Source: a virus
Taxonomy: Duplodnaviria; Heunggongvirae; Uroviricota; Caudoviricetes
DNA length: 64,000 nt
IMG/VR virus record: IMGVR_UViG_2529292828_000009
Reading direction: 5' to 3' (one strand)
Shown here: piece after piece, positions 1-64,000 of the stretch
How the letters are laid out: the number at the start of each line of letters is the position of its first letter
Numbering within the stretch: the first letter of the stretch is position 1
Notes under the pieces: generated by a model
Database searches by the model: none
What the model saw: only the letters and a program-made list of their open reading frames with translations
Told to the model about the DNA's origin: nothing
Translations under genes and position numbers: made by a program

Positions 1-11975: not shown

Positions 11976-12893
11976 TTACAGGTAGTCAGCGACAACCAGT
12001 TGCAGCTTGCCCTTCATCTCGTTGGAGACGGTGGTATTGCCATCCGCGAACAGCTCACGGTTAAGCAGTTGCTCTGCGGCTTTTTCCAGCCCGACCGGTA
12101 CAACGATATGCGTCGGCTTCAGGCCCAGCTTCTTACCGCCATCACCTTCAAAAGATCGCATCAGTTGCCAGCCCTTCCAGAGGTTATCCAGCGTCAGATC
12201 GCCTTTTACCGCGACAGCCATCTGCCAGAAGCCGTAACCGGCAGCACGGCGGGCGCTGGCACCAAACAGGAACTCGTTATCCATAAAAACGTGGTCGTCA
12301 TCGATACGGGTACGTGCGACCAGTTCCGGTTTGCGGCGCTCCTGGAAAATCAGCGGTTTGACTGCGCGGGAGCAGTCCAGCAGATAGAACGGCAGACCGC
12401 TGAAGCTGTCCTGCTCAACGATGTTGGAGGTATTAACCGCGCTGCCCGTGCCGTCCACATTCGGATATACCGGATGCTCCTTGTCGAAGAAGTTCTGACC
12501 GTCATAGCACGGCTGGGTAAAGCCATCTTTCAGAAGTTTAAAAATCAGCTCATCCGGCTGAACTGCCGCAGAACGGCCCATCTCCTGAAAAATCGGCGCA
12601 TAAATACCCAGATTGTCATCCTCGAAGTCATCACGGGAAATACCCACGGTGCCTTCAAACGTTTTATTGGCGATGGAGTAGCCATGCGCTTCCATTTGCT
12701 GAATGGTTCGCTTACCCACCCATTCTTTCAGGGTCGGGAATTTACCCAGCCAGCCATAGGTATTACTGCGGGTGGAAGAGTTCACCACCATTGCAATTTT
12801 GCTGTACTGCGACGGGGCGTCTTCAAGACCGCCCTGAAAATCCTTACGCCAGGAGGTCATCAGGGCTTTAATGGATGCCGGGGGGACAATCAT
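11976..12893 (-). CDS. T: Major head subunit (Mu T/gp34-like)
   Basis: 305 aa ORF downstream of protease/scaffold gene. Confidence 0.85.
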   Translation of the reverse strand: MIVPPASIKALMTSWRKDFQGGLEDAPSQYSKIAMVVNSSTRSNTYGWLGKFPTLKEWVGKRTIQQMEAHGYSIANKTFEGTVGISRDDFEDDNLGIYAPIFQEMGRSAAVQPDELIFKLLKDGFTQPCYDGQNFFDKEHPVYPNVDGTGSAVNTSNIVEQDSFSGLPFYLLDCSRAVKPLIFQERRKPELVARTRIDDDHVFMDNEFLFGASARRAAGYGFWQMAVAVKGDLTLDNLWKGWQLMRSFEGDGGKKLGLKPTHIVVPVGLEKAAEQLLNRELFADGNTTVSNEMKGKLQLVVADYL

Positions 12894-13975
12894 TTTTCTT
12901 GTTCCTGTTTCATTTTCAGATACTCAGCCTCTGTAATGCCGAGCGCCTTCACTGCTGCCTGTTCATCAGCAGACAGCACCGCCACCGCCGTTTTTTCCTG
13001 CGACGGGATTTTCGCTGTGGTGGTCTGCATGGCAGATAACGCAGCGATAGGCTGTTTTTTCTCAAGCTGTGCCGACAGTGCCGCCACGCCAATCTGACCG
13101 CCAAGCTGTTCCAGATAGGTACGTTCGCTTTTGAAAATGCGGCCTTCCTGTTCCGCCTTGTCCAGAACGGCGCTCAGGCTGGCTGTGGCGCTTTGTGCAG
13201 TCGCCTGTGCCAGTTCATCACGCAGGGCGTTGTAGCTTTCCACCGGGACGTATTTCGTCAGGTCAACGGCGGCTTTCTGTGCCTTTTCCAGTTCGGCAGA
13301 CAACGCCGCCACTTTTCCGGCATCTGTTTCGAGCGCATCAAGCGCACTCAGGGCCGCGCTGGCCTGTTCATCGGTGATGTCTGCATTTTCGGGGACCGTC
13401 ACCCCAAGACGCGCAAGCAGCTTGCGCAGCGTTTCATTCATGGGTTTGTTCTCCTGTTGAAGGATGTCGGGAAGGTCTGCCGCCAGTGCGGTCAGCTTTT
13501 TCATGCCGGTGGCACCGGGGTCATTGGTCAGCGCAGCAAGGCGGATTTGCAGCACCGCACCGGTGGCGGTGTCATACGGAAAAACCGCAGAGAGATAACC
13601 AAATTCGCCGTCATCGATGCGCTGCTGTGCCGCCGCCGTCCAGCGTGGGTGGATAAATAATCCTTCACCTTCACGCCACTGCATTTCATCGGCGTTAAAC
13701 CAGCCAGCCGCGACGAGTTGTTCCGGGGGTAATCCTTTGTCCTTACGTAGCTGGTTATGCTCGTAATCAATCAGCACGTCCTGGTTGAGCGCGCGAACGC
13801 CTTCAACCAGACGCCCGGCAATCTCACCGTCGATGAACCACCCCTGACCACCTGTCACATCAAACGGACGACCATCACGGGCGCTGAAATGACCGGCAGG
13901 CAATAGCTGGCACCAGCCGTCATCGTCAATGGACAGCGCACTCAGTGCGGCAATGCCAATCGCGTGTTTTTTCAT
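12890..13975 (-). CDS. I: Head maturation protease/scaffold (Mu I/gp32-like)
   Basis: 361 aa ORF with Ala/Glu/Leu-rich coiled-coil C-terminal half. Confidence 0.8.
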   Translation of the reverse strand: MKKHAIGIAALSALSIDDDGWCQLLPAGHFSARDGRPFDVTGGQGWFIDGEIAGRLVEGVRALNQDVLIDYEHNQLRKDKGLPPEQLVAAGWFNADEMQWREGEGLFIHPRWTAAAQQRIDDGEFGYLSAVFPYDTATGAVLQIRLAALTNDPGATGMKKLTALAADLPDILQQENKPMNETLRKLLARLGVTVPENADITDEQASAALSALDALETDAGKVAALSAELEKAQKAAVDLTKYVPVESYNALRDELAQATAQSATASLSAVLDKAEQEGRIFKSERTYLEQLGGQIGVAALSAQLEKKQPIAALSAMQTTTAKIPSQEKTAVAVLSADEQAAVKALGITEAEYLKMKQEQEK

Positions 13976-14171
13976 GTCCTGCTGCTCATCATGGTTTGTG
14001 AGCAGTCAGTTTGCGGGAGGTGCGGGAAAATCTGGGGTTATGCTATTTGAGTACTGGAGAAAGAAAGTGGAAGGAAGATAAAACGGGATTCATACACCGT
14101 TAAATACCGGTTTAAAAATCCCGTGGCGCGTTTTAAAAAATCTGTGCGGCTGATTTTATGTCTGATTCCGT
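13976..14171. promoter_or_regulatory. G-I intergenic region; candidate location of the Mu central strong gyrase site
   Basis: Unusually long non-coding gap in an otherwise tightly packed late operon, near the middle of the Mu genome; assignment from literature position only. Confidence 0.35.
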
Positions 14172-14642
14172 TTATTTCCTCAGAGCGGCGCTGACGCGTT
14201 TTCTGATGGCATCAAAAATTTCCTGTTCCCCGGTCTTATCCAGCCCCATATAAGGACGCGCAGGAACGCCTGCCGGGCGGGGTGCCATATCGGGTGTACC
14301 GCCCCACTGATGAATGGCAGCATAAATTTTTGGCGAACCAATCAGGGCATAATCCTGTCCATAATCAGTGGTAATGCTGCGTGCCAGATCGCCATGCAGG
14401 GTAAGGATACTGCCCGGAACAAAACCATGATCCTGACGCCATGCCTGCCACGAATCGCTCCACGCTTCCCAGCCTTTCCCTGTATCCGGGTCTGCCTGCC
14501 GTTCAAATGCCTGTTCCGTGGATGACAGCAGCGCCGCAGCCATCACACGGGGAATGACGCGGTCACGTGTGACGGTTCCCAGTTCATCCAGCGCAAGCTG
14601 AATACGTCGCACATCCACGGCAACGTTCATATCAAGACTCAC
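14172..14642 (-). CDS. G: Virion morphogenesis protein (Mu G/gp31-like)
   Basis: 156 aa ORF downstream of F. Confidence 0.75.
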   Translation of the reverse strand: MSLDMNVAVDVRRIQLALDELGTVTRDRVIPRVMAAALLSSTEQAFERQADPDTGKGWEAWSDSWQAWRQDHGFVPGSILTLHGDLARSITTDYGQDYALIGSPKIYAAIHQWGGTPDMAPRPAGVPARPYMGLDKTGEQEIFDAIRKRVSAALRK

Positions 14643-15994
14643 TTATTCACCTCCACATGCCCCTCCAGTATGTCAATCATCCCGTCAGCAATCGCGGCTT
14701 CAAGCGACTGTGCAGATACGCGGCTGATACTGACCAGCACATCCGCCCGGTCATTCTGTTTGCTGACAGCCTGCGATGTTCTGACCACAACTTTTGCCGT
14801 GCCGTCGCGGGTTGCCACAACATACAGCAACTGGTGGTTCTCCCTGTCCCACAATACCGCCTGTGGTTTTGCCATCAGCGACGGCAGACGCTGTAAATCC
14901 TCCGGTTTCAGGGCGGCATCAGCAGTGGTCGCCAGACTTTTCCCGTTCATCACAAGCAGACGGGCTGGCATATTCCCGGTGCGCTGATATACGGCCTCCG
15001 CCACGGATCCCGTCATAAAACCCAGCGCACGGACCTCATGTCCGGCCCGGCGTGATTTCGCCAGACGTTTAAGCCAGAGGGAAAAAGCAAGCTGACGCTC
15101 CCGGCTGTTATTCAGCGTCTGAACAACCTGCTCACGCAGCTGCGCGTCACGAACTTCCACCAGTTTTCGAATCAGTGCCTGATCCGTACCAAATGCCGCC
15201 GAACCGGGGTTATATGACCAGCCCACATCTGGCGTCATTTTTACCCGACCGTTGTCAAACGTGGTTGACGATGTGCGGAAAATCTCTCCGGTGCTTTCAT
15301 CCGTACCGGCATCCACTTCGCGGGTATTCATGAATGACGCACCATAACTGATCTGTAGCCCCAGTTCTTTCATGCGGGCCGCAGACACCGCCCGGACGCG
15401 ACAGCGGCAGTTCCAGCCATTGGGCGGGGAATGCGTCTGCCAGAAAATGTCATCATACCGGAAAACCATATTGTGCAGCCGCGCATGTTCCGGGCGTGTT
15501 CTGCCATCCATAACGGCAACGTACTGCCAGTACGGGTACAAATCGGCGGTATTCATCATCTGCGCATAACGTCCTGCCCCATACGCCGTACGGGTATTGA
15601 CGTTATAAATGGTTGCCAGACGACGCGGACTGCCCAGCTCGATTACCTTTGCGTTTCCGTCTGCATCCACGATGATTTGTTTTCCCCACCATCCGAGTTT
15701 TTGCAGCCGGGGGGCCAGTGTGCGGGTAAATTCCTCACGGGTGATGCCTTCACTGACAGCCCGCTCCACTTCCTCACGGATTGTGGTCAGGACATCCATC
15801 CGGGTGGCTTTGGCAACGGTAAAGGCGCGGGCGTGCGCGTCTGCCAGTTGTTCGTACCAGTTCCAGGTGATGTTGTAGCCTTTGGCGCGGAAATACGCGA
15901 CAGCCTCCTTTGGCGGGAGGCGTGCGGCATACGCCAGATCAATGGTCTGCTGCGGCATCCAGACGCCCCCATATATCGGCAACAAAAATGGCAC
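14639..15994 (-). CDS. F: Head morphogenesis protein (Mu F/gp30-like)
   Basis: 451 aa ORF downstream of portal; true start probably internal. Confidence 0.8.
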   Translation of the reverse strand: MPFLLPIYGGVWMPQQTIDLAYAARLPPKEAVAYFRAKGYNITWNWYEQLADAHARAFTVAKATRMDVLTTIREEVERAVSEGITREEFTRTLAPRLQKLGWWGKQIIVDADGNAKVIELGSPRRLATIYNVNTRTAYGAGRYAQMMNTADLYPYWQYVAVMDGRTRPEHARLHNMVFRYDDIFWQTHSPPNGWNCRCRVRAVSAARMKELGLQISYGASFMNTREVDAGTDESTGEIFRTSSTTFDNGRVKMTPDVGWSYNPGSAAFGTDQALIRKLVEVRDAQLREQVVQTLNNSRERQLAFSLWLKRLAKSRRAGHEVRALGFMTGSVAEAVYQRTGNMPARLLVMNGKSLATTADAALKPEDLQRLPSLMAKPQAVLWDRENHQLLYVVATRDGTAKVVVRTSQAVSKQNDRADVLVSISRVSAQSLEAAIADGMIDILEGHVEVNK

Positions 15995-17477
15995 GGGTCA
16001 GCATGTCGATAAGTTCTGCATCATCCATCTGCGGATATAATGAAGCGGCTTTGTTCATGGCGGCTTCCGGGCCATCTTTCAGCACAGAAAAAATGACGGG
16101 TTTCAGCAGGGGATCAACCGAACGCTGCCAGTCTTCCGGTGAAACGCCCATCCGGTCGATATCATCCTCCTGCGGGATATCATCAGCGGATAATGCGGCT
16201 TCTTTCTGCGGACCGTTATCCATGACGACCGGTTGAGCAGTAAACACGGCTTCATCACCGACCGGCTGTGGAATATGGAGTTTTTCCTGTATCCATGAGA
16301 CCGGAATACGCATTCCCGCCGCCAGTTTCGGAATGGCGTCAGACAGTGCCGTAATATCACCCGCTTCACTGGTATCAAATACAATGCCCGGCAGGCGGTT
16401 AATATCAATGGTGCTGCCACTGTTCAGTGCCAGCAGGGGATAAATCAGATCACGGTTAATACTGCGGGCAAGCTGGCCCACATCCGCGTTACGGATTTCC
16501 CGGCGAACCTCATCATGCACTTCACCCAGCGACCGCGCGCCTTTATCGCCAGCCTCTGTGGTCAGGGTGCCGCCCAGAATAGCTTTTGAAATCGCTTTTT
16601 CTGCCCAGCCAATCATCGCCATAAAAGGGTCTGACTGACCATCTGCGGCGCTCTGAAAATCCAGCGTCATCCCCATCGGAATAATGCCACCGGCACGTCG
16701 CCCGATATCCATCACGGCCTGCATCAGCGTGGCTTTCTCGCGGTTCGTTGAGCCGGTCGGATATTTACCGACGCGCATGGGGAGTCCGTAAATTTCCAGG
16801 AACTCTGCAAAATCACGCACGGAATAGTTTTTAAAAATAAAAGGCCAGATAAGCGTGCGCACAAGACCATTGGTGCCGACATACCCGGTGCGGGATTTGG
16901 CCCGGTGCATAAACCAGCCGAACGGTTGCAGCTCCAGCCCGTGATAAGACGCATCACGCAGGCGTAATTCGTTCAGATTGTCGGGGTTCGCGCAGAACAG
17001 CGCCGGATCGCGATGATGCAGCGCCACCGGCACGCGCATTTTCCCAAGCCACCCCCATTCAATCTCCTGCATGGAATAGCCCTTGAGAATGGCATCACCG
17101 GCATCAAACAGGGCATCTTCAAACCACGCCGCATCATGCAGATATTCATTCAGTATGTCAGCGTCTTTTTTCTCCTGTGTGCTGGCATCACGTGCCGGAG
17201 CGATGCGCCATTCCAGCGCCTGAATGGCAAGGCGGCGTTTGCTCAGTTCGGAAAAAAGGTGGGTGTCCTTTTCTTCCATATCAAAGGCCAGGTCAGCCTG
17301 TGCTGTCAGATCACCGCGTTCGGCATCACGCAGCATCTGCGCGGCCCGGTTCGGCGTCACACCACTGGAAGGATGCTCCTGCGTACGCTTCATGACCATT
17401 GCCAGCTCATCGCTGCGGGTCTGCATTTCATCGTCAAAATCAAACGGCTGCCCGGAAATATCCAGAATACGGCCCAT
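15939..17477 (-). CDS. Portal protein (Mu gp29/H-like)
   Basis: 512 aa ORF immediately downstream of large terminase. Confidence 0.85.
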   Translation of the reverse strand: MGRILDISGQPFDFDDEMQTRSDELAMVMKRTQEHPSSGVTPNRAAQMLRDAERGDLTAQADLAFDMEEKDTHLFSELSKRRLAIQALEWRIAPARDASTQEKKDADILNEYLHDAAWFEDALFDAGDAILKGYSMQEIEWGWLGKMRVPVALHHRDPALFCANPDNLNELRLRDASYHGLELQPFGWFMHRAKSRTGYVGTNGLVRTLIWPFIFKNYSVRDFAEFLEIYGLPMRVGKYPTGSTNREKATLMQAVMDIGRRAGGIIPMGMTLDFQSAADGQSDPFMAMIGWAEKAISKAILGGTLTTEAGDKGARSLGEVHDEVRREIRNADVGQLARSINRDLIYPLLALNSGSTIDINRLPGIVFDTSEAGDITALSDAIPKLAAGMRIPVSWIQEKLHIPQPVGDEAVFTAQPVVMDNGPQKEAALSADDIPQEDDIDRMGVSPEDWQRSVDPLLKPVIFSVLKDGPEAAMNKAASLYPQMDDAELIDMLTRAIFVADIWGRLDAAADH

Positions 17478-19219
17478 TACCAGCCCCCTCGTTCAAACTG
17501 GTGATAATCATCAAAATCATCGTTATCAACACCATCACCACGGTGGCGTGGTGGCAGCGCCTGTATGCTGTCCTCGTCGATAACAAAACCATTCATATAA
17601 GACGCCCTGACAGCCATACAGAGCGCCACGGCAAAGTCGCCATGTCGTCGGCCTTTACCGCCTTCGTCTTTTGTGCGCCCCTTATCAATCTGCGGAATAC
17701 CTTTGTCCACCTTGATGTGGAGCAGGTCATCAAGTGTGGTCTGGTGCCGGGCAATCGTGATGTTCTGCGCTTCAAACTCGCCTTTCAGTTTGGGCATCCA
17801 CTCCTGATACCAGGATGCGGTCAGATTCACACAGTCGATCATCTCCGGGCCATAAATCAGACGGGCGGCTTCTGCCAGATAACCGCCGTTACCGGTGGCA
17901 TCAAATGCAGCGCCGGTAAAACGGGGCAAACGGGACAGAATGAATAAAAGGATTTGTCGCTGCTGGTCATAGGTCACATTACGCAGCTCCACGCGGAAAC
18001 ATTCGCGTTTGCGTAAGTCAGGCGTGATGGCAAGCGGCACAAACACCGTCAGGTCGCCACGGCGTGCAAAGTCTTCGCCCAGTACGTGTTTATTGAGCGG
18101 CGACAGCGCATCGAGCAACGGGAGCAGCTCCTGTTCACACCAGTCCTGAACGATGCCGTGGCGCATTTGTGGTGTCAGCGATTCAAAATCGTCCGGGGCT
18201 TCAAAACGCAGAATCGGGATATCCCGCGCTGGCGTCATGGCGGCTTCAATCAACACGCGTGACAGATAAGCGCCCCCGGATTTTTTGGGAATGCAGCCGT
18301 ATTCCTCGTCGGCACTCTCTTTATTCGGCGCATTCCGGTACAGGCCATCACGCCAGGCTTTTTCCGCTTCCGGCGACCACGGCTGATTCGTGACGTAACA
18401 GATACGTCGGTATAACCCGTCAGCGATGGCATCATCCAGCGTGATGCGGTGAACGCTGTAATCCTTGCGCCCCTCGCGCGCATCCTGAATGTACTGATTA
18501 AACAGATTATCGACGCCGTTATGTGTCGATATGATGCGCACGCTGGCACCCCACATGTTTAGTGCAAAGGCCGCTTTCAGCAGTTCGTCCAGGGCTTCAT
18601 GGAATGCCGCCTCATCAATCACCACGTCCCCCTGCAATCCACGCAGGTTAGACGGGCGGCTTGACAGAGCCTGTATCTTAAATCCGCTGTTCGGAAAGCG
18701 GATCATGTAGGTGAGGATTTCTTCTTTTTTGTCGCTGTCCCAGAAGGTCTGCTCCCAGACGTCAGCCTTTGCCAGTTGGTTAAAGGCACGGGCAAACAGG
18801 GCACAGGCGGCGATGTATTCCAGCGCCATTTCCTGACGGGAACCCACATAAAAGACGTTGCGACCACCGCGACGCTTCGGCTTTGCGGCCGTCATGACAT
18901 TGCGGCCCGCTTCAGCCCATGTCAGACCGGTACGACGGGATTTTTCAGCGATGCAAATCTGGCTTTCATCCTCAAACCAGCGCCGCTGATAGCCCAGAAA
19001 AACCGGTTCATTGCGGGGCTGTGCTTCCCCGATATCGGTCACGATATTCACGCCGAGCAGTCCGGCTTCCTCACGCAGGTTGATTTTGCGGGGGGCATGA
19101 AGGGCTTTAAGGTTGTTTTCTCTGGTGTTCATAACCCTCTCATGCCTTACCCAGCAGTACATCACGGATACGCTGCTCCAGCTCTTCGCTGATGCCATCC
19201 TGCCCGCGCAGTTCTTCAC
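17477..19219 (-). CDS. Terminase large subunit (Mu gp28-like); true start probably at internal Met30
   Basis: 580 aa ORF preceding portal; N-terminus overlaps small terminase gene in another frame. Confidence 0.85.
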   Translation of the reverse strand: MKNCAGRMASAKSWSSVSVMYCWVRHERVMNTRENNLKALHAPRKINLREEAGLLGVNIVTDIGEAQPRNEPVFLGYQRRWFEDESQICIAEKSRRTGLTWAEAGRNVMTAAKPKRRGGRNVFYVGSRQEMALEYIAACALFARAFNQLAKADVWEQTFWDSDKKEEILTYMIRFPNSGFKIQALSSRPSNLRGLQGDVVIDEAAFHEALDELLKAAFALNMWGASVRIISTHNGVDNLFNQYIQDAREGRKDYSVHRITLDDAIADGLYRRICYVTNQPWSPEAEKAWRDGLYRNAPNKESADEEYGCIPKKSGGAYLSRVLIEAAMTPARDIPILRFEAPDDFESLTPQMRHGIVQDWCEQELLPLLDALSPLNKHVLGEDFARRGDLTVFVPLAITPDLRKRECFRVELRNVTYDQQRQILLFILSRLPRFTGAAFDATGNGGYLAEAARLIYGPEMIDCVNLTASWYQEWMPKLKGEFEAQNITIARHQTTLDDLLHIKVDKGIPQIDKGRTKDEGGKGRRHGDFAVALCMAVRASYMNGFVIDEDSIQALPPRHRGDGVDNDDFDDYHQFERGGW

Positions 19220-19730
19220 TCACGGCGTTTGCCGCTTCTTCTGCGAATGCCTGGCGGATTTCTTTCTCGCGCCGGTGGCTGGACATTGCCGTGGATTCCA
19301 GACGCTGTGCCGCCAGCATGGCATTTTTCAGCAGGTCAATATCCACGTCAGATTCCGGGGTTTCGATTTGCCGCATCATGGCCTTAAAAAGCTGGCTGCG
19401 GGCCATTTCCAGAATCAGCTTTGTGGTTTCTCCCATTGGCTTGTCGCCAAGTTCTGCGGTCAGTGCTGACGTCATTTCACGCATCTGTCGCAGGTTATGG
19501 CCTACCTGCTCGACGTTCGTCGCGTAACGGTTCAGACCGGAACGGGAGAGTTTCATCTCATCCGGCAGGCCAGCGTCTTCAATCAGTACGTTAATTTCTT
19601 CCAGAATGCGGGCCTGTGGGATCGCTTTATCACGCAGCATTTCATGCAGCGTTTTACGTACGTTTTCCGGCAGTAAATCCACTTTTGAAGCCCGGCCCCG
19701 TGTTTTCCTGTCCATCACGCCTCCTGTCAT
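19140..19730 (-). CDS. Terminase small subunit (Mu gp27-like)
   Basis: 196 aa ORF directly upstream of large terminase. Confidence 0.7.
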   Translation of the reverse strand: MTGGVMDRKTRGRASKVDLLPENVRKTLHEMLRDKAIPQARILEEINVLIEDAGLPDEMKLSRSGLNRYATNVEQVGHNLRQMREMTSALTAELGDKPMGETTKLILEMARSQLFKAMMRQIETPESDVDIDLLKNAMLAAQRLESTAMSSHRREKEIRQAFAEEAANAVSEELRGQDGISEELEQRIRDVLLGKA

Positions 19731-20017
19731 GCACGGGGACGAGGACGCTTGACACCGGCAACGCGGGCACGACCTTCTGCCACATCCTGACCTCGGGAGG
19801 TCAGCGTTACGACATAAAAGCCGCGCAGGTTTTCCACGGTGACCAGTTGCTGCTCTGCCAGCCAGTCAATCTGGCCGCGAACCACATCGCGGGAAACGTT
19901 GTGTCCGTATGCATCCAGACAGTCCTGAAGGATGGATTCGTTTGCTTCGTTATTGCAGTCCATCAGGGAACGCAGGATGACCAGACGACGGTCTTCGGTC
20001 AGAATATCGTTAATCAT
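19727..20017 (-). CDS. Mu gp26-like hypothetical protein
   Basis: 96 aa ORF with 4-nt overlaps to neighbours. Confidence 0.45.
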   Translation of the reverse strand: MINDILTEDRRLVILRSLMDCNNEANESILQDCLDAYGHNVSRDVVRGQIDWLAEQQLVTVENLRGFYVVTLTSRGQDVAEGRARVAGVKRPRPRA

Positions 20018-20331
20018 GAATTACTCCGGTTTACTGCGTTTTCAAGCAGCAGCTCCAGTTGATGGGAAAATGACTGCACCCGCTGGGACAGCACCCGGAT
20101 ATCGCCGGACAGCTCTGCAATTCGCAGGCGCATTTCGTGTACATCTTCTGTGCCAGGGATGCTGGCGTAGCGGGTTTCCATTTCGGTCATCCGGTTTTCA
20201 AGACGCTCCACACGCTCAGTGCTGGCAAAACTACGACGCATTGCCCAGACGGCCCCACCGGCCACAACAGGCAACAGGTAAGGCCATAACGCTAAAACTG
20301 AAATCAAATCCATTATTCTGCTCCACGGCAC
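20014..20331 (-). CDS. Mu gp25-like small membrane protein (possible lysis-associated)
   Basis: 105 aa ORF, N-terminal hydrophobic segment then coiled-coil-like region. Confidence 0.45.
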   Translation of the reverse strand: MPWSRIMDLISVLALWPYLLPVVAGGAVWAMRRSFASTERVERLENRMTEMETRYASIPGTEDVHEMRLRIAELSGDIRVLSQRVQSFSHQLELLLENAVNRSNS

Positions 20332-20507
20332 CAGTGGCAGTAGTTCGCCATCGGCTGCTGTCTCAGCACATCAGGCCGCAGCTCACGACCGCAACCGGCA
20401 CACAATACAGGCGGGTCATACGCCGCCGGGCGGGGAATATCACGGGTATCCCCCTGCCAGAGTTCAGCGAGCAGCAGCGCCACCGCCCGGTTCTGGTCTT
20501 CGTTCAT
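20313..20507 (-). CDS. Small Cys-rich (zinc-ribbon-like) protein
   Basis: 64 aa ORF with CxxC...CxxC pattern. Confidence 0.4.
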   Translation of the reverse strand: MNEDQNRAVALLLAELWQGDTRDIPRPAAYDPPVLCAGCGRELRPDVLRQQPMANYCHWCRGAE

Positions 20508-20805
20508 AAATTTCTTTCCTTCGGGTCTCCTGTTCCCGGACTGATGCCTTGTCGCGGTTGCACTGCCCGAGCGCCATCAACAGGTCAGCATTCCAGAGAA
20601 GGGATGCTCCCCACGTCAGGGGCTGTGGCATGGGCGGAACGGGCGTTGCTTCCGTCAGTTCTGCATCAGTTTCGGGCAGGATCACCACCGATGGCACGGG
20701 TGCGTTTTTCGAGTTCCCGCAACCTGTCAGCAGCAACGGCAGGCACAGGACGAGTGCTGCAATTGTCACCGGTAATGGCGGGTGTAATTTTTTGTTTTGC
20801 ATCAT
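20464..20805 (-). CDS. Putative o-spanin lipoprotein (start at internal Met of ORF 20464..21012)
   Basis: Lipoprotein signal with lipobox LLTGC, Pro-rich body; overlaps i-spanin gene in a different frame. Confidence 0.5.
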   Translation of the reverse strand: MMQNKKLHPPLPVTIAALVLCLPLLLTGCGNSKNAPVPSVVILPETDAELTEATPVPPMPQPLTWGASLLWNADLLMALGQCNRDKASVREQETRRKEIYERRPEPGGGAAAR

Positions 20806-21052
20806 GATGTTCTGTCTCATCTGCCAGCCGCGCGGCACGATTTGCGGCACGGATAGCGGAAAATACCTGCATCGTCTGTTCCTGACCGTGTAACAACCAT
20901 TCAGCCGTGTTGCGGGCCTGTTGCTCCGTCTGTAATTCACGGCGCAGCGTCTGGTTATCGTGGCGGGTGCTGTCCAGCCTGTGCCACAACACCCCGGACA
21001 GAACGGCGGCAAACACGGCTGCCAGCAGTAAACTTTTACTGGCGAAGGTCAT
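20666..21052 (-). CDS. Putative i-spanin (Rz-like)
   Basis: 128 aa, N-terminal TM helix then coiled-coil-like region, directly downstream of endolysin. Confidence 0.55.
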   Translation of the reverse strand: MTFASKSLLLAAVFAAVLSGVLWHRLDSTRHDNQTLRRELQTEQQARNTAEWLLHGQEQTMQVFSAIRAANRAARLADETEHHDAKQKITPAITGDNCSTRPVPAVAADRLRELEKRTRAIGGDPARN

Positions 21053-21554
21053 CCGCCCCCCTGATATTCCAGATAGCCATTTCCACTTCGCGACGGTTCA
21101 TCAGTCCTTTCCATTTATGGCCTGCGGCAAACACCCAGCGGGCCATCTGGTCACGCGCTCCGGCGTAATCACCGGCATTGAGTTTTTTCAGCAGCGTTGA
21201 TTTACTGAATGCGGTAACACCGGTGTTGAAAATAAACGTTGCCAGCGCCGTTTTCTGATATGGCGTCAGCGGCACCCTGACAAGACGATCGATTGCCGCA
21301 TAAACCGGTTTTAAATCACTGTCGAGGAGAGCCATACACTCCGCATGGCTGTAACGGCGCATTTCGATATCCGGCCCGGTATGCCCCACACAGACCGAAA
21401 GCACACCGCCAATATCGCGGTAAGGCATATAAGCGATATTTTCCAGGTGGATCAGAGACTGACGGGTCATTTCCTGATAACCACCCACACCGCCACCGGC
21501 AATCGTTACAGCCAGCAGTGTGGCTTTCAGTTTTTTTGGTATCCCCGCCATCAT
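21036..21554 (-). CDS. lys: SAR-type endolysin (T4-lysozyme-like)
   Basis: N-terminal weakly hydrophobic Gly/Ala-rich anchor followed by E...D...T catalytic triad pattern; Mu lys position. Confidence 0.8.
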   Translation of the reverse strand: MMAGIPKKLKATLLAVTIAGGGVGGYQEMTRQSLIHLENIAYMPYRDIGGVLSVCVGHTGPDIEMRRYSHAECMALLDSDLKPVYAAIDRLVRVPLTPYQKTALATFIFNTGVTAFSKSTLLKKLNAGDYAGARDQMARWVFAAGHKWKGLMNRREVEMAIWNIRGADDLRQ

Positions 21555-21645
21555 GCTTCCCTGAAAAAATGCTCTGATGGCAGTCTAAAAAATCAGGTGG
21601 CAGGTGCGGGATTATGGTGACAGGAAATAACCGGCAGGATGCCGG

Positions 21646-22068
21646 TTATTTTGGGCTTTCAGGTGAGAACAGATCAGGCTGATGACGTCGTGTATGCAGC
21701 TTTCTCTGGCGGGCAATAATCTGGTAGATCTGCGGCTGGGACAGGCGGGACTGGCGACGCAGTTCTTCCATGTTACGACCATTAAACTGGCAGTAAAGCA
21801 AATCGTCGCGTAACGCGGTCAGGATCGTATCGCCGCAGGGGATGTAAAACTGCCGTCCACCCAGAAAACAGGACAGGGCAACGGCCTGTTTACGGGCAAG
21901 TTCACGGGGATTGCTGACGTTCTGGCGTTTCAGTTCGTTTTCCAGAACATCAATCAGATCAACCACCGAACGGGGCCAGCGTGATTCCAGTTCCGGGGCC
22001 GGGATGTTATCAATATGTCCGATTAACTGGCGAATTGCCGGATCGTGTTCAAATAAATCATGCTGCAT
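21646..22068 (-). CDS. C: Late transcription activator (Mu C, Mor/C family)
   Basis: 140 aa ORF paralogous to the Mor-like ORF at 23047..23436; lies just upstream of the lysis/late genes. Confidence 0.75.
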   Translation of the reverse strand: MQHDLFEHDPAIRQLIGHIDNIPAPELESRWPRSVVDLIDVLENELKRQNVSNPRELARKQAVALSCFLGGRQFYIPCGDTILTALRDDLLYCQFNGRNMEELRRQSRLSQPQIYQIIARQRKLHTRRHQPDLFSPESPK

Positions 22069-22180
22069 ATTTTCCCCCGGTTAACAGACAGAAAGATACA
22101 CCACGGCACTGATGGTTATCAGAACCACAAGGGCAATCACTTTTATCGCACTCATCAGCGTGGACGGCCCGAAACATTCA

Positions 22181-31591: not shown

Positions 31592-34228
31592 TTAACGACA
31601 TTCAGCTGATAGCTGGGTTAATAACTGCTGCTGACTCTCTGGTGGCAGTTGATAATTGGCGACACAGTGAGCATTTTCCTCTTCTCCCCATTTCACCTGA
31701 ACTTTTCCCGCTAAAGGCATTCCGCTGAGGTAAACCTGACCATTATCCGCAACAATGCCGCTACTCTGGCTACTCTCTGATGTCACCATCGCCCCAAACG
31801 GCAGCGGCTTATTATTGTGGGTTAGCGTCATGAGCAGTTTTATCCCAACGCGCGCTTTAAACTCTGCTCGCACGATCGCCCCACGAGTGGGAACAACGTT
31901 AGCGACCGCGTTATCTAAATCGACGTTATCAGCCAGGGTATTGGTATCCAGCGCCACTCTATTTTCCCGATATTCAGTGGCATAAGGCAGCACGGCATAA
32001 CCACGCCAGTCGGTACGCACCCCCGTCTGGTTTTCGACTTTTGCATCTTTTGCGCCAGGCGCTTTAACAAGCACCACTGTTTCGTTTAACGGCTGCCCCA
32101 GCGTTACGCCATTGGCATGAGCCAATACCCCACCGCTGACTCCGTAATAGAGCTGCTTAATATCATCGCTATGGCTGTAACCGATATTGGCATTGCCGTA
32201 ACCACCGCGATAATTCAGCGTGGCGTAGCCTGTACTTCCGCTATTACCATCACCTCCCCCGGCATAGCCGGTTTGCACGCTATAGCTGAGGTTGTTGTCT
32301 TCCAGCAACGTACCGTATACACCAGCCAGATTGGTCATCCGACCGTTGAGATCGTGTGACATGCTGTAGCTGGCACTGGCATGTCGCCACTGAGATTTAC
32401 TGTCAGAACGCAGCCAGTGGCTGAAAGGAATATTGACGTTAAGCGCTAACATCTGATCCCGTCCTTTTTGCCAGGCGTTTTTCGTCAGGCTATAGCTGAG
32501 CGTCCAGTTGATATCTTCGAATGCAGTATTTAAACCAGCCTGGAATTGCTCATCGACATTACTCGTTCCCCAATAAGTTTGATGGCTACCACTCAAATAC
32601 AGTGTTGATGTGCGCCCGAGTTGCTGAGTAACGGTGAGCTGTAATTTCCCGCGTTTGTTATAAGCGAGGTTGTAATAGTCGGTGAATTTCGGCTTAACCT
32701 GAATAACTCCGTCCTGTGTTTCGATGTTGTAGCCATTCATTCGACTGTATGTTGTATCAGCGAAATTAAAATATCCGCTGGTCGAATAACGGTAACCCAC
32801 TAACTGAATATTCGTGCCTGACTCATTGAGCGATTTGTTATAGAGAAAACGCACCGATTGTCCGTCATGCTGACTGTCATCGGGAAGTGTGGAATTAGCC
32901 TGCGTCATATCCACAGACAGAGCGCCCAATGCCCCCATGTTTTTCCCGATACCGAAATTAAAAGCACGATAACGATCCGCCAGTTGCGTTCCACCATATA
33001 TTGTCCAGCCAGCCGGAAGGCCGTGGAGTAATGTACTCTGGAAAAAGCGGGGTTTTTCCTGCTGCGCATTTCCACTACGGTATTCTCCTGCCGTAATGGA
33101 ATAACGAGTATGCCCTTCACGTTGCAAAAGCGGGACTGACGAATAGGGTACGGTAAAAATCTGCGTGCTGCCGTCAGCCTCTTTGATCGTTACCTGCAAG
33201 TCACCACTATTACCTGCGGCATAGATATCGTTGATGGTAAAAGGCCCCGGTGGCACCGTACTATTATAAATGTCATACCCATTTTGTTTAATAGTGACCT
33301 GTGCAGTACCACGAGCAATACCGTGGATCACCGGGGCAAATCCTCTTTGGCTATCGGGTAACATATTGTCATCTGAGGCCAATTGTGCGCCGCGAAAGTT
33401 AATACCATCGAAAATATCGCCCTGAGTATAACCATCACCCAGCGTCAGCCGGGAACGTAACGGTATTATGTCTCGCTCAAGCCAGGTATTGATATGCTGC
33501 CATTTATTTTTGCTACCTGATGATCTGTCGCTACTGTTATAACTCCAGCTGGTATTGTCGCGTAAACGCCACGCACCAATATTTAACCCACTCTGTAGGT
33601 TTAAATATGCATAATGGTTGTTACCCCCAATCCGATTCTGTACACTATTTCCGCTGAAATTATAATTGAGCAATCCGGCATTAATACCGGGATCCCATAA
33701 CTCAGGAGGAATATAACCACGCGCGCGATTACTCATAAATGCCTGAGGGATCGTCAGGTTGAGTCGCTGCTGACCAACATCTAAATGCGCAGTAGCGTCA
33801 TGGATCATGGAGGTTAATGGCACGCAGGCATCATCCGCCAGCAGATTCATACCGGAGACAGAAGCCGTATTCAGCCCCATACTGGCAAGTTGCGCGCGTG
33901 TCAGGCAGGGAACAATCCCTTGTTCGCTGTCGCCCGTATTAAATGTGACATCACGCGTTGCCATATAACCATTATTCAAATAGATATCGACACGATACGT
34001 CCCTGGCGGTAATTCTTGCCCATTTTCAAAACGCGATAAATCAGCCACAGCCTGGGGATCATCCGCTAAAAAGCGCGGATTAAAATAGAGTTCGGCAGAT
34101 GACAAAGGTGTCTGTGCGGCAAAAGCACAGGCGACAAAGAGCCGGACAAAAAAACCAGCCAAACGATGCTTACGAATATGCAAGCATTGTGTGTTTCGCT
34201 GGTAAAGTCTTAAATTCAGATATGACAT
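31592..34228 (-). CDS. fimD: Type 1 fimbrial outer-membrane usher FimD
   Basis: 878 aa ORF, fim operon order. Confidence 0.95.
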   Translation of the reverse strand: MSYLNLRLYQRNTQCLHIRKHRLAGFFVRLFVACAFAAQTPLSSAELYFNPRFLADDPQAVADLSRFENGQELPPGTYRVDIYLNNGYMATRDVTFNTGDSEQGIVPCLTRAQLASMGLNTASVSGMNLLADDACVPLTSMIHDATAHLDVGQQRLNLTIPQAFMSNRARGYIPPELWDPGINAGLLNYNFSGNSVQNRIGGNNHYAYLNLQSGLNIGAWRLRDNTSWSYNSSDRSSGSKNKWQHINTWLERDIIPLRSRLTLGDGYTQGDIFDGINFRGAQLASDDNMLPDSQRGFAPVIHGIARGTAQVTIKQNGYDIYNSTVPPGPFTINDIYAAGNSGDLQVTIKEADGSTQIFTVPYSSVPLLQREGHTRYSITAGEYRSGNAQQEKPRFFQSTLLHGLPAGWTIYGGTQLADRYRAFNFGIGKNMGALGALSVDMTQANSTLPDDSQHDGQSVRFLYNKSLNESGTNIQLVGYRYSTSGYFNFADTTYSRMNGYNIETQDGVIQVKPKFTDYYNLAYNKRGKLQLTVTQQLGRTSTLYLSGSHQTYWGTSNVDEQFQAGLNTAFEDINWTLSYSLTKNAWQKGRDQMLALNVNIPFSHWLRSDSKSQWRHASASYSMSHDLNGRMTNLAGVYGTLLEDNNLSYSVQTGYAGGGDGNSGSTGYATLNYRGGYGNANIGYSHSDDIKQLYYGVSGGVLAHANGVTLGQPLNETVVLVKAPGAKDAKVENQTGVRTDWRGYAVLPYATEYRENRVALDTNTLADNVDLDNAVANVVPTRGAIVRAEFKARVGIKLLMTLTHNNKPLPFGAMVTSESSQSSGIVADNGQVYLSGMPLAGKVQVKWGEEENAHCVANYQLPPESQQQLLTQLSAECR

Positions 34229-34294
34229 TATTCCTCCGGTTTAAAATCACCCGGCAGTCAATTCTTTTTATTCAGGCGAAAAATTCCCCCTGCG

Positions 34295-35020
34295 TTATTC
34301 CATTACGCCCGTCATTTTGGGGGTAAGTGCGCCATAATCATTTATTGTTCGGTAAGTAATATTGCTTCCCGCATCAGAAGGCAATTTAACCGTGCTTTCG
34401 CCCATTGGAGGCACCAAGGCATTTTCAAGAACCCGGGCTCCGGCATTCAACTCTGTTACCGTCAGGTAATAGGGTGTCGGGTTAATCAGCGTCAGAGAAT
34501 TCGCGCTACGACGAAATCTTAATTTTTCTGCGGCCTGATCGGGTGGCAACGCTAATTTAGCCGGACGATAGTACAGTTTAATGCGGCTGATAATTGCGAG
34601 CTGTAGCGTATTCTCAGTCAATTTTGATTTATCCATTGACGGAATCGCTTTAACGTTCATCCAGAATAAACTTTCCCGGTCCTGTGGCAATTGGTTATTT
34701 GTTGCATCAAGAATACGCAAGGTATTCTCTTTTTTTCCCTTCATCGCAAACAGAGGAGGCGTCACGATAAAACGACCATCCTTTACACCATCGGCATTTT
34801 CCACCCATGATTGAATTAAATAGGTACTATTTTCATCATTATTTGTCACGGCAAGTTGCACTTGTTTTTGCCCTGCCGGATAAATTACGCGAGTCGCACC
34901 TAAGGCCACTCCCGCTTCAGCGCGTCCGGCAACCATCATTGCCATGAACATCAGGATACCTGCCAGCAAGCAGAATGTTATTTCCTGCGATTTCCTTACA
35001 TTGACGTTTTTATTACTCAC
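34295..35020 (-). CDS. fimC: Type 1 fimbrial periplasmic chaperone FimC
   Basis: 241 aa ORF with signal peptide. Confidence 0.95.
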   Translation of the reverse strand: MSNKNVNVRKSQEITFCLLAGILMFMAMMVAGRAEAGVALGATRVIYPAGQKQVQLAVTNNDENSTYLIQSWVENADGVKDGRFIVTPPLFAMKGKKENTLRILDATNNQLPQDRESLFWMNVKAIPSMDKSKLTENTLQLAIISRIKLYYRPAKLALPPDQAAEKLRFRRSANSLTLINPTPYYLTVTELNAGARVLENALVPPMGESTVKLPSDAGSNITYRTINDYGALTPKMTGVME

Positions 35021-35056
35021 TGTCCTGTTCCTGTTATCACATTATCTGCTGAACAA

Positions 35057-35596
35057 TTACTGATAGGTTAAAGAGAACCAGGCCTGGGCATTGGCGATGC
35101 CGCCAGTAACCCGACGCCCGGTAGCACGATATTTGGCGATGAAATGTAGCGAAGTAGAGCCTGAGTAAAGCCGTTTCCAGTTTGCTGGAGGACGATTAAT
35201 CGGTACGAGGTTTCCTTCATCATCAAACAACGCTACGCCAATATTGGTGGCTATCCCTGGCCCCTCTCCCACGGAAAGCACATCCGGATTTTTACCATCC
35301 GCGACACCGTGAAACGCCACACCCACACGTTCACTCACCACCGTGCTACATTCCCGTAAATGAATAACAAAAGGCACCGGTGCGCTATCTTCCCCTACCG
35401 CATGAAACCGGTTACTGCTGATTTGCCCCATATTGACCGTCATTTGTTTATCACCGGCTTCAATCCGGCAAGTTTCCGCAATAATGACGCCCTGAAATTG
35501 CATATTTCCGCCGGGCAGCGTGGTATTCCATTTATTTCCGGCCAGAGCAAACATTGGCAGCAACGACGCTAATAGAAATAATCTCTTCCTTTTCAT
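35057..35596 (-). CDS. fimI: Fimbrin-like protein FimI (start at internal Met MKRKRLFLL)
   Basis: Signal peptide then pilin-like domain; position between fimA and fimC. Confidence 0.85.
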
Positions 35597-35660
35597 CGTT
35601 ATTTTTATCGCACAAGGGTGGGCATCCCTGCCCGTAATGACGTCCCTGAACCTGGGTAGG

Positions 35661-36209
35661 TTATTGATACTGAACCTTGAAGGTCGCATCCGCATTAGCA
35701 GCACCCGGGGTTGCGGCACCGGTTGCAAAATAACGCGCCTGGAACGGAATGGTGTTGGTTCCGTTATTCAGGGTTGTTTCTGAACTAAATGTCGCACCGT
35801 CCAGCGCCAGCGCAGCACCCGTTCTGTCCAGGATCTGCACACCAACGTTTGTTGCGCTACCCGCAGCTGAACTCTGCAGAGCCAGAACGTTGGTATGACC
35901 CGCATCAATCGCCGTACCTAAAAAGGCAACAGCGGCTTTAGATGCAACATTGGTATCGCAATCATTCAGCTGAATGTTAAAACCGACAGCAGAACTGGTC
36001 GCTCCTTCCTGTGCCAGCGATGCGGTACGAACCTGTCCTAACTGAACGGTTTGATCAACAGAGCCTGCATCAACTGCGCAAGCGGCGTTAACAACTTCCC
36101 CTTTAAAGTGAACGGTCCCACCATTTACCGTCGTGGCAGCGGCCAGAGCCGCTGTAGAACTGAGGGACAGAGCCGACAGAACAACGATTGCCAGAGTTTT
36201 AATTTTCAT
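35661..36209 (-). CDS. fimA: Type 1 fimbrial major subunit FimA
   Basis: 182 aa ORF, signal peptide, Ala/Gly/Thr-rich pilin. Confidence 0.95.
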
Positions 36210-36328
36210 GCTGCTTTCCTTTCAAAAAACTATTTCTAAATCGACATGGGCAGTCGTTCTGTACACTTTGTTTTGTCAACGAGTTTGACTGCCAACACTG
36301 CACAGTTTTCCCCCAAAAGATGAAACAT

Positions 36329-36642
36329 TTGGGGCCATTTTGACTCATAGAGGAAAGCATCGCGGACAAACTTTTTCAGTTTATTTGTTGGCTTAATATT
36401 CTATTGTTATCTTTATTTATAGATGTTTATATTGCATGAGGTGGTTTTTGGAGAGAAGAATGAGGAAGATGCGTCGAGCCACAGAAACGTTAGCTTTACA
36501 TATAGCGGAGGTGATGTGAAATTAATTTATAAGAGAAATAATTTACATATCAAACATTTAGATGCTTTTTGTCGTTTTTTAATATTTTTATGCTTGAGAA
36601 AAAATACGTAACTTATTTATGATATGGACAGTTTGGCCCCAA
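36329..36642. promoter_or_regulatory. fimS: fimS invertible switch (314 bp between 9-bp inverted repeats TTGGGGCCA/TGGCCCCAA)
   Basis: Inverted repeats at ~36329-36337 and ~36634-36642; sigma70-like TTGAGA-N17-TATGAT at ~36595-36623 reads on plus strand, away from fimA. Confidence 0.85.
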
Positions 36643-36689
36643 TTGTCTTGTATTTATTTGTTTTTTAACTTTATTATCAATAAGTTAAA

Positions 36690-37286
36690 TCAAACCTCTT
36701 CTCTTTTTAATTTTTCGTTTATGAGATTATTTCTTTCCCATAATCCGGCAAAACGAGCAGCATTACTGGCGGTATAACGCACAGTATGGCGAATATTTCG
36801 ATGCCCGAGATAATCCTGAATTAAACGAGTATCTGCACCACGCTCCGCCAGTTCATAACCGCAAGCATGCCTTAACATATGAGGATGAGTCTGCGTTACG
36901 GTTCCAGCTTCAATACCGGCATCGCGAATAATGCGATAGGCCTGCTGGCGAGAAAGCCGACTCCCGCGGCGAGAAATAAATATAGCGTCAGTCCGGTCAG
37001 CGCCTTTCCAGTTAGCACGTTCCTGGGTCCATCGTTCCACGGCTTCACGCTCATCAAAACGTAACGGGTGAACGGTAGAAAATCCGTTCTTCAGTCGGCG
37101 AATATTTATTCTACCTTCATTAAGGTCAAGGTCCTGATAATGCAGATCAAGCAGTTCACTAATACGCATCCCATGCCGATATGCCAACAGAATAAGACAA
37201 TAATCTCTGGCTCCCGTTGCCCCGTAACAAACCGCCTGCATCATGGCCTGAACTTCTTTACCGGTAAGATAACGACGTTTACTCAC
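36690..37286 (-). CDS. fimE: Tyrosine recombinase FimE
   Basis: 198 aa ORF ending next to the switch. Confidence 0.95.
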   Translation of the reverse strand: MSKRRYLTGKEVQAMMQAVCYGATGARDYCLILLAYRHGMRISELLDLHYQDLDLNEGRINIRRLKNGFSTVHPLRFDEREAVERWTQERANWKGADRTDAIFISRRGSRLSRQQAYRIIRDAGIEAGTVTQTHPHMLRHACGYELAERGADTRLIQDYLGHRNIRHTVRYTASNAARFAGLWERNNLINEKLKREEV

Positions 37287-37763
37287 AATAGTAGTACTCC
37301 TAACTGAGATATATTTGAATGAATACCTATAGGAAACCTCAATCGGTCAAAATTAGCCCAATAGATAAAAAGATAACCACACACGGAGTGATGTGGCTAT
37401 CAGTCAATTACATTAAATATCATACAAAAATAAAATATCACTGATGTGACAACATCTATTTTCATTGATTTGATTCAATATAACAATAGATTGCAGTGGA
37501 TTAACTTCCAGTTGCTTAAAAAATAAAGAAAAAAGTGCGGAAACAGGAGAATTTAAGTGATGTGTAAATTTATGAATGATTTTGTTTATTTATTTTGAAG
37601 AACATAAACCATTGTATTTTGTATGGATATGGTTAACTTAATGTTTATTATGAAAATTAATAATCACACTTACAATAACATCAATTAATAAATGGTTAAT
37701 CATTTTTGATATATCGTAAGAATAATGTAGTTTTTAACACCATCCCTGGTATCTCAACTATCT

Positions 37764-38366
37764 CTATAAAACAGCGTGACGCTGTCGTCCTCTGGCTCTA
37801 TCCCAGATGCCGTAAAAACGCCCTGCATTGCTGGCGGTATACCAGACAGTATGACGAATATTGCGATGCCCAAGATAATCCTGGATAAGTCGCGTATCTA
37901 TTCCCATATTCGCCAAAGCAAAACCACACGAATGGCGTAACATGTGCGGATGAATCTCCAGTGACAACCCGGCATTACCACCGGAAGTCGAGATAATATG
38001 GTAAAACTGTTGCCGAGAAAGCGGATTTCCCTTACGAGATAAAAATACCCACTCGCTCTCAGCATGCGGGTACGAAGTACGGATACTCAACCAGTTTTTT
38101 AAAGCCTGAACTTCTTTGTTCAATAGCGGATGCGTTGTTGAAAAGCCTTTTTTTAATCGATGGATATATATACACTTTGCCTTAAGATCAATATCCGAAA
38201 TCCTCAATCGACAAATTTCACTCGCCCGGAAACCATGAATAAAACAAAGCAAAGTCAGACAATAATTACGTGCTGCATGAGGCCCGGTATTTGCTGCTTT
38301 AAGGAGTGATTCGATTTCACTATGGGTCAGGAAGTTCCTTTTTTTGTTATCAGCCTTATTCTTCAT
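37764..38366 (-). CDS. fimB: Tyrosine recombinase FimB (start at internal Met MKNKADNKKRNF)
   Basis: Paralog of FimE upstream of fimE. Confidence 0.9.
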   Translation of the reverse strand: MKNKADNKKRNFLTHSEIESLLKAANTGPHAARNYCLTLLCFIHGFRASEICRLRISDIDLKAKCIYIHRLKKGFSTTHPLLNKEVQALKNWLSIRTSYPHAESEWVFLSRKGNPLSRQQFYHIISTSGGNAGLSLEIHPHMLRHSCGFALANMGIDTRLIQDYLGHRNIRHTVWYTASNAGRFYGIWDRARGRQRHAVL

Positions 38367-39380
38367 CGTTTTTCCCTTATAATTACAGACGCGCACTAGC
38401 TGTGCTGGGTTAGCAATAATCCAACATTTTTATCCTGATTATGTTTATAAAAGCGAACGTTTGCTTAATAACTAACGTAAGTGGACCAGTTCTTCTGAGT
38501 GAACTTAAATGGAGTAGCAACAGTTAATTATAATAACGTTGCCATACAAACGCCATGCTCTTGCATGCTATGTACCTTTATATATTTATCAATCGGATAC
38601 GAATCTAATAATAACCCTCATCATTAATGCAACTAATCTTATCTATATATCATGTGATATGTTCTGTAACAAGTAAAATCAACATAAAAAATTCAGCAAA
38701 ATTTAATATTCGTTCAACTAGCCGTCTCACATATGACATTATTAGTCAACTCCATTTGCCACAAAATGGCTATTTCATGGAGCGCAGTAATTTCTTAGTG
38801 GCTATTATCATGCTAATTCTTAGGTCCCTAGCGATTATTCCTGGCTGATTCGTCAGCTTACGCCATGAGATTGTTACATTCCTTTTTATCCTGGAGATAT
38901 GGGGAACGCAGGAGATGATTTTTTCATCTACATTCGTTGGTAAATATAGCTTTGGTCACTACGACTTAAACCTTCCTCAATCACAGCCATTCGCCGGGCG
39001 ATACGGCAAACAAACTAAGTGAAACATCATCCTGAAAACACCAACATCAACAAGCCTCTCCAGATCGACTTCAGAAGTGACCAGTTACAAGCCACAAACC
39101 AGGAAACATATTTCATGATGAGAATTATGCTCAGCCTGATGGCGGGTAAACACTGATTTTCACCACGCTCACTGAGTTAGCTTGCAAATCTTTCCTTGTT
39201 TATACTTTAAATAAATTACTTATAAAACAGATAATTAAACAACAATCTTTGGTTTGTGAAGGCCTCCGCAAGTGTTCGTCTGGCTTCACATGGCATCTTC
39301 TTCTTAGAAAAATATCGACATATTTTGTGACACGAATTGCAAATCTGGTTTTGTTGTATGGATTGCGTGATTTTTGATCT

Positions 39381-39400
39381 GGTATAACAGGTATAAAGGT
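39381..39400. promoter_or_regulatory. Candidate NanR operator (GGTATA repeats) in fimB-nanC intergenic region
   Basis: GGTATAACAGGTATAAAGGT seen directly; NanR sites are GGTATA repeats. Confidence 0.55.
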
Positions 39401-39812
39401 GCGCCAAGATAGTCAATGAGACAGGGCATCTCGCAATCTATGGCAAACATCACTTCAGTTCTTTCTCATCGGGTGATGAAAACGCACTTCAGTCTGAAAG
39501 GAATATGAAAATGAGATCAACAGACATTCTATTTTATGACTCTGGGTAAAATGGATTGAGTAAGTGATATAGCTTACGAACATTCAAATCAATTAAACAT
39601 CAGAAGAGATTTTATACTCAGGTATTTAATCTGGATCTCTGTTTATTTAAATAATGTGAAAAGAGATTTTTCACAGGAGACCTTATACAAAAAAATATAA
39701 AATACAGCTACCGGTTGCCAAAGACACTATAAGCCTGGCAAAAAAATATTACACAACATAAATGCTAATTGTTTATGCGGGCTTTGTATTGCTTTCTGTA
39801 TCCTACAAATGA

Positions 39813-40538
39813 GTGAAATTTATGAAAAAGGCTAAAATACTTTCTGGCGTATTATTACTGTGCTTTTCGTCACCATTAATTTCTCAGGCTGCAACACTGG
39901 ACGTACGTGGTGGATATCGTAGTGGAAGCCACGCCTATGAGACTCGACTCAAAGTCAGTGAGGGATGGCAAAATGGATGGTGGGCAAGCATGGAAAGTAA
40001 TACCTGGAATACCATTCATGATAATAAAAAGGAAAATGCCGCACTCAATGATGTTCAGGTTGAAGTTAATTACGCAATTAAACTTGATGATCAATGGACG
40101 GTGCGCCCGGGAATGTTAACGCATTTTAGCAGCAACGGCACACGCTACGGACCCTACGTAAAACTGTCCTGGGACGCGACAAAAGATCTTAATTTTGGCA
40201 TTCGCTATCGTTACGACTGGAAAGCTTACCGACAACAAGACTTATCCGGTGATATGTCTCGTGATAACGTTCATCGTTGGGATGGATATGTCACTTACCA
40301 TATTAATAGTGATTTCACCTTCGCATGGCAAACGACGCTATACAGCAAACAGAACGATTATCGCTATGCAAACCATAAGAAATGGGCGACGGAAAATGCA
40401 TTTGTTCTACAATACCATATGACGCCCGATATTACGCCATACATAGAATATGACTACCTTGACCGTCAGGGTGTTTACAACGGCAGAGATAATTTATCGG
40501 AAAACAGTTATCGCATTGGTGTGTCATTTAAACTGTAG
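39813..40538 (+). CDS. nanC: N-acetylneuraminic acid outer-membrane channel NanC
   Basis: 241 aa ORF with signal peptide, divergent from fimB. Confidence 0.9.
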   Translation: MKFMKKAKILSGVLLLCFSSPLISQAATLDVRGGYRSGSHAYETRLKVSEGWQNGWWASMESNTWNTIHDNKKENAALNDVQVEVNYAIKLDDQWTVRPGMLTHFSSNGTRYGPYVKLSWDATKDLNFGIRYRYDWKAYRQQDLSGDMSRDNVHRWDGYVTYHINSDFTFAWQTTLYSKQNDYRYANHKKWATENAFVLQYHMTPDITPYIEYDYLDRQGVYNGRDNLSENSYRIGVSFKL

Positions 40539-40557
40539 TAGACAGGAGACAGTCACA

Positions 40558-41664
40558 ATGAATAAAACAATAACGGCGCTTGCTATCATGATGGCTTCAT
40601 TTGCCGCAAACGCGTCTGTATTACCGGAAACTCCTGTGCCATTTAAAAGTGGTACCGGAGCAATTGATAACGACACTGTCTACATTGGTTTAGGTAGCGC
40701 AGGTACGGCATGGTACAAGCTGGATACACAGGCCAAAGATAAAAAATGGACAGCGTTAGCTGCATTCCCTGGTGGACCAAGAGATCAAGCAACCTCGGCA
40801 TTTATTGATGGCAATCTGTATGTGTTTGGCGGCATTGGCAAAAATAGCAAGGGCTTGACTCAGGTATTTAATGACGTACACAAATACAACCCCAAAACCA
40901 ATAGTTGGGTTAAATTGATGTCGCATGCACCGATGGGCATGGCGGGTCATGTGACTTTTGTACACAACGGCAAGGCTTATGTTACTGGCGGTGTTAACCA
41001 GAATATCTTCAATGGCTATTTTGAAGATCTCAACGAGGCTGGAAAAGATTCAGCAACTATAGACAAGATCAATGCCCATTATTTTGACAAAAAAGCAGAA
41101 GATTATTTCTTCAATAAGTTTCTGTTGTCTTTTGATCCCTCAACACAGCAATGGAGTTACGCTGGCGAATCTCCCTGGTACGGAACGGCTGGTGCGGCGC
41201 TTGTGAATAAAGGTGATAAAACCTGGCTTATTAATGGCGAAGCCAAACCAGGATTGCGAACGGATGCCGTATTTGAACTTGATTTCACCGGTAATAATTT
41301 AAAATGGAATAAGCTTGCTCCCGTCTCATCACCAGATGGCGTCGCTGGCGGTTTTGCGGGGATAAGCAATGATTCTCTTATATTTGCCGGAGGGGCCGGA
41401 TTCAAAGGTTCACGAGAAAATTACCAGAACGGTAAGAACTATGCGCATGAAGGCCTAAAAAAATCATATAGCACTGATATTCATCTTTGGCATAACGGGA
41501 AATGGGATAAATCGGGTGAATTATCGCAAGGTCGGGCCTACGGAGTATCATTGCCCTGGAATAATAGTCTATTGATTATTGGCGGTGAAACTGCAGGCGG
41601 CAAAGCGGTGACGGATTCAGTTTTGATCTCTGTGAAGGATAATAAAGTCACAGTACAAAATTAA
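40558..41664 (+). CDS. nanM: N-acetylneuraminate epimerase (mutarotase) NanM
   Basis: Start at internal Met MNKTITALA with signal peptide, Kelch-like repeats; operon order. Confidence 0.9.
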   Translation: MNKTITALAIMMASFAANASVLPETPVPFKSGTGAIDNDTVYIGLGSAGTAWYKLDTQAKDKKWTALAAFPGGPRDQATSAFIDGNLYVFGGIGKNSKGLTQVFNDVHKYNPKTNSWVKLMSHAPMGMAGHVTFVHNGKAYVTGGVNQNIFNGYFEDLNEAGKDSATIDKINAHYFDKKAEDYFFNKFLLSFDPSTQQWSYAGESPWYGTAGAALVNKGDKTWLINGEAKPGLRTDAVFELDFTGNNLKWNKLAPVSSPDGVAGGFAGISNDSLIFAGGAGFKGSRENYQNGKNYAHEGLKKSYSTDIHLWHNGKWDKSGELSQGRAYGVSLPWNNSLLIIGGETAGGKAVTDSVLISVKDNKVTVQN

Positions 41665-41728
41665 CGCTTCAGGGCCCCGGTAAAGGGGCCTTGCTATCAA
41701 TTTGTCATTTCAATTACGCGAAATTTAT

Positions 41729-42709
41729 ATGAACGCAATAATATCGCCCGATTATTACTATGTTCTTACCGTTGCTGGTCAGTCTAATGCCATGGCGTAT
41801 GGCGAAGGACTGCCATTACCGGACAGGGAAGATGCGCCTCATCCCAGAATTAAACAATTAGCGAGATTTGCGCATACGCATCCCGGAGGCCCGTCATGTC
41901 ACTTTAACGACATTATTCCACTGACTCACTGCCCACACGATGTTCAGGATATGCAGGGTTATCACCATCCTCTGGCAACGAATCATCAAACACAGTACGG
42001 CACCGTTGGCCAGGCACTGCATATTGCACGGAAATTACTACCCTTTATTCCTGATAATGCAGGGGTTCTCATCGTTCCATGTTGCCGTGGCGGATCGGCT
42101 TTTACCGCGGGCAGCGAAGGGACATATTCAGAACGGCACGGAGCCAGCCATGATGCTTGTCGTTGGGGAACGGATACTCCGCTGTACCAGGATTTAGTCA
42201 GCAGAACGCGAGCCGCACTGGCAAAAAATCCGCAGAACAAATTCCTCGGCGTATGCTGGATGCAAGGCGAATTTGACTTAATGACCAGTGACTACGCGTC
42301 ACACCCTCAACACTTTAATCATATGGTTGAAGCCTTTCGTAGGGATCTAAAACAATACCATTCTCAGCTTAATAATATTACTGACGCGCCGTGGTTTTGC
42401 GGCGATACCACCTGGTACTGGAAAGAAAATTTCCCGCATTCGTATGAAGCTATTTATGGCAATTATCAAAATAATGTTTTAGCCAATATTATTTTCGTCG
42501 ACTTCCAGCAACAAGGTGAAAGAGGACTGACGAACGCGCCTGATGAAGACCCGGACGATTTAAGCACGGGATATTACGGTTCAGCGTACCGGTCACCGGA
42601 GAACTGGACGACGGCACTGCGAAGCAGTCATTTCAGCACGGCAGCCCGTCGGGGGGTTATTTCTGACAGGTTTGTAGAAGCAATTTTGCAGTTTTGGCGT
42701 GAAAAGTGA
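41729..42709 (+). CDS. nanS: 9-O-acetyl-N-acetylneuraminate esterase NanS
   Basis: Start at internal Met MNAIISPDYYY; SGNH-like GQSNA motif; operon order. Confidence 0.9.
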   Translation: MNAIISPDYYYVLTVAGQSNAMAYGEGLPLPDREDAPHPRIKQLARFAHTHPGGPSCHFNDIIPLTHCPHDVQDMQGYHHPLATNHQTQYGTVGQALHIARKLLPFIPDNAGVLIVPCCRGGSAFTAGSEGTYSERHGASHDACRWGTDTPLYQDLVSRTRAALAKNPQNKFLGVCWMQGEFDLMTSDYASHPQHFNHMVEAFRRDLKQYHSQLNNITDAPWFCGDTTWYWKENFPHSYEAIYGNYQNNVLANIIFVDFQQQGERGLTNAPDEDPDDLSTGYYGSAYRSPENWTTALRSSHFSTAARRGVISDRFVEAILQFWREK

Positions 42710-42716
42710 GCGTTCA

Positions 42717-43367
42717 TTAATTTGATTTATTCGCATCCATCAACGCTTTTAACTCCTCCGGCGTAAAAGGTGGTTTGCGTCGGTGCAACATCGCATGGCA
42801 ATTAGGACACACAGGAAGCAAATCATTAACTGGATCCAGCAGGTAATCCTCTTTAACGGCTGAAAGCGGCACCAGGTGATGCATATGGATAAAGCCCTCA
42901 GCGATATCGCCATAGATCTTCACCAGATCAACGCCGCATACGTTGCACTGGCATCCGTGATATTCGACTGCTTTCTCGCGAGCTTTTTTATCGCGTTCAT
43001 AGCGGTTTACCGTCACCTTTATCGCCGCACCTTCAACGTAGGTCCCCTGCGACGGCAACTCATCCGGGAACAGAACATCGGCTATGGGAGCCGCAGCGGC
43101 TTTATCCTGATGAATATGAAATCCCTGATCTATAAGTAGTTTGACGCATTTAGATTTTATTCCGCCGGTGAAATCCGCAGGGGTAAATTGCGTCCCCGTC
43201 ATCAATGTCGCTGCGATGCCAGCAATCGCCTTCGAGGGGTAACGTCGGCCATGATATTCAATTTCATACAACCGTGCAGGCTGGAACTGATGAGTTTCTC
43301 CCGCATCCCATAAATGAATAGCTTCGATGATATACCGCCGCGGAAGATGATCGGGGAGTTTATTCAT
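42717..43367 (-). CDS. HNH endonuclease family protein with uncharacterised N-terminal domain (possible restriction/defence nuclease)
   Basis: C-terminal CQCNVCG...HMHHLVP...CPNCHAMLH zinc-finger HNH motif. Confidence 0.6.
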   Translation of the reverse strand: MNKLPDHLPRRYIIEAIHLWDAGETHQFQPARLYEIEYHGRRYPSKAIAGIAATLMTGTQFTPADFTGGIKSKCVKLLIDQGFHIHQDKAAAAPIADVLFPDELPSQGTYVEGAAIKVTVNRYERDKKAREKAVEYHGCQCNVCGVDLVKIYGDIAEGFIHMHHLVPLSAVKEDYLLDPVNDLLPVCPNCHAMLHRRKPPFTPEELKALMDANKSN

Positions 43368-43446
43368 AGAGAATGTCCTTATACGTTCTCAGAACAAGCA
43401 GCAAAAAAACAAATGAGATCAAAGTAATATATCTTCACTTGCAGGC

Positions 43447-43689
43447 TTGAACAGCAGAAAATTTGCGAGCATGATCGCAATTATTTCACTGCCAGGGATA
43501 TCAATGGCTTCCAGTAAATCGCTACAGCAGGCAATTGCCAATATAAAAATCTGGCATAAGGGTGAACAGCGCGCACCGCATAAACCATTGTTATTGCTAT
43601 ACGTATTAGCGGGATACCTGAATGGACATCCACGCCTTTTCGATTATTGTAGTGGAACAGTCTACGAGGATGCAGTTCGAAGTGAGTAA
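43447..43689 (+). CDS. Hypothetical small protein, possibly a gene fragment
   Basis: 80 aa ORF, no strong motif. Confidence 0.25.
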   Translation: MNSRKFASMIAIISLPGISMASSKSLQQAIANIKIWHKGEQRAPHKPLLLLYVLAGYLNGHPRLFDYCSGTVYEDAVRSE

Positions 43690-43745
43690 GTAAAGGTTGC
43701 TGGAAACGATCAATGCCGCCATACAATGATATTTGAGGATCAACA

Positions 43746-43931
43746 ATGAGTAATAAAAACTACGAAAGTCACCGCAAAGCGATTGTTAGTAAAGGTATAC
43801 CACCCGCTCTATTAAATAGGCTCACCAATTCGGATGTTCAGGTGATCAATACCTTCTTAACACGAGTGAGCAAACTGGAACTATCTCAACAAGAGAAAGA
43901 CTGGATCATAAAAATCATCTCTATGGTTTAG
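43746..43931 (+). CDS. Hypothetical small protein, possibly a gene fragment
   Basis: 61 aa ORF. Confidence 0.25.
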   Translation: MSNKNYESHRKAIVSKGIPPALLNRLTNSDVQVINTFLTRVSKLELSQQEKDWIIKIISMV

Positions 43932-44131
43932 AGAATTTCAGCCTTGTAGCCTTTCAAGGGTTTTGTGTGGGTACAAACATTATCGAATCGGGATATAGCC
44001 GCAGCTGTAGCTGTATCCACATCAGTAAGTTGATGTAGGTTGACTTAGGTTGAGCGAAAAATAGCGAAAAGCCTTGTGTGGCGCGGATTTCAGTCATAAA
44101 AAAACGTCCGTTGACGTCTATTGATGTTCCG

Positions 44132-44167
44132 ATGGTGCGAAGGTGCGAAGGTGCGAAGGCCGGACTC
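44132..44167 (-). repeat. Degenerate att-type direct repeat (tRNA 3'-end-like) with three tandem GGTGCGAA octamers
   Basis: TGGTGCGAAGGTGCGAAGGTGCGAAGGCCGGACTCG; last part matches the repeat at 55785..55808. Confidence 0.5.
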
Positions 44168-44519
44168 GCATATTCATTTAAATTGTTGTAAAAAATGGAT
44201 TTTATTAATAATTAATTCAATTATGCCCCCTTTTGTGCCCCCTCCATTCGCTGTTCACATTTTGATTTTTGTTGATTATTTATCCAAAAATTATCGAAGA
44301 AATAGTCAATCCAGTTAGGTTCCGTTAAACGGATCCAAACCGGGACTTGACTCAACAAAAAATACTTTTTTTTCGCAAAACCATGCACACTATTCACTCT
44401 GCAACTTTTAATTTATATATCAATTGGTTATGTATTAACAGTTAGGTGAAGAGTGAACTGCTATCTCTACATTCGTACGTTTCCAATAAGAAACCCGGCA
44501 TCAGCCGGGTTAGTTGTAA

Positions 44520-46844
44520 TTATTTGATTGTTAGCTCATCACACTTGGGAAGCCAGTCTGCATTACTTTCCTCTTTTAAAGTGAGGTTAGTCTGCATTCC
44601 CTGATTAGTTCGCCGCTTCTCATAATTTAGCCCGTATTCCTTCAGCATAACTGGTAGCCCTTTGCCAAACATTGTCAGGCTAAGGGTATTTTTAAAGCCA
44701 TTAGCCTCCATGTATACGAGATAGGCATGGTAAAGGTACGTACGTGGCTGGCGCGGGACAATATTGGCGTTCCCCATAAACATGCCGTTGGTGTCAGGTA
44801 ATGCCTCAAGGTAGCCACAAAAATCAAATGCTGGATCAGCATCACGCTTGATGGTGAGAGCCTCATCAGAATTCTGCTGCGACTGAAGCAATGTTCTGGC
44901 GCTCATCGGATCGCTGAAACGCTGCATGAGCTGACGAACAATCACAGCCAGTTCTCGTGCAATTTTATCTTTCAACTGCGGATCGCGTTCTTCCGGTGCT
45001 ATCTGCTCAGGAAAATGCAGAATAACTCTCCTGCGGGACACACCACCACTGCGATCAGTGAAGCGCATAGGATTATTATTTACGGCCAAGATAACCGCCG
45101 GAATATGTGTTGAATAAGCATTCTGATATTTGGGGTCCACAGATACTGCATCGCCACCAGTTATAGCCTTAAGCCCGGCGCCGTCGCCGCTCCACTTCTC
45201 CTGATCAGGCAGGCGAATAAGAGAAAAACCTATCAGAGCCGCACGTTCTCGCGGGGACTCCAGCGTTTCAATGGTCGCAGAGGTGGCGTTATCCTCTCCA
45301 GCAAGCATGGTCGCAATTTCAGCCAGAATACTTTTGCCACTTCCACCAGGGCCAGTCACTTCCAGAAAGAGCTGCCAGTCATAACGGTTCGCCAGCACCA
45401 TAAATAACGCTGCAAGAATAATGTCGCGTTTTGCTGGCTTGTGTCCGGCGGCCCGGTCCAACCAACGCCAGAATGCCGGGGCATGAGTTTCAAGCGTTTC
45501 CCCCTTTACCGGTGGCGTGAAATCGACTTCACACAGGGTACGCAGCCAGTTCTCTTTACAGTGCGGACTAAAAAGCCCTGTTCGCGTATCGAGAACGCCA
45601 TTACGAAAACCAATCAGATGACGTGACGGATTTTGCTGCTGCGGAACAATTAACTTTAATGTTTCCACCAGTGAGGCAATTTTTCCTGAGGAAAACGGTG
45701 CCCCGAGGCGCTGGAAAAGGGCTGCGACATCTCGGGCAAAATCTGACTGAGAAATAACTTTCCACGCTCCAGACTCGTAGCGGGATAAAAGCTGCCCGTT
45801 CGGATCAACCGCCAGTGCATCCCTGTAATGCTCCCGAACCCTCTGAGCTTTTTCGCTGACACTCATCGCTGTGAATTCTGCTTCACTCATTGTGTCGAAA
45901 GGACTGGCGTTATGTGGCTTCAAAGCCTCAAGAATTGCCTTCCGGGTGGATTCCTCTCCGTATTGGGTAAGCGCATCATTCCAGTCACCAAAAACCGGTG
46001 GCAGCACAATGTCACACTGACTCGCTTTTGCAGCAGTTTCAGCCCTGTTCTGGCCTGAACCATTCAGATCGCGGTCCGCTGCAATAATTAACTGATATCC
46101 AGGATACTTATTATGGGCAACGCTGCTCAGAGAAAGAAAGTTGACCGACGAAAATGCCACCATGACGGCTTCTCCTGTCAAATAATGAATGGTAAGCGCC
46201 GTGGCGTAACCTTCCGTAATCCAAATCCTTCTTACAGAACTCCCGCCCCCTTCTATCAGATGATAGGCCTCCTTAACCTGACCTCCTTTAAGAAAACACT
46301 TGCTACCATTGCTACTGATAAGCTGAATATTCACCAGCTCCCCGTCAGCGTTATAGAGTGGGACGATCAAATCACCGGGGCGGAACATCACACCACCGGC
46401 CTTATGAGCTGAAGTCAGCTCATGGCAAATATGCTCCGGGAAACCTTTATGTGTAAGATAAGTGTTTCCGGCAGATTCACGCGAGGCTTGCAGCAGTCGC
46501 GCGGCAAGTGCTGCCGCTGCATCTTTCCCGCTATCGGTATCGGCGGTTAACGTCCTGACCTCGGAATTAACTATAGACAGATCATGTGTCAGTCCATGTA
46601 TCCTGTCAGCTGCTTCACTGATATCCACATTCAGTGCCCTGGTGACAAGCGCTAAACCATCCCCGGCTCCGCACTGATTGCAGAACCATGTTCCGCGTCC
46701 TTCCTGATCGTCGAAGCGAAAACGATCTTTACCGCCACAGACCGGGCAAGGCTGATGGCGATTTTTCAATATATTCACGCCCAGCGCTGGCAGAATCTGA
46801 GCCCAGTGACCGCGGGCAGCCTTCACGGCCTGACTGACTTTCAT
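44520..46844 (-). CDS. P4 alpha-like primase-helicase (start at internal Met)
   Basis: Zinc-binding CPVCGGKD...CNQCG N-terminus, central primase region, C-terminal Walker A GPGGSGKS. Confidence 0.85.
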   Translation of the reverse strand: MKVSQAVKAARGHWAQILPALGVNILKNRHQPCPVCGGKDRFRFDDQEGRGTWFCNQCGAGDGLALVTRALNVDISEAADRIHGLTHDLSIVNSEVRTLTADTDSGKDAAAALAARLLQASRESAGNTYLTHKGFPEHICHELTSAHKAGGVMFRPGDLIVPLYNADGELVNIQLISSNGSKCFLKGGQVKEAYHLIEGGGSSVRRIWITEGYATALTIHYLTGEAVMVAFSSVNFLSLSSVAHNKYPGYQLIIAADRDLNGSGQNRAETAAKASQCDIVLPPVFGDWNDALTQYGEESTRKAILEALKPHNASPFDTMSEAEFTAMSVSEKAQRVREHYRDALAVDPNGQLLSRYESGAWKVISQSDFARDVAALFQRLGAPFSSGKIASLVETLKLIVPQQQNPSRHLIGFRNGVLDTRTGLFSPHCKENWLRTLCEVDFTPPVKGETLETHAPAFWRWLDRAAGHKPAKRDIILAALFMVLANRYDWQLFLEVTGPGGSGKSILAEIATMLAGEDNATSATIETLESPRERAALIGFSLIRLPDQEKWSGDGAGLKAITGGDAVSVDPKYQNAYSTHIPAVILAVNNNPMRFTDRSGGVSRRRVILHFPEQIAPEERDPQLKDKIARELAVIVRQLMQRFSDPMSARTLLQSQQNSDEALTIKRDADPAFDFCGYLEALPDTNGMFMGNANIVPRQPRTYLYHAYLVYMEANGFKNTLSLTMFGKGLPVMLKEYGLNYEKRRTNQGMQTNLTLKEESNADWLPKCDELTIK

Positions 46845-46867
46845 TCCTGACATGACGCAGTTCTCCC

Positions 46868-47191
46868 TCAGTGTAAAACCGGCTTTTTGATGTGACGGAC
46901 GCATAACTCATCCATTACGGCTATTCCGAGCTGGGAGAGTGCGGGACAGGACATTAGAGGGCCGTATTCCATCAGGTCTGAAAGCAGGGCGCAGGCGATT
47001 TCCATGCCTTTTGTTTGCCCGTGCTGTCGCAGATAAAATCCTTCAAGCTCACGGGCAATAGCGGTTTCAATTTCATCCAGAGTGAGCTGCAGATGGCGGT
47101 TTTGCTGATAGCAGGCACTCAACCAGGCGCAGGCTACCGCGCGGCGATACAACGCTACCCGAAGTGAAAGGGAAAGAGTGCGTGATTTCAT
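46868..47191 (-). CDS. Hypothetical protein of the P4-like left operon
   Basis: 107 aa ORF directly upstream of alpha. Confidence 0.4.
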
Positions 47192-47412
47192 TGCACCACC
47201 TCCATGTTCATGAGGTCATCCTGGCAACGCTGTACCACGCCATCAAGCTGCTCTGTCATCAGATAAATCAGGGAAACCAGTTGTTCACATTGAGCACTGG
47301 CAGGTTTTTCGTAGCAATCCTGAAGAACAGCCATTCCAGTGACAAACTCTCCCACGTTACGAAGATGCTTCAGGCGGAGAATATCGTCATAAGAGATTGC
47401 GGCGTGATTCAT
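47188..47412 (-). CDS. Hypothetical small protein (position equivalent to P4 epsilon; start at internal Met)
   Basis: ORF between immunity region and alpha operon. Confidence 0.35.
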
Positions 47413-47599
47413 TAGATCACCTCCCGGACAGGCAGGCGAGCAGCAAGACAAAGCACATACTCATGGACCAGTGAAAGACGTGCATGATGCTCATTGCTGG
47501 CGATGATACGCAGCATACTGATACGTGGTTTACGTTCTGCACGACGAACGGCGGCAAAAACAAATATAAATTGAGGATGTGACGGGGCGAGGATCGTAG

Positions 47600-47870
47600 C
47601 CATAAGGGCAACCTCCAATAAGTAGCGGTAAATGCCACCACCGGAGTTCCTACGCTCATGGGTGGTGACCCGAACGGGGGTAGGAATACCGGCCTTATTG
47701 GAAACCGGCCAGCCCGAAGGCTGCCCCGCCCGGACCACCATTATCTGAAAGGGGCTAAGGTATAAGCACCGCAGCCCGAAAAATGGGTGTGCCTGAGCAA
47801 CGACGTAAAAAAAGACGCACGGCGCGTCTGGTGTCGCCAATAAGTAACTCGGGTTCCTACGCCCGGCAGC
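47600..47870 (-). ncRNA. Candidate P4-type CI-like immunity RNA region
   Basis: Two direct copies of CCAATAAGTA...GGNGTTCCTACGC (~47615-47655, ~47837-47862) flank a complementary segment GGGGGTAGGAATACCGGCCTTATTGG (~47676-47702); hairpin + T-run on minus strand at ~47796-47828. Confidence 0.4.
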
Positions 47871-47956
47871 CGATTTTGCGGCAGCGGGAAAACTATACCT
47901 GGAAAAGATATCAGGACGCAAGCCAGAAAAAAGGAGATGAGACTGCAAAGCAAGTT

Positions 47957-48217
47957 TCACGCATGGCCTCCTTGCTCGCGGGCAGCAATTCGCGCCGCCA
48001 TCCATGCACTGACCTCCGACTGTACCCAGGCCACATTTTTTCCACCCAGGGATATCTGCTGCGGGAAGGCATCGCGGCTGATAAGGTCGTAGATGGTTGA
48101 ACGGGATAGCCCGCAAAGGTGCATCACTTCAGGTAATCGTATGAAGCGCTCCTGCTGAGCCGGAACCGGGAGCACCGGAGCAGCTGGTGCCGGGGTGGAA
48201 ACGGAAATACTATTCAT
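47957..48217 (-). CDS. AlpA-family transcriptional regulator
   Basis: 86 aa; [23 protein letters not shown] typical of AlpA. Confidence 0.8.
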
Positions 48218-48860
48218 CTGGCTACCTCTCTAATATGTTTACAACAGTCCGGGCAATTCCATGCGGATTCAGGTAGCTCCTTATTATGTTTATATAAGCG
48301 GCTCGCGCATGCTTTATTTATTTTGTGTGAAATGTTGATTTCTCAAAAAATAAAACAGCTAAAAACCGTATGAAACGAACAAAAACAAACAATTCCTTTA
48401 TGGAATATAATAAGGAGCATCAATAATAAAAAAGTCTATTACACTAGGCAGGATCACAGCTCAAATCTGAACCAGCCCATATCATTCAGGGCTTTACATC
48501 ATAAGCACTAAGACAACACCTGATTAATAAAAGAGCCAAAAACGGCCAAAAATAAACAGCTCACCATATGTATCAATAAATCCGATGATTAAAGAAATTA
48601 AATTACCATCTTACTTCCGCATGTATCCGAATGTGTTTAATGAACATCAGACAAATTCATTTTTATGAATATTTTCCTGAAATGCAACTGAGTGCAGGGA
48701 GGTTGAATGTTCAATTATTAAACAGATATAAGACATCTTTTATTCTTTACATAGAATATGTATTGAATACTGGTGAATATTGGTGAGGAGAAAAGATCCA
48801 GTAATAAACTGAAATAAATATCGCGACTTATATGAAAAAGAAATATATGTTTAATTTTAT

Positions 48861-48970
48861 CTCTGTGAACAGTCATGAACAGTAGATGATCACTTTAATT
48901 AAAACACTACACCACTTAACCACATGTATTTACTATATTTTTATTGAAGTGAACAGTAGTGAATAGTATG
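48861..48970. repeat. Cluster of GTGAACAG-like octamer repeats (candidate alpha-binding iterons)
   Basis: gtgaacag / atgaacag / gtgaacag / gtgaatag within ~110 bp of AT-rich intergenic DNA. Confidence 0.35.
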
Positions 48971-49122
48971 TATTAAAGGAAGCGTGTAGATCAGACATGA
49001 CACCTTTCTCTGGCTAGCCAGAACAAGGTCATTGTTCAGTCACTGACACAATCCTCCTCGGTAGTGCGCTTGTATGGACCCCGGCACAATTGACACAACA
49101 ACAAAACACTACCGGAGCAGCC

Positions 49123-49875
49123 ATGACAACTGTTAACCAGATCTCTGATGCAAACATTACCCCCACCCTCCCGCCGAAAATTCGCGAAGCGGTGGAAAAA
49201 GTTAAGGCAGCAAAAGCTGTCTGGCAGGAAGAACGGCGAAAACAAACCGAAGCTGCTGCAATGACTGAAACTATCCGTAAACGTCAGGAAGATACAAAAA
49301 CGGAGACGCAGGCGCTTAATGATGAATGGCGAAACCTGTTTCGTGAGAATCAGGGGAATATGACGCCACGAATGAAAAAACTGCGGGCAGAAATCGCCCT
49401 CGGACGCGAAACACTAGATGAGTTCGAAGATTTGCTGGCTGCTCAGGCTGCAGAAAATGAATTCCTGCCATGGAAAACTGCGGATGCTGCAAACCGCTAC
49501 ATCAGCGAACATAATCACCTGATTGAAACTCATGCAGTGTGGCTCTGGAATGAGTTTATGAAGGAACACGGCCAGAAACTTATTCAGATCCTTGGACTGC
49601 TGAAAATGACTCTGGGCCGAAGCGCATCTTCTGTTATCGGTGTAGTTCATACCGTAAACGACCCCGAAAGTGTGCTGAAGCAATTTATCAGCGAGCAACT
49701 CACCACTCCGGCACTGTTCTGTAACGTATCTTCAACGGATGATATTGCCCTGCCGGGGATCAGCATTTATGCGGACGATAAAGCCATACAGGATGCCAGA
49801 CAATCACCCAGCCCTGCAGCACGTTCCCGGATGCTTAAACAGCGTGACATGGCTAAAGGGGGCGAGAAGGAATGA
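49123..49875 (+). CDS. Sid-like capsid size-determination protein (putative)
   Basis: Coiled-coil-rich ORF directly upstream of psu; GGAG RBS before internal ATG. Confidence 0.5.
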   Translation: MTTVNQISDANITPTLPPKIREAVEKVKAAKAVWQEERRKQTEAAAMTETIRKRQEDTKTETQALNDEWRNLFRENQGNMTPRMKKLRAEIALGRETLDEFEDLLAAQAAENEFLPWKTADAANRYISEHNHLIETHAVWLWNEFMKEHGQKLIQILGLLKMTLGRSASSVIGVVHTVNDPESVLKQFISEQLTTPALFCNVSSTDDIALPGISIYADDKAIQDARQSPSPAARSRMLKQRDMAKGGEKE

Positions 49876-50426
49876 ATACCGGAACCATTACTCAGGAAGC
49901 TCTCAACGATTACCGCGCGGCAATAAAAAGCTGGCTGACACTACGTAATGTGCAAAGTACCAGCCAGCTTCGTCTGGCTGCTTTGCTGGATACTGAAGAA
50001 AAACCCGCAGCATATGCCAGCCAACTTGAGGATCTTCGTGAGCGTCTTGCACTCCTCGAATGGCAGATTAACTGTGCCGCCCGGGATGGTCTTTATGCTC
50101 ACCAGATTGTGCTGGAAAGCTGTGTTACAAGCGCAACTGAAAACTTCATGAGCGAGCATGGTGATGCACTCACTGACGCTCTGGCTCCTTTTCTTTGTGC
50201 ACCATACGGGCTTGAGGCGGCAATGAAAATATTACGAACCGCTGTAGCCCGACAAACGGAAGTCCGTACTCCGGTAATTTCAGCAGCATATAAGAGCATT
50301 ATCGACGAAACCGGATTAACGGTGGATGCATCAATGCGCGCTGATGCTTCAGCCAGTTTCACCCCGGCACAACATAAAGTTTTCCTGGCCCGCCTTAACC
50401 GACTTAATGAAAAAGGAGTGTGCTGA
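49872..50426 (+). CDS. psu: Polarity suppression protein Psu
   Basis: 184 aa; segments resemble P4 Psu as recalled (FTPAQ..., HGxAL..ALAP). Confidence 0.75.
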   Translation: MNTGTITQEALNDYRAAIKSWLTLRNVQSTSQLRLAALLDTEEKPAAYASQLEDLRERLALLEWQINCAARDGLYAHQIVLESCVTSATENFMSEHGDALTDALAPFLCAPYGLEAAMKILRTAVARQTEVRTPVISAAYKSIIDETGLTVDASMRADASASFTPAQHKVFLARLNRLNEKGVC

Positions 50427-50427
50427 T

Positions 50428-50700
50428 ATGGCCCTGAAGTGTCCTGAATGTGGCGCGGTCGCTCACGCCAGAACCAGCGCCTATGAAGCTCCGTCGGTTA
50501 AACGCTCATGGTATCAGTGCCAGAATCTGGAATGTTCCTGCACATTTACCGCACTGGAAAGCGTGGATACGATAATTATGAAGCCTCGGTGCAATGAACA
50601 GGAATCAGACAAAGCAAAAATACCGGAAAAACAACAGCAAACTCTCAATCGCTATGGCTCCGCGTCAAAGCTGTCAAACCGTCAGCAAATTCCTGTCTGA
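50428..50700 (+). CDS. Ogr/Delta-family zinc-finger late transcription activator
   Basis: CPECGAVAHARTS...YQCQNLECSCTF pattern as in P2 Ogr. Confidence 0.8.
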   Translation: MALKCPECGAVAHARTSAYEAPSVKRSWYQCQNLECSCTFTALESVDTIIMKPRCNEQESDKAKIPEKQQQTLNRYGSASKLSNRQQIPV

Positions 50701-50723
50701 TTAGCAAAATACGACCACGAAGT

Positions 50724-50747
50724 CCCGGTCCAGTACCGGGATTTTTT
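50724..50747 (+). terminator. Rho-independent terminator after delta
   Basis: CCCGGT-loop-ACCGGG hairpin followed by T-run. Confidence 0.5.
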
Positions 50748-50791
50748 ACGCCTTTTCCCTGGCTGGCCTGAGAGCGTATGAGTGCATATCT

Positions 50792-50830
50792 ATGGCGCAT
50801 GAAAACGCATGAGTCTCATGCGCCATTTTT
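50792..50830 (+). terminator. Second hairpin + T-run
   Basis: 11-bp stem ATGGCGCATGA/TCATGCGCCAT followed by TTTTT. Confidence 0.4.
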
Positions 50831-51306
50831 GACGCGAAAGCCCTTGTGTGGTGGCTTCTGAGACGATTTACGGGGTGCATGAAAACCAGTCTGTTAAGCG
50901 AAGCTGGCAGGCGGGCGGGGCTGCTCGCGCTAAGGGAGAAAATAGCAAACTCAGCCGCGCAGGCGGTGACAATGATTGACGAGATACTGGCTGGCAGTTG
51001 CTGAAATCTCCGCAATGATTCAAGAACTGCAGTGTATCGATGCAGCACACGTAAACTGAGCGGCGCTACGGGTAATATTTATAGATTTGTCATCCTTAGT
51101 GAGCATGGTTCTCACTCTTGTAACCTCTACCTGTACAAGATATCGTAAGACCTCAGATCAAACATGCACGTGTATTAAAGGTGGGCAAGCGTGGCGGGAA
51201 GATAATTGTGCGCACTGTAGTCAAAGATAGGGATTGTGATTACTTTTTCTTCCAGCCGTGGTGTAGTAAATTATTGGGAACAAACTCTTAATGACATCAA
51301 TGGATA

Positions 51307-52605
51307 ATGATTATGACTACAAATCCGGACGGATACATCTCATTTTTAAAACCCGGTAGTAACGACTGGAAAGCATTAGATAGTAAATCGTTTATTTATT
51401 GGCGAGACTACATAACGAATGAAAGTTTAGAAGAGTCAGGAGATTCTATTTCTCCAGCACAATCTCTTACTGATGGTGAAAAGAAGGAGTTGAAAGACAA
51501 TCAGGCATATATAAACGAACTATTACTAAAATCATTACAATTCCCAAATCTTGCATTCTTCGCTGGGAGTGGTACTTCGCTTGGGGACGTTGGAGGACCA
51601 AGCATGTGGGATCTCTGGAAGTGTGCAATGTGGAGTGAATCTTCTATAAACGAGGATGGTCAATTAAAACCTGATGCTCAAATTGTTTGTGATAAAGTAA
51701 AATATAAAGAGCGAGAGTATCCTAACATAGAACACTTTCTTTCTAATTGTGAAGCATATTTAGCATTTCATGATGATGAAGAAGTGTTGAATTTTTTAAA
51801 TAAAGTTAAAACAATTATTTTAGACAAATGTCGCTCATTTATTGATGATGGCAACTGTGATCTTTCAGCTTACATCAATTTATTACAAAAAATGGGGAGG
51901 AGGAGAGTCAGAGATCCTAGACTAAAAGTTTTCACAACTAACTATGATTTAGCCTTTGAAACAGCTGCTTCTGAATTAGGAATGATGGTAGTTGATGGTC
52001 TTTCATATACAGGAGTTCGCAGATTCGATGGTAAATATTTTAACTACGATGTTGTTAAAAGAGATGAAAACGAGCATGAGTTTGTAGAGGGCGTATTCCA
52101 GTTATTTAAACTCCACGGTTCTGTAAGTTGGATAAGAAAGGATGGGCAAATATATGAATCCAGCCAACCAACAGCAACAAACGCATGTCTAATATATCCA
52201 GCGAAAGGTAAATATCAGCAAGCCTTTATTCAACCTCACTTAGAATTACTTTCAAGATTGTTAGATTTCTTGAGAAAAAGAAATAACTGTTTAGTTATAT
52301 CTGGATTTGGTTTCAATGATGACCATCTTTCTGAACCAATTTACTCAGCAATAAAATCCAATCCAAGCATGAGGTTGATTATAGTAGATTTCAAATGTGC
52401 AACTCATATTCGGAATAAAGGGGGGGACGGTTCTAGTAAATATTGGGATTTACTAAAACAACTCTCACTATCAGGTTATGACATTCACTTCATAAATGCA
52501 TCTTTCAGTGATTTTGTTAAATTAGTTCCCAATCTTAAAGCATTAACCCCAGCAGAACAGTTGGCTAAGGTAATAAAACAAGTAGGAGTTAACAATCAAT
52601 TATGA
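51307..52605 (+). CDS. SIR2-like NADase domain protein (candidate anti-phage effector)
   Basis: Motifs FFAGSGTS...GPSMW, TTNYD and KLHGS resemble SIR2-family NAD-binding/catalytic motifs. Confidence 0.75.
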   Translation: MIMTTNPDGYISFLKPGSNDWKALDSKSFIYWRDYITNESLEESGDSISPAQSLTDGEKKELKDNQAYINELLLKSLQFPNLAFFAGSGTSLGDVGGPSMWDLWKCAMWSESSINEDGQLKPDAQIVCDKVKYKEREYPNIEHFLSNCEAYLAFHDDEEVLNFLNKVKTIILDKCRSFIDDGNCDLSAYINLLQKMGRRRVRDPRLKVFTTNYDLAFETAASELGMMVVDGLSYTGVRRFDGKYFNYDVVKRDENEHEFVEGVFQLFKLHGSVSWIRKDGQIYESSQPTATNACLIYPAKGKYQQAFIQPHLELLSRLLDFLRKRNNCLVISGFGFNDDHLSEPIYSAIKSNPSMRLIIVDFKCATHIRNKGGDGSSKYWDLLKQLSLSGYDIHFINASFSDFVKLVPNLKALTPAEQLAKVIKQVGVNNQL

Positions 52606-54323
52606 TTAATACAACACTACAGCTTGGTATTTTGAGGGGCGACCTTAAGGTTGGAGTAGTCTCATCAATTTTTGCTCAAACAGTTAGAGCAAATTTAATC
52701 TATGCAGGGGAACTCAGCGGAACATATATAGAAGGTTGTAGATATGGAAAAGGAGAAGTTGGTGAAATATTATTAATAGAAGGACAACAATCTATTGTTC
52801 TTGGCCGTTTAATAGAGGTTAAATTACCAGAGCGAGATAGAGGTGAAATATCTGTCGGGTCTCAAGGAAACTTCAAAGTTGATGCTATCGGCATTATACA
52901 ACTTCTTGGAACTATTGATCCTTCAAATTTTAGAATTGATTCAGGAATCAAATCATATCCTCGATTAGGAGATCGAGTTTATTCTGCTCCCTTAGATTTT
53001 ATTTCTTTAATACCAGAATTAATTAATAAAGGAATTAAAGATAACGAGGAAGAAAGAATAGGTATTGTATTAGGCATTATATCTGGAGGGGCAACAAGTA
53101 TAGTAACTGTTGAACCTGATAAACTCTTCGGTCGTCATTGTGCTATCTTAGGAGCTACAGGCGGTGGAAAAAGTTGGACAACTTCCAAGTTAATTGAAGA
53201 GTGTTCGAATTACGAAAACTCTAAAACTATAATAATTGATGCAACCAGTGAGTATAGATCGTTTAAATCTGATTATTGTTTACATTACCATTTAGGTGCC
53301 CCAATAAATAAAAACATAAATTCTTTAGAATTTAGAATTCCACCTACCGACTTTGTTGAGTCAGACTTTATTGCCATGTTCGATCCTTCTGGAAAAGTAC
53401 AGGGTCCTAAGCTAAAAGAAGCGATAAAAAGCCTTAGATTAGTAGCTTTAGAACCTAGAATAGCAACCGATGGTATTTTAAAAAAAATCAATCAACCTAA
53501 AACAGATTATCGACGCGCAATGAATACTGGAGACAACTCTAAACTTGTTGATAATCCATCACAACCATTTGATATAACAAAACTTATAAAACAGATTGTA
53601 CAAGAATGTTGTTACGATAATGGAGATAATACTTGGGGAAACGCTGCAACTCAAGACTTAAGCTATTGCTCATCTTTGTTAACCAGAATTCAAGCAGTAA
53701 CGTATGCCAACTCGTTAAGGTCTGTTTTTAATAGTAACGAGGATATATCCACACTAGGTGAAATATTAGAAACTTTTTTACAATCTGATAAACGAGTCCT
53801 AAGGTTATGCCTAAGTGATGTTAGCTATGAGTTTTATGCTAGAGAAATTTTAGCCAATGTAATCGGCAGAAAACTTTTAACTTTAGCTAGGCTTGAAAAA
53901 TTCAGAACAAGACCGCTGTTAGTTATTGTTGATGAAGCCCATAACTTCCTTGGCAAACGGGTTGGTTCTGAAGATCATGCAATTAAACTTGACGCTTTTG
54001 AGATGATTGCAAAAGAAGGCAGGAAATATGGCCTTAATATATGCTTAACAACTCAAAGACCCAGAGATATCACTGAAGGTGTGCTTAGTCAAATTGGAAC
54101 CTTATTGGTTCATCGCTTAACAAACGACCGAGATCGAGAAGTCGTTGAGCGTGCATGCGGTGAAATTGATAAATCTGCAGCATCTTTTCTACCAAGTCTC
54201 AAACAAGGTGAAGTTGCTCTTGTAGGGGTTGACTTCCCTATTCCTATGACCATCCAGATAGATAAGCCAATATATCCACCAGAATCTGATTCTCCAGGCT
54301 ATTGCAATATATGGAAAAAATAA
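52602..54323 (+). CDS. HerA/FtsK-like ATPase (partner of SIR2-like protein)
   Basis: Walker A GATGGGKS, Walker B LLVIVDEAHNF; start overlaps upstream stop (ATGA). Confidence 0.75.
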   Translation: MINTTLQLGILRGDLKVGVVSSIFAQTVRANLIYAGELSGTYIEGCRYGKGEVGEILLIEGQQSIVLGRLIEVKLPERDRGEISVGSQGNFKVDAIGIIQLLGTIDPSNFRIDSGIKSYPRLGDRVYSAPLDFISLIPELINKGIKDNEEERIGIVLGIISGGATSIVTVEPDKLFGRHCAILGATGGGKSWTTSKLIEECSNYENSKTIIIDATSEYRSFKSDYCLHYHLGAPINKNINSLEFRIPPTDFVESDFIAMFDPSGKVQGPKLKEAIKSLRLVALEPRIATDGILKKINQPKTDYRRAMNTGDNSKLVDNPSQPFDITKLIKQIVQECCYDNGDNTWGNAATQDLSYCSSLLTRIQAVTYANSLRSVFNSNEDISTLGEILETFLQSDKRVLRLCLSDVSYEFYAREILANVIGRKLLTLARLEKFRTRPLLVIVDEAHNFLGKRVGSEDHAIKLDAFEMIAKEGRKYGLNICLTTQRPRDITEGVLSQIGTLLVHRLTNDRDREVVERACGEIDKSAASFLPSLKQGEVALVGVDFPIPMTIQIDKPIYPPESDSPGYCNIWKK

Positions 54324-54326
54324 TTA

Positions 54327-54346
54327 GTAGGGTCTTTGACCCTACT
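54327..54346. terminator. Bidirectional hairpin terminator between convergent HerA-like gene and int
   Basis: GTAGGGTC-TTTG-GACCCTAC with T-rich flanks on both strands. Confidence 0.45.
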
Positions 54347-54361
54347 TTAAAATTTTTAAAG

Positions 54362-55633
54362 CTAGATAGTTTTTTTTGCAAAGTCGTAGGGGGTTATATA
54401 TTCCTGAGTGTTAGCATCAAGATAATCGGCCCACCACTGAACCATTAAACGACGCTCATCCAAATGCTCTGAAGTATGAATATAAGCAGCCCTAACGCTA
54501 TTACGCTCAGAGTGGCTTAGCTGACGTTCTATCGCGTCATCACTCCACAACCCTGATTCGCCCAAAGCACCGCGCGCCATAGTTCTGAATCCATGCCCGC
54601 AAACTTCGGTTTTTGTGTCATACCCCATTGTGCGCAAAGCACTGTTAACCGTGTTTTCACTCATAACTTTAGTTGCGTCATGATCTCCCGGAAACAGTAG
54701 CTCTTTATCACCACTAATCTGCTTAAGCTGCTCTAACAAAATCATCGCCTGCCGACTAAGCGGAACGATATGCTCCTCTTTCATCTTCATCCCACGGTAC
54801 GAGTAACGGACACCTTTAATTTCTTCTCGTTTTGCCGGTATACGCCAAAGAGATTTATCGAAGTCGAATTCATCCCAGCGAGCGAAACGCAACTCACTGG
54901 AACGCACAAAAGTTAGTAAGGAAAGCTCGACTGCAATCCGTGTCATTAAACGGCCACGATATGCAGCAAGACGTGCAAGAAACTCAGGGAAACGGTTAGA
55001 GGGTAAAGCTGGATAGTGTCGTGCTTTGGTTGTCGATAAAGCACCAGCCATATCACTGGCTGGGTTTGAGTCGATATAATCGTTCTGTACGGCATAACGC
55101 ATAATAGCTGTAACACGCTGCTGAAGACGCTGCGCGACGTCATGCTTACCACTGGCATCAACTTTTTTAATCGGGGCTAACAGGTGGCTTGTTTTAAGCT
55201 GGCGGATATCGGACGATCCGATATGAGGGAAGATATAAAGCTCAAGATAGCGAAGAACGCGCGCTCTATGGTCTTCACTCCAGCGCTTGTTACTGGCATG
55301 CCATTCACGAGCGATCGTTTCGAAAGTATATGCCCCCGATTTCTCGGCCTGAGCCGCTTTCTGCTCGGCTTTTGGATCAATACCCTGCACTAATAATCTT
55401 TTAGCTTCATCACGTTTTGCCCTTGCCTGGGCAAGTGTCACAGTAGGCCAAACGCCAAAAGCGAGGCGATCCTCTTTTTTGTCTGAAGGGCGTCTGTATT
55501 TCATACGCCAGTATTTAGATCCCTTGGCCGAAACCTCAAGATACAAACCGCCACCATCGGCCATTTTGTAGGTTTTGTCTTTTGGCTTTGCGGTCTCGAC
55601 CAGTCTGGCGTTGAGCTTCATTTGGGGGCACAT
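54362..55633 (-). CDS. P4-type tyrosine integrase
   Basis: 423 aa; C-terminal R...H..R...Y catalytic pattern; adjacent to att repeat. Confidence 0.9.
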   Translation of the reverse strand: MCPQMKLNARLVETAKPKDKTYKMADGGGLYLEVSAKGSKYWRMKYRRPSDKKEDRLAFGVWPTVTLAQARAKRDEAKRLLVQGIDPKAEQKAAQAEKSGAYTFETIAREWHASNKRWSEDHRARVLRYLELYIFPHIGSSDIRQLKTSHLLAPIKKVDASGKHDVAQRLQQRVTAIMRYAVQNDYIDSNPASDMAGALSTTKARHYPALPSNRFPEFLARLAAYRGRLMTRIAVELSLLTFVRSSELRFARWDEFDFDKSLWRIPAKREEIKGVRYSYRGMKMKEEHIVPLSRQAMILLEQLKQISGDKELLFPGDHDATKVMSENTVNSALRTMGYDTKTEVCGHGFRTMARGALGESGLWSDDAIERQLSHSERNSVRAAYIHTSEHLDERRLMVQWWADYLDANTQEYITPYDFAKKTI

Positions 55634-55784
55634 TTCTAATCGAAGTCAAGATGCCCCTAATTATGCCCCCAATGGCATCCGGATTTCAACGGACAATCTC
55701 GGACGACTCCGGACATAAGAATCACTGTACTCATTGAATTATAAGGAACAATTGGACTTTCTCGGATGATCTTGGAAGTGCTAA

Positions 55785-55808
55785 TGGTGCCGAAGGCCGG
55801 ACTCGAAC
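55785..55808 (-). repeat. att repeat: 24-nt copy of a tRNA 3' end (tRNA-Leu-like), not an intact tRNA
   Basis: TGGTGCCGAAGGCCGGACTCGAAC is the reverse complement of ...GTTCGAGTCCGGCCTTCGGCACCA; sequence beyond it does not continue as a tRNA. Confidence 0.7.
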
Positions 55809-56155
55809 ATCGCAACTATCCTTATGATCTTTAGTAATTAAAGCAATCTACATTGTCGATGATACCATCATTGATACCATCAGACCCGATTGATGATAAT
55901 CGAACAGTAATAAAATATGACTAAACAATTTATGCTTCAACATAAGATTGAATGCTTTGATCTACCATTTTAATGCAGTGGAAAAATTTTTAACACAATA
56001 CTTAAGAAAAATAATTTCATATAAAAACTACATTTCATTTCATATAGTTAACACACCAAAAACAACTGTATATAAACCCAGTAAAAAATGGTAGAATCAC
56101 TATTGTGTTCAATTGTTGAACATTTATAATACATTTGTCGGATAGGGGGGTGTTT

Positions 56156-56743
56156 ATGCAAAGGAACACATACAACAAAGTAGGTCTATACATCCTATCT
56201 TTAGCTATGCTTTTTGTTTTTATTATTATCCTGACTGCCAAAATCCCCTTTTGCTTCACTTCGGATTGTAGCTTCATAGGTTTGAAGAGACTTGTATTAA
56301 CAAATATTGTTCCTATTGTTTGCTTTGTATTTTTTCTATTTAGTATTTATTTTTATAATAGATTAAAAAACATAACAAAATACAATGGACAAGATAGCGT
56401 TAAAATAACATCATGTCAAAGCGAAAGCTATGAAAGTTTAACATTCTTAGCAACATACATTGTACCTTTTATGGGGTTTAGTTTTGAAGACATGCAAAAG
56501 AATATAGCATATCTTTTGCTTGTAGTAGTAATAGGCATTATTTTTATTAAAACAGACAAGTATTATGCGAATCCAACTTTAGCTCTGTTTGGCTTTAAAC
56601 TATACAGGGTAAATATACTACACCCAGGAAGTGGAGAAACAAAAAATCTGATAGCTATTTCAAATGATGTATTAAAAGTGGACGATAATGTTTATTATAG
56701 TTTCTTTGATGAATTTGTTTTTATAGCAAGGAAAAAAATATGA
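56156..56743 (+). CDS. Four-TM membrane protein, KwaA-like (putative Kiwa component)
   Basis: Four hydrophobic helices; GGGGGG RBS before ATG; ATGA overlap with downstream gene. Confidence 0.45.
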   Translation: MQRNTYNKVGLYILSLAMLFVFIIILTAKIPFCFTSDCSFIGLKRLVLTNIVPIVCFVFFLFSIYFYNRLKNITKYNGQDSVKITSCQSESYESLTFLATYIVPFMGFSFEDMQKNIAYLLLVVVIGIIFIKTDKYYANPTLALFGFKLYRVNILHPGSGETKNLIAISNDVLKVDDNVYYSFFDEFVFIARKKI

Positions 56744-57687
56744 CTACTCAGCAGTTAAAAGAAAAAATTTCAAAAATAATTGATAACTTTAGCGGAATCA
56801 GGGTTGTATTTACTACTACTGCTAATGAACTAAAGCTTTCCAGAATTGAAGGGAGTGCATTAAATAGCATAGCTGAAGGGTTTATTGACAAAATCAAAGA
56901 AGACATTATAAATAATGAAGATCTCACCTCACCATTGCTGTCCAATTTTGATGATAGAAAAAATGCCTTGTTTAAATTTGATTACGAACAATATCCTGAA
57001 GAATTTAACAAAATCACTCAGGCCATCGCTATCCCTCCTAACTCACAAGATTATTATAACCCTTTAAATAAATTCACAGATGTGAAAGGAATTATAATTT
57101 TAATAAGTGGAGATAACAAATGCCTGGCTCTTTATAAAAACAAAACTAACCTTGCAGTATTGAGAAATAGCAGAAAAATGTTTAATTTAGTCCCTGACCC
57201 TGATGGATACTTGAAACAACTCCCTAATGAGATATTACGGTTAGATTTCAATTATGATCTATTATCAATTGGTGAGGATTTTTACATTAAAAATCACAAG
57301 ACTCTTGAAACTCAAATGAAATTTCATCAAGTGATTGAAGCCCAGGCAGTTATTGCTTTAAATTCTTTACGGGATTCACTACTAATTGAAGACATATCAG
57401 GTTTAGAAAAGAGTTCGAGAGAAATTTCATTCGCTAGAAAGTTGGCAAAAATCTCCAAACATTCTCCTGTTTTGGGGAAAATAGATACTAAAACAATTAT
57501 CGATTATGTATCCCAACATAAATATTTATCTGCAATACTTCAGATTAATGAAGCAGGAAATAAGTTATTAATTAAAACCAAGACATCACAGAAGCATTTC
57601 ATTAAACTCATGAGCGATGATTATTTACAATCAGATCTAACTAAAATAATATACATGAGCATAGCAAAAGACAGATTAGATGAATAG
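56740..57687 (+). CDS. Soluble ~315 aa protein, KwaB-like (putative Kiwa component)
   Basis: Size and operon architecture match Kiwa; no motif verified. Confidence 0.4.
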   Translation: MTTQQLKEKISKIIDNFSGIRVVFTTTANELKLSRIEGSALNSIAEGFIDKIKEDIINNEDLTSPLLSNFDDRKNALFKFDYEQYPEEFNKITQAIAIPPNSQDYYNPLNKFTDVKGIIILISGDNKCLALYKNKTNLAVLRNSRKMFNLVPDPDGYLKQLPNEILRLDFNYDLLSIGEDFYIKNHKTLETQMKFHQVIEAQAVIALNSLRDSLLIEDISGLEKSSREISFARKLAKISKHSPVLGKIDTKTIIDYVSQHKYLSAILQINEAGNKLLIKTKTSQKHFIKLMSDDYLQSDLTKIIYMSIAKDRLDE

Positions 57688-57700
57688 AATTTTAAGTAGA

Positions 57701-57745
57701 AGTGACAAATATTATAAACCATTCTTGAAATATATTTGTCACTAT
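57701..57745. terminator. Inverted repeat between convergent genes (bidirectional terminator candidate)
   Basis: GTGACAAATAT ... ATATTTGTCAC. Confidence 0.35.
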
Positions 57746-57751
57746 TACTAA

Positions 57752-58423
57752 TCATTCGCGTGCTTGATTATTTATGCTGGATGTTCTAATTGTTGCCGAA
57801 TGCCAATACCCACCACTATATGTTCTTGCTATAGTAATAAATCCAGTACAGGTAATTACTGTCATTAAAATCAGGAAAATATAATAGAAATTAAGCGGAG
57901 CTTTCAAATCAAAAGGAGGTAACGAATACACCAGCAACCCTATCCATACAATAGTTATAAATAAACTAATAATTTGGTTTATCTTAGATACTGATATTGG
58001 AGATGGACCAGTAAGTAAATGAACCGAAAACTCTTTTATTCCTTTCGGTTTTGCACGAGATAACACCACTTTATATAGTGGACCATTAATATTATCTTCT
58101 AACATATCGACATGTTTTTCCCAGTTTCCCTGCCAATATTTACTACCACGGTTAACACAGAGCCAACCGAATGAAAATACAATTCCCAGTGAACACAGTA
58201 ATACGGATAAATCTGTCTTAGCTGTAGAAGAGGAAGTCTGTATAGCAACAAAACCAGCTAAAGTTGCCGCTATAAAAGTCCAGAAATAAGTTGCTCTTTT
58301 CCAGTAATGGTCTATCTCATATTTCCGTATATCTAAAGCCTGTAGCAGAGCATTCTTATTACAGTCTCTATCATTAAGAAAACGGCTACGATATTCCTCA
58401 TCTGAAAATGGAGTAATTGGCAT
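57752..58423 (-). CDS. Four-TM membrane protein co-oriented downstream of the RM fusion gene
   Basis: 223 aa; four hydrophobic helices. Confidence 0.55.
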   Translation of the reverse strand: MPITPFSDEEYRSRFLNDRDCNKNALLQALDIRKYEIDHYWKRATYFWTFIAATLAGFVAIQTSSSTAKTDLSVLLCSLGIVFSFGWLCVNRGSKYWQGNWEKHVDMLEDNINGPLYKVVLSRAKPKGIKEFSVHLLTGPSPISVSKINQIISLFITIVWIGLLVYSLPPFDLKAPLNFYYIFLILMTVITCTGFITIARTYSGGYWHSATIRTSSINNQARE

Positions 58424-58475
58424 ATTGATTTACCTCTATTTATAATAGTAAAAGAGGGGTCCCCCCCCCTCTTTT

Positions 58476-61400
58476 TTAGTTATTTTTAAACAAAACCTTT
58501 ACTATTCCATCTATATCCCTTAGGAAACTCTCGAAAGAGGATCTATTAGCCTTAGCTTCATGAGCCTTTTTTGAAAGTTCAGACAGCTCACGATGCTTTT
58601 TATTACCTTCATCATAAAGAGGAACATTAATTGGAGGTCTGATTTTAAAAGTTCTGCTATCACTGGACTTCAGAATGTACTCCCCAGTGATTGATGAGTT
58701 AAAAATAGCACAAATGTAATGTGCCTCATCCAGGGTAATAAATTTACCATCTTGCCTCTGAGATATACTCACAGCATGGTTCTGAAATAAAGGTCTCTTT
58801 TTGTCACCCCATGGAGTATCCATTTGACTCACAACTGCTGCTGCCCATTTAGTGTTATCACGAAAACAAACAAAATGATCACCATAAGTATATTCACCTA
58901 CACGAGCCAATGCGTAAAATGCAGTAATATTGCTTTTACCTATGATTTTGTCATTGTATCGAGTCTGCGACTCTAATAACTGTTTATTATTAATGAAATA
59001 GTCAGCCAACATAGGGCTTTCTTTAACAAGCTCATCTACAGGTATCGGTTTACGACTCAATTCTCTATATGGAAAGGGTACGAAGAACTCAACATCTTTT
59101 ACCCCAAAAGGTTCAATATTTGTTCCTTTAATCAGGGGGTATATATGCTTGGTTTCAGCAAAAATCATTTGTTTTGCCACTTTATACTTAGACTTGCCAC
59201 CCTGATAATTTTCAAAAATTGCAGTGTTGTTAGCTTTTTTTGTCTTAAATTTCCATAAGAATAATTCTTGAGGGAAAAATTCAATCCCTTCCCTGCCATG
59301 ATATTCGCAATATCCACTGATATTTCTGTAATCATTGAGTTTTTCGGAATCTGAAGCATATGTAAAGGCTGTATTGCTTACACTAACAGTGCCAGCGATC
59401 TCTTTACGGATAGAGAACTCATGCGAAATAGCATTAAAATGCGTATGCTGTGAGTAGCTATCAAGGCTTCTTCCGGTTTTATTTTTCGTCAAAAATGTTA
59501 AAGGTATCCCTTTTAAATAATCGACATTTTTTGACGAGAATAAATAAGTCGCAAACTTGATTGTAACAGGCTTGAATGGATGCCCGGATTCACTCCAGTC
59601 GTATACCTCTTGGAGATATAGTTTTTGGTTATCCCCAAAGTTAAACTCTCGAAATCCTTCATATGTTTGCTGGAAAAGGATATTTTGAGGCATAAGGAAT
59701 GCCAATATGCCATCTTTCTCTAACCAGTTTTCAGCAGATACATTAGAAATTAATGCACAAATGTTAAGGTTTATACCACCAGTAAGCCTATCACCAGAAA
59801 ATAGGCTCCTACTTAAGCATAAGCCTTTAATTCGTTCTCGATATCCTGCAGGTAAATTTTTCCAGTCAATCCATGGTGGATTACCAACAACCATATTAAA
59901 TTTGCCTAAGTTTGCAGTGGTCAAAAAATTAGTGACTATTCTAGCCCAAATTCCATTCCAGTCTCTTTCTTCTAGTTCGACAAACTTATCTGATAAAGTT
60001 TTTAATTTTTCATAAATGCTAGGAGAACTACTAATATCCCCACTTACTTCGATTAATTTTGCAAAAACACTATCACGATCTCGAAGTTTAATATATCGTT
60101 CAATATCAACAATTGCTTTTGAGAACTTATGAGAATCACTCAAAGCTTGAGTAGGCATCTCGATATAAATCGAGCCTTGCAAAGTATTTATTTCGTATCG
60201 CAAACAGTCAATGCCATCAATTATGACCTTTTCTGGAACATACGATGCGTCACCAAGATAAATTGGAATTTCAACTTCGCTACCTTCATCAAGCAAATGT
60301 GATATATTGATGAAATAGTTGATTCTTGCAGTTAAAGCTGCAAGAGGATTTAAATCAATACCTTTGACAGATGTTATGACATCTTTTAATTTAGCTTTGC
60401 TATCAGTATGAGTACGACTCAGAACTTTACCTATTAATGTAATTATAAAGGTTCCGCTACCACAACATGGATCAATTGCAGTCCAGTTGTTCTTATTTAC
60501 AACATGCTCTTCAGCAGAGGATATCAAATGCTCTGCAAGCCATTCAGGAGTGTAAAATTCTCCAAGAGAATGTCTTACTTTATCAGGAATAATGTTCATG
60601 TATAGATCTTTGAAAAGATCGTATACTTTTTCACCCTCTTTGAAAAGGTTTCCTTCCTCATATTCACTTAGTAATGAAAATATATTTTTAATACTAATGA
60701 ATATATCATCTCCCCATTGTTCCTTAGTACAATACCAAGAGAAAAAGTCACCTTCCAGCAGGTTCAAAATCCCATACTTCCTGAAAATAGCACCTTCTTC
60801 TAATGTGTATAAATAGTTTCTCATTGATTCAGAGTTACTATTGATCATATCTGAAAAATTATAATCATTTTCAAATACAAGTCCAGATAATGTTTTATAA
60901 GCTATTATTTTTACAATAATCGCATATGCAGTCTGGAGAGCATAAAGAACTTTATATTCATCATCGTTAGTAAGTAACCTATGACCAGCAATATCTTCAA
61001 GTGATAACTTTCGTTCTAAAATTGCTGTTTGCTGAGATTTATCATCATGTGCAAGTCTAAATAGCTCCTTCCATTCGTTGAAGAGCATTTGAGAGCGGCC
61101 CGTCATGTTATTTTCAAGAGCCGAAAGAAGATTACCTATTAATTGAGTTGTTAAAGATGGAGATCCATAGCAAAAATCATCAACGATGTTTTTTGGATGC
61201 AATGCCTTCTTATTCAAAAGAACTAAAAGCCCGCAAATTTTTTTAATTGCATTCTTATCAAGCGGTTGCAACTTTGATGTTAAAATGCCATCAGTATCAC
61301 GAATAAGGTAATTAATACCGTCTGTTAGCACTCCAACATAGCGTTGATTCCCTTCTAACTTTAAAGAATCAAGGTAAGCCTGGATTTGAAGCACAGCCTT

Positions 61401-61754
61401 ATTAATATCATTATCTTTTTTTAATTTCTCTCTATGCTTAAACTCTATTACTAAAGATCCAATACGACTATCGATACGCCCCTTACTGTTGCTTCTGCCG
61501 GTCGTGTTGTATTTAATACCATCAATAAAAATTTCTTTTTCGGGACGGTAATCAATACCAATGAAATCTTTAATGAAAGGAATAAAAGCAAGGTCGAAAC
61601 CAGAAACAACTTCTGCTTCATTTTTGGCTAAATATGAGGACTCATTAATTTTTTTAGATATAATATCAGCAGCTAAAAGAAAATCTGAGTCAGTAACAAT
61701 CTTTTCTTGAGCTTTGAACTTAATTTTTTTTTGAATTTCTTCTAACACAGCCAT
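58476..61754 (-). CDS. Type IIG-like restriction-modification fusion enzyme (N-terminal PD-(D/E)xK-like nuclease + N6-adenine methyltransferase)
   Basis: EFYTPEWLAEHL, motif I DPCCGSGTFI, motif IV GNPPWIDW; N-terminal D...EFK; ~470 aa C-terminal region as target-recognition domain. Confidence 0.7.
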   Translation of the reverse strand: MAVLEEIQKKIKFKAQEKIVTDSDFLLAADIISKKINESSYLAKNEAEVVSGFDLAFIPFIKDFIGIDYRPEKEIFIDGIKYNTTGRSNSKGRIDSRIGSLVIEFKHREKLKKDNDINKAVLQIQAYLDSLKLEGNQRYVGVLTDGINYLIRDTDGILTSKLQPLDKNAIKKICGLLVLLNKKALHPKNIVDDFCYGSPSLTTQLIGNLLSALENNMTGRSQMLFNEWKELFRLAHDDKSQQTAILERKLSLEDIAGHRLLTNDDEYKVLYALQTAYAIIVKIIAYKTLSGLVFENDYNFSDMINSNSESMRNYLYTLEEGAIFRKYGILNLLEGDFFSWYCTKEQWGDDIFISIKNIFSLLSEYEEGNLFKEGEKVYDLFKDLYMNIIPDKVRHSLGEFYTPEWLAEHLISSAEEHVVNKNNWTAIDPCCGSGTFIITLIGKVLSRTHTDSKAKLKDVITSVKGIDLNPLAALTARINYFINISHLLDEGSEVEIPIYLGDASYVPEKVIIDGIDCLRYEINTLQGSIYIEMPTQALSDSHKFSKAIVDIERYIKLRDRDSVFAKLIEVSGDISSSPSIYEKLKTLSDKFVELEERDWNGIWARIVTNFLTTANLGKFNMVVGNPPWIDWKNLPAGYRERIKGLCLSRSLFSGDRLTGGINLNICALISNVSAENWLEKDGILAFLMPQNILFQQTYEGFREFNFGDNQKLYLQEVYDWSESGHPFKPVTIKFATYLFSSKNVDYLKGIPLTFLTKNKTGRSLDSYSQHTHFNAISHEFSIRKEIAGTVSVSNTAFTYASDSEKLNDYRNISGYCEYHGREGIEFFPQELFLWKFKTKKANNTAIFENYQGGKSKYKVAKQMIFAETKHIYPLIKGTNIEPFGVKDVEFFVPFPYRELSRKPIPVDELVKESPMLADYFINNKQLLESQTRYNDKIIGKSNITAFYALARVGEYTYGDHFVCFRDNTKWAAAVVSQMDTPWGDKKRPLFQNHAVSISQRQDGKFITLDEAHYICAIFNSSITGEYILKSSDSRTFKIRPPINVPLYDEGNKKHRELSELSKKAHEAKANRSSFESFLRDIDGIVKVLFKNN

Positions 61755-62363
61755 CGTTACATCTCTATGTTACATAGCAAATTTCTTATAATTTTACCAC
61801 ATTTCAATAAATATTTCATCATGTTTGTTTGGTATTATCCATACACTTGAGAAAAGTTAATTTCACAATTAAGCAAGGGCTAACTCTCCGAAGCTCCGCT
61901 TCTTATAGTTCCCCTTGATTTTCTTTCTTTCAGTCAGAAAATACAGACATTTCATCATGAAAATTGATAATTTATTTTTAGTATTAAAGTATTATCTCAC
62001 CTTATCGCCGAACCGATTTGAGATTTAGTGCAACTATAAGTATAGTTCCCCTGACAAATAGCTTTCTTATTTAAGTAACGGTTAAACGATAGGGCCTCAC
62101 TACTGGTGCCAATCATGCCATACTCTCAAATGCTACCCCTGCAGACAGGGCTCTACTACCGTAAAGCTGGCATAAAGTATTATAGTTACCTCTCTTAAAA
62201 GGAATTTCTAACTCATGTACCAGATCTACATGAGTTCTACATCCCCCTGATGAACTTAGCAGTGATAGCTAACCGATACTGAAGTGTACTGCTGAGTGAT
62301 TTGACAAATAGAAAATATTAAGCTATAACAGTTGTATCCTACAGGATACAACATGAGAGCATT

Positions 62364-64000: not shown

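What the first reader, a model, noticed from the sequence alone, without database searches (positions are those of the whole stretch)
13976..14171. Long intergenic gap in the Mu late operon, candidate strong gyrase site
Mu late genes are otherwise overlapping or abutting, but ~196 bp of non-coding DNA separate G and I near the centre of the prophage. Mu is known to carry a central strong gyrase-binding site needed for efficient replicative transposition; this gap is the likely location.
Basis: established knowledge. Interest (0 to 1): 0.2.

Follow-up and report, generated by a model that had tools for sequence, protein, structure and literature searches.

The report
Phage Mu strong gyrase site
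The 196-bp gap between the G and I genes of this Mu-like prophage holds the well-known Mu strong gyrase site, a predicted terminator and the I late promoter, so it is a known feature correctly spotted, not a new one.

Summary
On the minus strand, G ends at 14172 and I starts at 13975, leaving exactly 196 bp with no credible ORF. This is the largest true non-coding gap in the prophage's late region. The interval is 193/196 identical to phage Mu 17860-18055. Both Mu GenBank records annotate a gyrase cut site at 17879/17880, which is window 14152|14151. The cut-site sequence published with the cryo-EM structure (5'-T/GATTT) is present unchanged. The right arm, which the literature calls essential, is identical to Mu over its essential 40 bp. 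The three substitutions near the cut all lie on the G side, and two of them are shared with viable phages. The roughly 150-bp site (about 14069-14218) fills only the G-proximal half of the gap and runs 47 bp into G. The rest of the gap holds a terminator-like hairpin, which overlaps the right arm, and the C-dependent late promoter PI, which is 67/67 identical to Mu. G and I thus belong to different late transcription units. Central position cannot be checked in the window because the right prophage end is missing; a full-length relative has the site at 48.7%. Already known; low interest.

The parts
14069..14218 (.). Strong gyrase site (SGS), about 150 bp. The left arm and left half of the core lie toward G (higher coordinates); the right arm lies toward I (lower coordinates).
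   Evidence: Extent taken from the published anatomy (40-bp left arm, 50-bp core, 60-bp right arm, footprint +26..+85; PMC6463007) and placed on the cut site annotated in NC_000929/AF083977. The 133-bp Mu SGS fragment used for Topo-Seq equals window 14087..14219 with 4 mismatches, one of which is the nuB103 allele of the fragment itself.
14152..14155 (.). Gyrase cleavage stagger (GATT on the + strand). The + strand is cut at 14151|14152 and the - strand at 14155|14156.
   Evidence: Mu 'gyrase cut site' 17879/17880. The cryo-EM paper gives 5'-T/GATTT-3' and A/A on the other strand (PMC11626157). The window reads ...gcggcT|GATT|ttat. Cleavage in this prophage is inferred, not measured.
14069..14128 (.). 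SGS right arm (+26..+85), with phased A/T tracts. The first 40 bp (14089-14128) are reported as essential.
   Evidence: Identical to Mu except 14070 (Mu 17961 T>C, the majority state among relatives). Only 2 of 60 positions vary among 25 close relatives. Role from PMC10052514, PMC6463007 and PMC13284261.
14074..14124 (-). Terminator-like hairpin (stem 14083-14124) plus U-rich tract (14074-14082) at the end of the lys-G transcription unit. It overlaps the SGS right arm.
   Evidence: RNA fold -19.8 kcal/mol, z = -3.0. TransTermHP terminator annotated at the same place in AF083977 (17908-17953). The simple terminator scan did not call it. Function is predicted only.
13988..14054 (-). Late promoter PI (C-dependent). 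C-binding dyad about 14037-14052, -10 hexamer CAAACT at 14008-14013, start of transcription about 13999-14001.
   Evidence: 67/67 identical to the Mu feature 17977-18043 'late promoter, PMID 2522923'. It shares CATAACCCC and the -10 position with Plys, PP and Pmom. There is no sigma-70 -35/-10 consensus match, as expected for an activator-dependent promoter. C site centred at -43.5 per PMC2582627. Sub-coordinates are inferred from the ungapped alignment.
13976..13987 (-). Ribosome-binding region of gene I.
   Evidence: Mu annotation places the RBS at 18044-18046, which is window 13985-13987. Identical sequence.
14172..14642 (-). Gene G (virion morphogenesis / neck protein). Its last 47 bp form the SGS left arm and the outer edge of the core.
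   Evidence: Pfam PF05069, E = 4e-42. 98.1% identical to Mu G. The last codon is Q>K relative to all 24 relatives.
12890..13975 (-). Gene I (head protease / scaffold), the first gene of the PI transcription unit.
   Evidence: Pfam PF10123, E = 9e-98. 98.3% identical to Mu I.

Best explanation
The gap is the composite G-I inter-operon region of a Mu-type transposable prophage. Its G-proximal half, together with the last 47 bp of G, is the Mu strong gyrase site. Host DNA gyrase binds there, cleaves with a 4-bp stagger at 14151|14152 (+ strand) and 14155|14156 (- strand), and wraps the A/T-phased right arm (14069-14128) around a GyrA C-terminal domain. This gives unusually processive supercoiling. 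A plectonemic loop growing from this near-central site aligns the two prophage arms and brings the left and right ends together. That speeds transpososome assembly and replicative transposition after induction, and it helps keep the prophage as a separate supercoiled domain. The same DNA carries a terminator-like hairpin for the lys-G late transcript. The I-proximal 67 bp are the C-activated late promoter PI that drives I, T and downstream head genes. Shown here: sequence identity, position and conservation. Taken from the literature on Mu: gyrase binding, cleavage position, right-arm requirement and the end-synapsis role. Inferred: that this prophage's allele behaves like Mu's.
For: The gap is 193/196 identical to Mu 17860-18055 and has the same length. 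NC_000929 and AF083977 annotate the gyrase cut site at 17879/17880, which is window 14152|14151. The cut-site sequence T/GATTT reported in the cryo-EM structure is present. The 133-bp Mu SGS fragment validated by Topo-Seq and gel shift matches window 14087-14219; only 3 of the differences are real, all on the G side at 14161, 14169 and 14177. The G and A at 14169 and 14161 also occur in the isolated phage vB_YpM_Tongde, and the A at 14161 also in D108. An IMG/VR contig has the whole gap identical. The right arm is invariant with respect to Mu over its essential 40 bp and nearly invariant in 25 relatives. The review of the Pato/Higgins work states that the nu mutations mapped near G and I, that SGS deletion delays replication by about 100 min, that the left arm is dispensable and that the right arm is essential (PMC10052514). 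Saha et al. show that the SGS is needed for end proximity in the prophage (PMC3820752). A full-length relative whose G-I gap is identical to the window's has the site at 48.7% of its length, as in Mu. PI is 67/67 identical to Mu and shares the late-promoter motif. The hairpin has z = -3.0.
Against: No biochemical or in vivo data exist for this particular prophage. The right end is not in the window, so centrality is extrapolated. Relative to Mu, the left arm is about 560 bp shorter, which would put the site at about 47-48% if the missing right part is Mu-like. Simple sequence-only measures do not single the site out: S/W match to the published gyrase consensus ranks 3200 of 63,868 positions, and A/T periodicity of the right arm is at the 71st-99th percentile depending on the frame. 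The call therefore rests on homology to a mapped site. The terminator is only predicted, and the tool's simple scan missed it. Three substitutions lie in the left half of the 50-bp core, where an effect on strength cannot be excluded.
Confidence: 0.93

Rival explanations
1. The gap is only an operon boundary (terminator of the lys-G transcript plus the PI promoter). The gyrase site in this prophage is non-functional or much weakened by its substitutions near the cut.
For: The terminator-like hairpin and PI together span about 120 of the 196 bp. Three substitutions fall at -8, -16 and -24 from the cleavage centre. The core around the cut is the most variable part of the gap among relatives.
Against: The alleles at -8 and -16 occur in isolated, plaque-forming phages (-8 in D108 and vB_YpM_Tongde, -16 in vB_YpM_Tongde), while the -24 change is unique to this prophage. 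The 4-bp stagger, the nuB103 position (wild type) and the essential right arm are unchanged. The literature reports that left-side changes have little effect on cleavage (PMC10052514).
Confidence: 0.04
2. The gap encodes a small protein, as annotated in phage D108 ('gene 31.5', 42 aa), or on the opposite strand as in Mu_3F6.
For: GQ357916 annotates a CDS at the position equivalent to window 14038-14166 on the minus strand. LR595867 annotates a 46-aa ORF on the other strand overlapping the end of G.
Against: The D108 CDS and its window equivalent begin with ATC (Ile). No ATG, GTG or TTG ORF of 20 aa or more exists on that strand. The ORF lies across the mapped gyrase core and the terminator hairpin. 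Mu's curated re-annotation has no gene there.
Confidence: 0.02
3. The gap encodes a structured non-coding RNA.
For: There is one stable hairpin.
Against: No Rfam match at E <= 1. Folding of the whole gap is no better than shuffles (z = -0.8). The hairpin is followed by a U tract, as in a terminator. In the SE11-type relative a different hairpin ends at the same U-rich tract, which fits a terminator rather than a conserved RNA.
Confidence: 0.01

Closest known systems
[quoted passage not shown] 2006)
   Same: Same genes on either side and same 196-bp gap length. 193/196 identical in the gap. Identical cut-site sequence, identical essential right arm, and the wild-type base at the nuB103 position.
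   Different: Three substitutions left of the cut (Mu 17870 G>A, 17862 A>G, 17854 C>A) and one at the far end of the right-arm footprint (17961 T>C). The site is 17,320 rather than 17,879 bp from the left end, because early-region content differs.
SGS alleles of D108, SfMu, vB_YpM_Tongde and E. coli Mu-like prophages
   Same: The window's gap is identical to those of E. coli Z0117EC0098, MIN10 and IMG/VR contig L020. It shares the 17862/17870 states with vB_YpM_Tongde.
   Different: The only singleton is the Q>K change in the last codon of G (14177).
SE11-type Mu-like prophage G-I region
   Same: Same gene order and a 201-bp gap. ATAAAATCA is retained at the cut site, T-tracts are at the same positions in the right arm, and the PI motif GATAACCCC is retained.
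   Different: Only 64% identical across the gap and 52% in the right arm. The terminator hairpin is built from different bases. Gyrase-site activity of this variant was not found in the papers read.
Strong gyrase sites of pSC101 and pBR322; BIME/REP gyrase sites
   Same: Preferred gyrase binding and cleavage sites with a 4-bp stagger and flanking wrapped arms (PMC6379681).
   Different: No sequence relationship to these sites. According to the review, they could not replace the Mu site in promoting Mu replication (PMC10052514).

Membership tests
Mu strong gyrase site (SGS) | Sequence homologous to the experimentally mapped Mu cleavage site and core | tested here: met
   Cut site annotated at Mu 17879/17880 equals window 14152|14151. 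T|GATT|T is present. The 50-bp core differs from Mu at 3 positions, all left of the cut.
Mu strong gyrase site (SGS) | Right arm (+26..+85) with phased A/T tracts; the first 40 bp are essential | tested here: met
   Window 14089-14128 is identical to Mu. 14069-14128 has one difference (14070), which is the majority state in relatives. Definition from PMC6463007.
Mu strong gyrase site (SGS) | Location between genes G and I of a Mu-type transposable phage | tested here: met
   Pfam and tblastn identify G and I. The whole 31.5-kb prophage part is collinear with Mu at 93-98% identity.
Mu strong gyrase site (SGS) | Central position between the two prophage ends | tested here: inconclusive
   The left end is at 31471, so the left arm is 17,320 bp. 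The right end is outside the window. A full-length relative has the site at 48.7%.
Mu strong gyrase site (SGS) | High score with the Topo-Seq gyrase position-weight matrix | not tested
   The matrix (Table DS10) is cut from the stored supplement. A crude S/W match to the published consensus and a periodicity scan were uninformative.
Mu strong gyrase site (SGS) | Strong gyrase binding and quinolone-induced cleavage; processive supercoiling | not testable with these tools
   Needs biochemistry or Topo-Seq.
Mu strong gyrase site (SGS) | Required for a normal rate of replicative transposition after induction | not testable with these tools
   Needs a deletion in the lysogen and induction kinetics.
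Mu C-dependent late promoter (PI) | -10 hexamer without a -35 hexamer; C-binding dyad centred near -43.5; conserved CATAACCCC motif | tested here: met
   67/67 identical to Mu PI. The motif and -10 position are shared with Plys, PP and Pmom. There is no sigma-70 consensus hit.
Mu C-dependent late promoter (PI) | Activator C encoded by the same element | tested here: met
   C homologue at window 21646-22068, 98.6% identical to Mu C.
Intrinsic (Rho-independent) terminator | GC-containing hairpin followed directly by a U tract, downstream of a stop codon | tested here: inconclusive
   Hairpin of -19.8 kcal/mol with z = -3.0, followed by UUUUAUCUU, and TransTermHP calls it in Mu. The stem is interrupted, and the simple scan found nothing.

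The most novel reading that the evidence does not exclude
Among 25 close relatives, natural variation in the G-I gap is concentrated in the 26 bp that include the cleavage site (8 of 26 positions variable, against 6 of 170 elsewhere in the gap), while the right arm is almost frozen. The laboratory nuB mutations that strengthen the site also lie next to the cut. The natural core haplotypes, including the one in this window, could therefore be strength-tuning alleles adapted to different host gyrases or prophage sizes, rather than neutral drift in an unconstrained stretch.
Probability: 0.2. Interest if true: 0.35.

Novelty: already known. Interest (0 to 1): 0.1.

Why it matters
It matters little as a discovery. 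The Mu strong gyrase site has been studied since 1990, is annotated in the Mu reference records, and is the standard substrate for gyrase single-molecule and cryo-EM work. The useful outcome is a precise, base-level annotation of this prophage's G-I region: cut site, arms, terminator and PI promoter. It also corrects two points: the site extends into G, and the gap is an operon boundary. A modest by-product is the pattern of natural variation, with a hypervariable core and an invariant right arm. This pattern agrees with the published deletion analysis and could guide a choice of natural alleles to test for gyrase strength.

Tried and rejected
(1) I scored the site against the published 133-bp gyrase consensus reduced to G/C versus A/T. 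The SGS register ranks only 3200 of 63,868 positions. An off-by-one in register was corrected. The real position-weight matrix was not available.

(2) I ran a Fourier scan for 9.5-12 bp A/T periodicity over the prophage. The right arm is not an outlier, at the 71st-78th percentile in the fixed frame and the 99th at best.

(3) The simple promoter and terminator scans found nothing in 13700-14450. This is expected for an activator-dependent promoter and a long-loop hairpin.

(4) An Rfam search of the region gave no match.

(5) The D108 'gene 31.5' was checked and rejected because it has no start codon.

(6) An exact-pattern scan of genome contigs with the I-start 24-mer found nothing. The same pattern in viral contigs gave 17 loci.

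(7) The primary papers (Pato 1990; Oram & Pato 2004; Oram 2006) are not held in the library. The extents of the arms are therefore taken from open-access reviews.

(8) I first thought the SE11-type relative had lost the terminator hairpin. Folding showed a different hairpin ending at the same U-rich tract.

Full report
**Observation.** All prophage genes around the finding are on the minus strand. G (156 aa; Pfam Phage_tail_S, E = 4e-42) occupies 14172..14642. I (361 aa; Pfam Mu-like_Pro, E = 9e-98) occupies 12890..13975. No ORF of 20 aa or more lies on the coding strand inside it, and it has no Rfam match. I mapped every Mu protein onto the window. The 196 bp proved to be the largest real non-coding gap in the late region; the next are 94 bp (C-lys) and 66 bp (T-gp35). 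The 144-bp gp41-gp42 gap is covered in Mu by the frameshifted chaperone product, and a 635-bp 'gap' after mor contains a foreign ORF.

**What the window is.** Window 1..31471 is a Mu-type prophage in reverse orientation, collinear with phage Mu at 93-98% identity. The left (repressor) end is the canonical TGTATTGATTCACTTGAAGTACGAA, at 31471. Beyond it lies E. coli fimD/fimF. Window position 1 corresponds to Mu 31987, about 21 bp inside the invertible G segment. The right end, gin and mom are therefore not in the window.

**Identity of the gap.** The 751 bp around the gap match 13 phage records at 98.7-98.8% (Mu, D108, SfMu, Mu_3F6, PhiR68_1 and five Yersinia Mu-like phages). The same region occurs in 41 of 5,426 complete E. 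coli genomes at 97.6% identity or more, and in three more at 71.5%. Both Mu records (NC_000929, AF083977) carry a misc_feature 'gyrase cut site' at 17879/17880, 20 bp past the G stop. With the conversion Mu = 32031 - window position, this is window 14152|14151.

The cryo-EM study of gyrase on the 217-bp Mu fragment describes the scissile bonds as 5'-T/GATTT-3' on one strand and A/A on the other (PMC11626157). The window + strand reads gcggcT|GATT|ttat. This places the cuts at 14151|14152 (+ strand) and 14155|14156 (- strand), with a 4-nt stagger.

The 133-bp 'Mu SGS' fragment used by Sutormin et al. for gel shifts and Topo-Seq validation equals window 14087..14219 with four mismatches (PMC6379681 supplement). 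One mismatch (14150) is a change in the fragment itself relative to wild-type Mu. The source plasmid carries the nuB103 allele (PMC6463007), and the window has the wild-type base there. The other three (14161, 14169, 14177; Mu 17870 G>A, 17862 A>G, 17854 C>A) all lie on the G side of the cut. Within the gap the window differs from Mu at only three positions: those at 14161 and 14169, plus 14070 (Mu 17961 T>C).

**Anatomy.** Rovinskiy et al. summarise the site as 150 bp: a 40-bp left arm, a 50-bp core and a 60-bp right arm. The right-arm footprint runs from +26 to +85, and its first 40 nt are essential (PMC6463007). Placed on the cut site, this gives window 14069..14218. The right arm is 14069-14128 (essential part 14089-14128), the core is 14129-14178, and the left arm is 14179-14218. 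So 103 bp of the site lie in the gap and 47 bp lie inside the 3' end of G. The essential part of the right arm is identical to Mu.

[quoted passage not shown] The 2026 deformability study repeats this (PMC13284261).

**The rest of the gap.** AF083977 annotates a TransTermHP terminator at 17908-17953 and the late promoter PI at 17977-18043. In the window the transcript strand folds into a hairpin (stem 14083-14124; -19.8 kcal/mol; z = -3.0 against shuffles) followed by UUUUAUCUU (14074-14082). This hairpin lies entirely within the SGS right arm, so the same DNA appears to serve both roles. The terminator is a prediction only, and the simple scan did not call it.

The PI feature (window 13988-14054) is 67/67 identical to Mu. 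[quoted passage not shown] Jiang and Howe state that the late promoters have -10 but no -35 hexamers and that C binds a 16-bp dyad centred at -43.5 (PMC2582627). This places the C site at about 14037-14052 and the -10 at 14008-14013; both placements are inferred. The activator C is encoded in the prophage and is 98.6% identical to Mu C. G and I therefore belong to different late transcription units, and the gap is an operon boundary as well as the gyrase site.

**Mechanism (from the literature, inferred for this prophage).**
- The nu mutants that allowed Mu to grow on a gyrB host mapped near G and I.
- Quinolone-induced cleavage gave a single strong site, with efficiency nuB > nuA > wild type.
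- Deleting the site delayed replication by about 100 min.
- The block was at transpososome assembly, and the central position was optimal (PMC10052514).
- Saha et al. found the site necessary for keeping the two prophage ends close even in the lysogen: deletion reduced loxP recombination across Mu 30-fold, and displacement reduced it 3-7-fold (PMC3820752).
- The cryo-EM structure shows the right arm chirally wrapped on one GyrA C-terminal domain, presenting the T-segment (PMC11626157).

The most likely function here is thus the same: processive supercoiling from a near-central site extrudes a plectonemic loop, which aligns the arms and promotes synapsis of the ends.

**Centrality.** The cut is 17,320 bp from the left end, against 17,879 bp in Mu. 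The difference comes from the early region, which lacks gp13/gp14/gp54 and has a replacement near gp18/gp19. The right side is 14,151 bp up to the window edge plus an unknown remainder. With a Mu-like remainder of 4.7 kb, the site would lie at about 48%. The full-length prophage in E. coli Z0117EC0098 has a G-I gap identical to the window's (the compared stretch differs only at the last codon of G). That prophage is 37,150 bp with the cut 18,088 bp from the left end, or 48.7%, the same fraction as Mu.

**Variation.** I compared 25 close relatives (15 distinct sequences): 9 from annotated phage and E. coli records, 15 IMG/VR contigs retrieved with a 24-mer at the start of I, and the window itself.
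- The variable positions in the gap cluster in the 26 bp next to the G stop, which include the cleavage site: 8 of 26 positions vary, against 6 of 170 elsewhere in the gap. Fisher's exact test gives p = 6e-5, but the boundary was chosen after looking, so this is only indicative.
- The right arm has 2 variable positions in 60.
- The window's states at 14169 and 14161 are shared with the isolated phage vB_YpM_Tongde, and the state at 14161 also with D108. IMG/VR contig L020 and two E. coli prophages have the whole gap identical.
- The only singleton is 14177, a Q>K change in the last codon of G.
- In the divergent SE11-type prophage the gap is 64% identical and the right arm 52%. ATAAAATCA at the cut site, the T-tract positions of the right arm and the PI motif are retained, and a different hairpin ends at the same U-rich tract.

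**What did not help.** Sequence-only measures do not single the site out. The G/C-versus-A/T match to the published gyrase consensus ranks the site 3200 of 63,868 positions. The A/T periodicity of the right arm is unremarkable. The published position-weight matrix, under which the Mu site is the top hit in the Mu genome (PMC6379681), was not available in the stored supplement. The identification therefore rests on near-identity to an experimentally mapped site, not on de novo prediction.

**Rivals.**
- A small protein in the gap, annotated as D108 'gene 31.5', is rejected. It begins with ATC in both D108 and the window.
- A structured RNA is unsupported.
- 'Only an operon boundary, with a dead gyrase site' is unlikely. 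The cut site, the nuB position and the essential right arm are unchanged, and two of the three substitutions near the cut occur in viable phages.

**Verdict.** The feature is already known and is annotated in the reference Mu genome. Interest is low. The refinements are the exact coordinates, the extension of the site into G, and the co-resident terminator and PI promoter. The variation pattern is a minor lead.

Noticed in passing
window 31471-33800: The prophage left end (TGTATTGATTCACTTGAAGTACGAA, reverse-complemented) sits at 31471 and abuts E. coli fimD followed by fimF, so the Mu-like prophage interrupts the type 1 fimbrial usher gene. None of the 5,426 complete E. coli genomes searched carries this junction.
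   Followed up: partly
window 1-30: The window starts at Mu coordinate 31987, about 21 bp inside the invertible G segment (boundary at Mu 31966). The rest of the tail-fibre S gene, the remainder of the G segment, gin, com/mom and the right end are missing from the window. The 5-bp target duplication and the true prophage length cannot be checked.
   Followed up: partly
window 22404-22964 (-): A 186-aa ORF with Glyco_hydro_108 and PG_binding_3 domains sits between mor and the gp18/gp20 homologues, where Mu has gp18/gp19. This is a second putative muramidase in addition to the Mu endolysin (lys homologue at 21036-21551).
   Followed up: partly
window 23985-24035: Mu genes gp13, gp14 and gp54 (Mu 7432-8164) have no counterpart, and gp12 is shortened. 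Together with the replacement near gp18/gp19 this makes the left arm about 560 bp shorter than in Mu.
   Followed up: no
L004 (D108 GQ357916) 639-767; equivalent to window 14038-14166 (-): D108 'gene 31.5: putative phage protein' starts with ATC and lies over the gyrase-site core and right arm. It looks like an annotation artefact. Mu_3F6 (LR595867) likewise annotates a 46-aa antisense ORF overlapping the end of G.
   Followed up: yes
window 14146-14171 versus the rest of the gap; alignment A2: Across 25 close relatives the cleavage-site neighbourhood is the most polymorphic part of the G-I gap (8 of 26 positions), while the right arm is nearly invariant (2 of 60). The boundary was chosen after looking.
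   Followed up: partly
L007 (E. coli SE11, NC_011415) 594-794: A divergent Mu-like prophage has a 201-bp G-I gap only 64% identical to the window's. It keeps ATAAAATCA at the cut position, the T-tract positions of the right arm and the PI GATAACCCC motif. It uses a different hairpin ahead of the same U-rich tract.
   Followed up: partly
window 8809-10542 (-): The gp38 and L (tail sheath) homologues are clearly more diverged from Mu (77% and 90% amino-acid identity) than their neighbours (95-100%), which suggests a mosaic exchange in the tail module.
   Followed up: no

What the first reader, a model, noticed from the sequence alone, without database searches (positions are those of the whole stretch)
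36329..36642. fimS switch appears to be in the phase-OFF orientation
The 314-bp invertible element is intact between its 9-bp inverted repeats, but the only strong sigma70-like promoter inside it (TTGAGA-N17-TATGAT) lies next to the fimE-proximal repeat and points away from fimA. If this is the fimA promoter, the sequenced molecule is phase OFF.
Basis: inference. Interest (0 to 1): 0.4.

Follow-up and report, generated by a model that had tools for sequence, protein, structure and literature searches.

The report
fimS fimbrial switch, phase OFF
This is the well-known invertible promoter switch for E. coli type 1 fimbriae, assembled in its usual OFF orientation, so the finding is correct but ordinary; separately, a Mu-like prophage has broken the fimbrial operon downstream.

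Summary
A 314-bp element (36329-36642) is bounded by perfect 9-bp inverted repeats (TTGGGGCCA) and lies between fimE and fimA, both on the minus strand. Its best sigma70-like promoter, TTGAGA-N18-TATGAT (36594-36623, plus strand; the spacer is 18, not 17), sits 10 bp from the fimE-proximal repeat and points at fimE, away from fimA.

The OFF call is supported by evidence that does not rely on the promoter argument:
- In-silico versions of two published orientation assays give the published OFF fragments: SnaBI 440+161, BstUI 539+188.
- A footprint mapped in the ON orientation fits only the flipped element.
- The window is colinear with O157:H7 Sakai, whose switch is locked OFF, and with the MG1655 reference.

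Among complete E. coli genomes, 4460 share this orientation and 250 the opposite one. Eleven of those 250 are 100% identical to the in-silico flipped window. FimB and FimE are identical to the K-12 proteins and the 16-bp O157 deletion is absent, so the switch is probably free to invert rather than locked.

One preprint labels this orientation ON. It is internally inconsistent and is outweighed.

A Mu-like prophage (1-31471) interrupts fimF after codon 37. Adhesive fimbriae should therefore be lacking in either phase.

Already known; low interest.

The parts
36329..36642 (.). fimS, the 314-bp invertible element, here in the phase-OFF orientation
   Evidence: Bounded by perfect 9-bp inverted repeats. 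It is 99% identical and colinear with MG1655. The in-silico SnaBI and BstUI assays give the published OFF patterns. It is colinear with locked-OFF O157:H7 Sakai.
36329..36337 (+). fimA-proximal 9-bp inverted repeat (IRR), TTGGGGCCA
36634..36642 (-). fimE-proximal 9-bp inverted repeat (IRL), TTGGGGCCA on the - strand
36594..36623 (+). fimA promoter: -35 TTGAGA (36594-36599), 18-nt spacer, -10 TATGAT (36618-36623). It points toward fimE in this orientation. The expected start is an A at about 36628-36630, just inside the repeat.
   Evidence: The sequence is identical to MG1655. The literature places the fim operon promoter inside fimS. The start-site position is inferred from hexamer spacing.
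36605..36610 (.). SnaBI site (TACGTA) inside the promoter spacer, used in the published orientation assay
36361..36364 (.). BstUI site (CGCG) near the promoter-distal end, used in the Dorman-laboratory assay. A HinfI site (GACTC) lies at 36342-36346.
36543..36571 (+). IHF site II / GrpQ footprint region (TTACATATCAAACATTTAGATGCTTTTTG), one SNP from the CFT073 sequence
   Evidence: The IHF consensus match was read from the sequence, using the WATCAANNNNTTR consensus from my own knowledge.
36690..37286 (-). fimE, a tyrosine recombinase that switches ON to OFF
   Evidence: ORF. The protein is 100% identical to K-12 FimE. Annotated as fimE in matching genomes.
37764..38366 (-). fimB, a bidirectional tyrosine recombinase
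   Evidence: ORF. The protein is 100% identical to K-12 FimB. Annotation.
35661..36209 (-). fimA, the major fimbrial subunit. It has no recognisable promoter of its own in this orientation.
   Evidence: One substitution (T135A) against K-12. No promoter-like hit on the - strand between 36209 and 36329.
31592..35596 (-). fimI (35057-35596), fimC (34295-35020) and fimD (31592-34228), all intact
   Evidence: Coordinates were transferred from the strain D6 annotation.
31472..31582 (-). The first 37 codons of fimF, truncated by the prophage insertion
   Evidence: Sequence read. Colinearity with other E. coli genomes ends here.
1..31471 (-). Mu-like prophage. The left end TGTATTGATTCACTTGAAG lies at 31471. 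It carries the c repressor (30543-31133, +), MuA (28153-30153, -) and MuB (27176-28114, -). The right end lies beyond the window start.
   Evidence: Identity to phage Mu is 93-98% over Mu coordinates 1 to about 31987, with one unaligned gap at window 22204-22998.

Best explanation
This is the canonical E. coli fimS phase switch, assembled in the OFF orientation.

Shown here:
- The 314-bp element lies between fimE and fimA and is bounded by 9-bp inverted repeats.
- Its promoter sits at the fimE-proximal end and reads toward the 3' end of fimE.
- As a result, fimAICD has no promoter-like site feeding it.

From the literature on this family:
- FimB inverts the element in both directions at low frequency.
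- FimE inverts it from ON to OFF efficiently.
- IHF and Lrp bend the DNA inside the element.
- In ordinary cultures FimE dominates, so most cells are OFF, and a consensus assembly usually shows OFF.

Inferred:
- The switch in this strain is still free to invert. The repeats, fimB, fimE and the internal sites are intact, and the same allele is found in the ON state in other genomes.
- The assembled OFF state is the majority state of the sequenced culture.
- Flipping to ON would not restore adhesive fimbriae, because a Mu-like prophage cuts fimF after codon 37 and separates fimG and fimH from the promoter.
For: Anatomy.

Homology: 99% colinear identity with the MG1655 fimE-fimA interval.

Published assays reproduced in silico:
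- SnaBI gives 440+161, the published OFF pattern.
- BstUI gives 539+188, against the published OFF pattern of 539+187.
- The flipped element gives the ON patterns to within 1-2 bp.

Other orientation evidence:
- The GrpQ footprint coordinates fit only the flipped element.
- The window is colinear with locked-OFF O157:H7 Sakai and lacks its 16-bp deletion.
- The Fis probe geometry fits the window orientation.

Survey of complete E. coli genomes:
- 4460 genomes match the window orientation over at least 80% of an 801-bp query.
- 250 match the flipped version, 11 of them at 100% identity.
- Both states occur within K-12: NC_000913.3 is OFF, while DH1 and some MG1655 assemblies match the flipped (ON) version.
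- The likely sister isolates Z22-6 (H24) and Z22-7 (H34) differ in state.

Switch machinery: FimB and FimE are 100% identical to the K-12 proteins. The literature states that FimE predominance leaves most cells non-piliated.

Mu insertion.
Against: - One preprint (10.1101/840991) labels an 884-bp primer 1+2 product 'phase ON'. In silico, that exact 884-bp product forms in the window orientation. However, the preprint names its OFF primer pair inconsistently (2+3 in one place, 1+3 in another). Its 394-bp OFF size does not match the 412 bp predicted. It offers no phenotype tied to the labels.
- I could not read the primary start-site mapping of the fimA promoter (Olsen and Klemm 1994, cited from memory). 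The identity of the hexamers therefore rests on secondary statements that the promoter lies in fimS, plus the assay geometry.
- The promoter scan alone is not above chance.
- No read data are available, so a mixed population cannot be assessed.
Confidence: 0.95

Rival explanations
1. The orientation in the window is actually phase ON, and the TTGAGA-N18-TATGAT site is not the fimA promoter.
For: Preprint 10.1101/840991 calls the 884-bp product of its primers 1+2 'phase ON'. That product forms in the window orientation. The promoter-like hit is not statistically exceptional.
Against: Two independent published restriction assays give the OFF pattern. The footprint coordinates for ON fit only the flipped element. 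Locked-OFF O157:H7 Sakai is colinear with the window. No promoter-like site faces fimA from the fimA-proximal part of the element or from the 119-bp spacer. The preprint is internally inconsistent on primer pairs and fragment size.
Confidence: 0.02
2. The switch is mutationally locked OFF, as in O157:H7 or in fimB mutants, rather than caught in the OFF phase of a working switch.
For: Only the OFF state is seen in the window. Inversion in this strain cannot be observed from a single consensus sequence.
Against: Both 9-bp repeats are perfect. The 16-bp O157 deletion is absent. FimB and FimE are 100% identical to K-12. Eleven other genomes are 100% identical over 801 bp to the flipped version of this exact allele, so this sequence inverts in nature. 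Trans-acting factors (IHF, Lrp) lie outside the window and were not checked.
Confidence: 0.05
3. The OFF state is only the assembler's consensus of a mixed ON/OFF population, so 'the sequenced molecule is OFF' overstates what is known.
For: fimS switches stochastically and cultures are mixtures. Likely sister isolates and K-12 derivatives differ in their assembled state.
Against: This reading does not conflict with the OFF call for the assembled sequence. It only limits its meaning. It cannot be tested without reads.
Confidence: 0.6

Closest known systems
E. coli K-12 fimS / FimB-FimE type 1 fimbrial phase switch (Abraham et al. 1985; MG1655 b4312-b4314)
   Same: Same locus. The fimE-fimA interval is 99% identical, with identical repeats, promoter hexamers, element length (314 bp) and orientation to NC_000913.3. 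The FimB and FimE proteins are identical.
   Different: There are three SNPs inside the element, one A-run length difference and one SNP in the flanks. These variants are shared with many natural isolates. Downstream, fimF is interrupted by a Mu-like prophage, which K-12 lacks.
O157:H7 fimS with the 16-bp deletion (locked OFF)
   Same: Same orientation and colinear sequence.
   Different: The window keeps the 16 bp (AAACGACAAAAAGCAT) that O157:H7 lacks. It is therefore not locked by that mutation.
Other recombinase-driven promoter inversion switches: hyxS/FimX and ipuS/IpuA-IpuB in UPEC (both tyrosine recombinases), and Salmonella hin and phage Mu gin/G segment (serine invertases)
   Same: The same general logic: a short invertible DNA segment that switches expression (a promoter in hyxS, ipuS and hin; alternative tail-fibre genes in the Mu G segment) is flipped by a nearby site-specific recombinase (for hyxS and ipuS; the rest from my own knowledge).
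   Different: These are different loci, repeats and targets. The window element is fimS itself, not an analogue.

Membership tests
fimS type 1 fimbrial phase switch | A 314-bp element bounded by 9-bp inverted repeats (TTGGGGCCA) | tested here: met
   Repeats at 36329-36337 and 36634-36642, span 314 bp. Matches the literature description.
fimS type 1 fimbrial phase switch | Located between fimE and fimA, with fimB and fimE tyrosine recombinase genes immediately upstream | tested here: met
   The gene order fimB-fimE-fimS-fimA-fimI-fimC-fimD runs along the - strand. FimB and FimE are 100% identical to K-12.
fimS type 1 fimbrial phase switch | Carries the fim operon promoter inside the element, near one repeat | tested here: met
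   TTGAGA-N18-TATGAT lies 10 bp from a repeat and is identical to K-12. The literature states that the promoter lies within fimS. Promoter activity itself was not tested.
fimS type 1 fimbrial phase switch | The element is found in both orientations, with breakpoints at the repeats | tested here: met
   4460 genomes match the window orientation and 250 the flipped one. Eleven of the 250 are 100% identical to the in-silico flip.
fimS type 1 fimbrial phase switch | The element inverts in this particular strain or sample | not testable with these tools
   This needs raw reads or orientation PCR on the culture.
Phase-OFF state of fimS | The promoter is adjacent to IRL (fimE side) and directed away from fimA | tested here: met
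   Promoter on the + strand at 36594-36623; fimA on the - strand at 35661-36209.
Phase-OFF state of fimS | The published orientation assays give the OFF fragment sizes | tested here: met
   SnaBI 440+161 and BstUI 539+188, against published OFF patterns of 440+161 and 539+187.
Phase-OFF state of fimS | Colinear with an experimentally locked-OFF reference | tested here: met
   O157:H7 Sakai alignment, with its locked-OFF status taken from PMC6765310.
Phase-OFF state of fimS | No fimA transcription or fimbriation | not testable with these tools
   This needs expression data. The Mu insertion in fimF would confound any phenotype test.

The most novel reading that the evidence does not exclude
In this strain a Mu-like prophage separates fimF (beyond codon 37), fimG and fimH from the switch. 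fimS therefore controls only fimA-fimI-fimC-fimD (plus the FimR2 small RNA region downstream of fimA).

The least ordinary reading is that the OFF state here is selected for rather than merely the default. Turning ON would make major subunit, chaperone and usher without the adhesin. Alternatively, Mu may have landed in the operon because it was silent. No complete E. coli genome in the collection shares this Mu-fimF junction.
Probability: 0.1. Interest if true: 0.3.

Novelty: already known. Interest (0 to 1): 0.08.

Why it matters
The fimS orientation tells you whether the sequenced culture was mostly fimbriate. That matters when interpreting adhesion, biofilm and urovirulence phenotypes, and when using an assembly as a reference for orientation assays.

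Here it is the default state. About 95% of complete E. coli assemblies with this region, including the MG1655 reference, show it. So it carries little information.

The practically useful point is a different one. The operon is broken by a Mu-like prophage in fimF, so this strain should lack mannose-sensitive adhesion whatever the switch does.

Tried and rejected
- I tried to find the primary promoter and start-site sequence in the paper library. A search for fimA plus TTGAGA returned only unrelated primer lists. Abraham et al. 1985 (PMC390624) is not held. The review PMC8777976 had no promoter detail.
- I considered the HinfI assay of PMC6765310 (ON 74/485, OFF 202/357). Its primers were not available to me, and the fragment geometry can be satisfied by two mirror-image primer placements. 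I did not use it as evidence.
- I considered the statistical significance of the 9-bp repeats and of the promoter hit. Neither is above chance on its own, so the argument rests on homology and on natural inversions.
- I considered that the preprint 10.1101/840991 might overturn the OFF call. I rejected this because of its internal inconsistencies and four concordant independent lines of evidence.
- I looked for a tRNA at the end of the P4-like island. ARAGORN found none in the window. Only about 24 nt of the tRNA-Leu 3' end is present, where colinearity with strain D6 stops.

Full report
**What is in the sequence**

Reading the minus strand, the window carries these genes:
- fimB (37764-38366)
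- fimE (36690-37286)
- a 480-bp intergenic region
- fimA (35661-36209)
- fimI, fimC and fimD (31592-35596)

Inside the intergenic region, TTGGGGCCA occurs at 36329-36337 on the plus strand. Its reverse complement occurs at 36634-36642. These are the only two copies in the window, and they bound a 314-bp element.

The pattern TTGAGA...TATGAT occurs once in the window, at 36594-36623 on the plus strand. It matches 10 of 12 consensus positions. Its -10 hexamer ends 10 bp before the fimE-proximal repeat, and it reads toward fimE. The SnaBI site TACGTA lies in its spacer, at 36605-36610.

- The spacer is 18 nt, not 17.
- Two weaker (9/12) promoter-like matches are also present.

Neither the 9-bp repeats nor the promoter hit is statistically remarkable on its own. 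Other perfect 9-nt inverted pairs occur in this AT-rich stretch. The three promoter-like hits compare with 2.4 +/- 1.8 in shuffles. The element is real because of homology and comparative evidence.

**Identity**

The fimE-fimA interval is 99% identical and fully colinear with MG1655 (NC_000913.3). It differs by three SNPs inside the element, one SNP in the fimA-side flank, and one A-run length difference in the fimE-side flank. The FimB and FimE proteins are 100% identical to K-12, and FimA differs by T135A. This is fimS, the type 1 fimbrial phase switch, as described in the literature: 314 bp, 9-bp repeats, with the promoter for the fim operon inside.

**Which orientation is it?**

I looked for tests that do not depend on guessing the promoter.

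1. *SnaBI assay.* PMC11724981 gives primers for a 601-bp product, with SnaBI fragments of 403+198 for ON and 440+161 for OFF. On the window, the primers give 601 bp and 440+161. On an in-silico flip they give 405+196.
2. *BstUI assay.* The Dorman-laboratory assay (PMC9993118) uses primers OL4 and OL20. The published patterns are OFF 539+187 and ON 433+293. The window gives 539+188 and the flip gives 434+293.
3. *GrpQ footprint.* The footprint is reported at -219 to -191 'in the phase-ON orientation'. It lies at exactly 219 to 191 nt from the fimA ATG only in the flipped element. In the window it is on the opposite strand, at 36543-36571.
4. *O157:H7 control.* O157:H7 carries a 16-bp deletion that locks the switch OFF (PMC6765310). 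The Sakai genome is colinear with the window across the whole element. The window retains those 16 bp.
[quoted passage not shown] It forms only in the window orientation.

All five agree that the window is phase OFF. The promoter logic agrees too. No promoter-like site faces fimA from the fimA-proximal part of the element or from the 119-bp spacer before fimA.

**A contradiction, and why I discount it**

The preprint 10.1101/840991 states that its primers 1+2 give an 884-bp product in phase ON. In silico, that exact 884-bp product forms in the window (and MG1655 reference) orientation.

I discount the preprint for three reasons:
- It names its OFF primer pair as '2 and 3' in one place and '1 and 3' in another.
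- Its 394-bp OFF product would be 412 bp in the flipped element.
- It ties neither label to a phenotype.

I treat this as a label swap. It is the one published statement that runs against the conclusion.

**How common is this state?**

An 801-bp query spanning the switch matched 4460 complete E. coli genomes over at least 80% of its length in the window orientation. The in-silico flipped query did so in 250 genomes. That is about 95% against 5% of the 4710 genomes that could be scored.

Eleven genomes are 100% identical to the flipped query. So this exact allele inverts in nature, precisely at the 9-bp repeats.

Both states occur within single lineages:
- Within K-12, NC_000913.3 is OFF, while DH1 and some MG1655 assemblies match the flipped (ON) query.
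- The likely sister isolates Z22-6 and Z22-7 differ in state (H24 against H34).

This fits the literature statement that FimE activity predominates, so most cells are non-piliated. OFF is the default expectation for an assembly.

**Mechanism**

*From the literature.* FimB inverts the element in both directions. FimE drives ON to OFF and cannot act on the OFF configuration. IHF and Lrp bind in and next to the element. The element also carries a Rho-dependent terminator that is connected to, or disconnected from, fimE by inversion.

*Shown here.* The cis and trans parts present in the window are intact, and the promoter is disconnected from fimA.

*Inferred.* The switch is functional and was caught in its majority state. 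A promoter transcript would start at about 36628-36630, cross the repeat, and run antisense into the 3' end of fimE.

*From memory, not verified here.* The OFF orientation is the one in which the fimE message meets the terminator (Joyce and Dorman 2002; Hinde et al. 2005). The promoter hexamers were mapped by Olsen and Klemm (1994).

**Context that changes the meaning**

Colinearity with every other complete E. coli genome stops at about window position 31465-31471, inside fimF. On the minus strand, fimF starts at 31582 and runs for 37 codons (MRNKPF...VRDNG). It then meets TGTATTGATTCACTTGAAGTACG, the canonical left end of phage Mu.

Window 1-31471 is 93-98% identical to Mu coordinates 1 to about 31987, apart from one unaligned gap at 22204-22998. 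It includes the c repressor, MuA and MuB. The right end of the prophage and fimG-fimH lie outside the window. No genome among the 5426 shares this junction.

From what I know of type 1 pilus assembly, the FimH adhesin is needed both for adhesion and for efficient usher activation. This strain should therefore lack functional type 1 fimbriae in either phase.

**Verdict**

What was found is a textbook element in its most common state. Novelty: already known. Interest is low.

Noticed in passing
window 1-31471 (junction at 31471/31472): A Mu-like prophage (93-98% identical to phage Mu, with one unaligned gap at 22204-22998) is inserted in fimF after codon 37. Its canonical left end, TGTATTGATTCAC, abuts fimF. 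The c repressor, MuA and MuB genes are intact ORFs. No complete E. coli genome in the collection shares this junction. The insertion should abolish functional type 1 fimbriae whatever the fimS state.
   Followed up: yes
window 1-21: The window begins about 21 nt inside the boundary of the Mu G segment, another invertible element (Mu coordinate about 31987; the annotated boundary is at 31966). Too little of it is present to say which orientation it is in.
   Followed up: partly
window 22204-22998 and about 24040-24052: Local blastn against reference Mu leaves a gap of about 800 bp (22204-22998). The flanking segment is only 93% identical. This suggests replaced or divergent sequence in the Mu region around genes gp14 to gp19.
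   Followed up: no
window about 41800-55808: By colinearity with strain D6 (99.99% identity), a P4-like satellite prophage follows a truncated nanS. It carries primase-helicase, Icd-like, capsid-size (sid-like), psu and ogr/delta-like genes. Its cargo is a SIR2-family protein and an ATP-binding protein, which looks like a defence hotspot. An integrase gene follows. Colinearity ends at 55808, inside the 3' end of tRNA-Leu.
   Followed up: partly
window 55809-64000: Beyond the partial tRNA-Leu site the window does not continue into ahr/yjgR as strain D6 does. It enters a second island carrying the Kiwa anti-phage genes kwaA and kwaB, a RipA-family membrane protein and an Eco57I-like restriction-modification methylase. 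The best match is 97.6% identical over 68% of the query, in strain BA22372. ARAGORN finds no intact tRNA anywhere in the window. This looks like tandem islands at the leuX site.
   Followed up: partly
window 35616-35650 (- strand): The 35-nt FimR2 small RNA sequence, annotated in MG1655 just downstream of fimA, is present and identical. If it is made from the fim operon transcript, its production would also depend on the fimS orientation.
   Followed up: no
literature: bioRxiv 10.1101/840991: The orientation labels of this preprint's three-primer PCR appear to be swapped. Its 884-bp 'ON' product forms in the OFF (MG1655 reference) orientation. Its 'OFF' product would be 412 bp, not 394 bp.
   Followed up: yes

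What the first reader, a model, noticed from the sequence alone, without database searches (positions are those of the whole stretch)
42717..43367. HNH nuclease with unknown N-terminal domain wedged between nanS and the island boundary
A 216 aa protein, convergent with nanS and only 8 bp from its stop, carries a complete zinc-finger HNH motif preceded by a ~120 aa domain I cannot assign. Small HNH enzymes with a DNA-recognition domain are often Type IV (modification-dependent) restriction enzymes. Its location at the edge of an integration hotspot supports an accessory defence role.
Basis: inference. Interest (0 to 1): 0.45.

Follow-up and report, generated by a model that had tools for sequence, protein, structure and literature searches.

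The report
Uncharacterised "head"-domain HNH restriction-like nuclease
This is a real, selectively maintained accessory E. coli gene for a small HNH nuclease; its N-terminal part is the "head" domain of the Streptomyces enzyme ScoMcrA, whose function nobody knows, so it is most likely an untested modification-dependent restriction enzyme.

Summary
ORF 42717-43367 (-) encodes 216 aa, is convergent with nanS (7 nt between the stop codons), and has a complete zinc-finger HNH motif.

- **Domain partners:** elsewhere the head domain is fused to HNH, EVE, SRA, DUF3427, NOV_C and McrB-like AAA_5 domains. The same HNH subtype is fused to EVE, DUF3427 and DpnI-type winged-helix sensors.
- **Neighbours:** homologues sit in defence islands and, where examined, have no dedicated methyltransferase.
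- **Distribution:** the gene is accessory. It is full-length in 1239 of 5426 complete E. coli genomes, reduced to a 106-bp stub in most of about 1450 others, and absent from K-12. It is under purifying selection (dN/dS 0.13).
- **Partner gene:** it lies head-to-head with an EcoWI-like phosphorothioate-dependent SBD-HNH gene, which is truncated in this window. 326 genomes carry both at full length.

A Type IV-like role is plausible but unproven, and the target modification is unknown.

The parts
42717..43367 (-). Complete gene for the 216-aa head-HNH protein (PGAP: 'HNH endonuclease', WP_001037963.1 in strain D6)
   Evidence: ORF listing. 100% identical in NZ_CP010148.1. 2581 homologues. dN/dS 0.13.
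43098..43367 (-). Residues 1-90: ScoMcrA_N 'head' domain (PF26345), alpha-beta-beta-alpha-alpha-beta fold. Conserved signature: H26, F28, Y34, R41-R42-Y43-P44-x-K46-A47, G50, A52, F66, G68-G69, S72-K73-C74.
42993..43097 (-). Residues 91-125: low-confidence flexible linker. Its C-terminal half (FPDE..EG..VNRYERD) is conserved together with the HNH module.
   Evidence: pLDDT 45-72. The same segment is conserved in HNH proteins with other N-terminal domains.
42720..42992 (-). Residues 126-216: zinc-finger HNH (beta-beta-alpha-Me) nuclease domain. CxxC at 141/144 and 187/190; H164, N189, H195.
43368..43503 (.). 136-bp divergent intergenic region between the head-HNH gene and the EcoWI-like remnant. 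Holds the AAGGA ribosome-binding site of the HNH gene (43376-43380, minus strand).
   Evidence: Read from the sequence. No strong sigma-70 consensus was found on the minus strand.
43504..43667 (+). 5' remnant (~55 codons) of an EcoWI-like phosphorothioate-dependent SBD-HNH restriction gene. Homology to the intact gene ends at 43667.
   Evidence: NCBIfam NF045808 positions 2-45, E 1.7e-16. Intact 290-aa gene in strains RSHH22 and BE2-5. Breakpoint mapped by BLAST. PGAP marks it as a pseudogene.
41702..42709 (+). nanS (sialate O-acetylesterase), the last conserved gene before the variable region. Context only.
   Evidence: Pfam SASA. The match to K-12 ends at window 42712.
44154..44173 (.). leuX-3' att repeat marking the near end of the 11.6-kb P4-like satellite. 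Its partner repeat is at 55791-55810.
   Evidence: Direct repeat CGAAGGCCGGACTCG. Satellite genes annotated in strain D6.

Best explanation
The gene encodes a stand-alone accessory defence nuclease built like a modification-dependent (Type IV-like) restriction enzyme.

The proposed mechanism has three parts:
- The ~90-aa ScoMcrA-type head domain is proposed to act as the DNA-targeting or sensor module.
- A flexible ~35-aa linker tethers it to the catalytic domain.
- A Zn-finger HNH domain cuts or nicks nearby DNA, probably as a dimer, as in EcoKMcrA, TagI and ScoMcrA.

The host is Dam+ and normally Dcm+ and has no partner methyltransferase for this gene. The target should therefore be a DNA feature absent from E. 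coli's own genome, such as a foreign base or backbone modification.

Shown here: the gene is real and intact, the catalytic residues are present, the domain identities are established, the gene is accessory and under purifying selection, and it sits in defence-island contexts. Inferred only: that the head domain binds DNA, that cleavage depends on a modification, and which modification.
For: 1. **Intact catalytic module.** The catalytic and Zn ligands are invariant in 71 homologues, and the fold matches the HNH domains of ScoMcrA, EcoKMcrA and TagI.
2. **Head-domain partners.** A head-only phmmer search found 598 cluster representatives at E<=1e-3. Of the 79 listed hits of 250 aa or more, 41 carry HNH, 19 HNH_2, 16 EVE, 6 NOV_C, 4 DUF3427, 3 SRA and 3 McrB-like AAA_5. 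Examples are head-SRA-HNH, head-EVE-HNH and Mrr_N-head-EVE-AAA_5.
3. **HNH-module partners.** The same HNH subtype (50-57% identical) is fused in other phyla to EVE, DUF3427, DpnI_C winged-helix, AlbA_2 and DUF4268.
4. **Possible DNA-contacting surface.** Seven basic positions (R10, R41, R42, K46, K73, K/R76, K88) and an H26/Y34/Y43/S72/C74 cluster are conserved across 263 head domains. Their arrangement in space was not examined.
5. **Context.** In the 10 homologue neighbourhoods read with gene and domain tables, only Citrobacter has an adjacent (dnd-associated) methyltransferase. Neighbours are an EcoWI-like PT-dependent REase, McrBC, type I RM, Kiwa, GmrSD_N, a helicase-PLD protein and an ICE.
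6. **Accessory but maintained.** It is full-length in 1239 of 5426 genomes. In most of about 1450 others a 583-bp microhomology deletion leaves a 106-bp stub, and K-12 lacks it. dN/dS is 0.13.
7. **Partial defence-model matches.** PADLOC's only sub-1e-4 hits are the two Type IV models, each matching one domain.
Against: - No activity has been shown for the head domain. In ScoMcrA it is flexibly attached, is not among the three domains described as making the dimer contacts, and was described as of unknown function.
- The domain is only mildly basic (median pI 8.1).
- In many proteins the head accompanies an established reader (SRA, EVE or SBD). It could therefore be an auxiliary module rather than a sensor.
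- No paper in the searchable library reports a head-HNH enzyme.
- No promoter was identified.
Confidence: 0.55

Rival explanations
1. It is one half of a two-gene module with the divergently transcribed EcoWI-like SBD-HNH enzyme. In this reading the head-HNH protein takes part in phosphorothioate-related restriction, for example by covering another PT context or cooperating in double-strand cleavage.
For: - Head and SBD are fused in one polypeptide in ScoMcrA.
- The divergent pair recurs in E. coli (326 genomes with both at full length), Shigella, Klebsiella sp. R390 and K. aerogenes.
- A 58%-identical paralogue on an E. coli ICE has an SBD-HNH gene 4 kb away.
- In Citrobacter freundii the gene lies next to a dnd_rel_methyl / DndA / dnd_assoc_4 / DndD-like cluster.
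Against: - Each gene is kept without the other in many genomes: roughly 900 have only the HNH gene and roughly 1450 have only the EcoWI-like gene.
- EcoWI works alone in vitro and in vivo (PMC7461809).
- Homologues in Pantoea, Shewanella, Enterobacter and several metagenomic lineages have no PT gene nearby, and an SBD HMM found none in the 13 head-containing loci apart from Shigella and Klebsiella sp. R390.
- Head and SBD profiles are unrelated (hhalign probability 0.25%).
- Co-location in defence islands is common without any functional coupling.
Confidence: 0.12
2. It is a defence or stress nuclease that does not depend on DNA modification. The head domain would be a generic DNA-binding, structure-specific or protein-sensing module, and the HNH domain would act as a regulated (for example abortive-infection) effector.
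For: - The head domain has no known ligand.
- It often accompanies bona fide readers, as an accessory module would.
- The structural neighbours of the HNH domain include the effector nuclease Cap5.
- In three head-containing proteins the partners are STAND/AAA NTPases.
Against: - A constitutively encoded nuclease with no immunity gene or regulatory partner in any of the 10 neighbourhoods read with gene tables would be hard to keep harmless unless its substrate is non-self DNA.
- The identical position of the head relative to the same HNH subtype is occupied by EVE, DUF3427 or DpnI_C readers in other proteins.
Confidence: 0.2
3. It is a decaying relic of an old leuX island with no current function.
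For: - Its neighbour is a pseudogene in this window.
- About 1450 genomes have only partial matches, mostly a 106-bp stub.
- Truncated variants exist (P0005, P0060), and the Shigella copy is frameshifted.
Against: - dN/dS is 0.13 with dS 0.175 between allele groups.
- All catalytic and zinc ligands are intact.
- There is a good ribosome-binding site.
- 1239 genomes have a full-length copy.
- Orthologues at 45-70% identity occur across Enterobacterales and beyond.
Confidence: 0.05

Closest known systems
ScoMcrA (Sco4631, PDB 5ZMM), the Streptomyces coelicolor Type IV PT- and 5mC/5hmC-dependent endonuclease
   Different: ScoMcrA is about 560 aa long. Its SBD (sulfur-binding) and SRA (5mC/5hmC) reader domains lie between head and HNH, and its specificity is attributed to them. 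Both are absent here. The head domain is the one part of ScoMcrA with no assigned function.
EcoKMcrA (E. coli K-12 e14 McrA, PDB 6GHC)
   Same: It is a small two-domain Type IV enzyme with a C-terminal Zn-finger HNH. The HNH domains align (E 1.4e-3, residues 123-198 against 199-269). Some databases name homologues 'McrA' for this reason.
   Different: Its N-terminal NEco 5mC/5hmC-binding domain is unrelated. No sequence match was found, and no structural match appears among the hits listed for the head-domain model. The two genes are at different loci: the e14 prophage versus the nanS-leuX flank.
EcoWI and other SBD-HNH phosphorothioate-dependent endonucleases (NF045808; PMC7461809)
   Same: Similar size and overall design (reader domain plus HNH). 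It is the physical neighbour and is divergently transcribed. Both are accessory and occur as presence/absence variants at the same locus.
   Different: The HNH subfamily is different (HNH_2, PF13391, against PF01844). The NF045808 score is 14 bits against a cutoff of 180.
PUA-superfamily reader-HNH enzymes (SRA-HNH TagI/ScoA3IV; EVE-HNH VcaM4I/TspA15I) and wH-HNH 6mA-dependent enzymes
   Same: They have the same modular logic. The HNH subtype found here is fused to EVE, DUF3427 and DpnI_C domains in other bacteria, and the head itself is fused N-terminally to SRA-HNH and EVE-HNH proteins.

Membership tests
HNH (beta-beta-alpha-Me) zinc-finger nucleases, Pfam PF01844 | Two CxxC zinc-binding pairs flanking the catalytic His...Asn...His | tested here: met
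   C141/C144, C187/C190, H164, N189 and H195 are invariant in 71 sequences. Pfam HNH covers residues 141-197 at 20.6 bits, 0.8 below the cutoff; homologues score 30-36 bits.
HNH (beta-beta-alpha-Me) zinc-finger nucleases, Pfam PF01844 | beta-beta-alpha-metal fold | tested here: met
ScoMcrA_N head-domain proteins (Pfam PF26345) | Sequence and fold match to the ScoMcrA head domain (5ZMM residues ~29-93) | tested here: met
Type IV / modification-dependent restriction endonucleases | Nuclease domain fused to a separate DNA-modification reader domain | tested here: inconclusive
   The nuclease domain is present. The second domain (head) is found almost only in restriction-type architectures, but no reader activity is known for it.
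Type IV / modification-dependent restriction endonucleases | No cognate protective methyltransferase; solitary gene in variable or defence regions | tested here: met
   There is no methyltransferase next to the gene in the E. coli, Klebsiella, Pantoea, Shewanella and Enterobacter contexts examined. Type I RM systems nearby are complete in their own right. One caveat: in Citrobacter a dnd-associated methyltransferase gene is adjacent.
Type IV / modification-dependent restriction endonucleases | Cleavage requires modified DNA | not testable with these tools
   This needs biochemistry or phage/plasmid restriction assays.
ScoMcrA-type / EcoWI-type phosphorothioate-dependent REases (NF045808; SBD PF26340) | Sulfur-binding domain (KPxxLL ... 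YP ... PF-L-W motifs) | tested here: not met
   NF045808 scores 14.3 bits against a cutoff of 180. An SBD HMM gives no hit in this protein or in the 269 proteins retrieved. hhalign of head against SBD gives probability 0.25%.
EcoKMcrA orthologues | NEco N-terminal 5mC/5hmC-binding domain | tested here: not met
Phage cos/terminase-associated or homing HNH endonucleases | Encoded in phage genomes next to terminase, or inside introns/inteins | tested here: not met
   No phage record covers 80% or more of the protein, and the 8 weak hits do not include the head domain. There are no terminase or intron features nearby.

The most novel reading that the evidence does not exclude
The ScoMcrA 'head' domain is itself a previously unrecognised reader of a DNA modification. 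That would make head-HNH proteins a new specificity class of Type IV restriction enzymes that current defence finders overlook. These proteins number 2581 90%-identity clusters matching the full-length protein, and 598 50%-identity representatives carry the head domain.

The repeated linkage to SBD-HNH and dnd genes, and the fusion with SBD in ScoMcrA, leave open that the ligand is a backbone (phosphorothioate-type) or other non-canonical modification complementary to EcoWI's GpsAAC/GpsTTC specificity.
Probability: 0.3. Interest if true: 0.65.

Novelty: new variant of a known kind. Interest (0 to 1): 0.36.

Why it matters
If the head domain is a DNA-modification sensor, a structurally solved but functionally blank domain would gain a function. 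That would also help explain why ScoMcrA carries three non-catalytic domains.

A widespread enterobacterial nuclease would be added to the Type IV repertoire. PADLOC's Type IV models match it only in part, one domain each.

Such enzymes are also useful reagents for mapping DNA modifications, as EcoWI is for phosphorothioates.

The locus itself is a compact natural experiment. Two divergent restriction-type nuclease genes occur as both, either or neither across 5426 genomes. Those patterns could be mined against the modification systems each strain carries.

If the protein is only a generic nuclease, the finding is ordinary.

Tried and rejected
- **Head as a miniature or degenerate sulfur-binding domain: rejected.** I suspected this from a shared Y-P-x-x-A motif. 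hhalign of head against SBD gives probability 0.25%. The SBD profile was built from only 4 sequences, so sensitivity was limited.
- **McrA orthologue: rejected.** Only the HNH domain aligns.
- **Phage or homing HNH: rejected**.
- **Plasmid-borne gene: largely rejected.** Only 5 plasmid records cover most of the protein, and three of them are 1.2-5.4 Mb, so probably mislabelled chromosomes.
- **AlphaFold-database fold search:** the afdb50 library was unavailable.
- **Local Pfam scan:** the local Pfam scans never reported PF26345 or PF26340, so those names come from precomputed tables.
- **Promoter scan of the intergenic region:** nothing usable on the minus strand.
- **Literature:** searches for any characterised head-HNH enzyme, PF26345, or the WP accessions found nothing.

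Full report
**1. The observation**

The window matches E. coli strain D6 (NZ_CP010148.1) at 99.98-100% identity from window 33000 to 55808. ORF 42717..43367 (-) encodes 216 aa from an ATG, with an AAGGA ribosome-binding site 8 nt upstream (read). It is convergent with nanS (41702..42709), and 7 nt separate the two stop codons. PGAP calls it 'HNH endonuclease'.

The zinc-finger HNH motif is complete. C141/C144, C187/C190, H163/H164, N189, H191 and H195 are invariant in an alignment of 71 homologues.

**2. What the N-terminal domain is**

- **Sequence.** Local Pfam finds only HNH. A search of PDB sequences aligns residues 24-87 with residues 29-93 of ScoMcrA (5ZMM). It aligns residues 123-198 with the HNH domain of EcoKMcrA.
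- **Domain name.** Precomputed annotations of homologues name the domain PF26345, ScoMcrA_N.
- **Full-length model.** AlphaFold2 on the 71-sequence alignment gives a confident N-terminal domain, with block-mean pLDDT of about 80-96 over residues 1-90. Its topology is alpha-beta-beta-alpha-alpha-beta. A low-confidence linker covers residues 92-125, and the HNH domain is again confident.
- **Domain-only model.** It has pLDDT 84 and pTM 0.78.

So the domain is not SRA, EVE or PUA. It is the 'head' domain, which the ScoMcrA structure paper describes as small, flexibly attached and of unknown function. That paper lists SBD, SRA and HNH, but not the head, as the domains contributing the dimer contacts (PMC6224610). 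I found no later paper that assigns it a function.

**3. What the domain keeps company with**

A head-only phmmer search of 1.84 billion cluster representatives gives 598 hits at E<=1e-3. Protein lengths among the 150 listed run from about 50 to 1567 aa (the shortest are fragments), and the head domain is either N-terminal or internal.

Of the 79 listed hits of 250 aa or more, Pfam finds these partners:

| Partner domain | Proteins |
|---|---|
| HNH | 41 |
| HNH_2 | 19 |
| EVE | 16 |
| NOV_C | 6 |
| DUF3427 | 4 |
| SRA | 3 |
| McrB-type AAA_5 | 3 |

Individual architectures include head-SRA-HNH, head-SRA-HNH-NUDIX, head-EVE-HNH and Mrr_N-head-EVE-AAA_5.

The converse also holds. The HNH subtype of this protein is 50-57% identical to modules fused in other phyla to EVE, DUF3427, DpnI_C winged-helix, AlbA_2 or DUF4268 domains.

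Both halves therefore belong to the domain set used by modification-dependent restriction enzymes. In this protein the head is the only non-catalytic domain.

Across 263 head domains, seven basic positions and an H26/Y34/Y43/S72/C74 cluster are conserved. That is compatible with a nucleic-acid-binding surface, but it does not prove one.

**4. The locus and its population genetics**

Homology to K-12 stops at window 42712, 3 nt past the nanS stop codon, so the gene lies wholly in variable DNA.

Upstream and divergent from it, 43504-43667 is the first ~55 codons of an EcoWI-like gene. It matches NF045808, 'phosphorothioated DNA-binding restriction endonuclease'.

The intact 290-aa gene (33.2 kDa; EcoWI is reported as 33.4 kDa) is present in strains RSHH22 and BE2-5. 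EcoWI is a characterised GpsAAC/GpsTTC-dependent enzyme (PMC7461809).

Counts among 5426 complete E. coli genomes:

| Locus state | Genomes |
|---|---|
| Any trace of the HNH gene | 2691 |
| HNH gene at full length | 1239 |
| Partial HNH match, mostly the 3' 106-bp stub | about 1450 |
| Both genes at full length | 326 |

The stub results from a 583-bp deletion between short imperfect repeats. Full length is judged by coverage; reading frames were not checked for each genome.

In BE2-5 the order is nanS, head-HNH, EcoWI-like, McrC, McrB. The two main HNH allele groups differ at dS 0.175 and dN 0.022, giving dN/dS 0.13, so the protein is under purifying selection.

**5. Other lineages**

- **Divergent pair conserved:** the head-HNH / SBD-HNH pair recurs in Klebsiella sp. 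R390 and K. aerogenes.
- **ICE paralogue:** a 58%-identical paralogue on an E. coli ICE has an SBD-HNH gene 4 kb away.
- **Citrobacter freundii:** the gene sits at the same leuX flank next to a dnd_rel_methyl / DndA / dnd_assoc_4 / DndD-like cluster.
- **No phosphorothioate link:** in Pantoea, Shewanella, Enterobacter and several metagenomic lineages the neighbours are type I RM, Kiwa, GmrSD_N, McrBC or a helicase-PLD protein.
- **Phages and plasmids:** the full protein is absent from 50,697 phage records and rare on plasmids.

**6. Interpretation**

The best-supported reading (about 0.55) is a stand-alone, accessory, Type IV-like nuclease with the head domain as its targeting module.

The steps actually shown are:
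- gene integrity;
- catalytic residues;
- domain identities;
- accessory status;
- purifying selection;
- context.

DNA binding by the head, dependence on a modification, and the identity of the target are all inferred.

The phosphorothioate connection is suggestive. It rests on the fusion in ScoMcrA, four lineages with the adjacent pair (E. coli, Shigella, two Klebsiella), one ICE and one dnd neighbour. However, each gene persists alone in roughly 900 to 1450 genomes, EcoWI functions alone, and the head and SBD profiles are unrelated. I rate a joint two-gene system at about 0.12.

A regulated nuclease that does not depend on modification (about 0.2) and a decaying relic (about 0.05) remain as alternatives.

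**7. Novelty and score**

The kind is known: a reader domain plus an HNH nuclease acting as a restriction enzyme. The architecture is also catalogued in Pfam. What is new is that the only candidate reader is a domain with no known function, in a widespread but apparently untested protein family. I therefore class it as a new variant of a known kind, of moderate interest (0.36). If the head domain proves to be a new modification sensor, interest would rise to about 0.65.

Noticed in passing
window 43504-43689 (+): Truncated 5' remnant of an EcoWI-like phosphorothioate-dependent SBD-HNH restriction gene. Across E. coli genomes this gene and the head-HNH gene occur as both, either or neither: 326 genomes have both at full length, and about 1450 have a partial HNH match, mostly the 106-bp stub, which in the genomes inspected lies beside an intact EcoWI-like gene.
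   Followed up: yes
window 44154-55810: An 11.6-kb P4-like satellite prophage bounded by leuX-3' att repeats (CGAAGGCCGGACTCG at 44154-44173 and 55791-55810). It carries primase-helicase (44520-46904), Icd-like, capsid-assembly (annotated as 'phage capsid assembly protein'), psu and delta genes. A SIR2-family protein plus ATP-binding protein pair sits in its cargo hotspot, and the integrase lies next to the att site.
   Followed up: partly
window 55809-64000: The window departs from the strain D6 record inside leuX. A second island follows in tandem, carrying Kiwa (KwaA/KwaB) and an Eco57I-type RM methylase. It matches only 38 of 5426 complete E. coli genomes, none over 80% of its length. ARAGORN finds no intact tRNA anywhere in the window.
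   Followed up: partly
window 41702-42709 (+): PGAP annotates nanS as a partial pseudogene ('missing C-terminus') in D6 and several other strains. The ORF is nevertheless intact here (335 aa from TTG, 326 aa from the internal ATG) and matches the SASA esterase family. This looks like an annotation artefact. PGAP also calls a 29-aa 'hypothetical protein' antisense to the nanS 3' end (window 42628-42717).
   Followed up: no
L092/L093 (Citrobacter freundii), 8115-14651: At the same leuX flank, a head-HNH orthologue (56% identical) lies next to a phosphorothioation-type cluster. The cluster holds dnd_rel_methyl (TIGR04096), a DndA-like desulfurase, dnd_assoc_4, a DndD-like ATPase, an Sp-CxC protein and an SNF2 helicase.
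   Followed up: partly
L085-L088 (E. coli ICE at the ahr/leuX flank): A second E. coli paralogue of head-HNH (58% identical; indexed in 1030 blocks of the contig collection, 565 contigs) is carried on an integrative conjugative element with TraI_2, TraG_N and ArdC. An AbiEi-like gene and an SBD-HNH gene lie in the same element.
   Followed up: partly
hits H80/H81 (E. coli O157:H7): In O157:H7 strains the EcoWI-like gene abuts nanM directly, so nanS and the head-HNH gene appear to have been deleted together. K-12 and BL21 carry a separate ~250-bp fragment annotated as a phosphorothioated-DNA-binding restriction endonuclease, 88% identical, whose location relative to nanS was not determined.
   Followed up: no

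What the first reader, a model, noticed from the sequence alone, without database searches (positions are those of the whole stretch)
43447..43931. Two short ORFs next to the att repeat look like gene remnants
An 80 aa and a 61 aa ORF lie in the same orientation between the HNH gene and the degenerate att repeat, in a region with no clear promoter-gene structure. They may be fragments of a disrupted gene left from an earlier integration or excision.
Basis: inference. Interest (0 to 1): 0.2.

Follow-up and report, generated by a model that had tools for sequence, protein, structure and literature searches.

The report
Restriction-gene stump plus intact small gene
The first short ORF is a dead fusion of the stumps of two genes, and the second is a complete, conserved small mobile-element gene of unknown function; this is an ordinary scar at the edge of an E. 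coli tRNA-linked island.

Summary
Both ORFs are at the stated coordinates, in an E. coli nanCMS / leuX island region.

**ORF1 (43447-43689)** is a remnant, and a composite one:
- From ATG 43504, codons 1-48 are the N-terminus of a 290-aa phosphorothioate-DNA-dependent SBD-HNH restriction endonuclease. This gene is intact at the same locus in other strains.
- At 43648-43667 it joins, in frame, the last 27 codons of an unrelated 64-aa signal-peptide protein gene ("X").
- A CAA>TAA change in that tail supplies ORF1's stop.
- RefSeq already marks the endonuclease part as a pseudogene. Other strains have also lost its start codon or gained a stop.

**ORF2 (43746-43931)** is not a fragment:
- It matches phrog_25874 over its full length.
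- It has 61-80% identical, same-length homologues in other enterobacterial genera.
- It keeps its Shine-Dalgarno site, and dN/dS is 0.06-0.18.
- Its native setting is a recombinase > X > ORF2 module in prophages and integrative elements. Here only the 3' end of that module survives.
- Its function is unknown.

The same junction occurs in 969 of 5426 complete E. coli genomes. To the right lie a fossil integrase-upstream/att stretch and an 11.6-kb P4-like satellite. The finding is ordinary and of low interest.

The parts
43447..43689 (+). ORF1 as listed mechanically (80 aa, TTG start). It is a composite pseudogene. Codons before 43504 are untranslated leader in intact homologues.
43504..43647 (+). 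Stump of the phosphorothioated-DNA-binding SBD-HNH restriction endonuclease: codons 1-48 of 290.
   Evidence: NF045808 positions 2-45 of 284, E=1.7e-16. 93% identical to residues 1-54 of the intact 290-aa protein of L005. DNA identity to L005 ends at 43647. PGAP annotates a pseudogene missing its C-terminus at 43504-43653.
43648..43667 (+). Junction zone between the two gene stumps. 43648-43660 is of ambiguous origin. TCTACGA at 43661-43667 is shared by both parent genes (microhomology).
   Evidence: alignments; the reading of microhomology is inference
43660..43749 (+). 3' remnant (codons 38-64 plus stop) of gene X, a 64-aa signal-peptide small protein. It carries an in-frame TAA at 43687-43689 (CAA in intact copies), which is ORF1's stop. 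X's natural TGA overlaps ORF2's ATG.
   Evidence: tblastn with intact X: 70% over 27 aa, E=5e-12; translations and alignment
43746..43931 (+). ORF2: intact 61-aa small helical protein (WP_000066585.1, phrog_25874). GAGG Shine-Dalgarno site 7 nt upstream.
43942..43959 (+). [not shown]
43946..44143 (.). Fossil of the integrase-upstream region plus the first bases of the leuX 3' end of an older island. About 80-82% identical to the int-leuX intergenic region of strain rl0044. No integrase remnant lies to its left.
44133..44173 (-). Degenerate att repeat: leuX 3'-end copy with GGTGCGAA repeated three times. Its direct-repeat partner is at 55791-55810, and the pair brackets the 11.6-kb P4-like element.
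42717..43367 (-). Intact 216-aa HNH endonuclease, the divergent neighbour of the endonuclease stump. Both genes are intact in some strains.

Best explanation
The interval is a recombination scar at the chromosome-proximal edge of the leuX island array of E. coli.

Ancestral state (shown in other strains): nanS, then the HNH gene on the minus strand, then an intact 290-aa SBD-HNH phosphorothioate-dependent restriction endonuclease on the plus strand, then variable defence genes.

What happened in this lineage (junction shown, mechanism inferred): an illegitimate deletion or recombination joined codon about 48-54 of the endonuclease to codon about 37 of gene X. The crossover probably used the 7-nt TCTACGA that both genes share. 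Gene X is the middle gene of a small tyrosine recombinase > X > ORF2 module carried near the ends of prophages and integrative elements.

ORF1 is the result. It is the first third of the sulfur-binding domain fused in frame to the tail of X, and it is closed by a later CAA>TAA mutation. It has no sulfur pocket and no nuclease domain, so it is a dead pseudogene.

ORF2 is the last gene of that module and survived whole. It keeps its ribosome-binding site and the stop/start overlap with X. It is a genuine protein-coding gene for a 61-aa, four-helix, mildly basic cytoplasmic protein of unknown function.

Inference only: ORF2 can now be transcribed only by read-through from the retained endonuclease promoter region, or from a weak promoter-like site created at the junction. 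I put about 50% on it still being expressed and used, and about 50% on it being an intact but idle relic.
For: ORF1, endonuclease part:
- NF045808 match covers model positions 2-45 only.
- An intact 290-aa gene sits at the same locus in L005, L028 and L029.
- Identity to that protein is 93% over residues 1-54, and nothing beyond is present in 42600-44600.
- DNA identity breaks at 43647/43648.
- The SBD spans residues 5-142 by alignment to the ScoMcrA SBD structure 5ZMO. The HNH_2 domain lies at 182-236. Both the sulfur pocket and the nuclease domain therefore lie beyond the break.
- PGAP annotates a pseudogene.
- Further decay occurs elsewhere: ATG>ATA in L002 and L006, and Q9* in the plasmid copy L011.

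ORF1, tail:
- Window 43660-43740 is 70% identical to residues 38-64 of intact X, with an in-frame stop.
- Intact X genes and the recombinase > X > ORF2 module are seen in L016, L017 and L021-L023.

ORF2:
- Full-length match to phrog_25874, E=3.7e-47.
- Homologues 61-80% identical, 60-64 aa, in Citrobacter, Raoultella, Phytobacter and others, with a conserved start and Shine-Dalgarno site.
- dN/dS is 0.06-0.18 wherever dS is not saturated.
- It is intact in all seven E. coli and Shigella loci that carry the ORF2 segment.
- The AlphaFold model has pLDDT 86 and four helices.

Population:
- The same junction occurs in 969 of 5426 complete genomes, and the ORF2 segment in 970.
- In E. coli complete genomes this segment was found at 95-100% identity only, and it was linked to the endonuclease stump in every locus examined.
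Against: - No expression data were available for either ORF.
- Within E. coli the alleles differ by only 0-3 substitutions in ORF2. Its intactness there is not in itself evidence of present-day selection. The purifying-selection signal comes from comparisons between genera.
- PGAP leaves ORF2 unannotated in most genomes.
- The 13 nt at 43648-43660 match neither parent well, so the exact crossover point and the microhomology mechanism are inferred.
- No fold or family match gives ORF2 a function.
Confidence: 0.85

Rival explanations
1. One reading: the two ORFs are pieces of one disrupted gene, split by a frameshift or an insertion.
For: They have the same orientation, lie 56 nt apart, and sit beside a fossil att site.
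Against: The intact endonuclease has no similarity to ORF2 or to any frame of 43690-44600. ORF2 has its own conserved start, Shine-Dalgarno site, stop and full-length family. ORF1's tail belongs to a third gene, X.
Confidence: 0.02
2. ORF2 is a bona fide gene by descent but is functionless here. It would be an intact relic that has simply not yet been hit, stranded without its own promoter after loss of the recombinase and X.
For: Both flanks are breakpoints (43648-43667 and 43941/43946). E. coli alleles are too similar for intactness to be informative. No significant promoter was found. PGAP often does not call it. Frameshifted variants exist in the protein collections (P0184-P0197).
Against: It is intact in every locus examined. 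The two commonest exact sequences are each seen on at least 1000 contigs. The Shine-Dalgarno site and the stop/start overlap are kept. It is co-oriented with a retained upstream promoter region, with no terminator between.
Confidence: 0.45
3. The endonuclease-X fusion ORF (61 aa from ATG 43504) is a new functional micro-protein. One possibility is a decoy or dominant-negative fragment of the sulfur-binding domain.
For: The fusion is in frame and the junction is kept in 969 genomes.
Against: The start codon is ATA in L002 and L006, and a stop sits at codon 9 in L011. The fragment holds only about a third of the SBD and lacks the sulfur-pocket positions. Its stop is a nonsense mutation inside X.
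Confidence: 0.03
4. Both ORFs are chance open frames in non-coding spacer DNA.
For: Short ORFs abound here: 76 of at least 30 aa in 7 kb.
Against: The homology is strong and specific: E=1.7e-16, 5e-29 and 3.7e-47. The substitution pattern is codon-aware.
Confidence: 0.01

Closest known systems
SBD-HNH phosphorothioate-dependent restriction endonucleases (NCBIfam NF045808). Characterised examples are EcoWI, SprMcrA and ScoMcrA (PMC7461809, PMC6224610).
   Same: ORF1 codons 1-48 from ATG 43504 are the N-terminus of this family. They are 93% identical to the intact E. coli allele at the same locus. That allele aligns to the ScoMcrA SBD structure and carries an HNH_2 domain.
   Different: Only about one third of the SBD is left. 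There is no sulfur pocket, no HNH domain, and a foreign C-terminal tail. The bit score of 60 is far below the family cut-off of 180. I could not verify whether the intact allele is EcoWI itself, because no accession is given in the papers read.
phrog_25874 / WP_000066585.1, an uncharacterised 61-aa protein family
   Same: Full-length, end-to-end match. The protein is identical to the RefSeq entry annotated in strain D6.
   Different: No function is assigned. In E. coli it sits as an orphan, without the recombinase and X genes that precede its closest relatives.
Uncharacterised 64-69-aa signal-peptide protein family (gene X) of Enterobacteriaceae. It has no Pfam or NCBIfam model.
   Same: Window 43660-43740 is 70% identical to its last 27 residues, including the conserved QCRHTM(T/I)FED end and the stop that overlaps ORF2's start.
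   Different: The signal peptide and the first 37 codons are missing, and an in-frame TAA interrupts what remains.
Tandem island arrays at tRNA-leuX with P4-type integrases (P4-like satellites, KpLE2-type elements). This comparison rests on established knowledge.
   Same: Degenerate direct repeats of the leuX 3' end bracket an 11.6-kb element with a P4-type integrase, primase, Sid, Psu and Delta. An older integrase-upstream/att fossil lies just to its left.
   Different: Nothing unusual. The older island is reduced to about 200 bp.

Membership tests
SBD-HNH PT-dependent restriction endonuclease (NF045808) | Sequence homology to the family | tested here: met
   E=1.7e-16 to model positions 2-45. 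93% identity to residues 1-54 of the intact allele. The score of 60 bits is below the 180-bit cut-off because only a fragment is present.
SBD-HNH PT-dependent restriction endonuclease (NF045808) | Complete sulfur-binding domain with the pocket residues (ScoMcrA Y164/P165 equivalents) | tested here: not met
   The SBD spans residues 5-142 of the intact allele, and the pocket equivalents lie at about residues 74-75. The window copy ends at residue 48-54.
SBD-HNH PT-dependent restriction endonuclease (NF045808) | C-terminal HNH nuclease domain | tested here: not met
   HNH_2 lies at residues 182-236 of the intact allele. There is no trace in any frame of 42600-44600.
phrog_25874 small protein (ORF2 family) | Full-length match with conserved start, stop and length | tested here: met
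   Match 1-61 of 61, E=3.7e-47. Homologues are 60-64 aa with aligned starts.
phrog_25874 small protein (ORF2 family) | Protein-level purifying selection | tested here: met
   Nei-Gojobori dN/dS is 0.06-0.18 for unsaturated pairs. In the remaining pairs pS is 0.8-1.0 against pN of 0.12-0.31.
phrog_25874 small protein (ORF2 family) | Expression of the copy in this window | not testable with these tools
   No transcript or peptide data were available. Only the Shine-Dalgarno site GAGG 7 nt upstream and one weak promoter-like site bear on this.
Gene X small secreted protein | N-terminal signal peptide and an uninterrupted frame of about 64 codons | tested here: not met
   Only residues 38-64 are present, with TAA at 43687-43689.
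P4-type att duplication at leuX | Direct repeats of the tRNA 3' end bracketing an element that carries an integrase | tested here: met
   The repeats 44154-44173 and 55791-55810 are 90% identical. The integrase lies at 54362-55633. No complete tRNA is present in the window.

The most novel reading that the evidence does not exclude
The small tyrosine recombinase > secreted mini-protein X > ORF2 module could be an uncharacterised functional cassette of enterobacterial prophages and integrative elements. It might be a superinfection-exclusion system, a toxin/immunity-like pair, or a recombinase accessory system. The orphan ORF2, kept intact in about 18% of E. coli and now placed behind the promoter region of a dead restriction gene, could have been domesticated for a host function.
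Probability: 0.1. Interest if true: 0.35.

Novelty: already known. Interest (0 to 1): 0.12.

Why it matters
It matters little beyond annotation hygiene:
- ORF1 should be read as a two-gene chimeric pseudogene, whereas RefSeq flags only the endonuclease part.
- ORF2 should be annotated consistently as a real small gene. PGAP calls it in only some genomes.

The locus also illustrates how type IV-like restriction genes beside leuX are repeatedly eroded by mobile-element traffic. The only open thread is the unknown role of the recombinase-X-ORF2 module.

Tried and rejected
1. ORF2 as a frameshifted continuation of the endonuclease. tblastn with word size 2 found nothing beyond residue 54.
2. ORF2 as an antisense artefact over an integrase remnant, or a leftover of the 205-aa recombinase. 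tblastn with three P4-type integrases and the recombinase gave no hit with E below 0.05 in 43400-44200.
3. Pfam, NCBIfam and PADLOC gave nothing for ORF2. The only Pfam hit was a sub-threshold Arm repeat, E=0.16.
4. Hits of ORF2 to 650-2200-aa proteins (P0188, P0198-P0201) are tandem-repeat translations whose weak per-repeat similarity adds up. I rejected them as artefacts.
6. No phage-record hit for ORF2 and no Rfam family in 43300-44550.
7. Mutual exclusivity of the intact HNH gene and the intact endonuclease. Rejected, because both are intact in L028 and L029.
8. A shared gene neighbourhood for all ORF2 homologues. None exists. Contexts vary apart from the X/recombinase link in the closest relatives.
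9. Identity of the intact allele with EcoWI could not be checked, because the papers give no accession.

Full report
**Setting**

The window is Escherichia coli chromosome, and the 1.2-kb query around the finding (43300-44520) is 100% identical to strain D6 and others. Left of the finding lie nanC, nanM and nanS and an intact 216-aa HNH endonuclease gene on the minus strand (42717-43367). To the right lie, in order:
- a degenerate copy of the 3' end of tRNA-Leu (leuX), at about 44133-44173, with GGTGCGAA repeated three times;
- an 11.6-kb P4-like satellite prophage, closed by a second repeat at 55791-55810. It encodes a primase, DUF5375, Icd, Sid, Psu, Delta, a SIR2-HerA cargo and a P4-type integrase;
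- a further island carrying Kiwa and a type IIG restriction-modification enzyme.

No complete tRNA is in the window. The real leuX therefore lies beyond 64000, and the window holds a tandem array of islands.

**Observation**

Both ORFs exist exactly as described. By themselves they are not remarkable, since one search lists 76 ORFs of at least 30 aa in these 7 kb. Only one promoter-like site was found in 43300-44550, fewer than expected by chance.

**ORF1, first part**

- NCBIfam places residues 25-68 of the 80-aa ORF on positions 2-45 of the 284-position model for phosphorothioated-DNA-binding restriction endonucleases, with E=1.7e-16.
- At the same locus, strain 08-3342 (L005) has an intact 290-aa gene, and so do L028 and L029.
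- The window is 93% identical to residues 1-54 of that protein, starting at ATG 43504. A low-stringency tblastn finds nothing of residues 55-290 in any frame of 42600-44600.
- DNA identity to L005 is 98.8% up to 43647 and then stops.
- The intact protein aligns over residues 5-142 to the sulfur-binding domain of ScoMcrA, structure 5ZMO. It carries HNH_2 at residues 182-236.
- The stump therefore keeps about a third of the sensor domain, lacks the pocket positions (about residues 74-75) and has no nuclease.
- PGAP already annotates it as a pseudogene missing its C-terminus.
- Other carriers have decayed further. L002 and L006 have ATG>ATA, and the plasmid copy L011 has a stop at codon 9.

Enzymes of this architecture, such as EcoWI, cut phosphorothioate-modified DNA and restrict dnd+ plasmids (PMC7461809). 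I could not check whether the intact allele is EcoWI itself.

**ORF1, tail**

Homologues of ORF2 in other genera are preceded by a 64-66-aa gene that I call X. It encodes a product such as MKRLLVLTLALLPALANA-TQITLILSDE...ICLYENAVRSEQVKVAASAQCRHTMTFED. Reading the N-terminus as a Sec signal peptide is my inference from the sequence. The stop codon of X abuts or overlaps the ORF2 start.

The window reads VYEDAVRSE*VKVAGNDQCRHTMIFEDQQ* in ORF1's frame. tblastn with an intact X aligns its residues 38-64 to 43660-43740 at 70% identity, E=5e-12. The TAA that ends ORF1 (43687-43689) is CAA in intact copies.

ORF1 is thus an in-frame fusion of two unrelated gene stumps with a later nonsense mutation. 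The join lies in 43648-43667. Both parents carry TCTACGA at that point, which suggests microhomology-mediated illegitimate recombination. This is inference, because the 13 nt before the shared heptamer match neither parent well.

X belongs to a family of about a hundred protein clusters of hypothetical proteins in Enterobacter, Klebsiella, Citrobacter, Cronobacter, Kluyvera and some E. coli. It has no Pfam or NCBIfam model.

**ORF2**

- It matches phrog_25874 end to end (1-61 of 61, E=3.7e-47) and is RefSeq WP_000066585.1.
- An exhaustive search of 1.8 billion cluster representatives found only small relatives. Examples are P0189 (64 aa, 68%), P0195 (63 aa, 63%) and P0196. It also found spurious tandem-repeat proteins.
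- A scan of one genome per species found copies in Citrobacter, Raoultella, Phytobacter and Kluyvera, and in a record labelled Chryseobacterium. Identities were 67-80%.
- All copies except the Kluyvera one are intact, 60-64 aa, with aligned starts. The closest ones share the upstream TTTGAGGA Shine-Dalgarno region.
- DNA similarity to these loci is confined to the X tail plus ORF2, window 43661-43912.
- Pairwise Nei-Gojobori dN/dS is 0.06-0.18 where synonymous sites are not saturated. Elsewhere pS is 0.8-1.0 against pN of 0.12-0.31.
- An AlphaFold model built on eight sequences is confident (pLDDT 86) and shows four helices. No search gave an informative structural neighbour.

ORF2 is therefore a real, complete gene by descent and not a remnant. 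Its function remains unknown.

**Native context of ORF2**

In E. coli contigs L021-L023 the order is a 205-aa tyrosine recombinase, then X (64 aa, overlapping the recombinase stop), then an ORF2-like gene of 60-61 aa. This sits at the end of a prophage next to proA/proB. Citrobacter sp. NCU1 has two such modules on one contig, with only 25% identical recombinases. Raoultella keeps a relic of the recombinase C-terminus. X also occurs without ORF2, behind a serine recombinase. More distant ORF2 homologues have other neighbours, such as a primase-helicase in L009 and Hha/YeeR in L010. There is no universal neighbourhood. No recombinase remnant survives in the window.

**Population picture**

| Feature | Complete E. 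coli genomes (of 5426) |
|---|---|
| Exact stump/X junction | 969 |
| ORF2 segment | 970 |
| At least 80% of the endonuclease gene | 1707 |

- In complete E. coli genomes the ORF2 segment was found only at 95-100% identity, and it was linked to the stump in every locus examined. No diverged paralogue appeared there at blastn sensitivity.
- Twenty-four plasmid copies were found. The two examined are the same stump (plus ORF2 in L011) captured next to IS elements.
- Breakpoints to the right vary by strain: 43941, about 44167 and 44242. Different islands follow in each case.
- 43946-44143 is about 80-82% identical to the stretch between a P4-type integrase start and leuX in strain rl0044. It is therefore the fossil tRNA-proximal end of an older island. 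The P4-like element was later inserted on its tRNA side.

**How it works**

ORF1 does nothing. It is a decaying chimeric pseudogene.

ORF2 retains what it needs for translation. It lies co-oriented behind the retained endonuclease promoter region with no predicted terminator in between, so read-through expression is plausible but untested. E. coli alleles differ by at most three substitutions in ORF2. Intactness within the species therefore cannot settle whether it is still under selection, and I rate use against idleness at about even.

**Verdict**

ORF1 and the region are scars of past mobile-element traffic, but ORF2 is not a fragment and the two ORFs are not parts of one gene.
- Both features are already in RefSeq annotation.
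- The only mildly new points are the chimeric nature of ORF1 and the recombinase-X-ORF2 module.
- Interest is low.

Noticed in passing
window 44154-55810: An 11.6-kb P4-like satellite prophage bracketed by leuX-derived repeats. It has a primase (44520-46904), Sid/Psu/Delta (49090-50700), a SIR2 (51307-52605) plus HerA (52602-54323) defence pair as cargo, and a P4-type integrase (54362-55633).
   Followed up: partly
window 56135-61754: The next island in the array carries Kiwa (KwaA 56135-56743, KwaB 56740-57687), an 8xMP membrane protein (57752-58423) and a 1092-aa type IIG restriction-modification enzyme (58476-61754).
   Followed up: partly
L011 5835-6232 (plasmid pCFSAN061772_01) and L012 3805-3954: The chromosomal endonuclease stump (plus ORF2 in L011) has been captured on large resistance or conjugative plasmids. 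It lies between IS1 copies in L011, and between IS903B and a TnAs1 transposase gene in L012. There are 24 plasmid hits in all. The L011 copy has an extra stop at codon 9 of the stump.
   Followed up: partly
window 42822-43394 versus L003 and L005: In E. coli 042 and O111:H2 08-3342 the HNH gene is reduced to its last 35 codons by a 570-bp deletion. The BLAST alignments on the two sides of the deletion overlap by 12 nt in the locus sequence. The neighbouring endonuclease is full-length in 08-3342 but annotated as partial (missing its N-terminus) in 042. Both genes are intact in L028 and L029, so the two losses are independent.
   Followed up: yes
L016 1745-2735 and L017 7203-8174 (same Citrobacter sp. 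NCU1 contig): Two recombinase > X > ORF2 modules lie about 23 kb apart in the same orientation. Their recombinases are only 25% identical, while X and ORF2 are much more similar. This hints that X-ORF2 travels as a cassette behind different recombinases.
   Followed up: partly
L004 4366-7624: In strain 2018-11-3CC an IS1 sits exactly at the stump junction (window 43649). It is followed by a second, intact and divergent phosphorothioate-dependent endonuclease (67% identical at the N-terminus), an integrase and leuX. This forms a minimal leuX island that re-supplies the lost function.
   Followed up: no
window 44134-44157: The att copy contains a perfect triplication of the 8-mer GGTGCGAA that is not present in the partner repeat at 55791-55810.
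   Followed up: no
L015 (record titled Chryseobacterium sp. 18061): An ORF2 homologue 80% identical to the E. coli one, with an X gene and neighbouring LysR and Hcp genes, sits in a contig labelled Chryseobacterium. The gene content looks enterobacterial, so the record may be mislabelled or contaminated.
   Followed up: no

Follow-up and report, generated by a model that had tools for sequence, protein, structure and literature searches.

Background

Islands at tRNA genes can stand in tandem: repeated integration at one core moves the older elements to more distal positions, and partial copies of the tRNA remain between them. KpLE2 of K-12, a leuX-linked element, is an example of such an array.

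Phage satellites of the P4 type have been defined by seven components (de Sousa and Rocha 2021, PMC8628076). The cnr family of these authors is the orf106/DUF5375 family; a further family, of 75 aa, is missing from P4 and found in 61% of P4-like elements (PMC8628076). The P4 hotspot adjoins cos, and SIR2 and HerA are among the genetic-system groups present there (Rousset et al. 2022, PMC9122126). Sir2-HerA is an abortive-infection NADase system with several diverged types in E. coli, forming eight clusters; PDB 8J4U is treated as a Nezha (Sir2-HerA) structure in the published comparison (PMC13434337).

A P4-like satellite with SIR2-HerA is an ordinary, well-described kind of element: the class has been published, and RefSeq contains identical copies. 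Here we describe the anatomy and homologies of one such element, its exact presence/absence polymorphism, and the three genomic configurations in which it is found. It lies in a window of 64,000 nucleotides, the whole stretch of DNA that was analysed. Positions 44155-55805, a length of 11,637 bp including one att copy, are very probably a P4-like phage satellite of E. coli that is intact and was recently mobile.

Attachment sites

A single copy of the 24-mer TGGTGCCGAAGGCCGGACTCGAAC is present in the window (55785-55808), against a chance expectation of 0. It is the 3' end of the tRNA-Leu(CAA) gene leuX, on the minus strand, and matches the intact leuX of strains D6 and XDL at 24 of 24 nt. This proximal att copy is 152 nt upstream of the P4-type integrase gene. 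The distal, attR-type copy (44133..44168, minus strand) lies immediately beyond the alpha primase gene; it is a degenerate form of the leuX 3' end and reads TGGTGCGAAGG TGCGAAGG TGCGAAGGCCGGACTCG. Relative to the tRNA end it has one C missing and contains three copies of the 8-nt unit TGCGAAGG. The degenerate copy is identical in D6 and BA22372; XDL has a single-unit version.

Both copies, some 11.6 kb apart, had been proposed in an earlier note made from the sequence alone. They are borne out, including their derivation from a tRNA 3' end; the start of the distal copy moves from 44132 to 44133. The tRNA that the note implied at the repeats is absent: ARAGORN found no tRNA gene in the whole window, so neither repeat belongs to a tRNA here. 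The proximal copy is a hybrid junction, with the satellite on one side and the neighbouring island on the other.

The two copies share exactly only the 14-nt stretch GAAGGCCGGACTCG (44155-44168 and 55792-55805; spacing 11,637 bp). A lone 14-mer repeat in 64 kb is not significant, since about seven same-strand 14-mer pairs are expected by our own estimate. The 14-mer is therefore insufficient by itself, and the case is built on the tRNA-end match, the match to the P4 attP core, the placement of the repeats, and strain presence/absence. The repeat matches all 20 bp of the annotated P4 attP core, TGGTGCCGAAGGCCGGACTC, and the copies adjoin int at one end and alpha at the other.

Repeats of the Int arm-binding type accompany the core. 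Two P4-type repeats (GGGGGCATAA and GGGGGCACAA; 44221..44242, minus strand) lie on its alpha side, in the P' arm, and correspond to the P4 repeats at 4151-4174. Those of the P arm (55624..55670) lie on the int side, and an additional repeat falls within int (55328-55337), as it does in P4. The pattern has five matches in the window versus 1.05 expected, all five inside the element.

Strain comparison

At least eight complete E. coli genomes, from dog, pig, human, frog, pork, and chicken, carry the element with 100% identity across 11,709 bp. Coverage of the element reaches 80% or more in 21 of 5,426 genomes, and its int end is present at an identity of at least 99% in 27 genomes. In D6, leuX is followed by the satellite (100% identical), the degenerate core, and the same left flank as in the window; the proximal repeat there continues into full-length leuX. 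In XDL, the order is leuX, satellite, single-unit core, and a different island. In BA22372, the satellite is absent exactly, and both flanks are joined via one att copy, where ATCGCAACTATCC... and Kiwa directly follow the degenerate core and an AAC. This joint is exactly the one that excision would leave or that an empty site would display. With precisely the satellite segment missing from BA22372, the locus is not colinear core genome.

The boundaries of presence and absence coincide exactly with the repeats. This bears on the proposal that the repeats are chance similarities, and the segment a variable chromosomal region shuffled by homologous recombination. Several 14-nt pairs are indeed expected in 64 kb, and exact sharing extends no further; but coincidence would have to produce a repeat that equals the attP core of P4 and the 3' end of leuX alike, and would have to place the strain boundaries on it as well. 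Such a reading is scarcely credible, and was rejected on the D6 and BA22372 junctions and the alignment at the repeats. The comparative evidence from these two strains is decisive for the satellite reading.

The satellite is not adjacent to leuX in the window: a second island, with Kiwa, a type IIG restriction-modification (RM) system, and a relaxase, follows the proximal core. The left flank is the remnant of an old island, with an HNH endonuclease and fragments. The satellite occupies the middle of a tandem array: island remnant, satellite, Kiwa/type IIG RM island, and then leuX outside the window. Both the second island, between satellite and leuX, and the remnant nature of the left flank were missed by the earlier note. 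The window's junction between satellite and Kiwa island is present in 0 of 5,426 complete genomes, so this arrangement has one witness. BA22372 contains a further unit bounded by cores (L002, 15017 and 34746).

How was the array assembled? The satellite might have integrated not at leuX but at a secondary site, the degenerate distal att copy that remained from a resident island such as that in BA22372, with D6 arising by later loss of the proximal island. BA22372 displays exactly the predicted target (degenerate core, AAC, and Kiwa island), and an inferred attP that recombines inside the shared 14 nt yields both junctions of the window. Moreover, the triplicated core is identical in D6, BA22372, and the window; therefore at least one site-specific event has taken place at the degenerate core. 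However, the reverse order, in which the satellite entered at leuX, the Kiwa island followed, and BA22372 then arose by satellite excision, gives the same junction sequences. Because both orders yield identical sequences, the junction data fail to choose between them. Against the secondary site, the int end adjoins tRNA-Leu in every RefSeq genome that was inspected (D6, XDL) or that was listed with a 100% identical int end. Entry at the secondary site is a plausible history, though not the one we favour.

Genes of the element

Gene content and order between the repeats follow P4, as the earlier note held, and so does size (11,637 bp versus 11,624 bp for P4). The seven profile-defined components are co-localised in their usual order, a putative epsilon/Ash component being counted on the PF10554 profile. 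All core ORFs are full length in comparison with P4.

The P4-type tyrosine integrase (54362..55633, minus strand) has Arm-DNA-bind_3, Phage_int_M, and Phage_integrase domains, and is 95% identical to P4 Int over 414 aa. The int-attP DNA is 88% identical to that of P4, and is the sole P4 region to pass megablast. At the other end, the alpha primase-helicase gene (44520..46904, minus strand) encodes the Pfam domains Zn_Ribbon_Prim, Toprim_3, D5_N, DUF5906, and Pox_D5. From the RefSeq start at 46853 the protein has 777 aa, with 73% identity to P4 alpha over 773 aa. The adjacent DUF5375 protein (46868..47191, minus strand; PF17345, 2.4e-48) is the P4 orf106 homologue, at 70% aa identity.

The slot occupied in P4 by epsilon and orf151 holds a small ORF (47188..47451, minus strand), annotated with 74 aa. 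It matches phrog_10110 (1.5e-40), had no match in the Pfam search, and fits the 75-aa family of P4-like elements. The Ash/cI-region ORF (47412..48116, minus strand; PF10554 Phage_ASH, 8.8e-33) is annotated at 47412-47960 as Icd-like, and is 63% identical to the P4 cI ORF. In P4, too, the PF10554 profile matches the cI-region ORF; true P4 epsilon is PF25738. A Pfam search and tblastn against P4 found no homologue of the epsilon derepressor (PF25738) in the element.

Two RNA genes on the minus strand are overlapped by the Ash/cI-region ORF: the CI immunity RNA, of the Rfam C4 antisense RNA family (47658..47745; RF01695, full-length model, 83.4 bits with a gathering score of 45); and an isrK-family RNA (47808..47885; RF01394, 72.1 bits with a gathering score of 50), which lies within the leader of the early operon that runs leftward. 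The next gene (47957..48217, minus strand) encodes an AlpA/Vis-type excisionase and regulator (PF05930, 4.2e-20; phrog_2790, excisionase) with 64% identity to P4 orf88.

An AT-rich iteron cluster (GTGAACAGT / ATGAACAGT / GTGAATAGT) at 48760..48970 is a candidate ori. To judge by its sequence, it may be a variant of the P4 type-1 octamer GGTGAACA, which is absent from the element in its exact form. The pattern RTGAAYAGT has six matches versus 1.9 expected, all six inside the element and four of them at 48865-48967.

Late genes, cos, and cargo

Three late genes lie on the plus strand. The first (49090..49875) encodes a Sid-like capsid-size determination protein (phrog_6165, 2.2e-91; weak Pfam Psu match), named 'phage capsid assembly protein' in RefSeq. 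The name of the phrog_6165 family agrees with that given to sid in the P4 record, a comparison made between names; tblastn at 1e-3 found no match between the Sid-like gene and P4 Sid. Then come Psu, for polarity suppression and capsid decoration (49872..50426; PF07455, 2.7e-35; phrog_6366, 5.6e-70), and Delta, an Ogr/Delta zinc-finger late-gene activator (50428..50700, coordinates from D6 RefSeq; PF04606, 1.3e-16).

At the place expected for cos is a candidate cos-like stretch (50880..50945), where the conserved backbone ends and the variable cargo slot has its left edge. The psu/delta/cos backbone is common to about 860 E. coli genomes; similarity ends at 50921-50961, with divergence beyond. 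In colinear local alignment with the P4 cos junction the stretch scores 51. Shuffled sequences score 25.8 +/- 4.0, with 0 of 500 reaching 51, and the maximum among 101 real sequence windows is 50. The 19-nt cohesive end of P4 and P2 is absent, and the stretch had no blastn match in the phage collection.

One might suppose that the element is a fixed, decaying remnant, a cryptic satellite that has lost mobility. The degenerate distal core, the absence of an epsilon homologue, and the absence of a canonical cos end are what such decay would look like. However, the core ORFs retain full length relative to P4, the arm sites and RNA genes are intact, identity is 100% in at least eight complete genomes from varied hosts, and there are three junction contexts along with the exact absence in BA22372. 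Decay to immobility is thus improbable.

The intact satellite carries, in the slot between cos and int, a SIR2-HerA defence pair that the earlier note did not mention. The upstream gene (51307..52605, plus strand) encodes a SIR2-family protein, predicted to be a NADase-type effector (PADLOC SIR2 PDLC04075, 7e-82; Pfam SIR2_2). It aligns with the SIR2 chain of 8J4U (2.3e-20, partial coverage), including the stretches FTTNYDLA and KLHGS. The downstream gene (52602..54323, plus strand) encodes a HerA-family ATPase (PADLOC HerA PDLC04103, 1.7e-166; Pfam DUF87, HerA_C), which matches solved HerA chains at E values of about 1e-30 (best 3.5e-31) with partial coverage. The adjacent genes form one operon, the HerA start overlapping the SIR2 stop by 4 nt. 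This allele is rare, present in 22 of 5,426 complete genomes. The pair is probably a SIR2-HerA defence system, and its slot is the hotspot known from P4; anti-phage activity and NAD+ depletion would be expected from the published systems (PMC13434337) and related structures.

A working model

From P4 biology and the literature, the element would be expected to depend on a helper, to have a working cos site, to be able to excise, and to be active in defence. The P4-type integrase would recombine a 20-21-bp core that copies the leuX 3' end, leaving one core copy at either end of the satellite, and the AlpA/Vis homologue would direct excision. During lysogeny, the CI (C4-family) RNA would keep the leftward early operon off. 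In the presence of a P2-type helper, replication by alpha would begin at the iteron region and Delta would activate the late genes. Sid and Psu would remodel helper capsids to the small size, and packaging of the satellite genome would start from the cos-like site. Under attack by unrelated phages, SIR2-HerA would protect the lysogen through NAD+ depletion and abortive infection.

Successive site-specific integrations at leuX probably built the array, which runs from the remnant (with its HNH endonuclease and fragments) through the degenerate core, the satellite, the perfect core, and the Kiwa/type IIG RM/relaxase island to leuX.

A search of the window found no P2-like helper; its sole prophage is Mu-like. 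The points counted against the satellite reading are the lack of a P2-like helper, of epsilon, and of canonical cos and ori sequences; the degenerate distal core; and the single-witness junction.

A bolder proposal combines three claims: that the satellite entered an island-borne, degenerate pseudo-att; that P4-like satellites colonise distal island scars and, with the Kiwa/RM island, accrete a composite defence island purely site-specifically; and that the 74-aa protein in the epsilon slot is an alternative helper-derepression factor of most P4-like satellites. Taken together these are doubtful.

The locus is a clean textbook case of a phage satellite delivering a defence cassette, and adds little beyond what is known. 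It does illustrate how serial integrations at a single tRNA gene stack defence systems, here SIR2-HerA together with Kiwa and a restriction enzyme of type IIG. The natural configurations, with the satellite alone, the neighbour alone, or both, are ready-made controls for excision and integration assays. Moreover, the missing epsilon raises the question of how most P4-like satellites wake their helper.

Comparison with known systems

The closest relative considered is Enterobacteria phage P4 (NC_001609), which has the same att core and the same target, leuX. The matched genes share their order (int, att, alpha, orf106, cI region, vis, and the sid/psu/delta block), and both elements have a C4-family CI RNA, Int arm repeats, and a length of 11.6 kb. 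P4 carries gop, beta, and cII, whereas the element here carries SIR2-HerA. The late genes run sid-delta-psu in P4 but sid-psu-delta here, and the 166-aa Delta of P4 contrasts with a single Ogr-like unit of 90 aa. Epsilon (PF25738) and orf151 are missing here, with the 74-aa ORF in their slot, and the cos and ori repeats have diverged.

The tandem arrangement recalls KpLE2, although here it is made up of a satellite and a mobilisable Kiwa/RM island.

P4-like satellites of Enterobacterales that harbour a defence hotspot (PMC9122126, PMC8628076) likewise have their variable slot between cos/psu-delta and int. They show no essential difference, except that the cargo allele here is rare and the tRNA does not adjoin. 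Finally, Sir2-HerA/Nezha systems (PDB 8J4U and relatives; PMC13434337, PMC11472057) have the same operon, SIR2 followed by HerA with overlapping stop and start, the same SIR2_2 and HerA/DUF87 domains, and stretches conserved between the cargo and the 8J4U SIR2 chain, although the cargo is only distantly related to the solved systems.

Boundaries of the element

The earlier note placed a P4-like phage satellite between direct repeats of a tRNA 3' end, and that reading is supported, with a match to the end of leuX, the tRNA-Leu(CAA) gene; the P4 core; and a P4-type gene set. The window holds a single copy of the 24-mer TGGTGCCGAAGGCCGGACTCGAAC, at 55785-55808, where chance predicts no occurrence. 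In minus-strand orientation it is the 3' end of leuX, a gene present at full length in E. coli strains D6 and XDL. Over its first 20 nt it coincides with the attP core annotated in Enterobacteria phage P4 (NC_001609). From 55809 on the sequence is non-tRNA (ATCGCAACTATCC...), and ARAGORN, run on the whole window, predicts no tRNA gene, so the 24-mer was rejected as a piece of a resident leuX gene.

The distal copy of the core, at 44133-44168, reads TGGTGCGAAGG-TGCGAAGG-TGCGAAGGCCGGACTCG; relative to the tRNA end it lacks one C and carries the 8-nt unit TGCGAAGG three times. Exact identity between the two cores extends over 14 nt (44155-44168 and 55792-55805), and the spacing between these shared 14-mers is 11,637 bp (P4 is 11,624 bp long). 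The 14-mer by itself is without significance; the case is made by the tRNA-end match, the P4-core identity, and the strain comparisons. The core in XDL (L004 3001-3020) likewise lacks the C but has one copy of the unit, beside a diverged but homologous flank. The C loss may thus be an attP property of the older island family rather than later decay.

Five matches to the P4-type Int arm repeat GGGGGCAYMW are present in the window (1.05 expected), all five inside the satellite. The core is flanked by two of them towards alpha and by two towards int, and the fifth falls within the int gene. P4 has the same arrangement.

Comparison with other strains

At least 8 complete E. coli genomes, from diverse hosts, carry the interval 44100-55808 with 100% identity, and 21 of 5,426 genomes cover at least 80% of it. 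In D6 the satellite lies immediately beside an intact leuX, past which come ahr and yjgR. At the far end of the satellite, D6 and the window share both the triplicated degenerate core and the left flank. The satellite also adjoins leuX in XDL, where the far end is the single-unit core TGGTGCGAAGGCCGGACTCG and the island beyond it differs, retaining an integrase pseudogene. The comparison with empty sites that the earlier note proposed is provided by BA22372, which lacks the satellite: its flanks meet through the degenerate core, which together with AAC is directly joined to ATCGCAACTATCC... and the Kiwa genes. This joint is the one expected for an empty site or for precise excision.

Intact leuX is not adjacent to the satellite in this genome, and the window's satellite/Kiwa island junction is absent from all 5,426 genomes. 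The window is therefore a tandem array: an older island remnant; the degenerate core; the satellite; the perfect core; a Kiwa island; and, off-window, presumably leuX. The left flank (42717-44131) is island debris, comprising an HNH endonuclease gene (42717-43367) and a fragment that the D6 annotation calls a phosphorothioated-DNA-binding restriction endonuclease. The approximately 130 nt preceding the distal core have a homologue upstream of the integrase in another island, in XDL.

To the right, 55809-64000 is an integrative, mobilisable island that begins right at the att core. It encodes kwaA (56135-56743) and kwaB (56740-57687); an 8xMP/RipA membrane protein (57752-58423); a type IIG restriction-modification enzyme of 1092 aa (58476-61754); a DUF4160 plus antitoxin-like pair (62364-63135); and, at the window edge, a relaxase. 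The part at 61.9-63.9 kb differs from the BA22372 version of the island, which spans approximately 19.7 kb with cores at L002 15017 and 34746. The BA22372 island has its own integrase and short flanking repeats, TACCATCA beside int and GATACCATCA at the distal end, which differ from the P4 arm repeat. Its integrase end (L002 34724-34747) is another exact 24-nt leuX end, beyond which lies yet another non-tRNA sequence; leuX arrays therefore can be at least three units deep.

Two orders of arrival are possible: the satellite entered leuX first and the Kiwa island later, or the Kiwa island came first and the satellite then entered its distal core. Both predict identical junction sequences, so the junctions cannot rank them. 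The triplicated core is identical in D6, BA22372, and this window, so the degenerate core must have served as substrate in at least one integrase-type event, through integration into it or excision from it.

Genes and RNAs between the repeats

All P4-like satellite features tested for are clearly present except two: epsilon, for which the Ash profile matches but no true epsilon is found, and cos, for which there is a candidate stretch. The P4-type integrase gene (54362-55633, minus strand) encodes three integrase domains, with 95% amino acid identity to P4 Int. Profile matches identify delta (50428-50700), psu (49872-50426), and a sid-like gene (49090-49875), all on the plus strand, and an AT-rich iteron cluster lies at 48760-48970. 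The AlpA/Vis gene (47957-48217) has 64% identity to P4 orf88. The Ash/cI-region ORF (47412-48116) overlaps a C4-family CI RNA (47658-47745, 83.4 bits) and an isrK-family RNA (47808-47885, 72.1 bits). Then come a 74-aa ORF (47188-47451, minus strand; phrog_10110); a DUF5375/orf106 homologue (46868-47191); and alpha (44520-46904), with 73% identity to P4 alpha.

Proposed mechanism and helper

Integration would be mediated by Int, the arm sites, and the core; the polymorphism among strains shows this only indirectly. All other steps are drawn from P4 biology. By this analogy, Vis/AlpA would direct excision, yielding the circular junction ...GCTAATGGTGCCGAAGGCCGGACTCG/CATATTCATTT... and a repaired chromosomal joint of the degenerate core plus AACATCGCAACTATCC. 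CI RNA would silence the early operon during lysogeny; alpha would replicate the element from the iteron region; and delta would activate late genes. Sid and Psu would divert P2-type helper capsids, with packaging via cos, and SIR2-HerA presumably would defend the lysogen, and hence the satellite, against other phages.

No P2-like helper is present within the window. The Mu-like prophage at 1-31471 was rejected for this role, being of the Mu transposable-phage type and not P2-like; Mu-type phages package by the headful, not from a cos site. Its first 24 kb are 97-98% identical to Mu-type phages, and it encodes a MuA-type transposase (28153-30153), ner (30146-30373), and the c repressor (30543-31133). 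The c-end terminus (...GTGAATCAATACA, last base 31471) breaks fimF approximately 37 codons in, and therefore severs everything downstream in the type 1 fimbria operon, typically fimG and fimH, from fimA-fimD.

Relation to P4 and to known defence cargo

At the DNA level the satellite is close to P4 only in int-attP (88%); blastn at higher sensitivity picks up alpha, orf106, the cI region, and vis as well (69-74%). P4 gop, beta, cII, epsilon, orf151, and sid have no tblastn match at E 1e-3. The true epsilon derepressor (PF25738) is absent from the satellite, and the "epsilon/Ash" of the seven-component scheme is the PF10554 cI-region ORF. Where P4 has epsilon and orf151, the satellite has the 74-aa ORF, which fits a 75-aa family that P4 itself lacks but that 61% of P4-like elements carry (de Sousa and Rocha, PMC8628076).

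The cos end and ori octamers have diverged from those of P4: the exact P4/P2 cohesive end GGCGAGGCGGGGAAAGCAC has no match with up to three mismatches allowed, and the P4 ori octamer TGTTCACC has none within the satellite. A cos-like stretch lies at about 50880-50945. Sensitive blastn with this region matched none of 50,697 phage records; among E. coli genomes it matched 857, versus 860 for the backbone query. All E. coli matches listed lie in intergenic DNA, and this search gave no sign of a helper cos.

The psu/delta/cos backbone similarity, common to approximately 860 genomes, ends at 50921-50961, at the cos-like stretch. Beyond it, on the plus strand, lie genes for SIR2 (51307-52605; PADLOC 7e-82; Pfam SIR2_2) and HerA (52602-54323; PADLOC 1.7e-166; Pfam DUF87/HerA_C). 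This SIR2-HerA allele is limited to 22 genomes, and the int end, at 99% identity or more, is found in 27. The cargo slot thus behaves as the published P4 defence hotspot, which adjoins cos and includes SIR2 + HerA among its groups (PMC9122126).

The cargo pair has the structure that defines SIR2-HerA. SIR2 aligns over most of its length, though only at E 2e-20, with the SIR2 chain of PDB 8J4U, the structure used for Nezha in a published comparison, sharing stretches that include FTTNYDLA and KLHGS; HerA matches solved HerA chains at E about 1e-30. E. coli Sir2-HerA systems form several deeply diverged clusters, all abortive-infection in behaviour (PMC13434337). The satellite class, the hotspot, and the SIR2-HerA cargo type are all already published, and identical copies of the satellite are in RefSeq: the element is an ordinary, known member of the P4-like group.

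Follow-up and report, generated by a model that had tools for sequence, protein, structure and literature searches.

A probable P4-type RNA immunity region in a satellite prophage of Escherichia coli: a C4-family antisense RNA between two complementary target sequences

Does the DNA between an alpA gene and the alpha replication operon of a prophage encode an RNA-based immunity system of the kind described in phage P4, or can its repeated and complementary segments be explained in another way? The question was raised by a sequence-only reading of the window (the whole stretch of DNA analysed, 64,000 nucleotides), in which a P4-type arrangement was proposed for this place. The placement is right: the locus is the leader of the alpha operon and lies downstream of a vis/alpA homologue, as in P4.

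The proposal started from two direct copies of an element of 25-40 nt. Both copies are present, but they do not form one continuous repeat; each consists of a pair of short boxes, with 21 nt between the boxes in the first copy and 6 nt in the second. The plus strand of the 64-kb window contains exactly two matches to the composite motif CCAATAAGTA-N(4-30)-GTTCCTACGC, at 47615-47655 and 47837-47862, and 100 dinucleotide-preserving shuffles gave 0. A repeat search recovered the same two blocks of 10 nt as exact repeats, with inverted partners around 47675-47692. The complementary segment postulated between them was also found, GGGGGTAGGAATACCGGCCTTATTGG at 47676-47701 of the plus strand, and it forms inverted repeats with both direct copies. 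Besides, the hairpin with a T-run announced for the minus strand consists of a stem at 47829..47813 followed by T7.

Taken on this sequence alone, the duplex energies of the complementary segment (seqB) with its two flanks stand out from shuffles to no more than a moderate degree (z = -4.0 and -2.9), and for this reason the weight of the argument is placed on covariance-model hits, homology with P4 and covariation rather than on energy. The G+C-rich seqB probe reaches comparably low duplex energies at other places in the window; single-sequence duplex energy was consequently dropped as a sufficient test and covariation was used instead.

A covariance-model search, the check that had been suggested for the proposal, gave a clear result. 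The Rfam scan of the whole window at the gathering threshold yielded exactly two matches, C4 (RF01695) and isrK (RF01394), which are adjacent and both on the minus strand. The C4 match runs from 47745 to 47658 and scores 83.4 bits against a gathering threshold of 45; the cI locus of phage P4 scores 74.9 bits with the same model. Phage P4 has the same C4 and isrK pair at the equivalent place and in the same order, and the two models have been equated with known parts of that phage, isrK with the seqA-containing leader and C4 with the CI RNA (PMC3632133, PMC4825925). The parts of the locus, from upstream to downstream, are the following:

47957..48217, minus strand: vis/alpA homologue of 86 aa (Pfam Phage_AlpA, E 4.2e-20; PHROG "excisionase and transcriptional regulator"; same position as P4 ORF88).
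47412..47960, minus strand: eta homologue of 182 aa, nested with kil, GTG start (RefSeq CDS; homology to the P4 ORF; Pfam Phage_ASH).
47916..47921, minus strand: -35 hexamer TTGCGT of a putative PLE-like constitutive promoter, assigned by homology and aligned with TTGCCT of P4.
47892..47897, minus strand: -10 hexamer TATAGT of the same putative promoter, in exact alignment with the annotated -10 of P4.
47808..47885, minus strand: 5' part of the leader RNA, IsrK-like (Rfam isrK RF01394, 72.1 bits against a gathering threshold of 50).
47837..47864, minus strand: seqA, the upstream target of the CI RNA, GGGCGTAGGAACCCGAGTTACTTATTGG, complementary to seqB.
47806..47829, minus strand: t1-like intrinsic terminator, AGACGCGCCGTGCGTCT plus T7 (terminator scan; 3' hairpin of the isrK model).
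47658..47745, minus strand: CI RNA gene, C4 antisense RNA family (Rfam RF01695, 83.4 bits, E 6.7e-15, full model).
47676..47701, minus strand: seqB, the recognition sequence within the CI RNA (inverted repeats, model structure, fold and allele comparison).
47615..47657, minus strand: seqC, the downstream target of the CI RNA, GAGCGTAGGAAC ... CTACTTATTGG, complementary to seqB.
47612..47616, minus strand: Shine-Dalgarno sequence GGAGG of kil, overlapping box 1 of seqC (read directly; kept across loci).
47412..47603, minus strand: kil homologue of 63 aa, Icd-like, ATG at 47603 (NCBIfam phage_ICD_like, E 9.2e-20).
47188..47415, minus strand: ORF of 75 aa in the left operon (PHROG 10110, function unknown).
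46868..47191, minus strand: DUF5375 ORF in the left operon (Pfam, PHROGs).
44520..46904, minus strand: alpha primase-helicase in the left operon (Pfam, PHROGs).

On the minus strand, to which all of these parts belong, the order is alpA - leader - kil - ORFs - alpha. The range of the initial proposal, 47600-47870, stops short of the leader's 5' end and of the promoter, which reaches to about 47921, and it does not take in the kil start codon region.

The -35 hexamer sits 18 nt upstream of the -10, and the latter aligns with the "consensus -10 sequence" annotated in the P4 record X02534 (L002 859-864, equivalent to 2921-2926 of the P4 sequence L001). TATAGT is nearly invariant among the 106 loci compared below. 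A generic sigma-70 promoter scan gave no promoter at all in 47300-48500; this one was passed over because the -35 hexamer matches the consensus at only 3 of its 6 bases. The 5' part of the leader RNA comprises hairpin 1, hairpin 2, which carries box 2 of seqA in its loop, a single-stranded box 1 of seqA and the terminator t1. As in P4, an intrinsic terminator lies between seqA and cI, with a G+C-rich stem of 7 bp followed by T7, and it closes the RNA of IsrK fold.

The CI RNA has the long closing stem and the two internal hairpins expected of the C4/CI fold. The 88-nt C4 segment has a minimum free energy of -47.2 kcal/mol (z = -3.25), and its minimum free energy structure is the structure of the model. 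Within it, box 1 of seqB (CCAATAAG) lies in the loop of CI hairpin 2 and box 2 (ATTCCTACCC) in a single-stranded joint. The outermost G-C pairs of the seqA-seqB and seqC-seqB duplexes use a run of C at the 3' edge of box 2, which also closes the long stem of CI. These outer pairs and the long stem cannot form together, so that the effective duplex is shorter than drawn. The ends of the mature CI RNA are predicted from those of P4, at about 47740..47660. Downstream, the terminator scan located a hairpin inside seqC at 47643..47626, which is a candidate counterpart of P4 t4.

Comparison with P4 supports the same assignment over the whole locus. The best blastn match of the region 47400-48260 in the phage collection is P4 itself (72.3% identity over 79% of the region), and in the pairwise alignment the -10 hexamer, the leader hairpins, seqA, the terminator with its T-run, the CI RNA, seqC and the GGAGG with the ATG that follows it are all matched. 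Pairing of a small RNA with both sites that flank it is the defining property of P4 immunity, and covariation among related loci bears directly on this property.

Loci were collected by an exact-match scan of IMG/VR for the invariant CI hairpin, which gave 120 loci, and pairs were counted on an alignment of 106 unique loci, the window and P4 included. The secondary structures themselves are well kept: the leader hairpins, t1 and the long stem of CI are paired in 95.3% of cases, against 26-44% when the alignment is slid, the CI long stem alone reaches 99.2% across the 106 loci, and in 30 loci a G-C pair of the t1 stem is swapped to C-G. The two interactions between RNA and targets gave the following values:

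seqA-seqB: 18 pairs; 96.3% of cells paired (39-52% after sliding by 1-3 columns); 15 pairs changed on both sides; 400 double-change cells; covariation score 0.587, best slid score 0.117.
seqC-seqB: 17 pairs; 94.2% of cells paired (36-43% after sliding by 1-3 columns); 14 pairs changed on both sides; 395 double-change cells; covariation score 0.603, best slid score 0.141.

Five measures were compared with 500 shuffles; 0 of 500 attained the observed value for three of them with seqA-seqB and for two with seqC-seqB, and the number of further pair types did not rise above the shuffles (393 of 500 and 218 of 500, respectively). The mean duplex of a cognate seqB with the leader has an energy of -39.0 kcal/mol on the seqA side and -36.6 on the seqC side, whereas a foreign seqB reaches -28.7 and -29.3 kcal/mol, respectively. 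In almost every locus both targets match the resident CI. These comparisons show that base pairing of the small RNA with both flanking sites is kept by selection. The P4-type reading proposed at the start is therefore upheld on three grounds: the RF01695 hit, the alignment with P4 from PLE through kil and the covariation of three elements in 106 loci.

The isrK match invites a different view of the main product. With 72.1 bits and a strong intrinsic terminator, an RNA of about 78 nt is expected, and this RNA carries seqA, complementary to CI. It could act in trans as an activator, or as a decoy that titrates CI, in which case the locus would be an anti-immunity or activator switch whose principal transcript ends at t1. 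Related to this, the Gifsy-1 sRNA IsrK activates translation of a downstream ORF (PMC4825925) and IsrK-like elements of P4-like prophages of S. Typhi were required in TraDIS (PMC3632133). However, the target module orf45-anrP was not found downstream of the leader, which is followed directly by the CI RNA and kil/eta, as in P4, with no ORFs between. Moreover, seqC, which overlaps the Shine-Dalgarno sequence of kil, co-varies with seqB as tightly as seqA does, and this fits repression by CI. An IsrK-like RNA as the main product is considered improbable, and this reading complements the P4 model rather than excluding it.

The P4-type reading has also to account for the protein-coding frame that runs through the locus. 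An ORF of 234 aa (47412..48116, with a TTG start at 48116) overlaps the RNA elements and had been dismissed as spurious. It is in the same frame as the first gene after seqC. The dismissal holds for the TTG start, which is probably wrong, and for the first 52 codons, which overlap alpA; it does not hold for the frame. In identical genomes the RefSeq CDS has 182 aa and a GTG start at 47960 that overlaps the stop codon of alpA as GTGA, and the overlapping ORF is the eta/kil homologue, most likely 47960..47412. The long P4 frame (L001 2813-3457) shares 53% amino acid identity with the window ORF over its full length, and it is to the C-terminal third of this P4 frame that the kil homologue aligns. 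The eta homologue spans PLE, seqA, t1, CI and seqC. Its frame starts upstream of PLE, kil is nested in it, and the GGAGG of kil (47616..47612) lies inside seqC.

The frame is conserved across loci. In 92 of the 99 unique loci (93%) it runs uninterrupted upstream from the kil ATG over 300 nt or more; the corresponding figures for the two other frames are 4% and 1%. Measured from an anchor in the leader, the kil ATG lies at one of at least seven main distances (272, 275, 278, 281, 299, 311 and 320), which are equal modulo 3, and this distance is constant modulo 3 in 91 of 96 loci; kil itself has 63-65 aa in 95 of 99 loci. Since the frame is open and insertions and deletions preserve it, it is under selection, and the word "spurious" does not apply to it. 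On the other hand, the residues encoded by the boxes vary freely among loci, from which we infer that the open frame, and not a particular peptide, is what is selected. In P4, eta is described as spanning PLE and cI, as translationally coupled to the alpA homologue and as translated only from the upstream late promoter, its translation preventing termination (Forti et al. 1999, as reported in PMC10111431).

Such a frame could by itself be taken as the cause of the whole pattern. In that case the repeats and their complement would reflect the protein-coding constraint of an Ash/eta ORF encoding a "transcriptional repressor" protein, with no RNA mechanism. The conserved open frame is real, the eta homologue has a Pfam Phage_ASH match (E 4.7e-33), the ORF matches PHROG 6928 "transcriptional repressor", and RefSeq annotates only a CDS. 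Nevertheless, both protein families are for the most part translations of the RNA region, and the "repressor" label goes back to the annotation of a "cI gene product" CDS in the P4 record, although the immunity factor of P4 is an RNA according to the P4 literature as reviewed in PMC4825925. Antiparallel Watson-Crick covariation of three separate segments, with about 400 double changes per interaction, cannot arise from a constraint on a protein; the covariance models score 83 and 72 bits; and the boxes vary together with the residues that they encode. A purely protein-coding origin is thus very improbable.

The element that carries the locus is a P4-like satellite prophage of about 11.66 kb, at 44154..55810 (no strand assigned); copies of a direct repeat, CGAAGGCCGGACTCG, mark its two ends (44154 and 55791). 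The att repeat is the 3' end of a tRNA-Leu; a tRNA search of the window found no intact tRNA, only these 24 nt of the tRNA-Leu 3' end. According to Pfam matches and RefSeq names, the prophage contains the genes from alpha through alpA, sid (sid-like), psu, delta, a SIR2 and ATPase cargo and int, so that the core set of P4-like satellites (int, alpA/vis, alpha, sid, psu and delta) is found within about 11 kb between the att repeats. At the position of epsilon there is the 75-aa ORF, for which BLASTP gave no alignment to P4 epsilon, the Ash antirepressor; as this gene is not homologous to epsilon, the downstream functions under the control of the operon may differ. The region 47400-48260 has relatives in 1181 of 5426 E. 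coli genomes; many complete genomes of this species carry it at 100% identity, and 158 records show at least 99% identity.

It could be thought that the prophage is defective and that its immunity RNA is an inactive relic no longer in use. Degraded P4-like islands are numerous in E. coli, no epsilon homologue is present here, and the element lies in a tandem array of islands with no intact tRNA adjoining it. The state of the element argues otherwise: all the immunity parts are intact, the three pairing elements match each other, both att repeats are present together with int, alpha, sid, psu, delta and alpA, the size is that of P4 (11.66 kb), and identical copies of the region occur in many genomes, which come from different hosts. 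A relic is therefore extremely improbable. As far as sequence can tell, the locus has every feature by which a P4 immunity system is recognised, and we conclude with high confidence that it is the immunity region of an intact E. coli P4-like satellite prophage, working most likely as in P4.

The mechanism that would follow is that of P4, as outlined in PMC4825925, PMC3632133 and PMC10111431. A constitutive PLE-like promoter would transcribe the minus strand from about 47885, giving a leader with the order seqA, t1, a CI RNA of about 80 nt whose long stem resembles a tRNA acceptor, seqC and kil, which would be the first gene translated. The CI RNA would be cut from the leader transcript and accumulate in the lysogen. 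In P4 the CI RNA is excised by RNase P with trimming of the 3' end. Processing by RNase P is known for the C4-type RNAs of P4 and P1 (PMC5499578).

The recognition sequence would consist of two boxes exposed on CI, box 1 in the loop (CCAAUAAG) and box 2 in the joint (AUUCCUACCC), able to base-pair with the seqA and seqC of newly made leader transcripts, either from the resident prophage or from a superinfecting element of like specificity. Pairing with seqA would favour termination at t1, which might give autoregulation of CI, and pairing with seqC would hide the ribosome-binding site of kil. The untranslated RNA would then end before the replication genes, through the t4-like site formed by the hairpin in seqC and through a Rho-dependent site further on, so that termination at counterparts of t1, t4 and timm may produce the immunity phenotype. 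The details of t1, t4 and timm are said to be given by Briani et al. 2000 and Forti et al. 1999. A bypass is also conceivable: transcripts from an upstream late promoter, running through alpA/vis, would allow translation of eta across the region, which would keep Rho off and let the replication genes escape immunity.

The collected loci also give a view of how specificity is built. The sequence after the invariant CI hairpin, seqB, occurs in 57 versions, which combine a variable box in the loop of hairpin 2 with another in the single-stranded joint. Among the 106 unique loci, box 1 has 23 alleles and box 2 has 12, in 46 combinations; for the common alleles, 29 of the 50 possible combinations are filled. 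The combination of the window, CCAATAAG plus TTCCTACCC, is the commonest allele among the sampled loci. The invariant CI hairpin is distributed in Enterobacterales, some Betaproteobacteria and other Gammaproteobacteria. It has been tentatively considered that the specificity of P4-type RNA immunity is a two-box combinatorial code reshuffled by recombination, which would be new if not described before; we regard this as possible, though somewhat doubtful. The large surveys of P4-like elements that were consulted (PMC8628076) do not treat the RNA immunity region. Co-resident satellite copies differ in seqB in 8 of 8 genomes, a comparison with no statistical power, since chance would give only about 0.3 identical pairs. 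If the code were true it might explain the coexistence of several satellites in one genome, and if it were also undescribed it would offer dozens of orthogonal natural pairs of RNA repressor and target.

For the biology of the window the result matters little, since the locus is a textbook P4-type one in a common E. coli satellite prophage. Its value lies rather in annotation, as the identical RefSeq records carry no ncRNA feature and only a CDS named "Icd-like". Besides, the comparative data, with their clean three-way covariation and modular boxes, could supply orthogonal pairs of antisense RNA and target, and also a marker with which P4-like satellites are typed into immunity groups. What may be new is limited to how broad and modular the specificity boxes are and to the use of one stretch of DNA both as RNA gene and as open frame.

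Several known systems are close to this locus, among them the CB RNA of N15 and phiKO2 and the C4-like modules of Stx and Klebsiella phages. Blastn gives 69-80% identity over the CI-seqC-icd part with phiKO2, Klebsiella phages and many Stx-converting phages. However, only the segment from CI to icd is common to them, and these are complete phages with other operons downstream.

The C4 antisense RNA of P1 and P7 belongs to the same Rfam family (RF01695), blocks translation of an Icd-type first gene, which leads to termination upstream of the effector genes, and is processed, by RNase P (PMC5499578), out of the same transcript that it represses. In contrast to the satellite described here, its host is a prophage of the P1 plasmid type and it controls the antirepressor ant instead of a primase-helicase operon. 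The c4-icd-ant module of P1/P7 is not present at this locus: the Icd-like gene is followed by the 75-aa ORF, the DUF5375 ORF and alpha, and there is no ant. In P1 both target sites of C4 are on one side of the RNA, whereas here the sites flank the CI RNA.

With respect to IsrK (STnc1160) of Salmonella Gifsy-1, the likeness lies in the leader, which the IsrK model matches with 72 bits. The authors of the Gifsy-1 work consider IsrK a structural homologue of the P4 seqA RNA and report a processed RNA downstream of it that may act like CI (PMC4825925). The Gifsy-1 module differs in preceding orf45-anrP, neither gene of which is found here, and in that its short RNA activates translation in trans.

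Phage P4 remains the closest relative. The elements have the same order and strand in both, PLE - seqA - t1 - cI - seqC - kil/eta; the -10 hexamer, the t1 hairpin and the CI fold are the same; the Shine-Dalgarno sequence of kil is inside seqC, and the eta frame is coupled to the stop of vis/alpA, in both. The differences are that the stretch between t1 and cI is longer by 45 nt (15 codons) in P4, that the gene following kil here bears no relation to P4 epsilon and that orf151 is absent here. The boxes have also changed, coordinately in each case: GTAGGAA/TTCCTAC here stands against GTGAGAA/TTCTCAC in P4, and CTTATTGG/CCAATAAG here stands against TTCACAGG/CCTGTGAA in P4. In total, 8 paired positions differ from P4 and are compensated in seqA, seqB and seqC. 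Because the boxes differ in this compensated way, the element of the window is predicted to be heteroimmune to P4. A precedent is the retronphage phiR73, reportedly a heteroimmune relative of P4 whose CI, seqA and seqC differ from those of P4 (work attributed to Sabbattini et al. 1996, Virology), and the same work is said to have established that the CI, seqA and seqC sequences set the specificity of immunity. The locus is, in its kind, already known: an ordinary member of a well-studied system and a common instance of it.

In the RefSeq genomes identical to the region of the CI RNA, which is the predicted immunity RNA, the sole feature at window 47412-47960 (minus strand; positions 9301-9849 of locus L003) is a 182-aa 'Icd-like' coding sequence, and no ncRNA is annotated there. 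The Pfam family Phage_ASH and PHROG 6928 ('transcriptional repressor') are mostly models of the translated seqA-CI-seqC RNA region, that is, of the RNA together with its two leader targets. The 'repressor' label of PHROG 6928 traces to the old P4 coding sequence 'cI gene product'.

The invariant 23-nt CI hairpin is also present well beyond Enterobacterales, on contigs from Ralstonia, Cupriavidus, Aquitalea, Thiothrix and Competibacteraceae (loci noted outside Enterobacterales: L127, L141, L156, L189, L186, L143 and L148). A few further matches come from assemblies that carry the label Vagococcus, Clostridiales or Actinomycetes; contamination or wrong bin labels seem to be behind them.

Eight genomes each harbour two or three copies of CI, in the following sets of loci:
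L134, L152 and L188
L158 and L180
L140 and L195
L151 and L193
L173 and L175
L154 and L192
L159 and L184
L170 and L177
All co-resident pairs differ in the allele of seqB, the recognition part of the RNA. This is consistent with heteroimmunity, yet it does not constitute evidence for it, because about 0.3 identical pairs are expected by chance. In one locus, on the IMG/VR contig L091 (positions 1608-1957), CI box 1 (CCAATAAG) is at odds with its own targets: box 1 of both seqA and seqC reads CTTCAAGG, which fits the CCTTGAAG allele of the near-identical loci L081 and L110. Recombination, escape from immunity or a chimeric assembly could each account for this locus.

The integrase is adjoined by just the final 24 nt of a tRNA-Leu gene (reverse complement GTTCGAGTCCGGCCTTCGGCACCA, window 55786-55810), and ARAGORN found no tRNA anywhere in the 64-kb window. 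The match to other E. coli genomes ends at 55808 and AT-rich DNA lies beyond it (considered to about 56160), which suggests a second island inserted in tandem and sharing this att site.

Between delta and int, the variable hotspot (window 51307-54323) holds two overlapping genes, named after identical RefSeq genomes, which are probably anti-phage defence cargo of the satellite:
51307-52605, SIR2-family gene
52602-54323, ATP-binding protein gene

Where P4 has epsilon, the antirepressor of the helper, this element has a 75-aa ORF (47188-47415, minus strand) that shows no detectable similarity to epsilon and is assigned to PHROG 10110, a family of unknown function; orf151 of P4 is absent. Helper derepression may be different here from that of P4, or sited elsewhere. 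The late genes (49090-50700) run sid-like, psu, delta instead of sid, delta, psu, and the sid-like protein has a weak Psu-family Pfam match. In the 870-nt intergenic region between alpA and sid, four TGT-N12-ACA dyads (window 48864-49088) occur against a chance expectation of about 0.2 and are candidates for late promoters dependent on delta/Ogr:
48864, dyad
48985, dyad
49033, dyad
49071, dyad
Such dyads are also present in P4, upstream of vis and of sid. The one closest to alpA lies about 650 nt from the alpA ATG in the window, a distance that is far shorter in P4.

What the first reader, a model, noticed from the sequence alone, without database searches (positions are those of the whole stretch)
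51307..54323. SIR2-like NADase + HerA-like ATPase pair in the hotspot of a P4-like satellite
Two translationally coupled genes (ATGA overlap), visibly more AT-rich than the satellite backbone, sit between psu/delta and the integrase, where P4-like satellites are known to carry variable anti-phage cargo. Gene 1 has SIR2-type motifs (FFAGSGTS...GPSMW, TTNYD, KLHGS); gene 2 has HerA/FtsK-type Walker A (GATGGGKS) and Walker B (LLVIVDEAH). This is the described SIR2-HerA defence architecture, so the family is not new, but this allele and its satellite carriage are the top defence candidate in the window.
Basis: partly seen in the sequence, partly recalled or inferred. Interest (0 to 1): 0.8.

Follow-up and report, generated by a model that had tools for sequence, protein, structure and literature searches.

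The report
SIR2–HerA phage defence on P4-like satellite

Summary
The observation and the interpretation both hold. Two overlapping genes (ATGA at 52602-52605) encode a SIR2-family protein (430-432 aa) and a HerA-type ATPase (573 aa).

- **Profile and fold matches.** Both proteins match the PADLOC SIR2-HerA models over their full length (7e-82 and 1.7e-166). Their AlphaFold models best match subunits of the solved SIR2-HerA complexes from E. coli, S. aureus and Paenibacillus.
- **Catalytic residues.** SIR2 N212 and H270, and HerA K190 and D444/E445, are invariant in 50+ homologues.
- **Host element.** The genes lie in an 11.64-kb P4-like satellite with alpha primase, CI RNA, sid-psu-delta, a cos-like site and a P4-type int/attP. 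An empty-site comparison shows the satellite is a discrete insertion at a leuX-derived att site.
- **Hotspot.** The psu-delta and int flanks occur in about 1,300 of 5,426 complete E. coli genomes, but this cargo occurs in only 22. A 98%-identical backbone carries DRT3 instead.
- **Prior publication.** Rousset et al. 2022 already list "SIR2 + HerA" among the known systems in this hotspot. The exact proteins are in RefSeq.
- **What is left.** This subclade is only 19-24% identical to any solved complex, scores far below the NCBIfam equivalog cutoffs, and has a conserved N-terminal SIR2 extension. I found no experiment on it.

The most likely function is HerA-activated NAD+ depletion causing abortive infection; this is inferred from homologues. 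Interest is low.

The parts
44139..44168 (.). Left copy of the duplicated att core (…GGTGCGAAGGCCGGACTCG), marking the left end of the satellite insertion
   Evidence: The empty-site alignment with strain BA22372 has a 30-nt overlap matching both 44139-44168 and 55775-55804. The direct repeat was also found.
44520..46904 (-). P4 alpha-type primase-helicase (satellite replication)
   Evidence: Pfam Zn_Ribbon_Prim, Toprim_3, D5_N, DUF5906 and Pox_D5. RefSeq annotation in strain D6 agrees.
46868..47191 (-). DUF5375 protein, equivalent to P4 ORF106
   Evidence: Pfam DUF5375 at 2.4e-48. P4 ORF106 carries the same annotation.
47658..47745 (-). C4 antisense RNA (P4 CI immunity RNA family)
   Evidence: Rfam RF01695, 83.4 bits against a gathering score of 45.
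47808..47885 (-). isrK-family sRNA
   Evidence: Rfam RF01394, 72.1 bits against a gathering score of 50.
47957..48217 (-). AlpA-type HTH regulator/excisionase (P4 ORF88 equivalent)
   Evidence: Pfam Phage_AlpA at 4e-20.
49090..49875 (+). sid-like capsid size determination protein
   Evidence: Pfam Psu family at 4.8e-8. RefSeq calls it 'phage capsid assembly protein'.
49872..50426 (+). psu (polarity suppression protein)
   Evidence: Pfam Psu at 2.7e-35.
50428..50700 (+). delta (Ogr/Delta zinc-finger late activator)
   Evidence: Pfam Ogr_Delta at 1.3e-16 on the overlapping ORF. Coordinates were transferred from the RefSeq CDS in strain D6.
50876..50945 (+). cos-like site A. Homology with other E. 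coli P4-like backbones ends at about 50,925-50,960.
   Evidence: It is the best match to a P4 cos-junction probe in the whole 64-kb window: score 21, against 16 for the best site elsewhere in the window and a median of 9.
51175..51214 (+). cos-like site B, inside the cargo-linked leader
   Evidence: It is the best match in the window to the cos of the MB06102 satellite. The 361-nt leader 50946-51306 occurs only in the 22 genomes that carry this cargo.
51307..52605 (+). SIR2-family NADase-type effector. The likely true start is 51313. Putative catalytic residues are N212 and H270; the NAD-binding GSG is at 87-89.
   Evidence: PADLOC SIR2 PDLC04075 at 7e-82, full-length. Pfam SIR2_2 at 3.4e-11. 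PDB sequence hits to the SIR2 subunits of SIR2-HerA complexes. Catalytic residues invariant in 53 sequences. The AF2 model best matches 8suw, 8uae, 8su9 and 8j4u.
52602..54323 (+). HerA-type ASCE ATPase with an N-terminal beta-barrel. Walker A K190; Walker B D444/E445.
   Evidence: PADLOC HerA PDLC04103 at 1.7e-166, full-length. Pfam DUF87 and HerA_C. PDB hits. Motifs invariant in 51 sequences. The AF2 model best matches 8wld, 8wiv, 8sub and 8j4u.
54326..54346 (.). Terminator-like hairpin between the convergent HerA and int genes
   Evidence: 9-bp stem AGTAGGGTC/GACCCTACT with T-runs. The sequence is shown.
54362..55633 (-). P4-type tyrosine integrase
   Evidence: Pfam Arm-DNA-bind_3, Phage_int_M and Phage_integrase. 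88.5% nucleotide identity to P4 int plus attP.
55775..55804 (.). Right copy of the att core. It is the 3' end of tRNA-Leu leuX, but the tRNA body is absent here.
   Evidence: No tRNA was found anywhere in the window.

Best explanation
The two genes form a SIR2-HerA (Gao_Her_SIR / 'Nezha') anti-phage module. It is carried as accessory cargo in the cos-proximal hotspot of an integrated, P4-sized (11.64 kb) P4-like satellite.

The mechanism below is inferred by analogy with characterised homologues.
1. The HerA ATPase forms a hexamer through its N-terminal beta-barrel and RecA-like core.
2. That hexamer docks onto a ring of SIR2 subunits (12-14 of them).
3. SIR2 alone is auto-inhibited. Assembly with HerA, together with an unidentified signal from infection, opens the SIR2 active site (N212/H270).
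4. SIR2 then hydrolyses NAD+ to ADP-ribose and nicotinamide.
5. The infected cell is starved of NAD+ and phage replication aborts. ATPase, helicase and nuclease activities of the complex may contribute.

For the satellite, the module protects its host, and so itself, from competing phages.

**Shown here:** gene structure, domain and fold identity, conservation of catalytic residues, conserved two-gene synteny across Proteobacteria, satellite identity and boundaries, and hotspot behaviour.

**Inferred:** complex assembly, NADase activity, abortive infection and the trigger.
For: - **Profile matches.** Full-length hits to the dedicated PADLOC SIR2 and HerA models, 7e-82 and 1.7e-166. Pfam SIR2_2, DUF87 and HerA_C are above their gathering scores. 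The top NCBIfam hits are SIR2_antiphage and HerA_antiphage.
- **Sequence hits to solved structures.** The SIR2 sequence hits in the PDB are all SIR2 subunits of SIR2-HerA complexes (8j4u/8su9, 8yhx, 8w9l). TTNYD and KLHGS align to the residues mutated in S. aureus (N226/H287) and Paenibacillus (N163/D165/H212).
- **Conservation.** N212, D214, H270, GSG 87-89, K190, D444 and E445 are invariant across homologues of 54-91% identity.
- **Fold.** AF2 models have pLDDT 75 and 81. The SIR2 model ranks SIR2-HerA complex subunits first (E about 4e-18, TM about 0.6), ahead of ThsA, DSR2 and Avs5 (E 1e-5 or worse). The HerA model ranks them first at E about 7e-34 and TM about 0.7.
- **Synteny.** SIR2 lies immediately upstream of HerA, with an overlap or a gap of at most a few nucleotides, in Klebsiella/Raoultella-type satellites, Pseudomonas and Cupriavidus.
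- **Satellite and hotspot.**
- **Literature.** SIR2-HerA protects against phage and depletes NAD+, and catalytic mutants in either protein abolish defence (PMC11472057, PMC11514289, PMC11559045). SIR2 + HerA is listed among known systems in the P4 psu-int hotspot (PMC9122126).
Against: - No experiment exists for this allele or, as far as I could find, for its subclade. Neither accession number appears in the searchable paper library.
- Identity to every solved SIR2-HerA protein is only 19-24%.
- Scores are far below the NCBIfam equivalog cutoffs: 123 against 500 for SIR2, and 150 against 800 for HerA.
- The SIR2 has a roughly 55-residue N-terminal extension, and the HerA lacks the C-terminal arm domain of Paenibacillus HerA. 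Stoichiometry and activation details may therefore differ.
- No convincing promoter was found upstream. The promoter scan is at chance level.
- The AF2 SIR2 model has low-confidence loops at 231-261 and 298-311.
Confidence: 0.88

Rival explanations
1. The pair is a defence module, but NAD+ depletion is not the main killing activity. DNA cleavage or unwinding and ATP consumption by the SIR2-HerA complex would do most of the work.
For: The Paenibacillus study reports four activities switched on by complex formation: NADase, nuclease, ATPase and helicase (PMC11472057). The HerA Walker motifs are invariant, so ATPase activity is under selection.
Against: Single SIR2 active-site mutations abolish immunity in V. 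cholerae (N168A, H227A). They also abolish NADase activity in S. aureus. Phages counter the V. cholerae SIR2-HerA system with NAD+-regenerating enzymes, which points to NAD+ loss as the decisive step.
Confidence: 0.15
2. The genes serve the satellite's own life cycle rather than defending against other phages. A HerA/FtsK-type translocase could act in DNA packaging, replication or helper exploitation.
For: HerA/FtsK-class ATPases include DNA translocases and packaging motors. tblastn finds weak similarity (24%) to a phage 'terminase large subunit' and to 'bipolar DNA helicase' genes. The genes sit next to cos.
Against: The same SIR2-to-HerA pair occurs outside satellites, in Pseudomonas and Cupriavidus islands. 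About 1,300 E. coli genomes have the same backbone flanks, yet only 22 carry this cargo, and a 98%-identical backbone carries DRT3 in its place. It is therefore dispensable for satellite function. The best profile and fold matches are defence HerAs paired with SIR2.
Confidence: 0.03
3. The module is a silent or decaying passenger that is no longer functional.
For: No clear sigma-70 promoter was found. It is rare, at 22 of 5,426 genomes. One genome carries it on a satellite that has lost sid-psu-delta. In this window the satellite sits at a tRNA remnant, not at an intact leuX.
Against: Both ORFs are intact and all catalytic residues are retained. The 22 copies are at least 99.7% identical and come from strains of diverse hosts and sources. 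The roughly 75 nt upstream of the start codon are conserved among alleles whose proteins are only 79-91% identical, which suggests a maintained expression signal.
Confidence: 0.05

Closest known systems
E. coli SIR2-HerA / 'Nezha' (PDB 8su9, 8sub, 8suw, 8uae, 8j4u)
   Same: It is a two-gene SIR2 plus HerA system from the same species and is the best structural match for the SIR2 model (E 4e-18, TM about 0.6-0.66). The TTNYD and KLHGS catalytic motifs align residue for residue.
   Different: Identity is only 22-24% for SIR2 and 18-20% for HerA. The SIR2 here has about 55 extra N-terminal residues, since query residue 76 aligns to chain residue 22. The HerA here is 573 aa against 610. The two match different PADLOC and NCBIfam sub-models.
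Paenibacillus sp. 453MF SIR2-HerA (Gao et al. 2020 system; PDB 8w9l, 8wiv, 8wld; PMC11472057)
   Same: It gives the best sequence and fold match for HerA (phmmer 3.5e-31; Foldseek 7e-34, TM about 0.7). It has the same beta-barrel, RecA-like and helical-bundle plan. Its SIR2 catalytic residues N163/D165/H212 correspond to N212/D214/H270 here.
   Different: Paenibacillus HerA is 696 aa, with a C-terminal arm domain (residues 576-696) that the 573-aa protein here lacks. Identity is 22-24% for HerA and 16-20% for SIR2. It comes from a Gram-positive chromosome, not a satellite.
S. aureus Sir2-HerA (PDB 8yhx; PMC11514289) and V. cholerae classical-biotype Nezha (PMC11559045)
   Same: Both have the same architecture, and both have experimentally validated catalytic Asn/His pairs: N226/H287 in S. 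aureus and N168/H227 in V. cholerae. These align with N212/H270 here.
   Different: Sequences are distant, at 17-22% identity for S. aureus SIR2. The V. cholerae system is in a 25-kb chromosomal island, not a satellite.
P4-like satellite psu-int defence hotspot (Rousset et al. 2022, PMC9122126)
   Same: Same element type, same slot (cos-proximal, between psu/delta and int), and the same system class, which that paper names explicitly as 'SIR2 + HerA'. Hotspot behaviour was reproduced here.
   Different: Nothing differs in kind. I could not confirm that this exact allele is in their Table S1A, because the stored copy is truncated.
DUF4297-HerA (PDB 8zir, 8zit, 9c1m) and other SIR2 defence effectors (ThsA, DSR2, Avs5, SPARSA)
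   Same: The HerA fold is shared with DUF4297-HerA (Foldseek E about 1e-28). The SIR2 NADase fold is shared with ThsA and DSR2.
   Different: The partner here is a SIR2 protein, not DUF4297. The SIR2 is a stand-alone 430-aa protein with no SLOG, NOD or pAgo partner. ThsA, DSR2 and Avs5 match far less well (E 1e-5 or worse) than the SIR2 subunits of SIR2-HerA complexes.

Membership tests
SIR2-HerA (Gao_Her_SIR / Nezha) defence system | A SIR2-family protein with a Rossmann NAD-binding glycine motif and the catalytic Asn...His pair | tested here: met
   Pfam SIR2_2 at 43.8 bits against a cutoff of 24.5. GSG 87-89, N212 and H270 are present, invariant in 53 homologues, and aligned to the mutated catalytic residues of solved homologues.
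SIR2-HerA (Gao_Her_SIR / Nezha) defence system | A HerA/FtsK-class ASCE ATPase with Walker A and B motifs and an N-terminal beta-barrel | tested here: met
   Pfam DUF87 at 69.3 bits and HerA_C at 25 bits, both above cutoff. K190 and D444/E445 are invariant. The AF2 model has beta-strands at 16-128 followed by a RecA-like core, and matches HerA chains full-length.
SIR2-HerA (Gao_Her_SIR / Nezha) defence system | The two genes are adjacent and co-oriented in one operon, and the pairing is conserved across taxa | tested here: met
   ATGA overlap. SIR2_2 lies directly upstream of HerA in loci L002-L007 and L009, from Enterobacteria, Pseudomonas and Cupriavidus.
SIR2-HerA (Gao_Her_SIR / Nezha) defence system | Matches the dedicated detection models of a defence-system database | tested here: met
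   PADLOC SIR2 PDLC04075 at 7e-82 (residues 55-430 against profile 26-413 of 414). PADLOC HerA PDLC04103 at 1.7e-166 (residues 15-573 against profile 14-576 of 579).
SIR2-HerA (Gao_Her_SIR / Nezha) defence system | Reaches the NCBIfam equivalog cutoffs (NF042942 SIR2_antiphage; NF042943/NF042944 HerA_antiphage) | tested here: not met
   SIR2 scores 123.3 bits against a cutoff of 500. HerA scores 149.6 against 800 and 123.4 against 850. These are still the top hits, but the pair belongs to a different subclade from the one those equivalogs describe.
SIR2-HerA (Gao_Her_SIR / Nezha) defence system | Predicted folds are closest to subunits of solved SIR2-HerA complexes | tested here: met
   Foldseek against the PDB. 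The top 38 hits for SIR2 are all SIR2-HerA entries. The top HerA hits are 8wld, 8wiv, 8sub and 8j4u.
SIR2-HerA (Gao_Her_SIR / Nezha) defence system | Assembly into a SIR2 12-14-mer : HerA hexamer supramolecular complex | not testable with these tools
   No multimer prediction or biochemistry is available. A C-terminal helix (415-429) is predicted. A C-terminal helix is what mediates dodecamer assembly of E. coli Sir2 (PMC11514289).
SIR2-HerA (Gao_Her_SIR / Nezha) defence system | Phage protection with NAD+ depletion on infection, dependent on both catalytic sites | not testable with these tools
   This needs experiments. No publication on WP_001402808 or WP_001402807 was found.
P4-like phage satellite | Core gene set: alpha primase-helicase, sid, psu, delta, integrase, CI-type immunity RNA | tested here: met
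   Pfam hits. Rfam C4 RNA at 83 bits. RefSeq annotation of the identical element in strain D6. The gene order parallels P4.
P4-like phage satellite | P4-type int/attP, integration at leuX, and a genome of about 11.6 kb flanked by att repeats | tested here: met
   88.5% nucleotide identity to P4 int plus the attP core and arm repeats. The identical element abuts tRNA-Leu in strain D6. The empty-site comparison gives an 11.64-kb insertion with a duplicated att core.
P4-like phage satellite | A cos packaging site related to P2/P4 cos | tested here: inconclusive
   The exact P4 19-mer is absent even allowing 3 mismatches. Two cos-like sites (50876-50945 and 51175-51214) are the best matches in the window to the P4 and MB06102 cos probes. 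Which one is functional, if either, is unknown.
P4 psu-int defence hotspot (Rousset et al. 2022) | Conserved flanks with variable cargo between cos and int across related elements | tested here: met
   The flanks match in about 1,300 of 5,426 genomes, and the cargo in 22 plus one copy at 79%. A 98%-identical psu-delta backbone carries IS1 plus DRT3.

The most novel reading that the evidence does not exclude
This Proteobacteria-wide subclade could assemble with HerA or sense infection differently from the four characterised systems. Three features mark it out:
- it is only 19-24% identical to every solved SIR2-HerA;
- it scores below the NCBIfam equivalog cutoffs;
- it has a conserved N-terminal SIR2 extension (near-invariant G9, P16, L24 and invariant W21) that is confidently predicted as a beta-hairpin plus helix.

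A linked possibility concerns the cargo-associated second cos-like site. It may be a scar showing that whole 'cos-leader-defence-int' modules are swapped between satellites by recombination at cos.
Probability: 0.15. Interest if true: 0.4.

Novelty: already known. Interest (0 to 1): 0.15.

Why it matters
Practically, the result adds a well-delimited, clonable example of a SIR2-HerA subclade that has not been studied biochemically. The clonable unit is 50946-54360, leader included. It sits on an element with clean boundaries and a natural empty site, which would suit comparative work on how divergent SIR2-HerA complexes assemble and what triggers them.

It also illustrates stacking of defence systems at leuX: the satellite-borne SIR2-HerA lies next to Kiwa and a type IIG restriction-modification enzyme.

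It does not open a new question. The system class, its NAD+-depletion mechanism and its presence in P4 hotspots are all published.

Tried and rejected
- **Exact allele in Rousset et al. tables.** I searched their supplementary tables for WP_001402808, WP_001402807 and for peptide strings. Nothing was found, but the stored files are truncated, so this is inconclusive.
- **Accessions in the paper library.** A full-text search found no papers. The first literature query failed because the term 'P4' is too short.
- **Exact P4 cos 19-mer.** A search allowing up to 3 mismatches gave no hit. A sensitive alignment replaced it.
- **Promoter scan.** The number of sigma-70-like sites was at or below the shuffle expectation, and none lay convincingly upstream of SIR2. 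No promoter is claimed.
- **tRNA scan.** No tRNA was found in the window. This led to the finding that the right att is a leuX remnant at the edge of a second island.
- **USMARC-49610 junction.** I considered whether the partial leader match there revealed a different backbone joined at cos-like site B. It is a deletion derivative lacking sid-psu-delta, so it does not discriminate between the two sites.
- **Other SIR2 effector families.** I considered ThsA, DSR2, Avs5 and SPARSA, and also DUF4297-HerA. They were rejected on domain architecture, gene partner and much weaker fold matches.
- **Scans not run.** I did not run the genome contigs or metagenome scans or the 1.84-billion-protein search. 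The family assignment was already unambiguous, so the cost was not justified.


Full report
**Observation**

- The ORFs at 51307-52605 (432 aa) and 52602-54323 (573 aa) are both on the + strand. The HerA ATG overlaps the SIR2 TGA in the sequence ATGA.
In SIR2 these are FFAGSGTS 84-91, GPSMW 97-101, TTNYD 210-214 (N212) and KLHGS 268-272 (H270). In HerA they are Walker A GATGGGKS 184-191 (K190) and Walker B LLVIVDEAH 439-447 (D444/E445).
- The cargo is 35.5% GC, against 48.5% for the satellite backbone and 47.6% for int.
- The likely true SIR2 start is the ATG at 51313, giving 430 aa. RefSeq annotates it that way, and homologues begin M(A/P)T(N/T)PDGY.

**Identity of the two proteins**

- Pfam gives SIR2_2 (3.4e-11) for gene 1. 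For gene 2 it gives DUF87 'Helicase HerA central domain' (6.7e-19) plus HerA_C.
- PADLOC's SIR2-HerA models match both proteins end to end: SIR2 PDLC04075 at 7e-82 and HerA PDLC04103 at 1.7e-166.
- The top NCBIfam hits are SIR2_antiphage and HerA_antiphage. The scores are far below the curated equivalog cutoffs (123 against 500, and 150 against 800). The pair therefore belongs to a different subclade from the curated one.
- By sequence, the only solved relatives of gene 1 are the SIR2 subunits of the SIR2-HerA complexes from E. coli (8j4u/8su9), S. aureus (8yhx) and Paenibacillus (8w9l). TTNYD and KLHGS align to their catalytic motifs.
- Those residues are the ones mutated in published work:
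  - S. aureus N226/H287 (PMC11514289);
  - Paenibacillus N163/D165/H212 (PMC11472057);
  - V. cholerae N168/H227 (PMC11559045).
- Gene 2 hits the HerA subunits of the same complexes and of the DUF4297-HerA complexes.
- Database searches found more than 1,600 SIR2 relatives and more than 3,100 HerA relatives. Homologues of 54-92% identity occur across Gamma- and Betaproteobacteria.
- In alignments of 53 and 51 sequences, all catalytic and nucleotide-binding residues are invariant.
- AlphaFold2 models (pLDDT 75 and 81) were searched against the PDB.
  - The top 38 hits for SIR2 are all SIR2-HerA entries, the best at E 4e-18 and TM 0.59-0.66. ThsA, DSR2 and Avs5 follow only at E 1e-5 or worse.
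  - The HerA model matches SIR2-HerA HerA chains full-length, at E 7e-34 and TM about 0.7.
- Identity to every solved protein is only 19-24%.

**Operon conservation**

SIR2_2 lies directly upstream of HerA in each of these settings:
- Klebsiella/Raoultella-type P4-like satellites (84% and 91% protein identity);
- a second E. coli satellite, in strain MB06102 (79% and 85.5%);
- a Pseudomonas fluorescens island next to a reverse transcriptase (61% and 62%);
- a Cupriavidus mobile island (58% and 60%).

The junctions overlap or have gaps of at most a few nucleotides. The pair is therefore a mobile two-gene unit and is not specific to satellites.

**The carrier**

- The surrounding genes are alpha primase-helicase, DUF5375 (P4 ORF106), an Icd-like protein, AlpA, sid-like, psu, delta and a tyrosine integrase.
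- Rfam finds the C4/CI immunity RNA and isrK.
- The int-att segment is 88.5% identical in nucleotides to P4 int plus the annotated attP core and arm repeats.
- The identical element in strain D6 abuts an intact tRNA-Leu, leuX.
- In this window only the 3' end of the tRNA is present and no tRNA is detected anywhere. An AT-rich island follows instead.
- Strain BA22372 has the same left flank and the same AT-rich island but no satellite. Aligning it to the window gives a clean insertion from 44169 to about 55804. That is about 11.64 kb, against 11,624 bp for P4, and it is bounded by a 30-nt duplicated att core.

**Hotspot behaviour**

- A query spanning psu to int matches about 1,300 of 5,426 complete E. 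coli genomes. The matches cover only the flanks: psu-delta up to about window 50,925-50,960, and int from about 54,410.
- The cargo itself occurs in 22 genomes at 99.7% identity or better, plus one diverged copy at 79%.
- A backbone 98% identical in psu-delta carries IS1 plus Drt3a/Drt3b and a different integrase, at tRNA-Thr.
- In P4 itself this slot holds gop-beta-cII, between cos and int.

**Literature**

- Rousset et al. 2022 describe exactly this hotspot and name 'SIR2 + HerA (Gao et al., 2020)' among the known systems found in it (PMC9122126).
- Their tables list 'SIR2_2 + DUF87' and 'hypothetical + DUF87' pairs. I could not confirm this allele's accession because the stored copy is truncated.
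- No paper in the library mentions WP_001402808 or WP_001402807.

**Mechanism (inferred by homology)**

- In the characterised systems, SIR2 alone is auto-inhibited.
- A HerA hexamer binds a SIR2 ring of 12-14 subunits, and this switches on NADase activity. Nuclease, ATPase and helicase activities are also reported.
- Infection then leads to NAD+ depletion and abortive infection.
- Catalytic mutations in either protein abolish defence, and some phages counter with NAD+-regenerating enzymes.
- Every sequence-level requirement for that mechanism is met here.
- Assembly, activity and the trigger are untested.

**Differences from the characterised systems**

- SIR2 has about 55 extra N-terminal residues. 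Query residue 76 aligns to residue 22 of E. coli SIR2.
- Within that extension, G9, P16 and L24 are nearly invariant and W21 is invariant in the subclade. The region is predicted at high confidence as a beta-hairpin plus helix.
- HerA lacks the C-terminal arm domain of Paenibacillus HerA.

**Side observations**

- Two cos-like sequences lie about 300 nt apart, between delta and SIR2. Site A (50876-50945) is the best match to P4 cos in the whole window. Site B (51175-51214) is the best match to the cos of the MB06102 satellite.
- The 361-nt leader containing site B occurs only together with this cargo.
- The roughly 75 nt before the start codon are conserved among three diverged alleles.
- One genome keeps SIR2-HerA-int on a satellite that has lost sid-psu-delta.
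- Immediately outside the satellite lie KwaA/KwaB, a RipA-family membrane protein and an Eco57I-like type IIG enzyme.

**Verdict**

The finding is real and correctly interpreted, and it is ordinary. It is a known defence system class in a known satellite hotspot, it is already in RefSeq, and it is covered by a PADLOC sub-model. What remains of interest is that this subclade is divergent and has not been experimentally characterised.

Noticed in passing
window 56135-57687 (+): A complete Kiwa defence system sits about 330 nt beyond the satellite's right att core. KwaA matches PADLOC at 9e-77 and KwaB at 1.7e-115. It is outside the P4-like element.
   Followed up: partly
window 57752-61754 (-): A 223-aa membrane protein, annotated 'RipA family octameric membrane protein' in strain BA22372, lies next to a 1,092-aa Eco57I-like type IIG restriction-methyltransferase (PADLOC 2.3e-156). 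Together with Kiwa and SIR2-HerA, that makes three defence systems within about 10 kb at leuX.
   Followed up: partly
window 55775-55810, compared with L001 16586-16670: The satellite's right att is only the 3' end of tRNA-Leu. The tRNA body is replaced by the Kiwa/type IIG island, and no tRNA is detected in the whole 64-kb window. The satellite therefore sits in a tandem island array. No complete E. coli genome in the collection has this exact combination; BA22372 has the island without the satellite.
   Followed up: yes
window 50876-50945 and 51175-51214: There are two cos-like sequences about 300 nt apart between delta and SIR2. The second lies in a 361-nt leader found only with this cargo. 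It may be a scar of module exchange by recombination at cos. Which site is functional is unknown.
   Followed up: partly
window 51307-51530 (SIR2 residues 1-75): The SIR2 has an N-terminal extension of about 55 residues that is absent from the characterised E. coli SIR2. Residues G9, P16 and L24 are nearly invariant and W21 is invariant in the subclade. AF2 predicts a beta-hairpin plus helix at pLDDT above 90. Residues 35-53 are an insertion specific to the enterobacterial alleles.
   Followed up: partly
window 51234-51306: The roughly 75 nt directly upstream of the SIR2 start are conserved among three alleles whose proteins are 79-91% identical. The block includes an invariant TGTGTAGTAAATT. 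It may be a promoter or 5' UTR that travels with the cargo.
   Followed up: partly
L012 (E. coli USMARC-49610), 6145-7186: This is a derivative of the same satellite that has lost sid, psu, delta and cos-like site A. It keeps alpha, SIR2-HerA, int and leuX. The element is presumably immobile but still carries the defence cargo.
   Followed up: partly
window 44125-44160: Three tandem copies of GGTGCGAA lie immediately before the left att core. The same repeat is present at the empty site in BA22372, so it predates the satellite insertion.
   Followed up: no
window 42717-43367 (-) and flank up to about 44100: An HNH endonuclease gene has weak PADLOC type IV restriction hits. Next to it, in related strains, is a truncated 'phosphorothioated DNA-binding restriction endonuclease' pseudogene. 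These are remnants of yet another defence-related locus on the left flank of the satellite.
   Followed up: no
window 48250-49000: A very AT-rich stretch (30-33% GC) lies between the AlpA-type gene and sid. This is the position where P4 has its annotated replication origin repeats.
   Followed up: no
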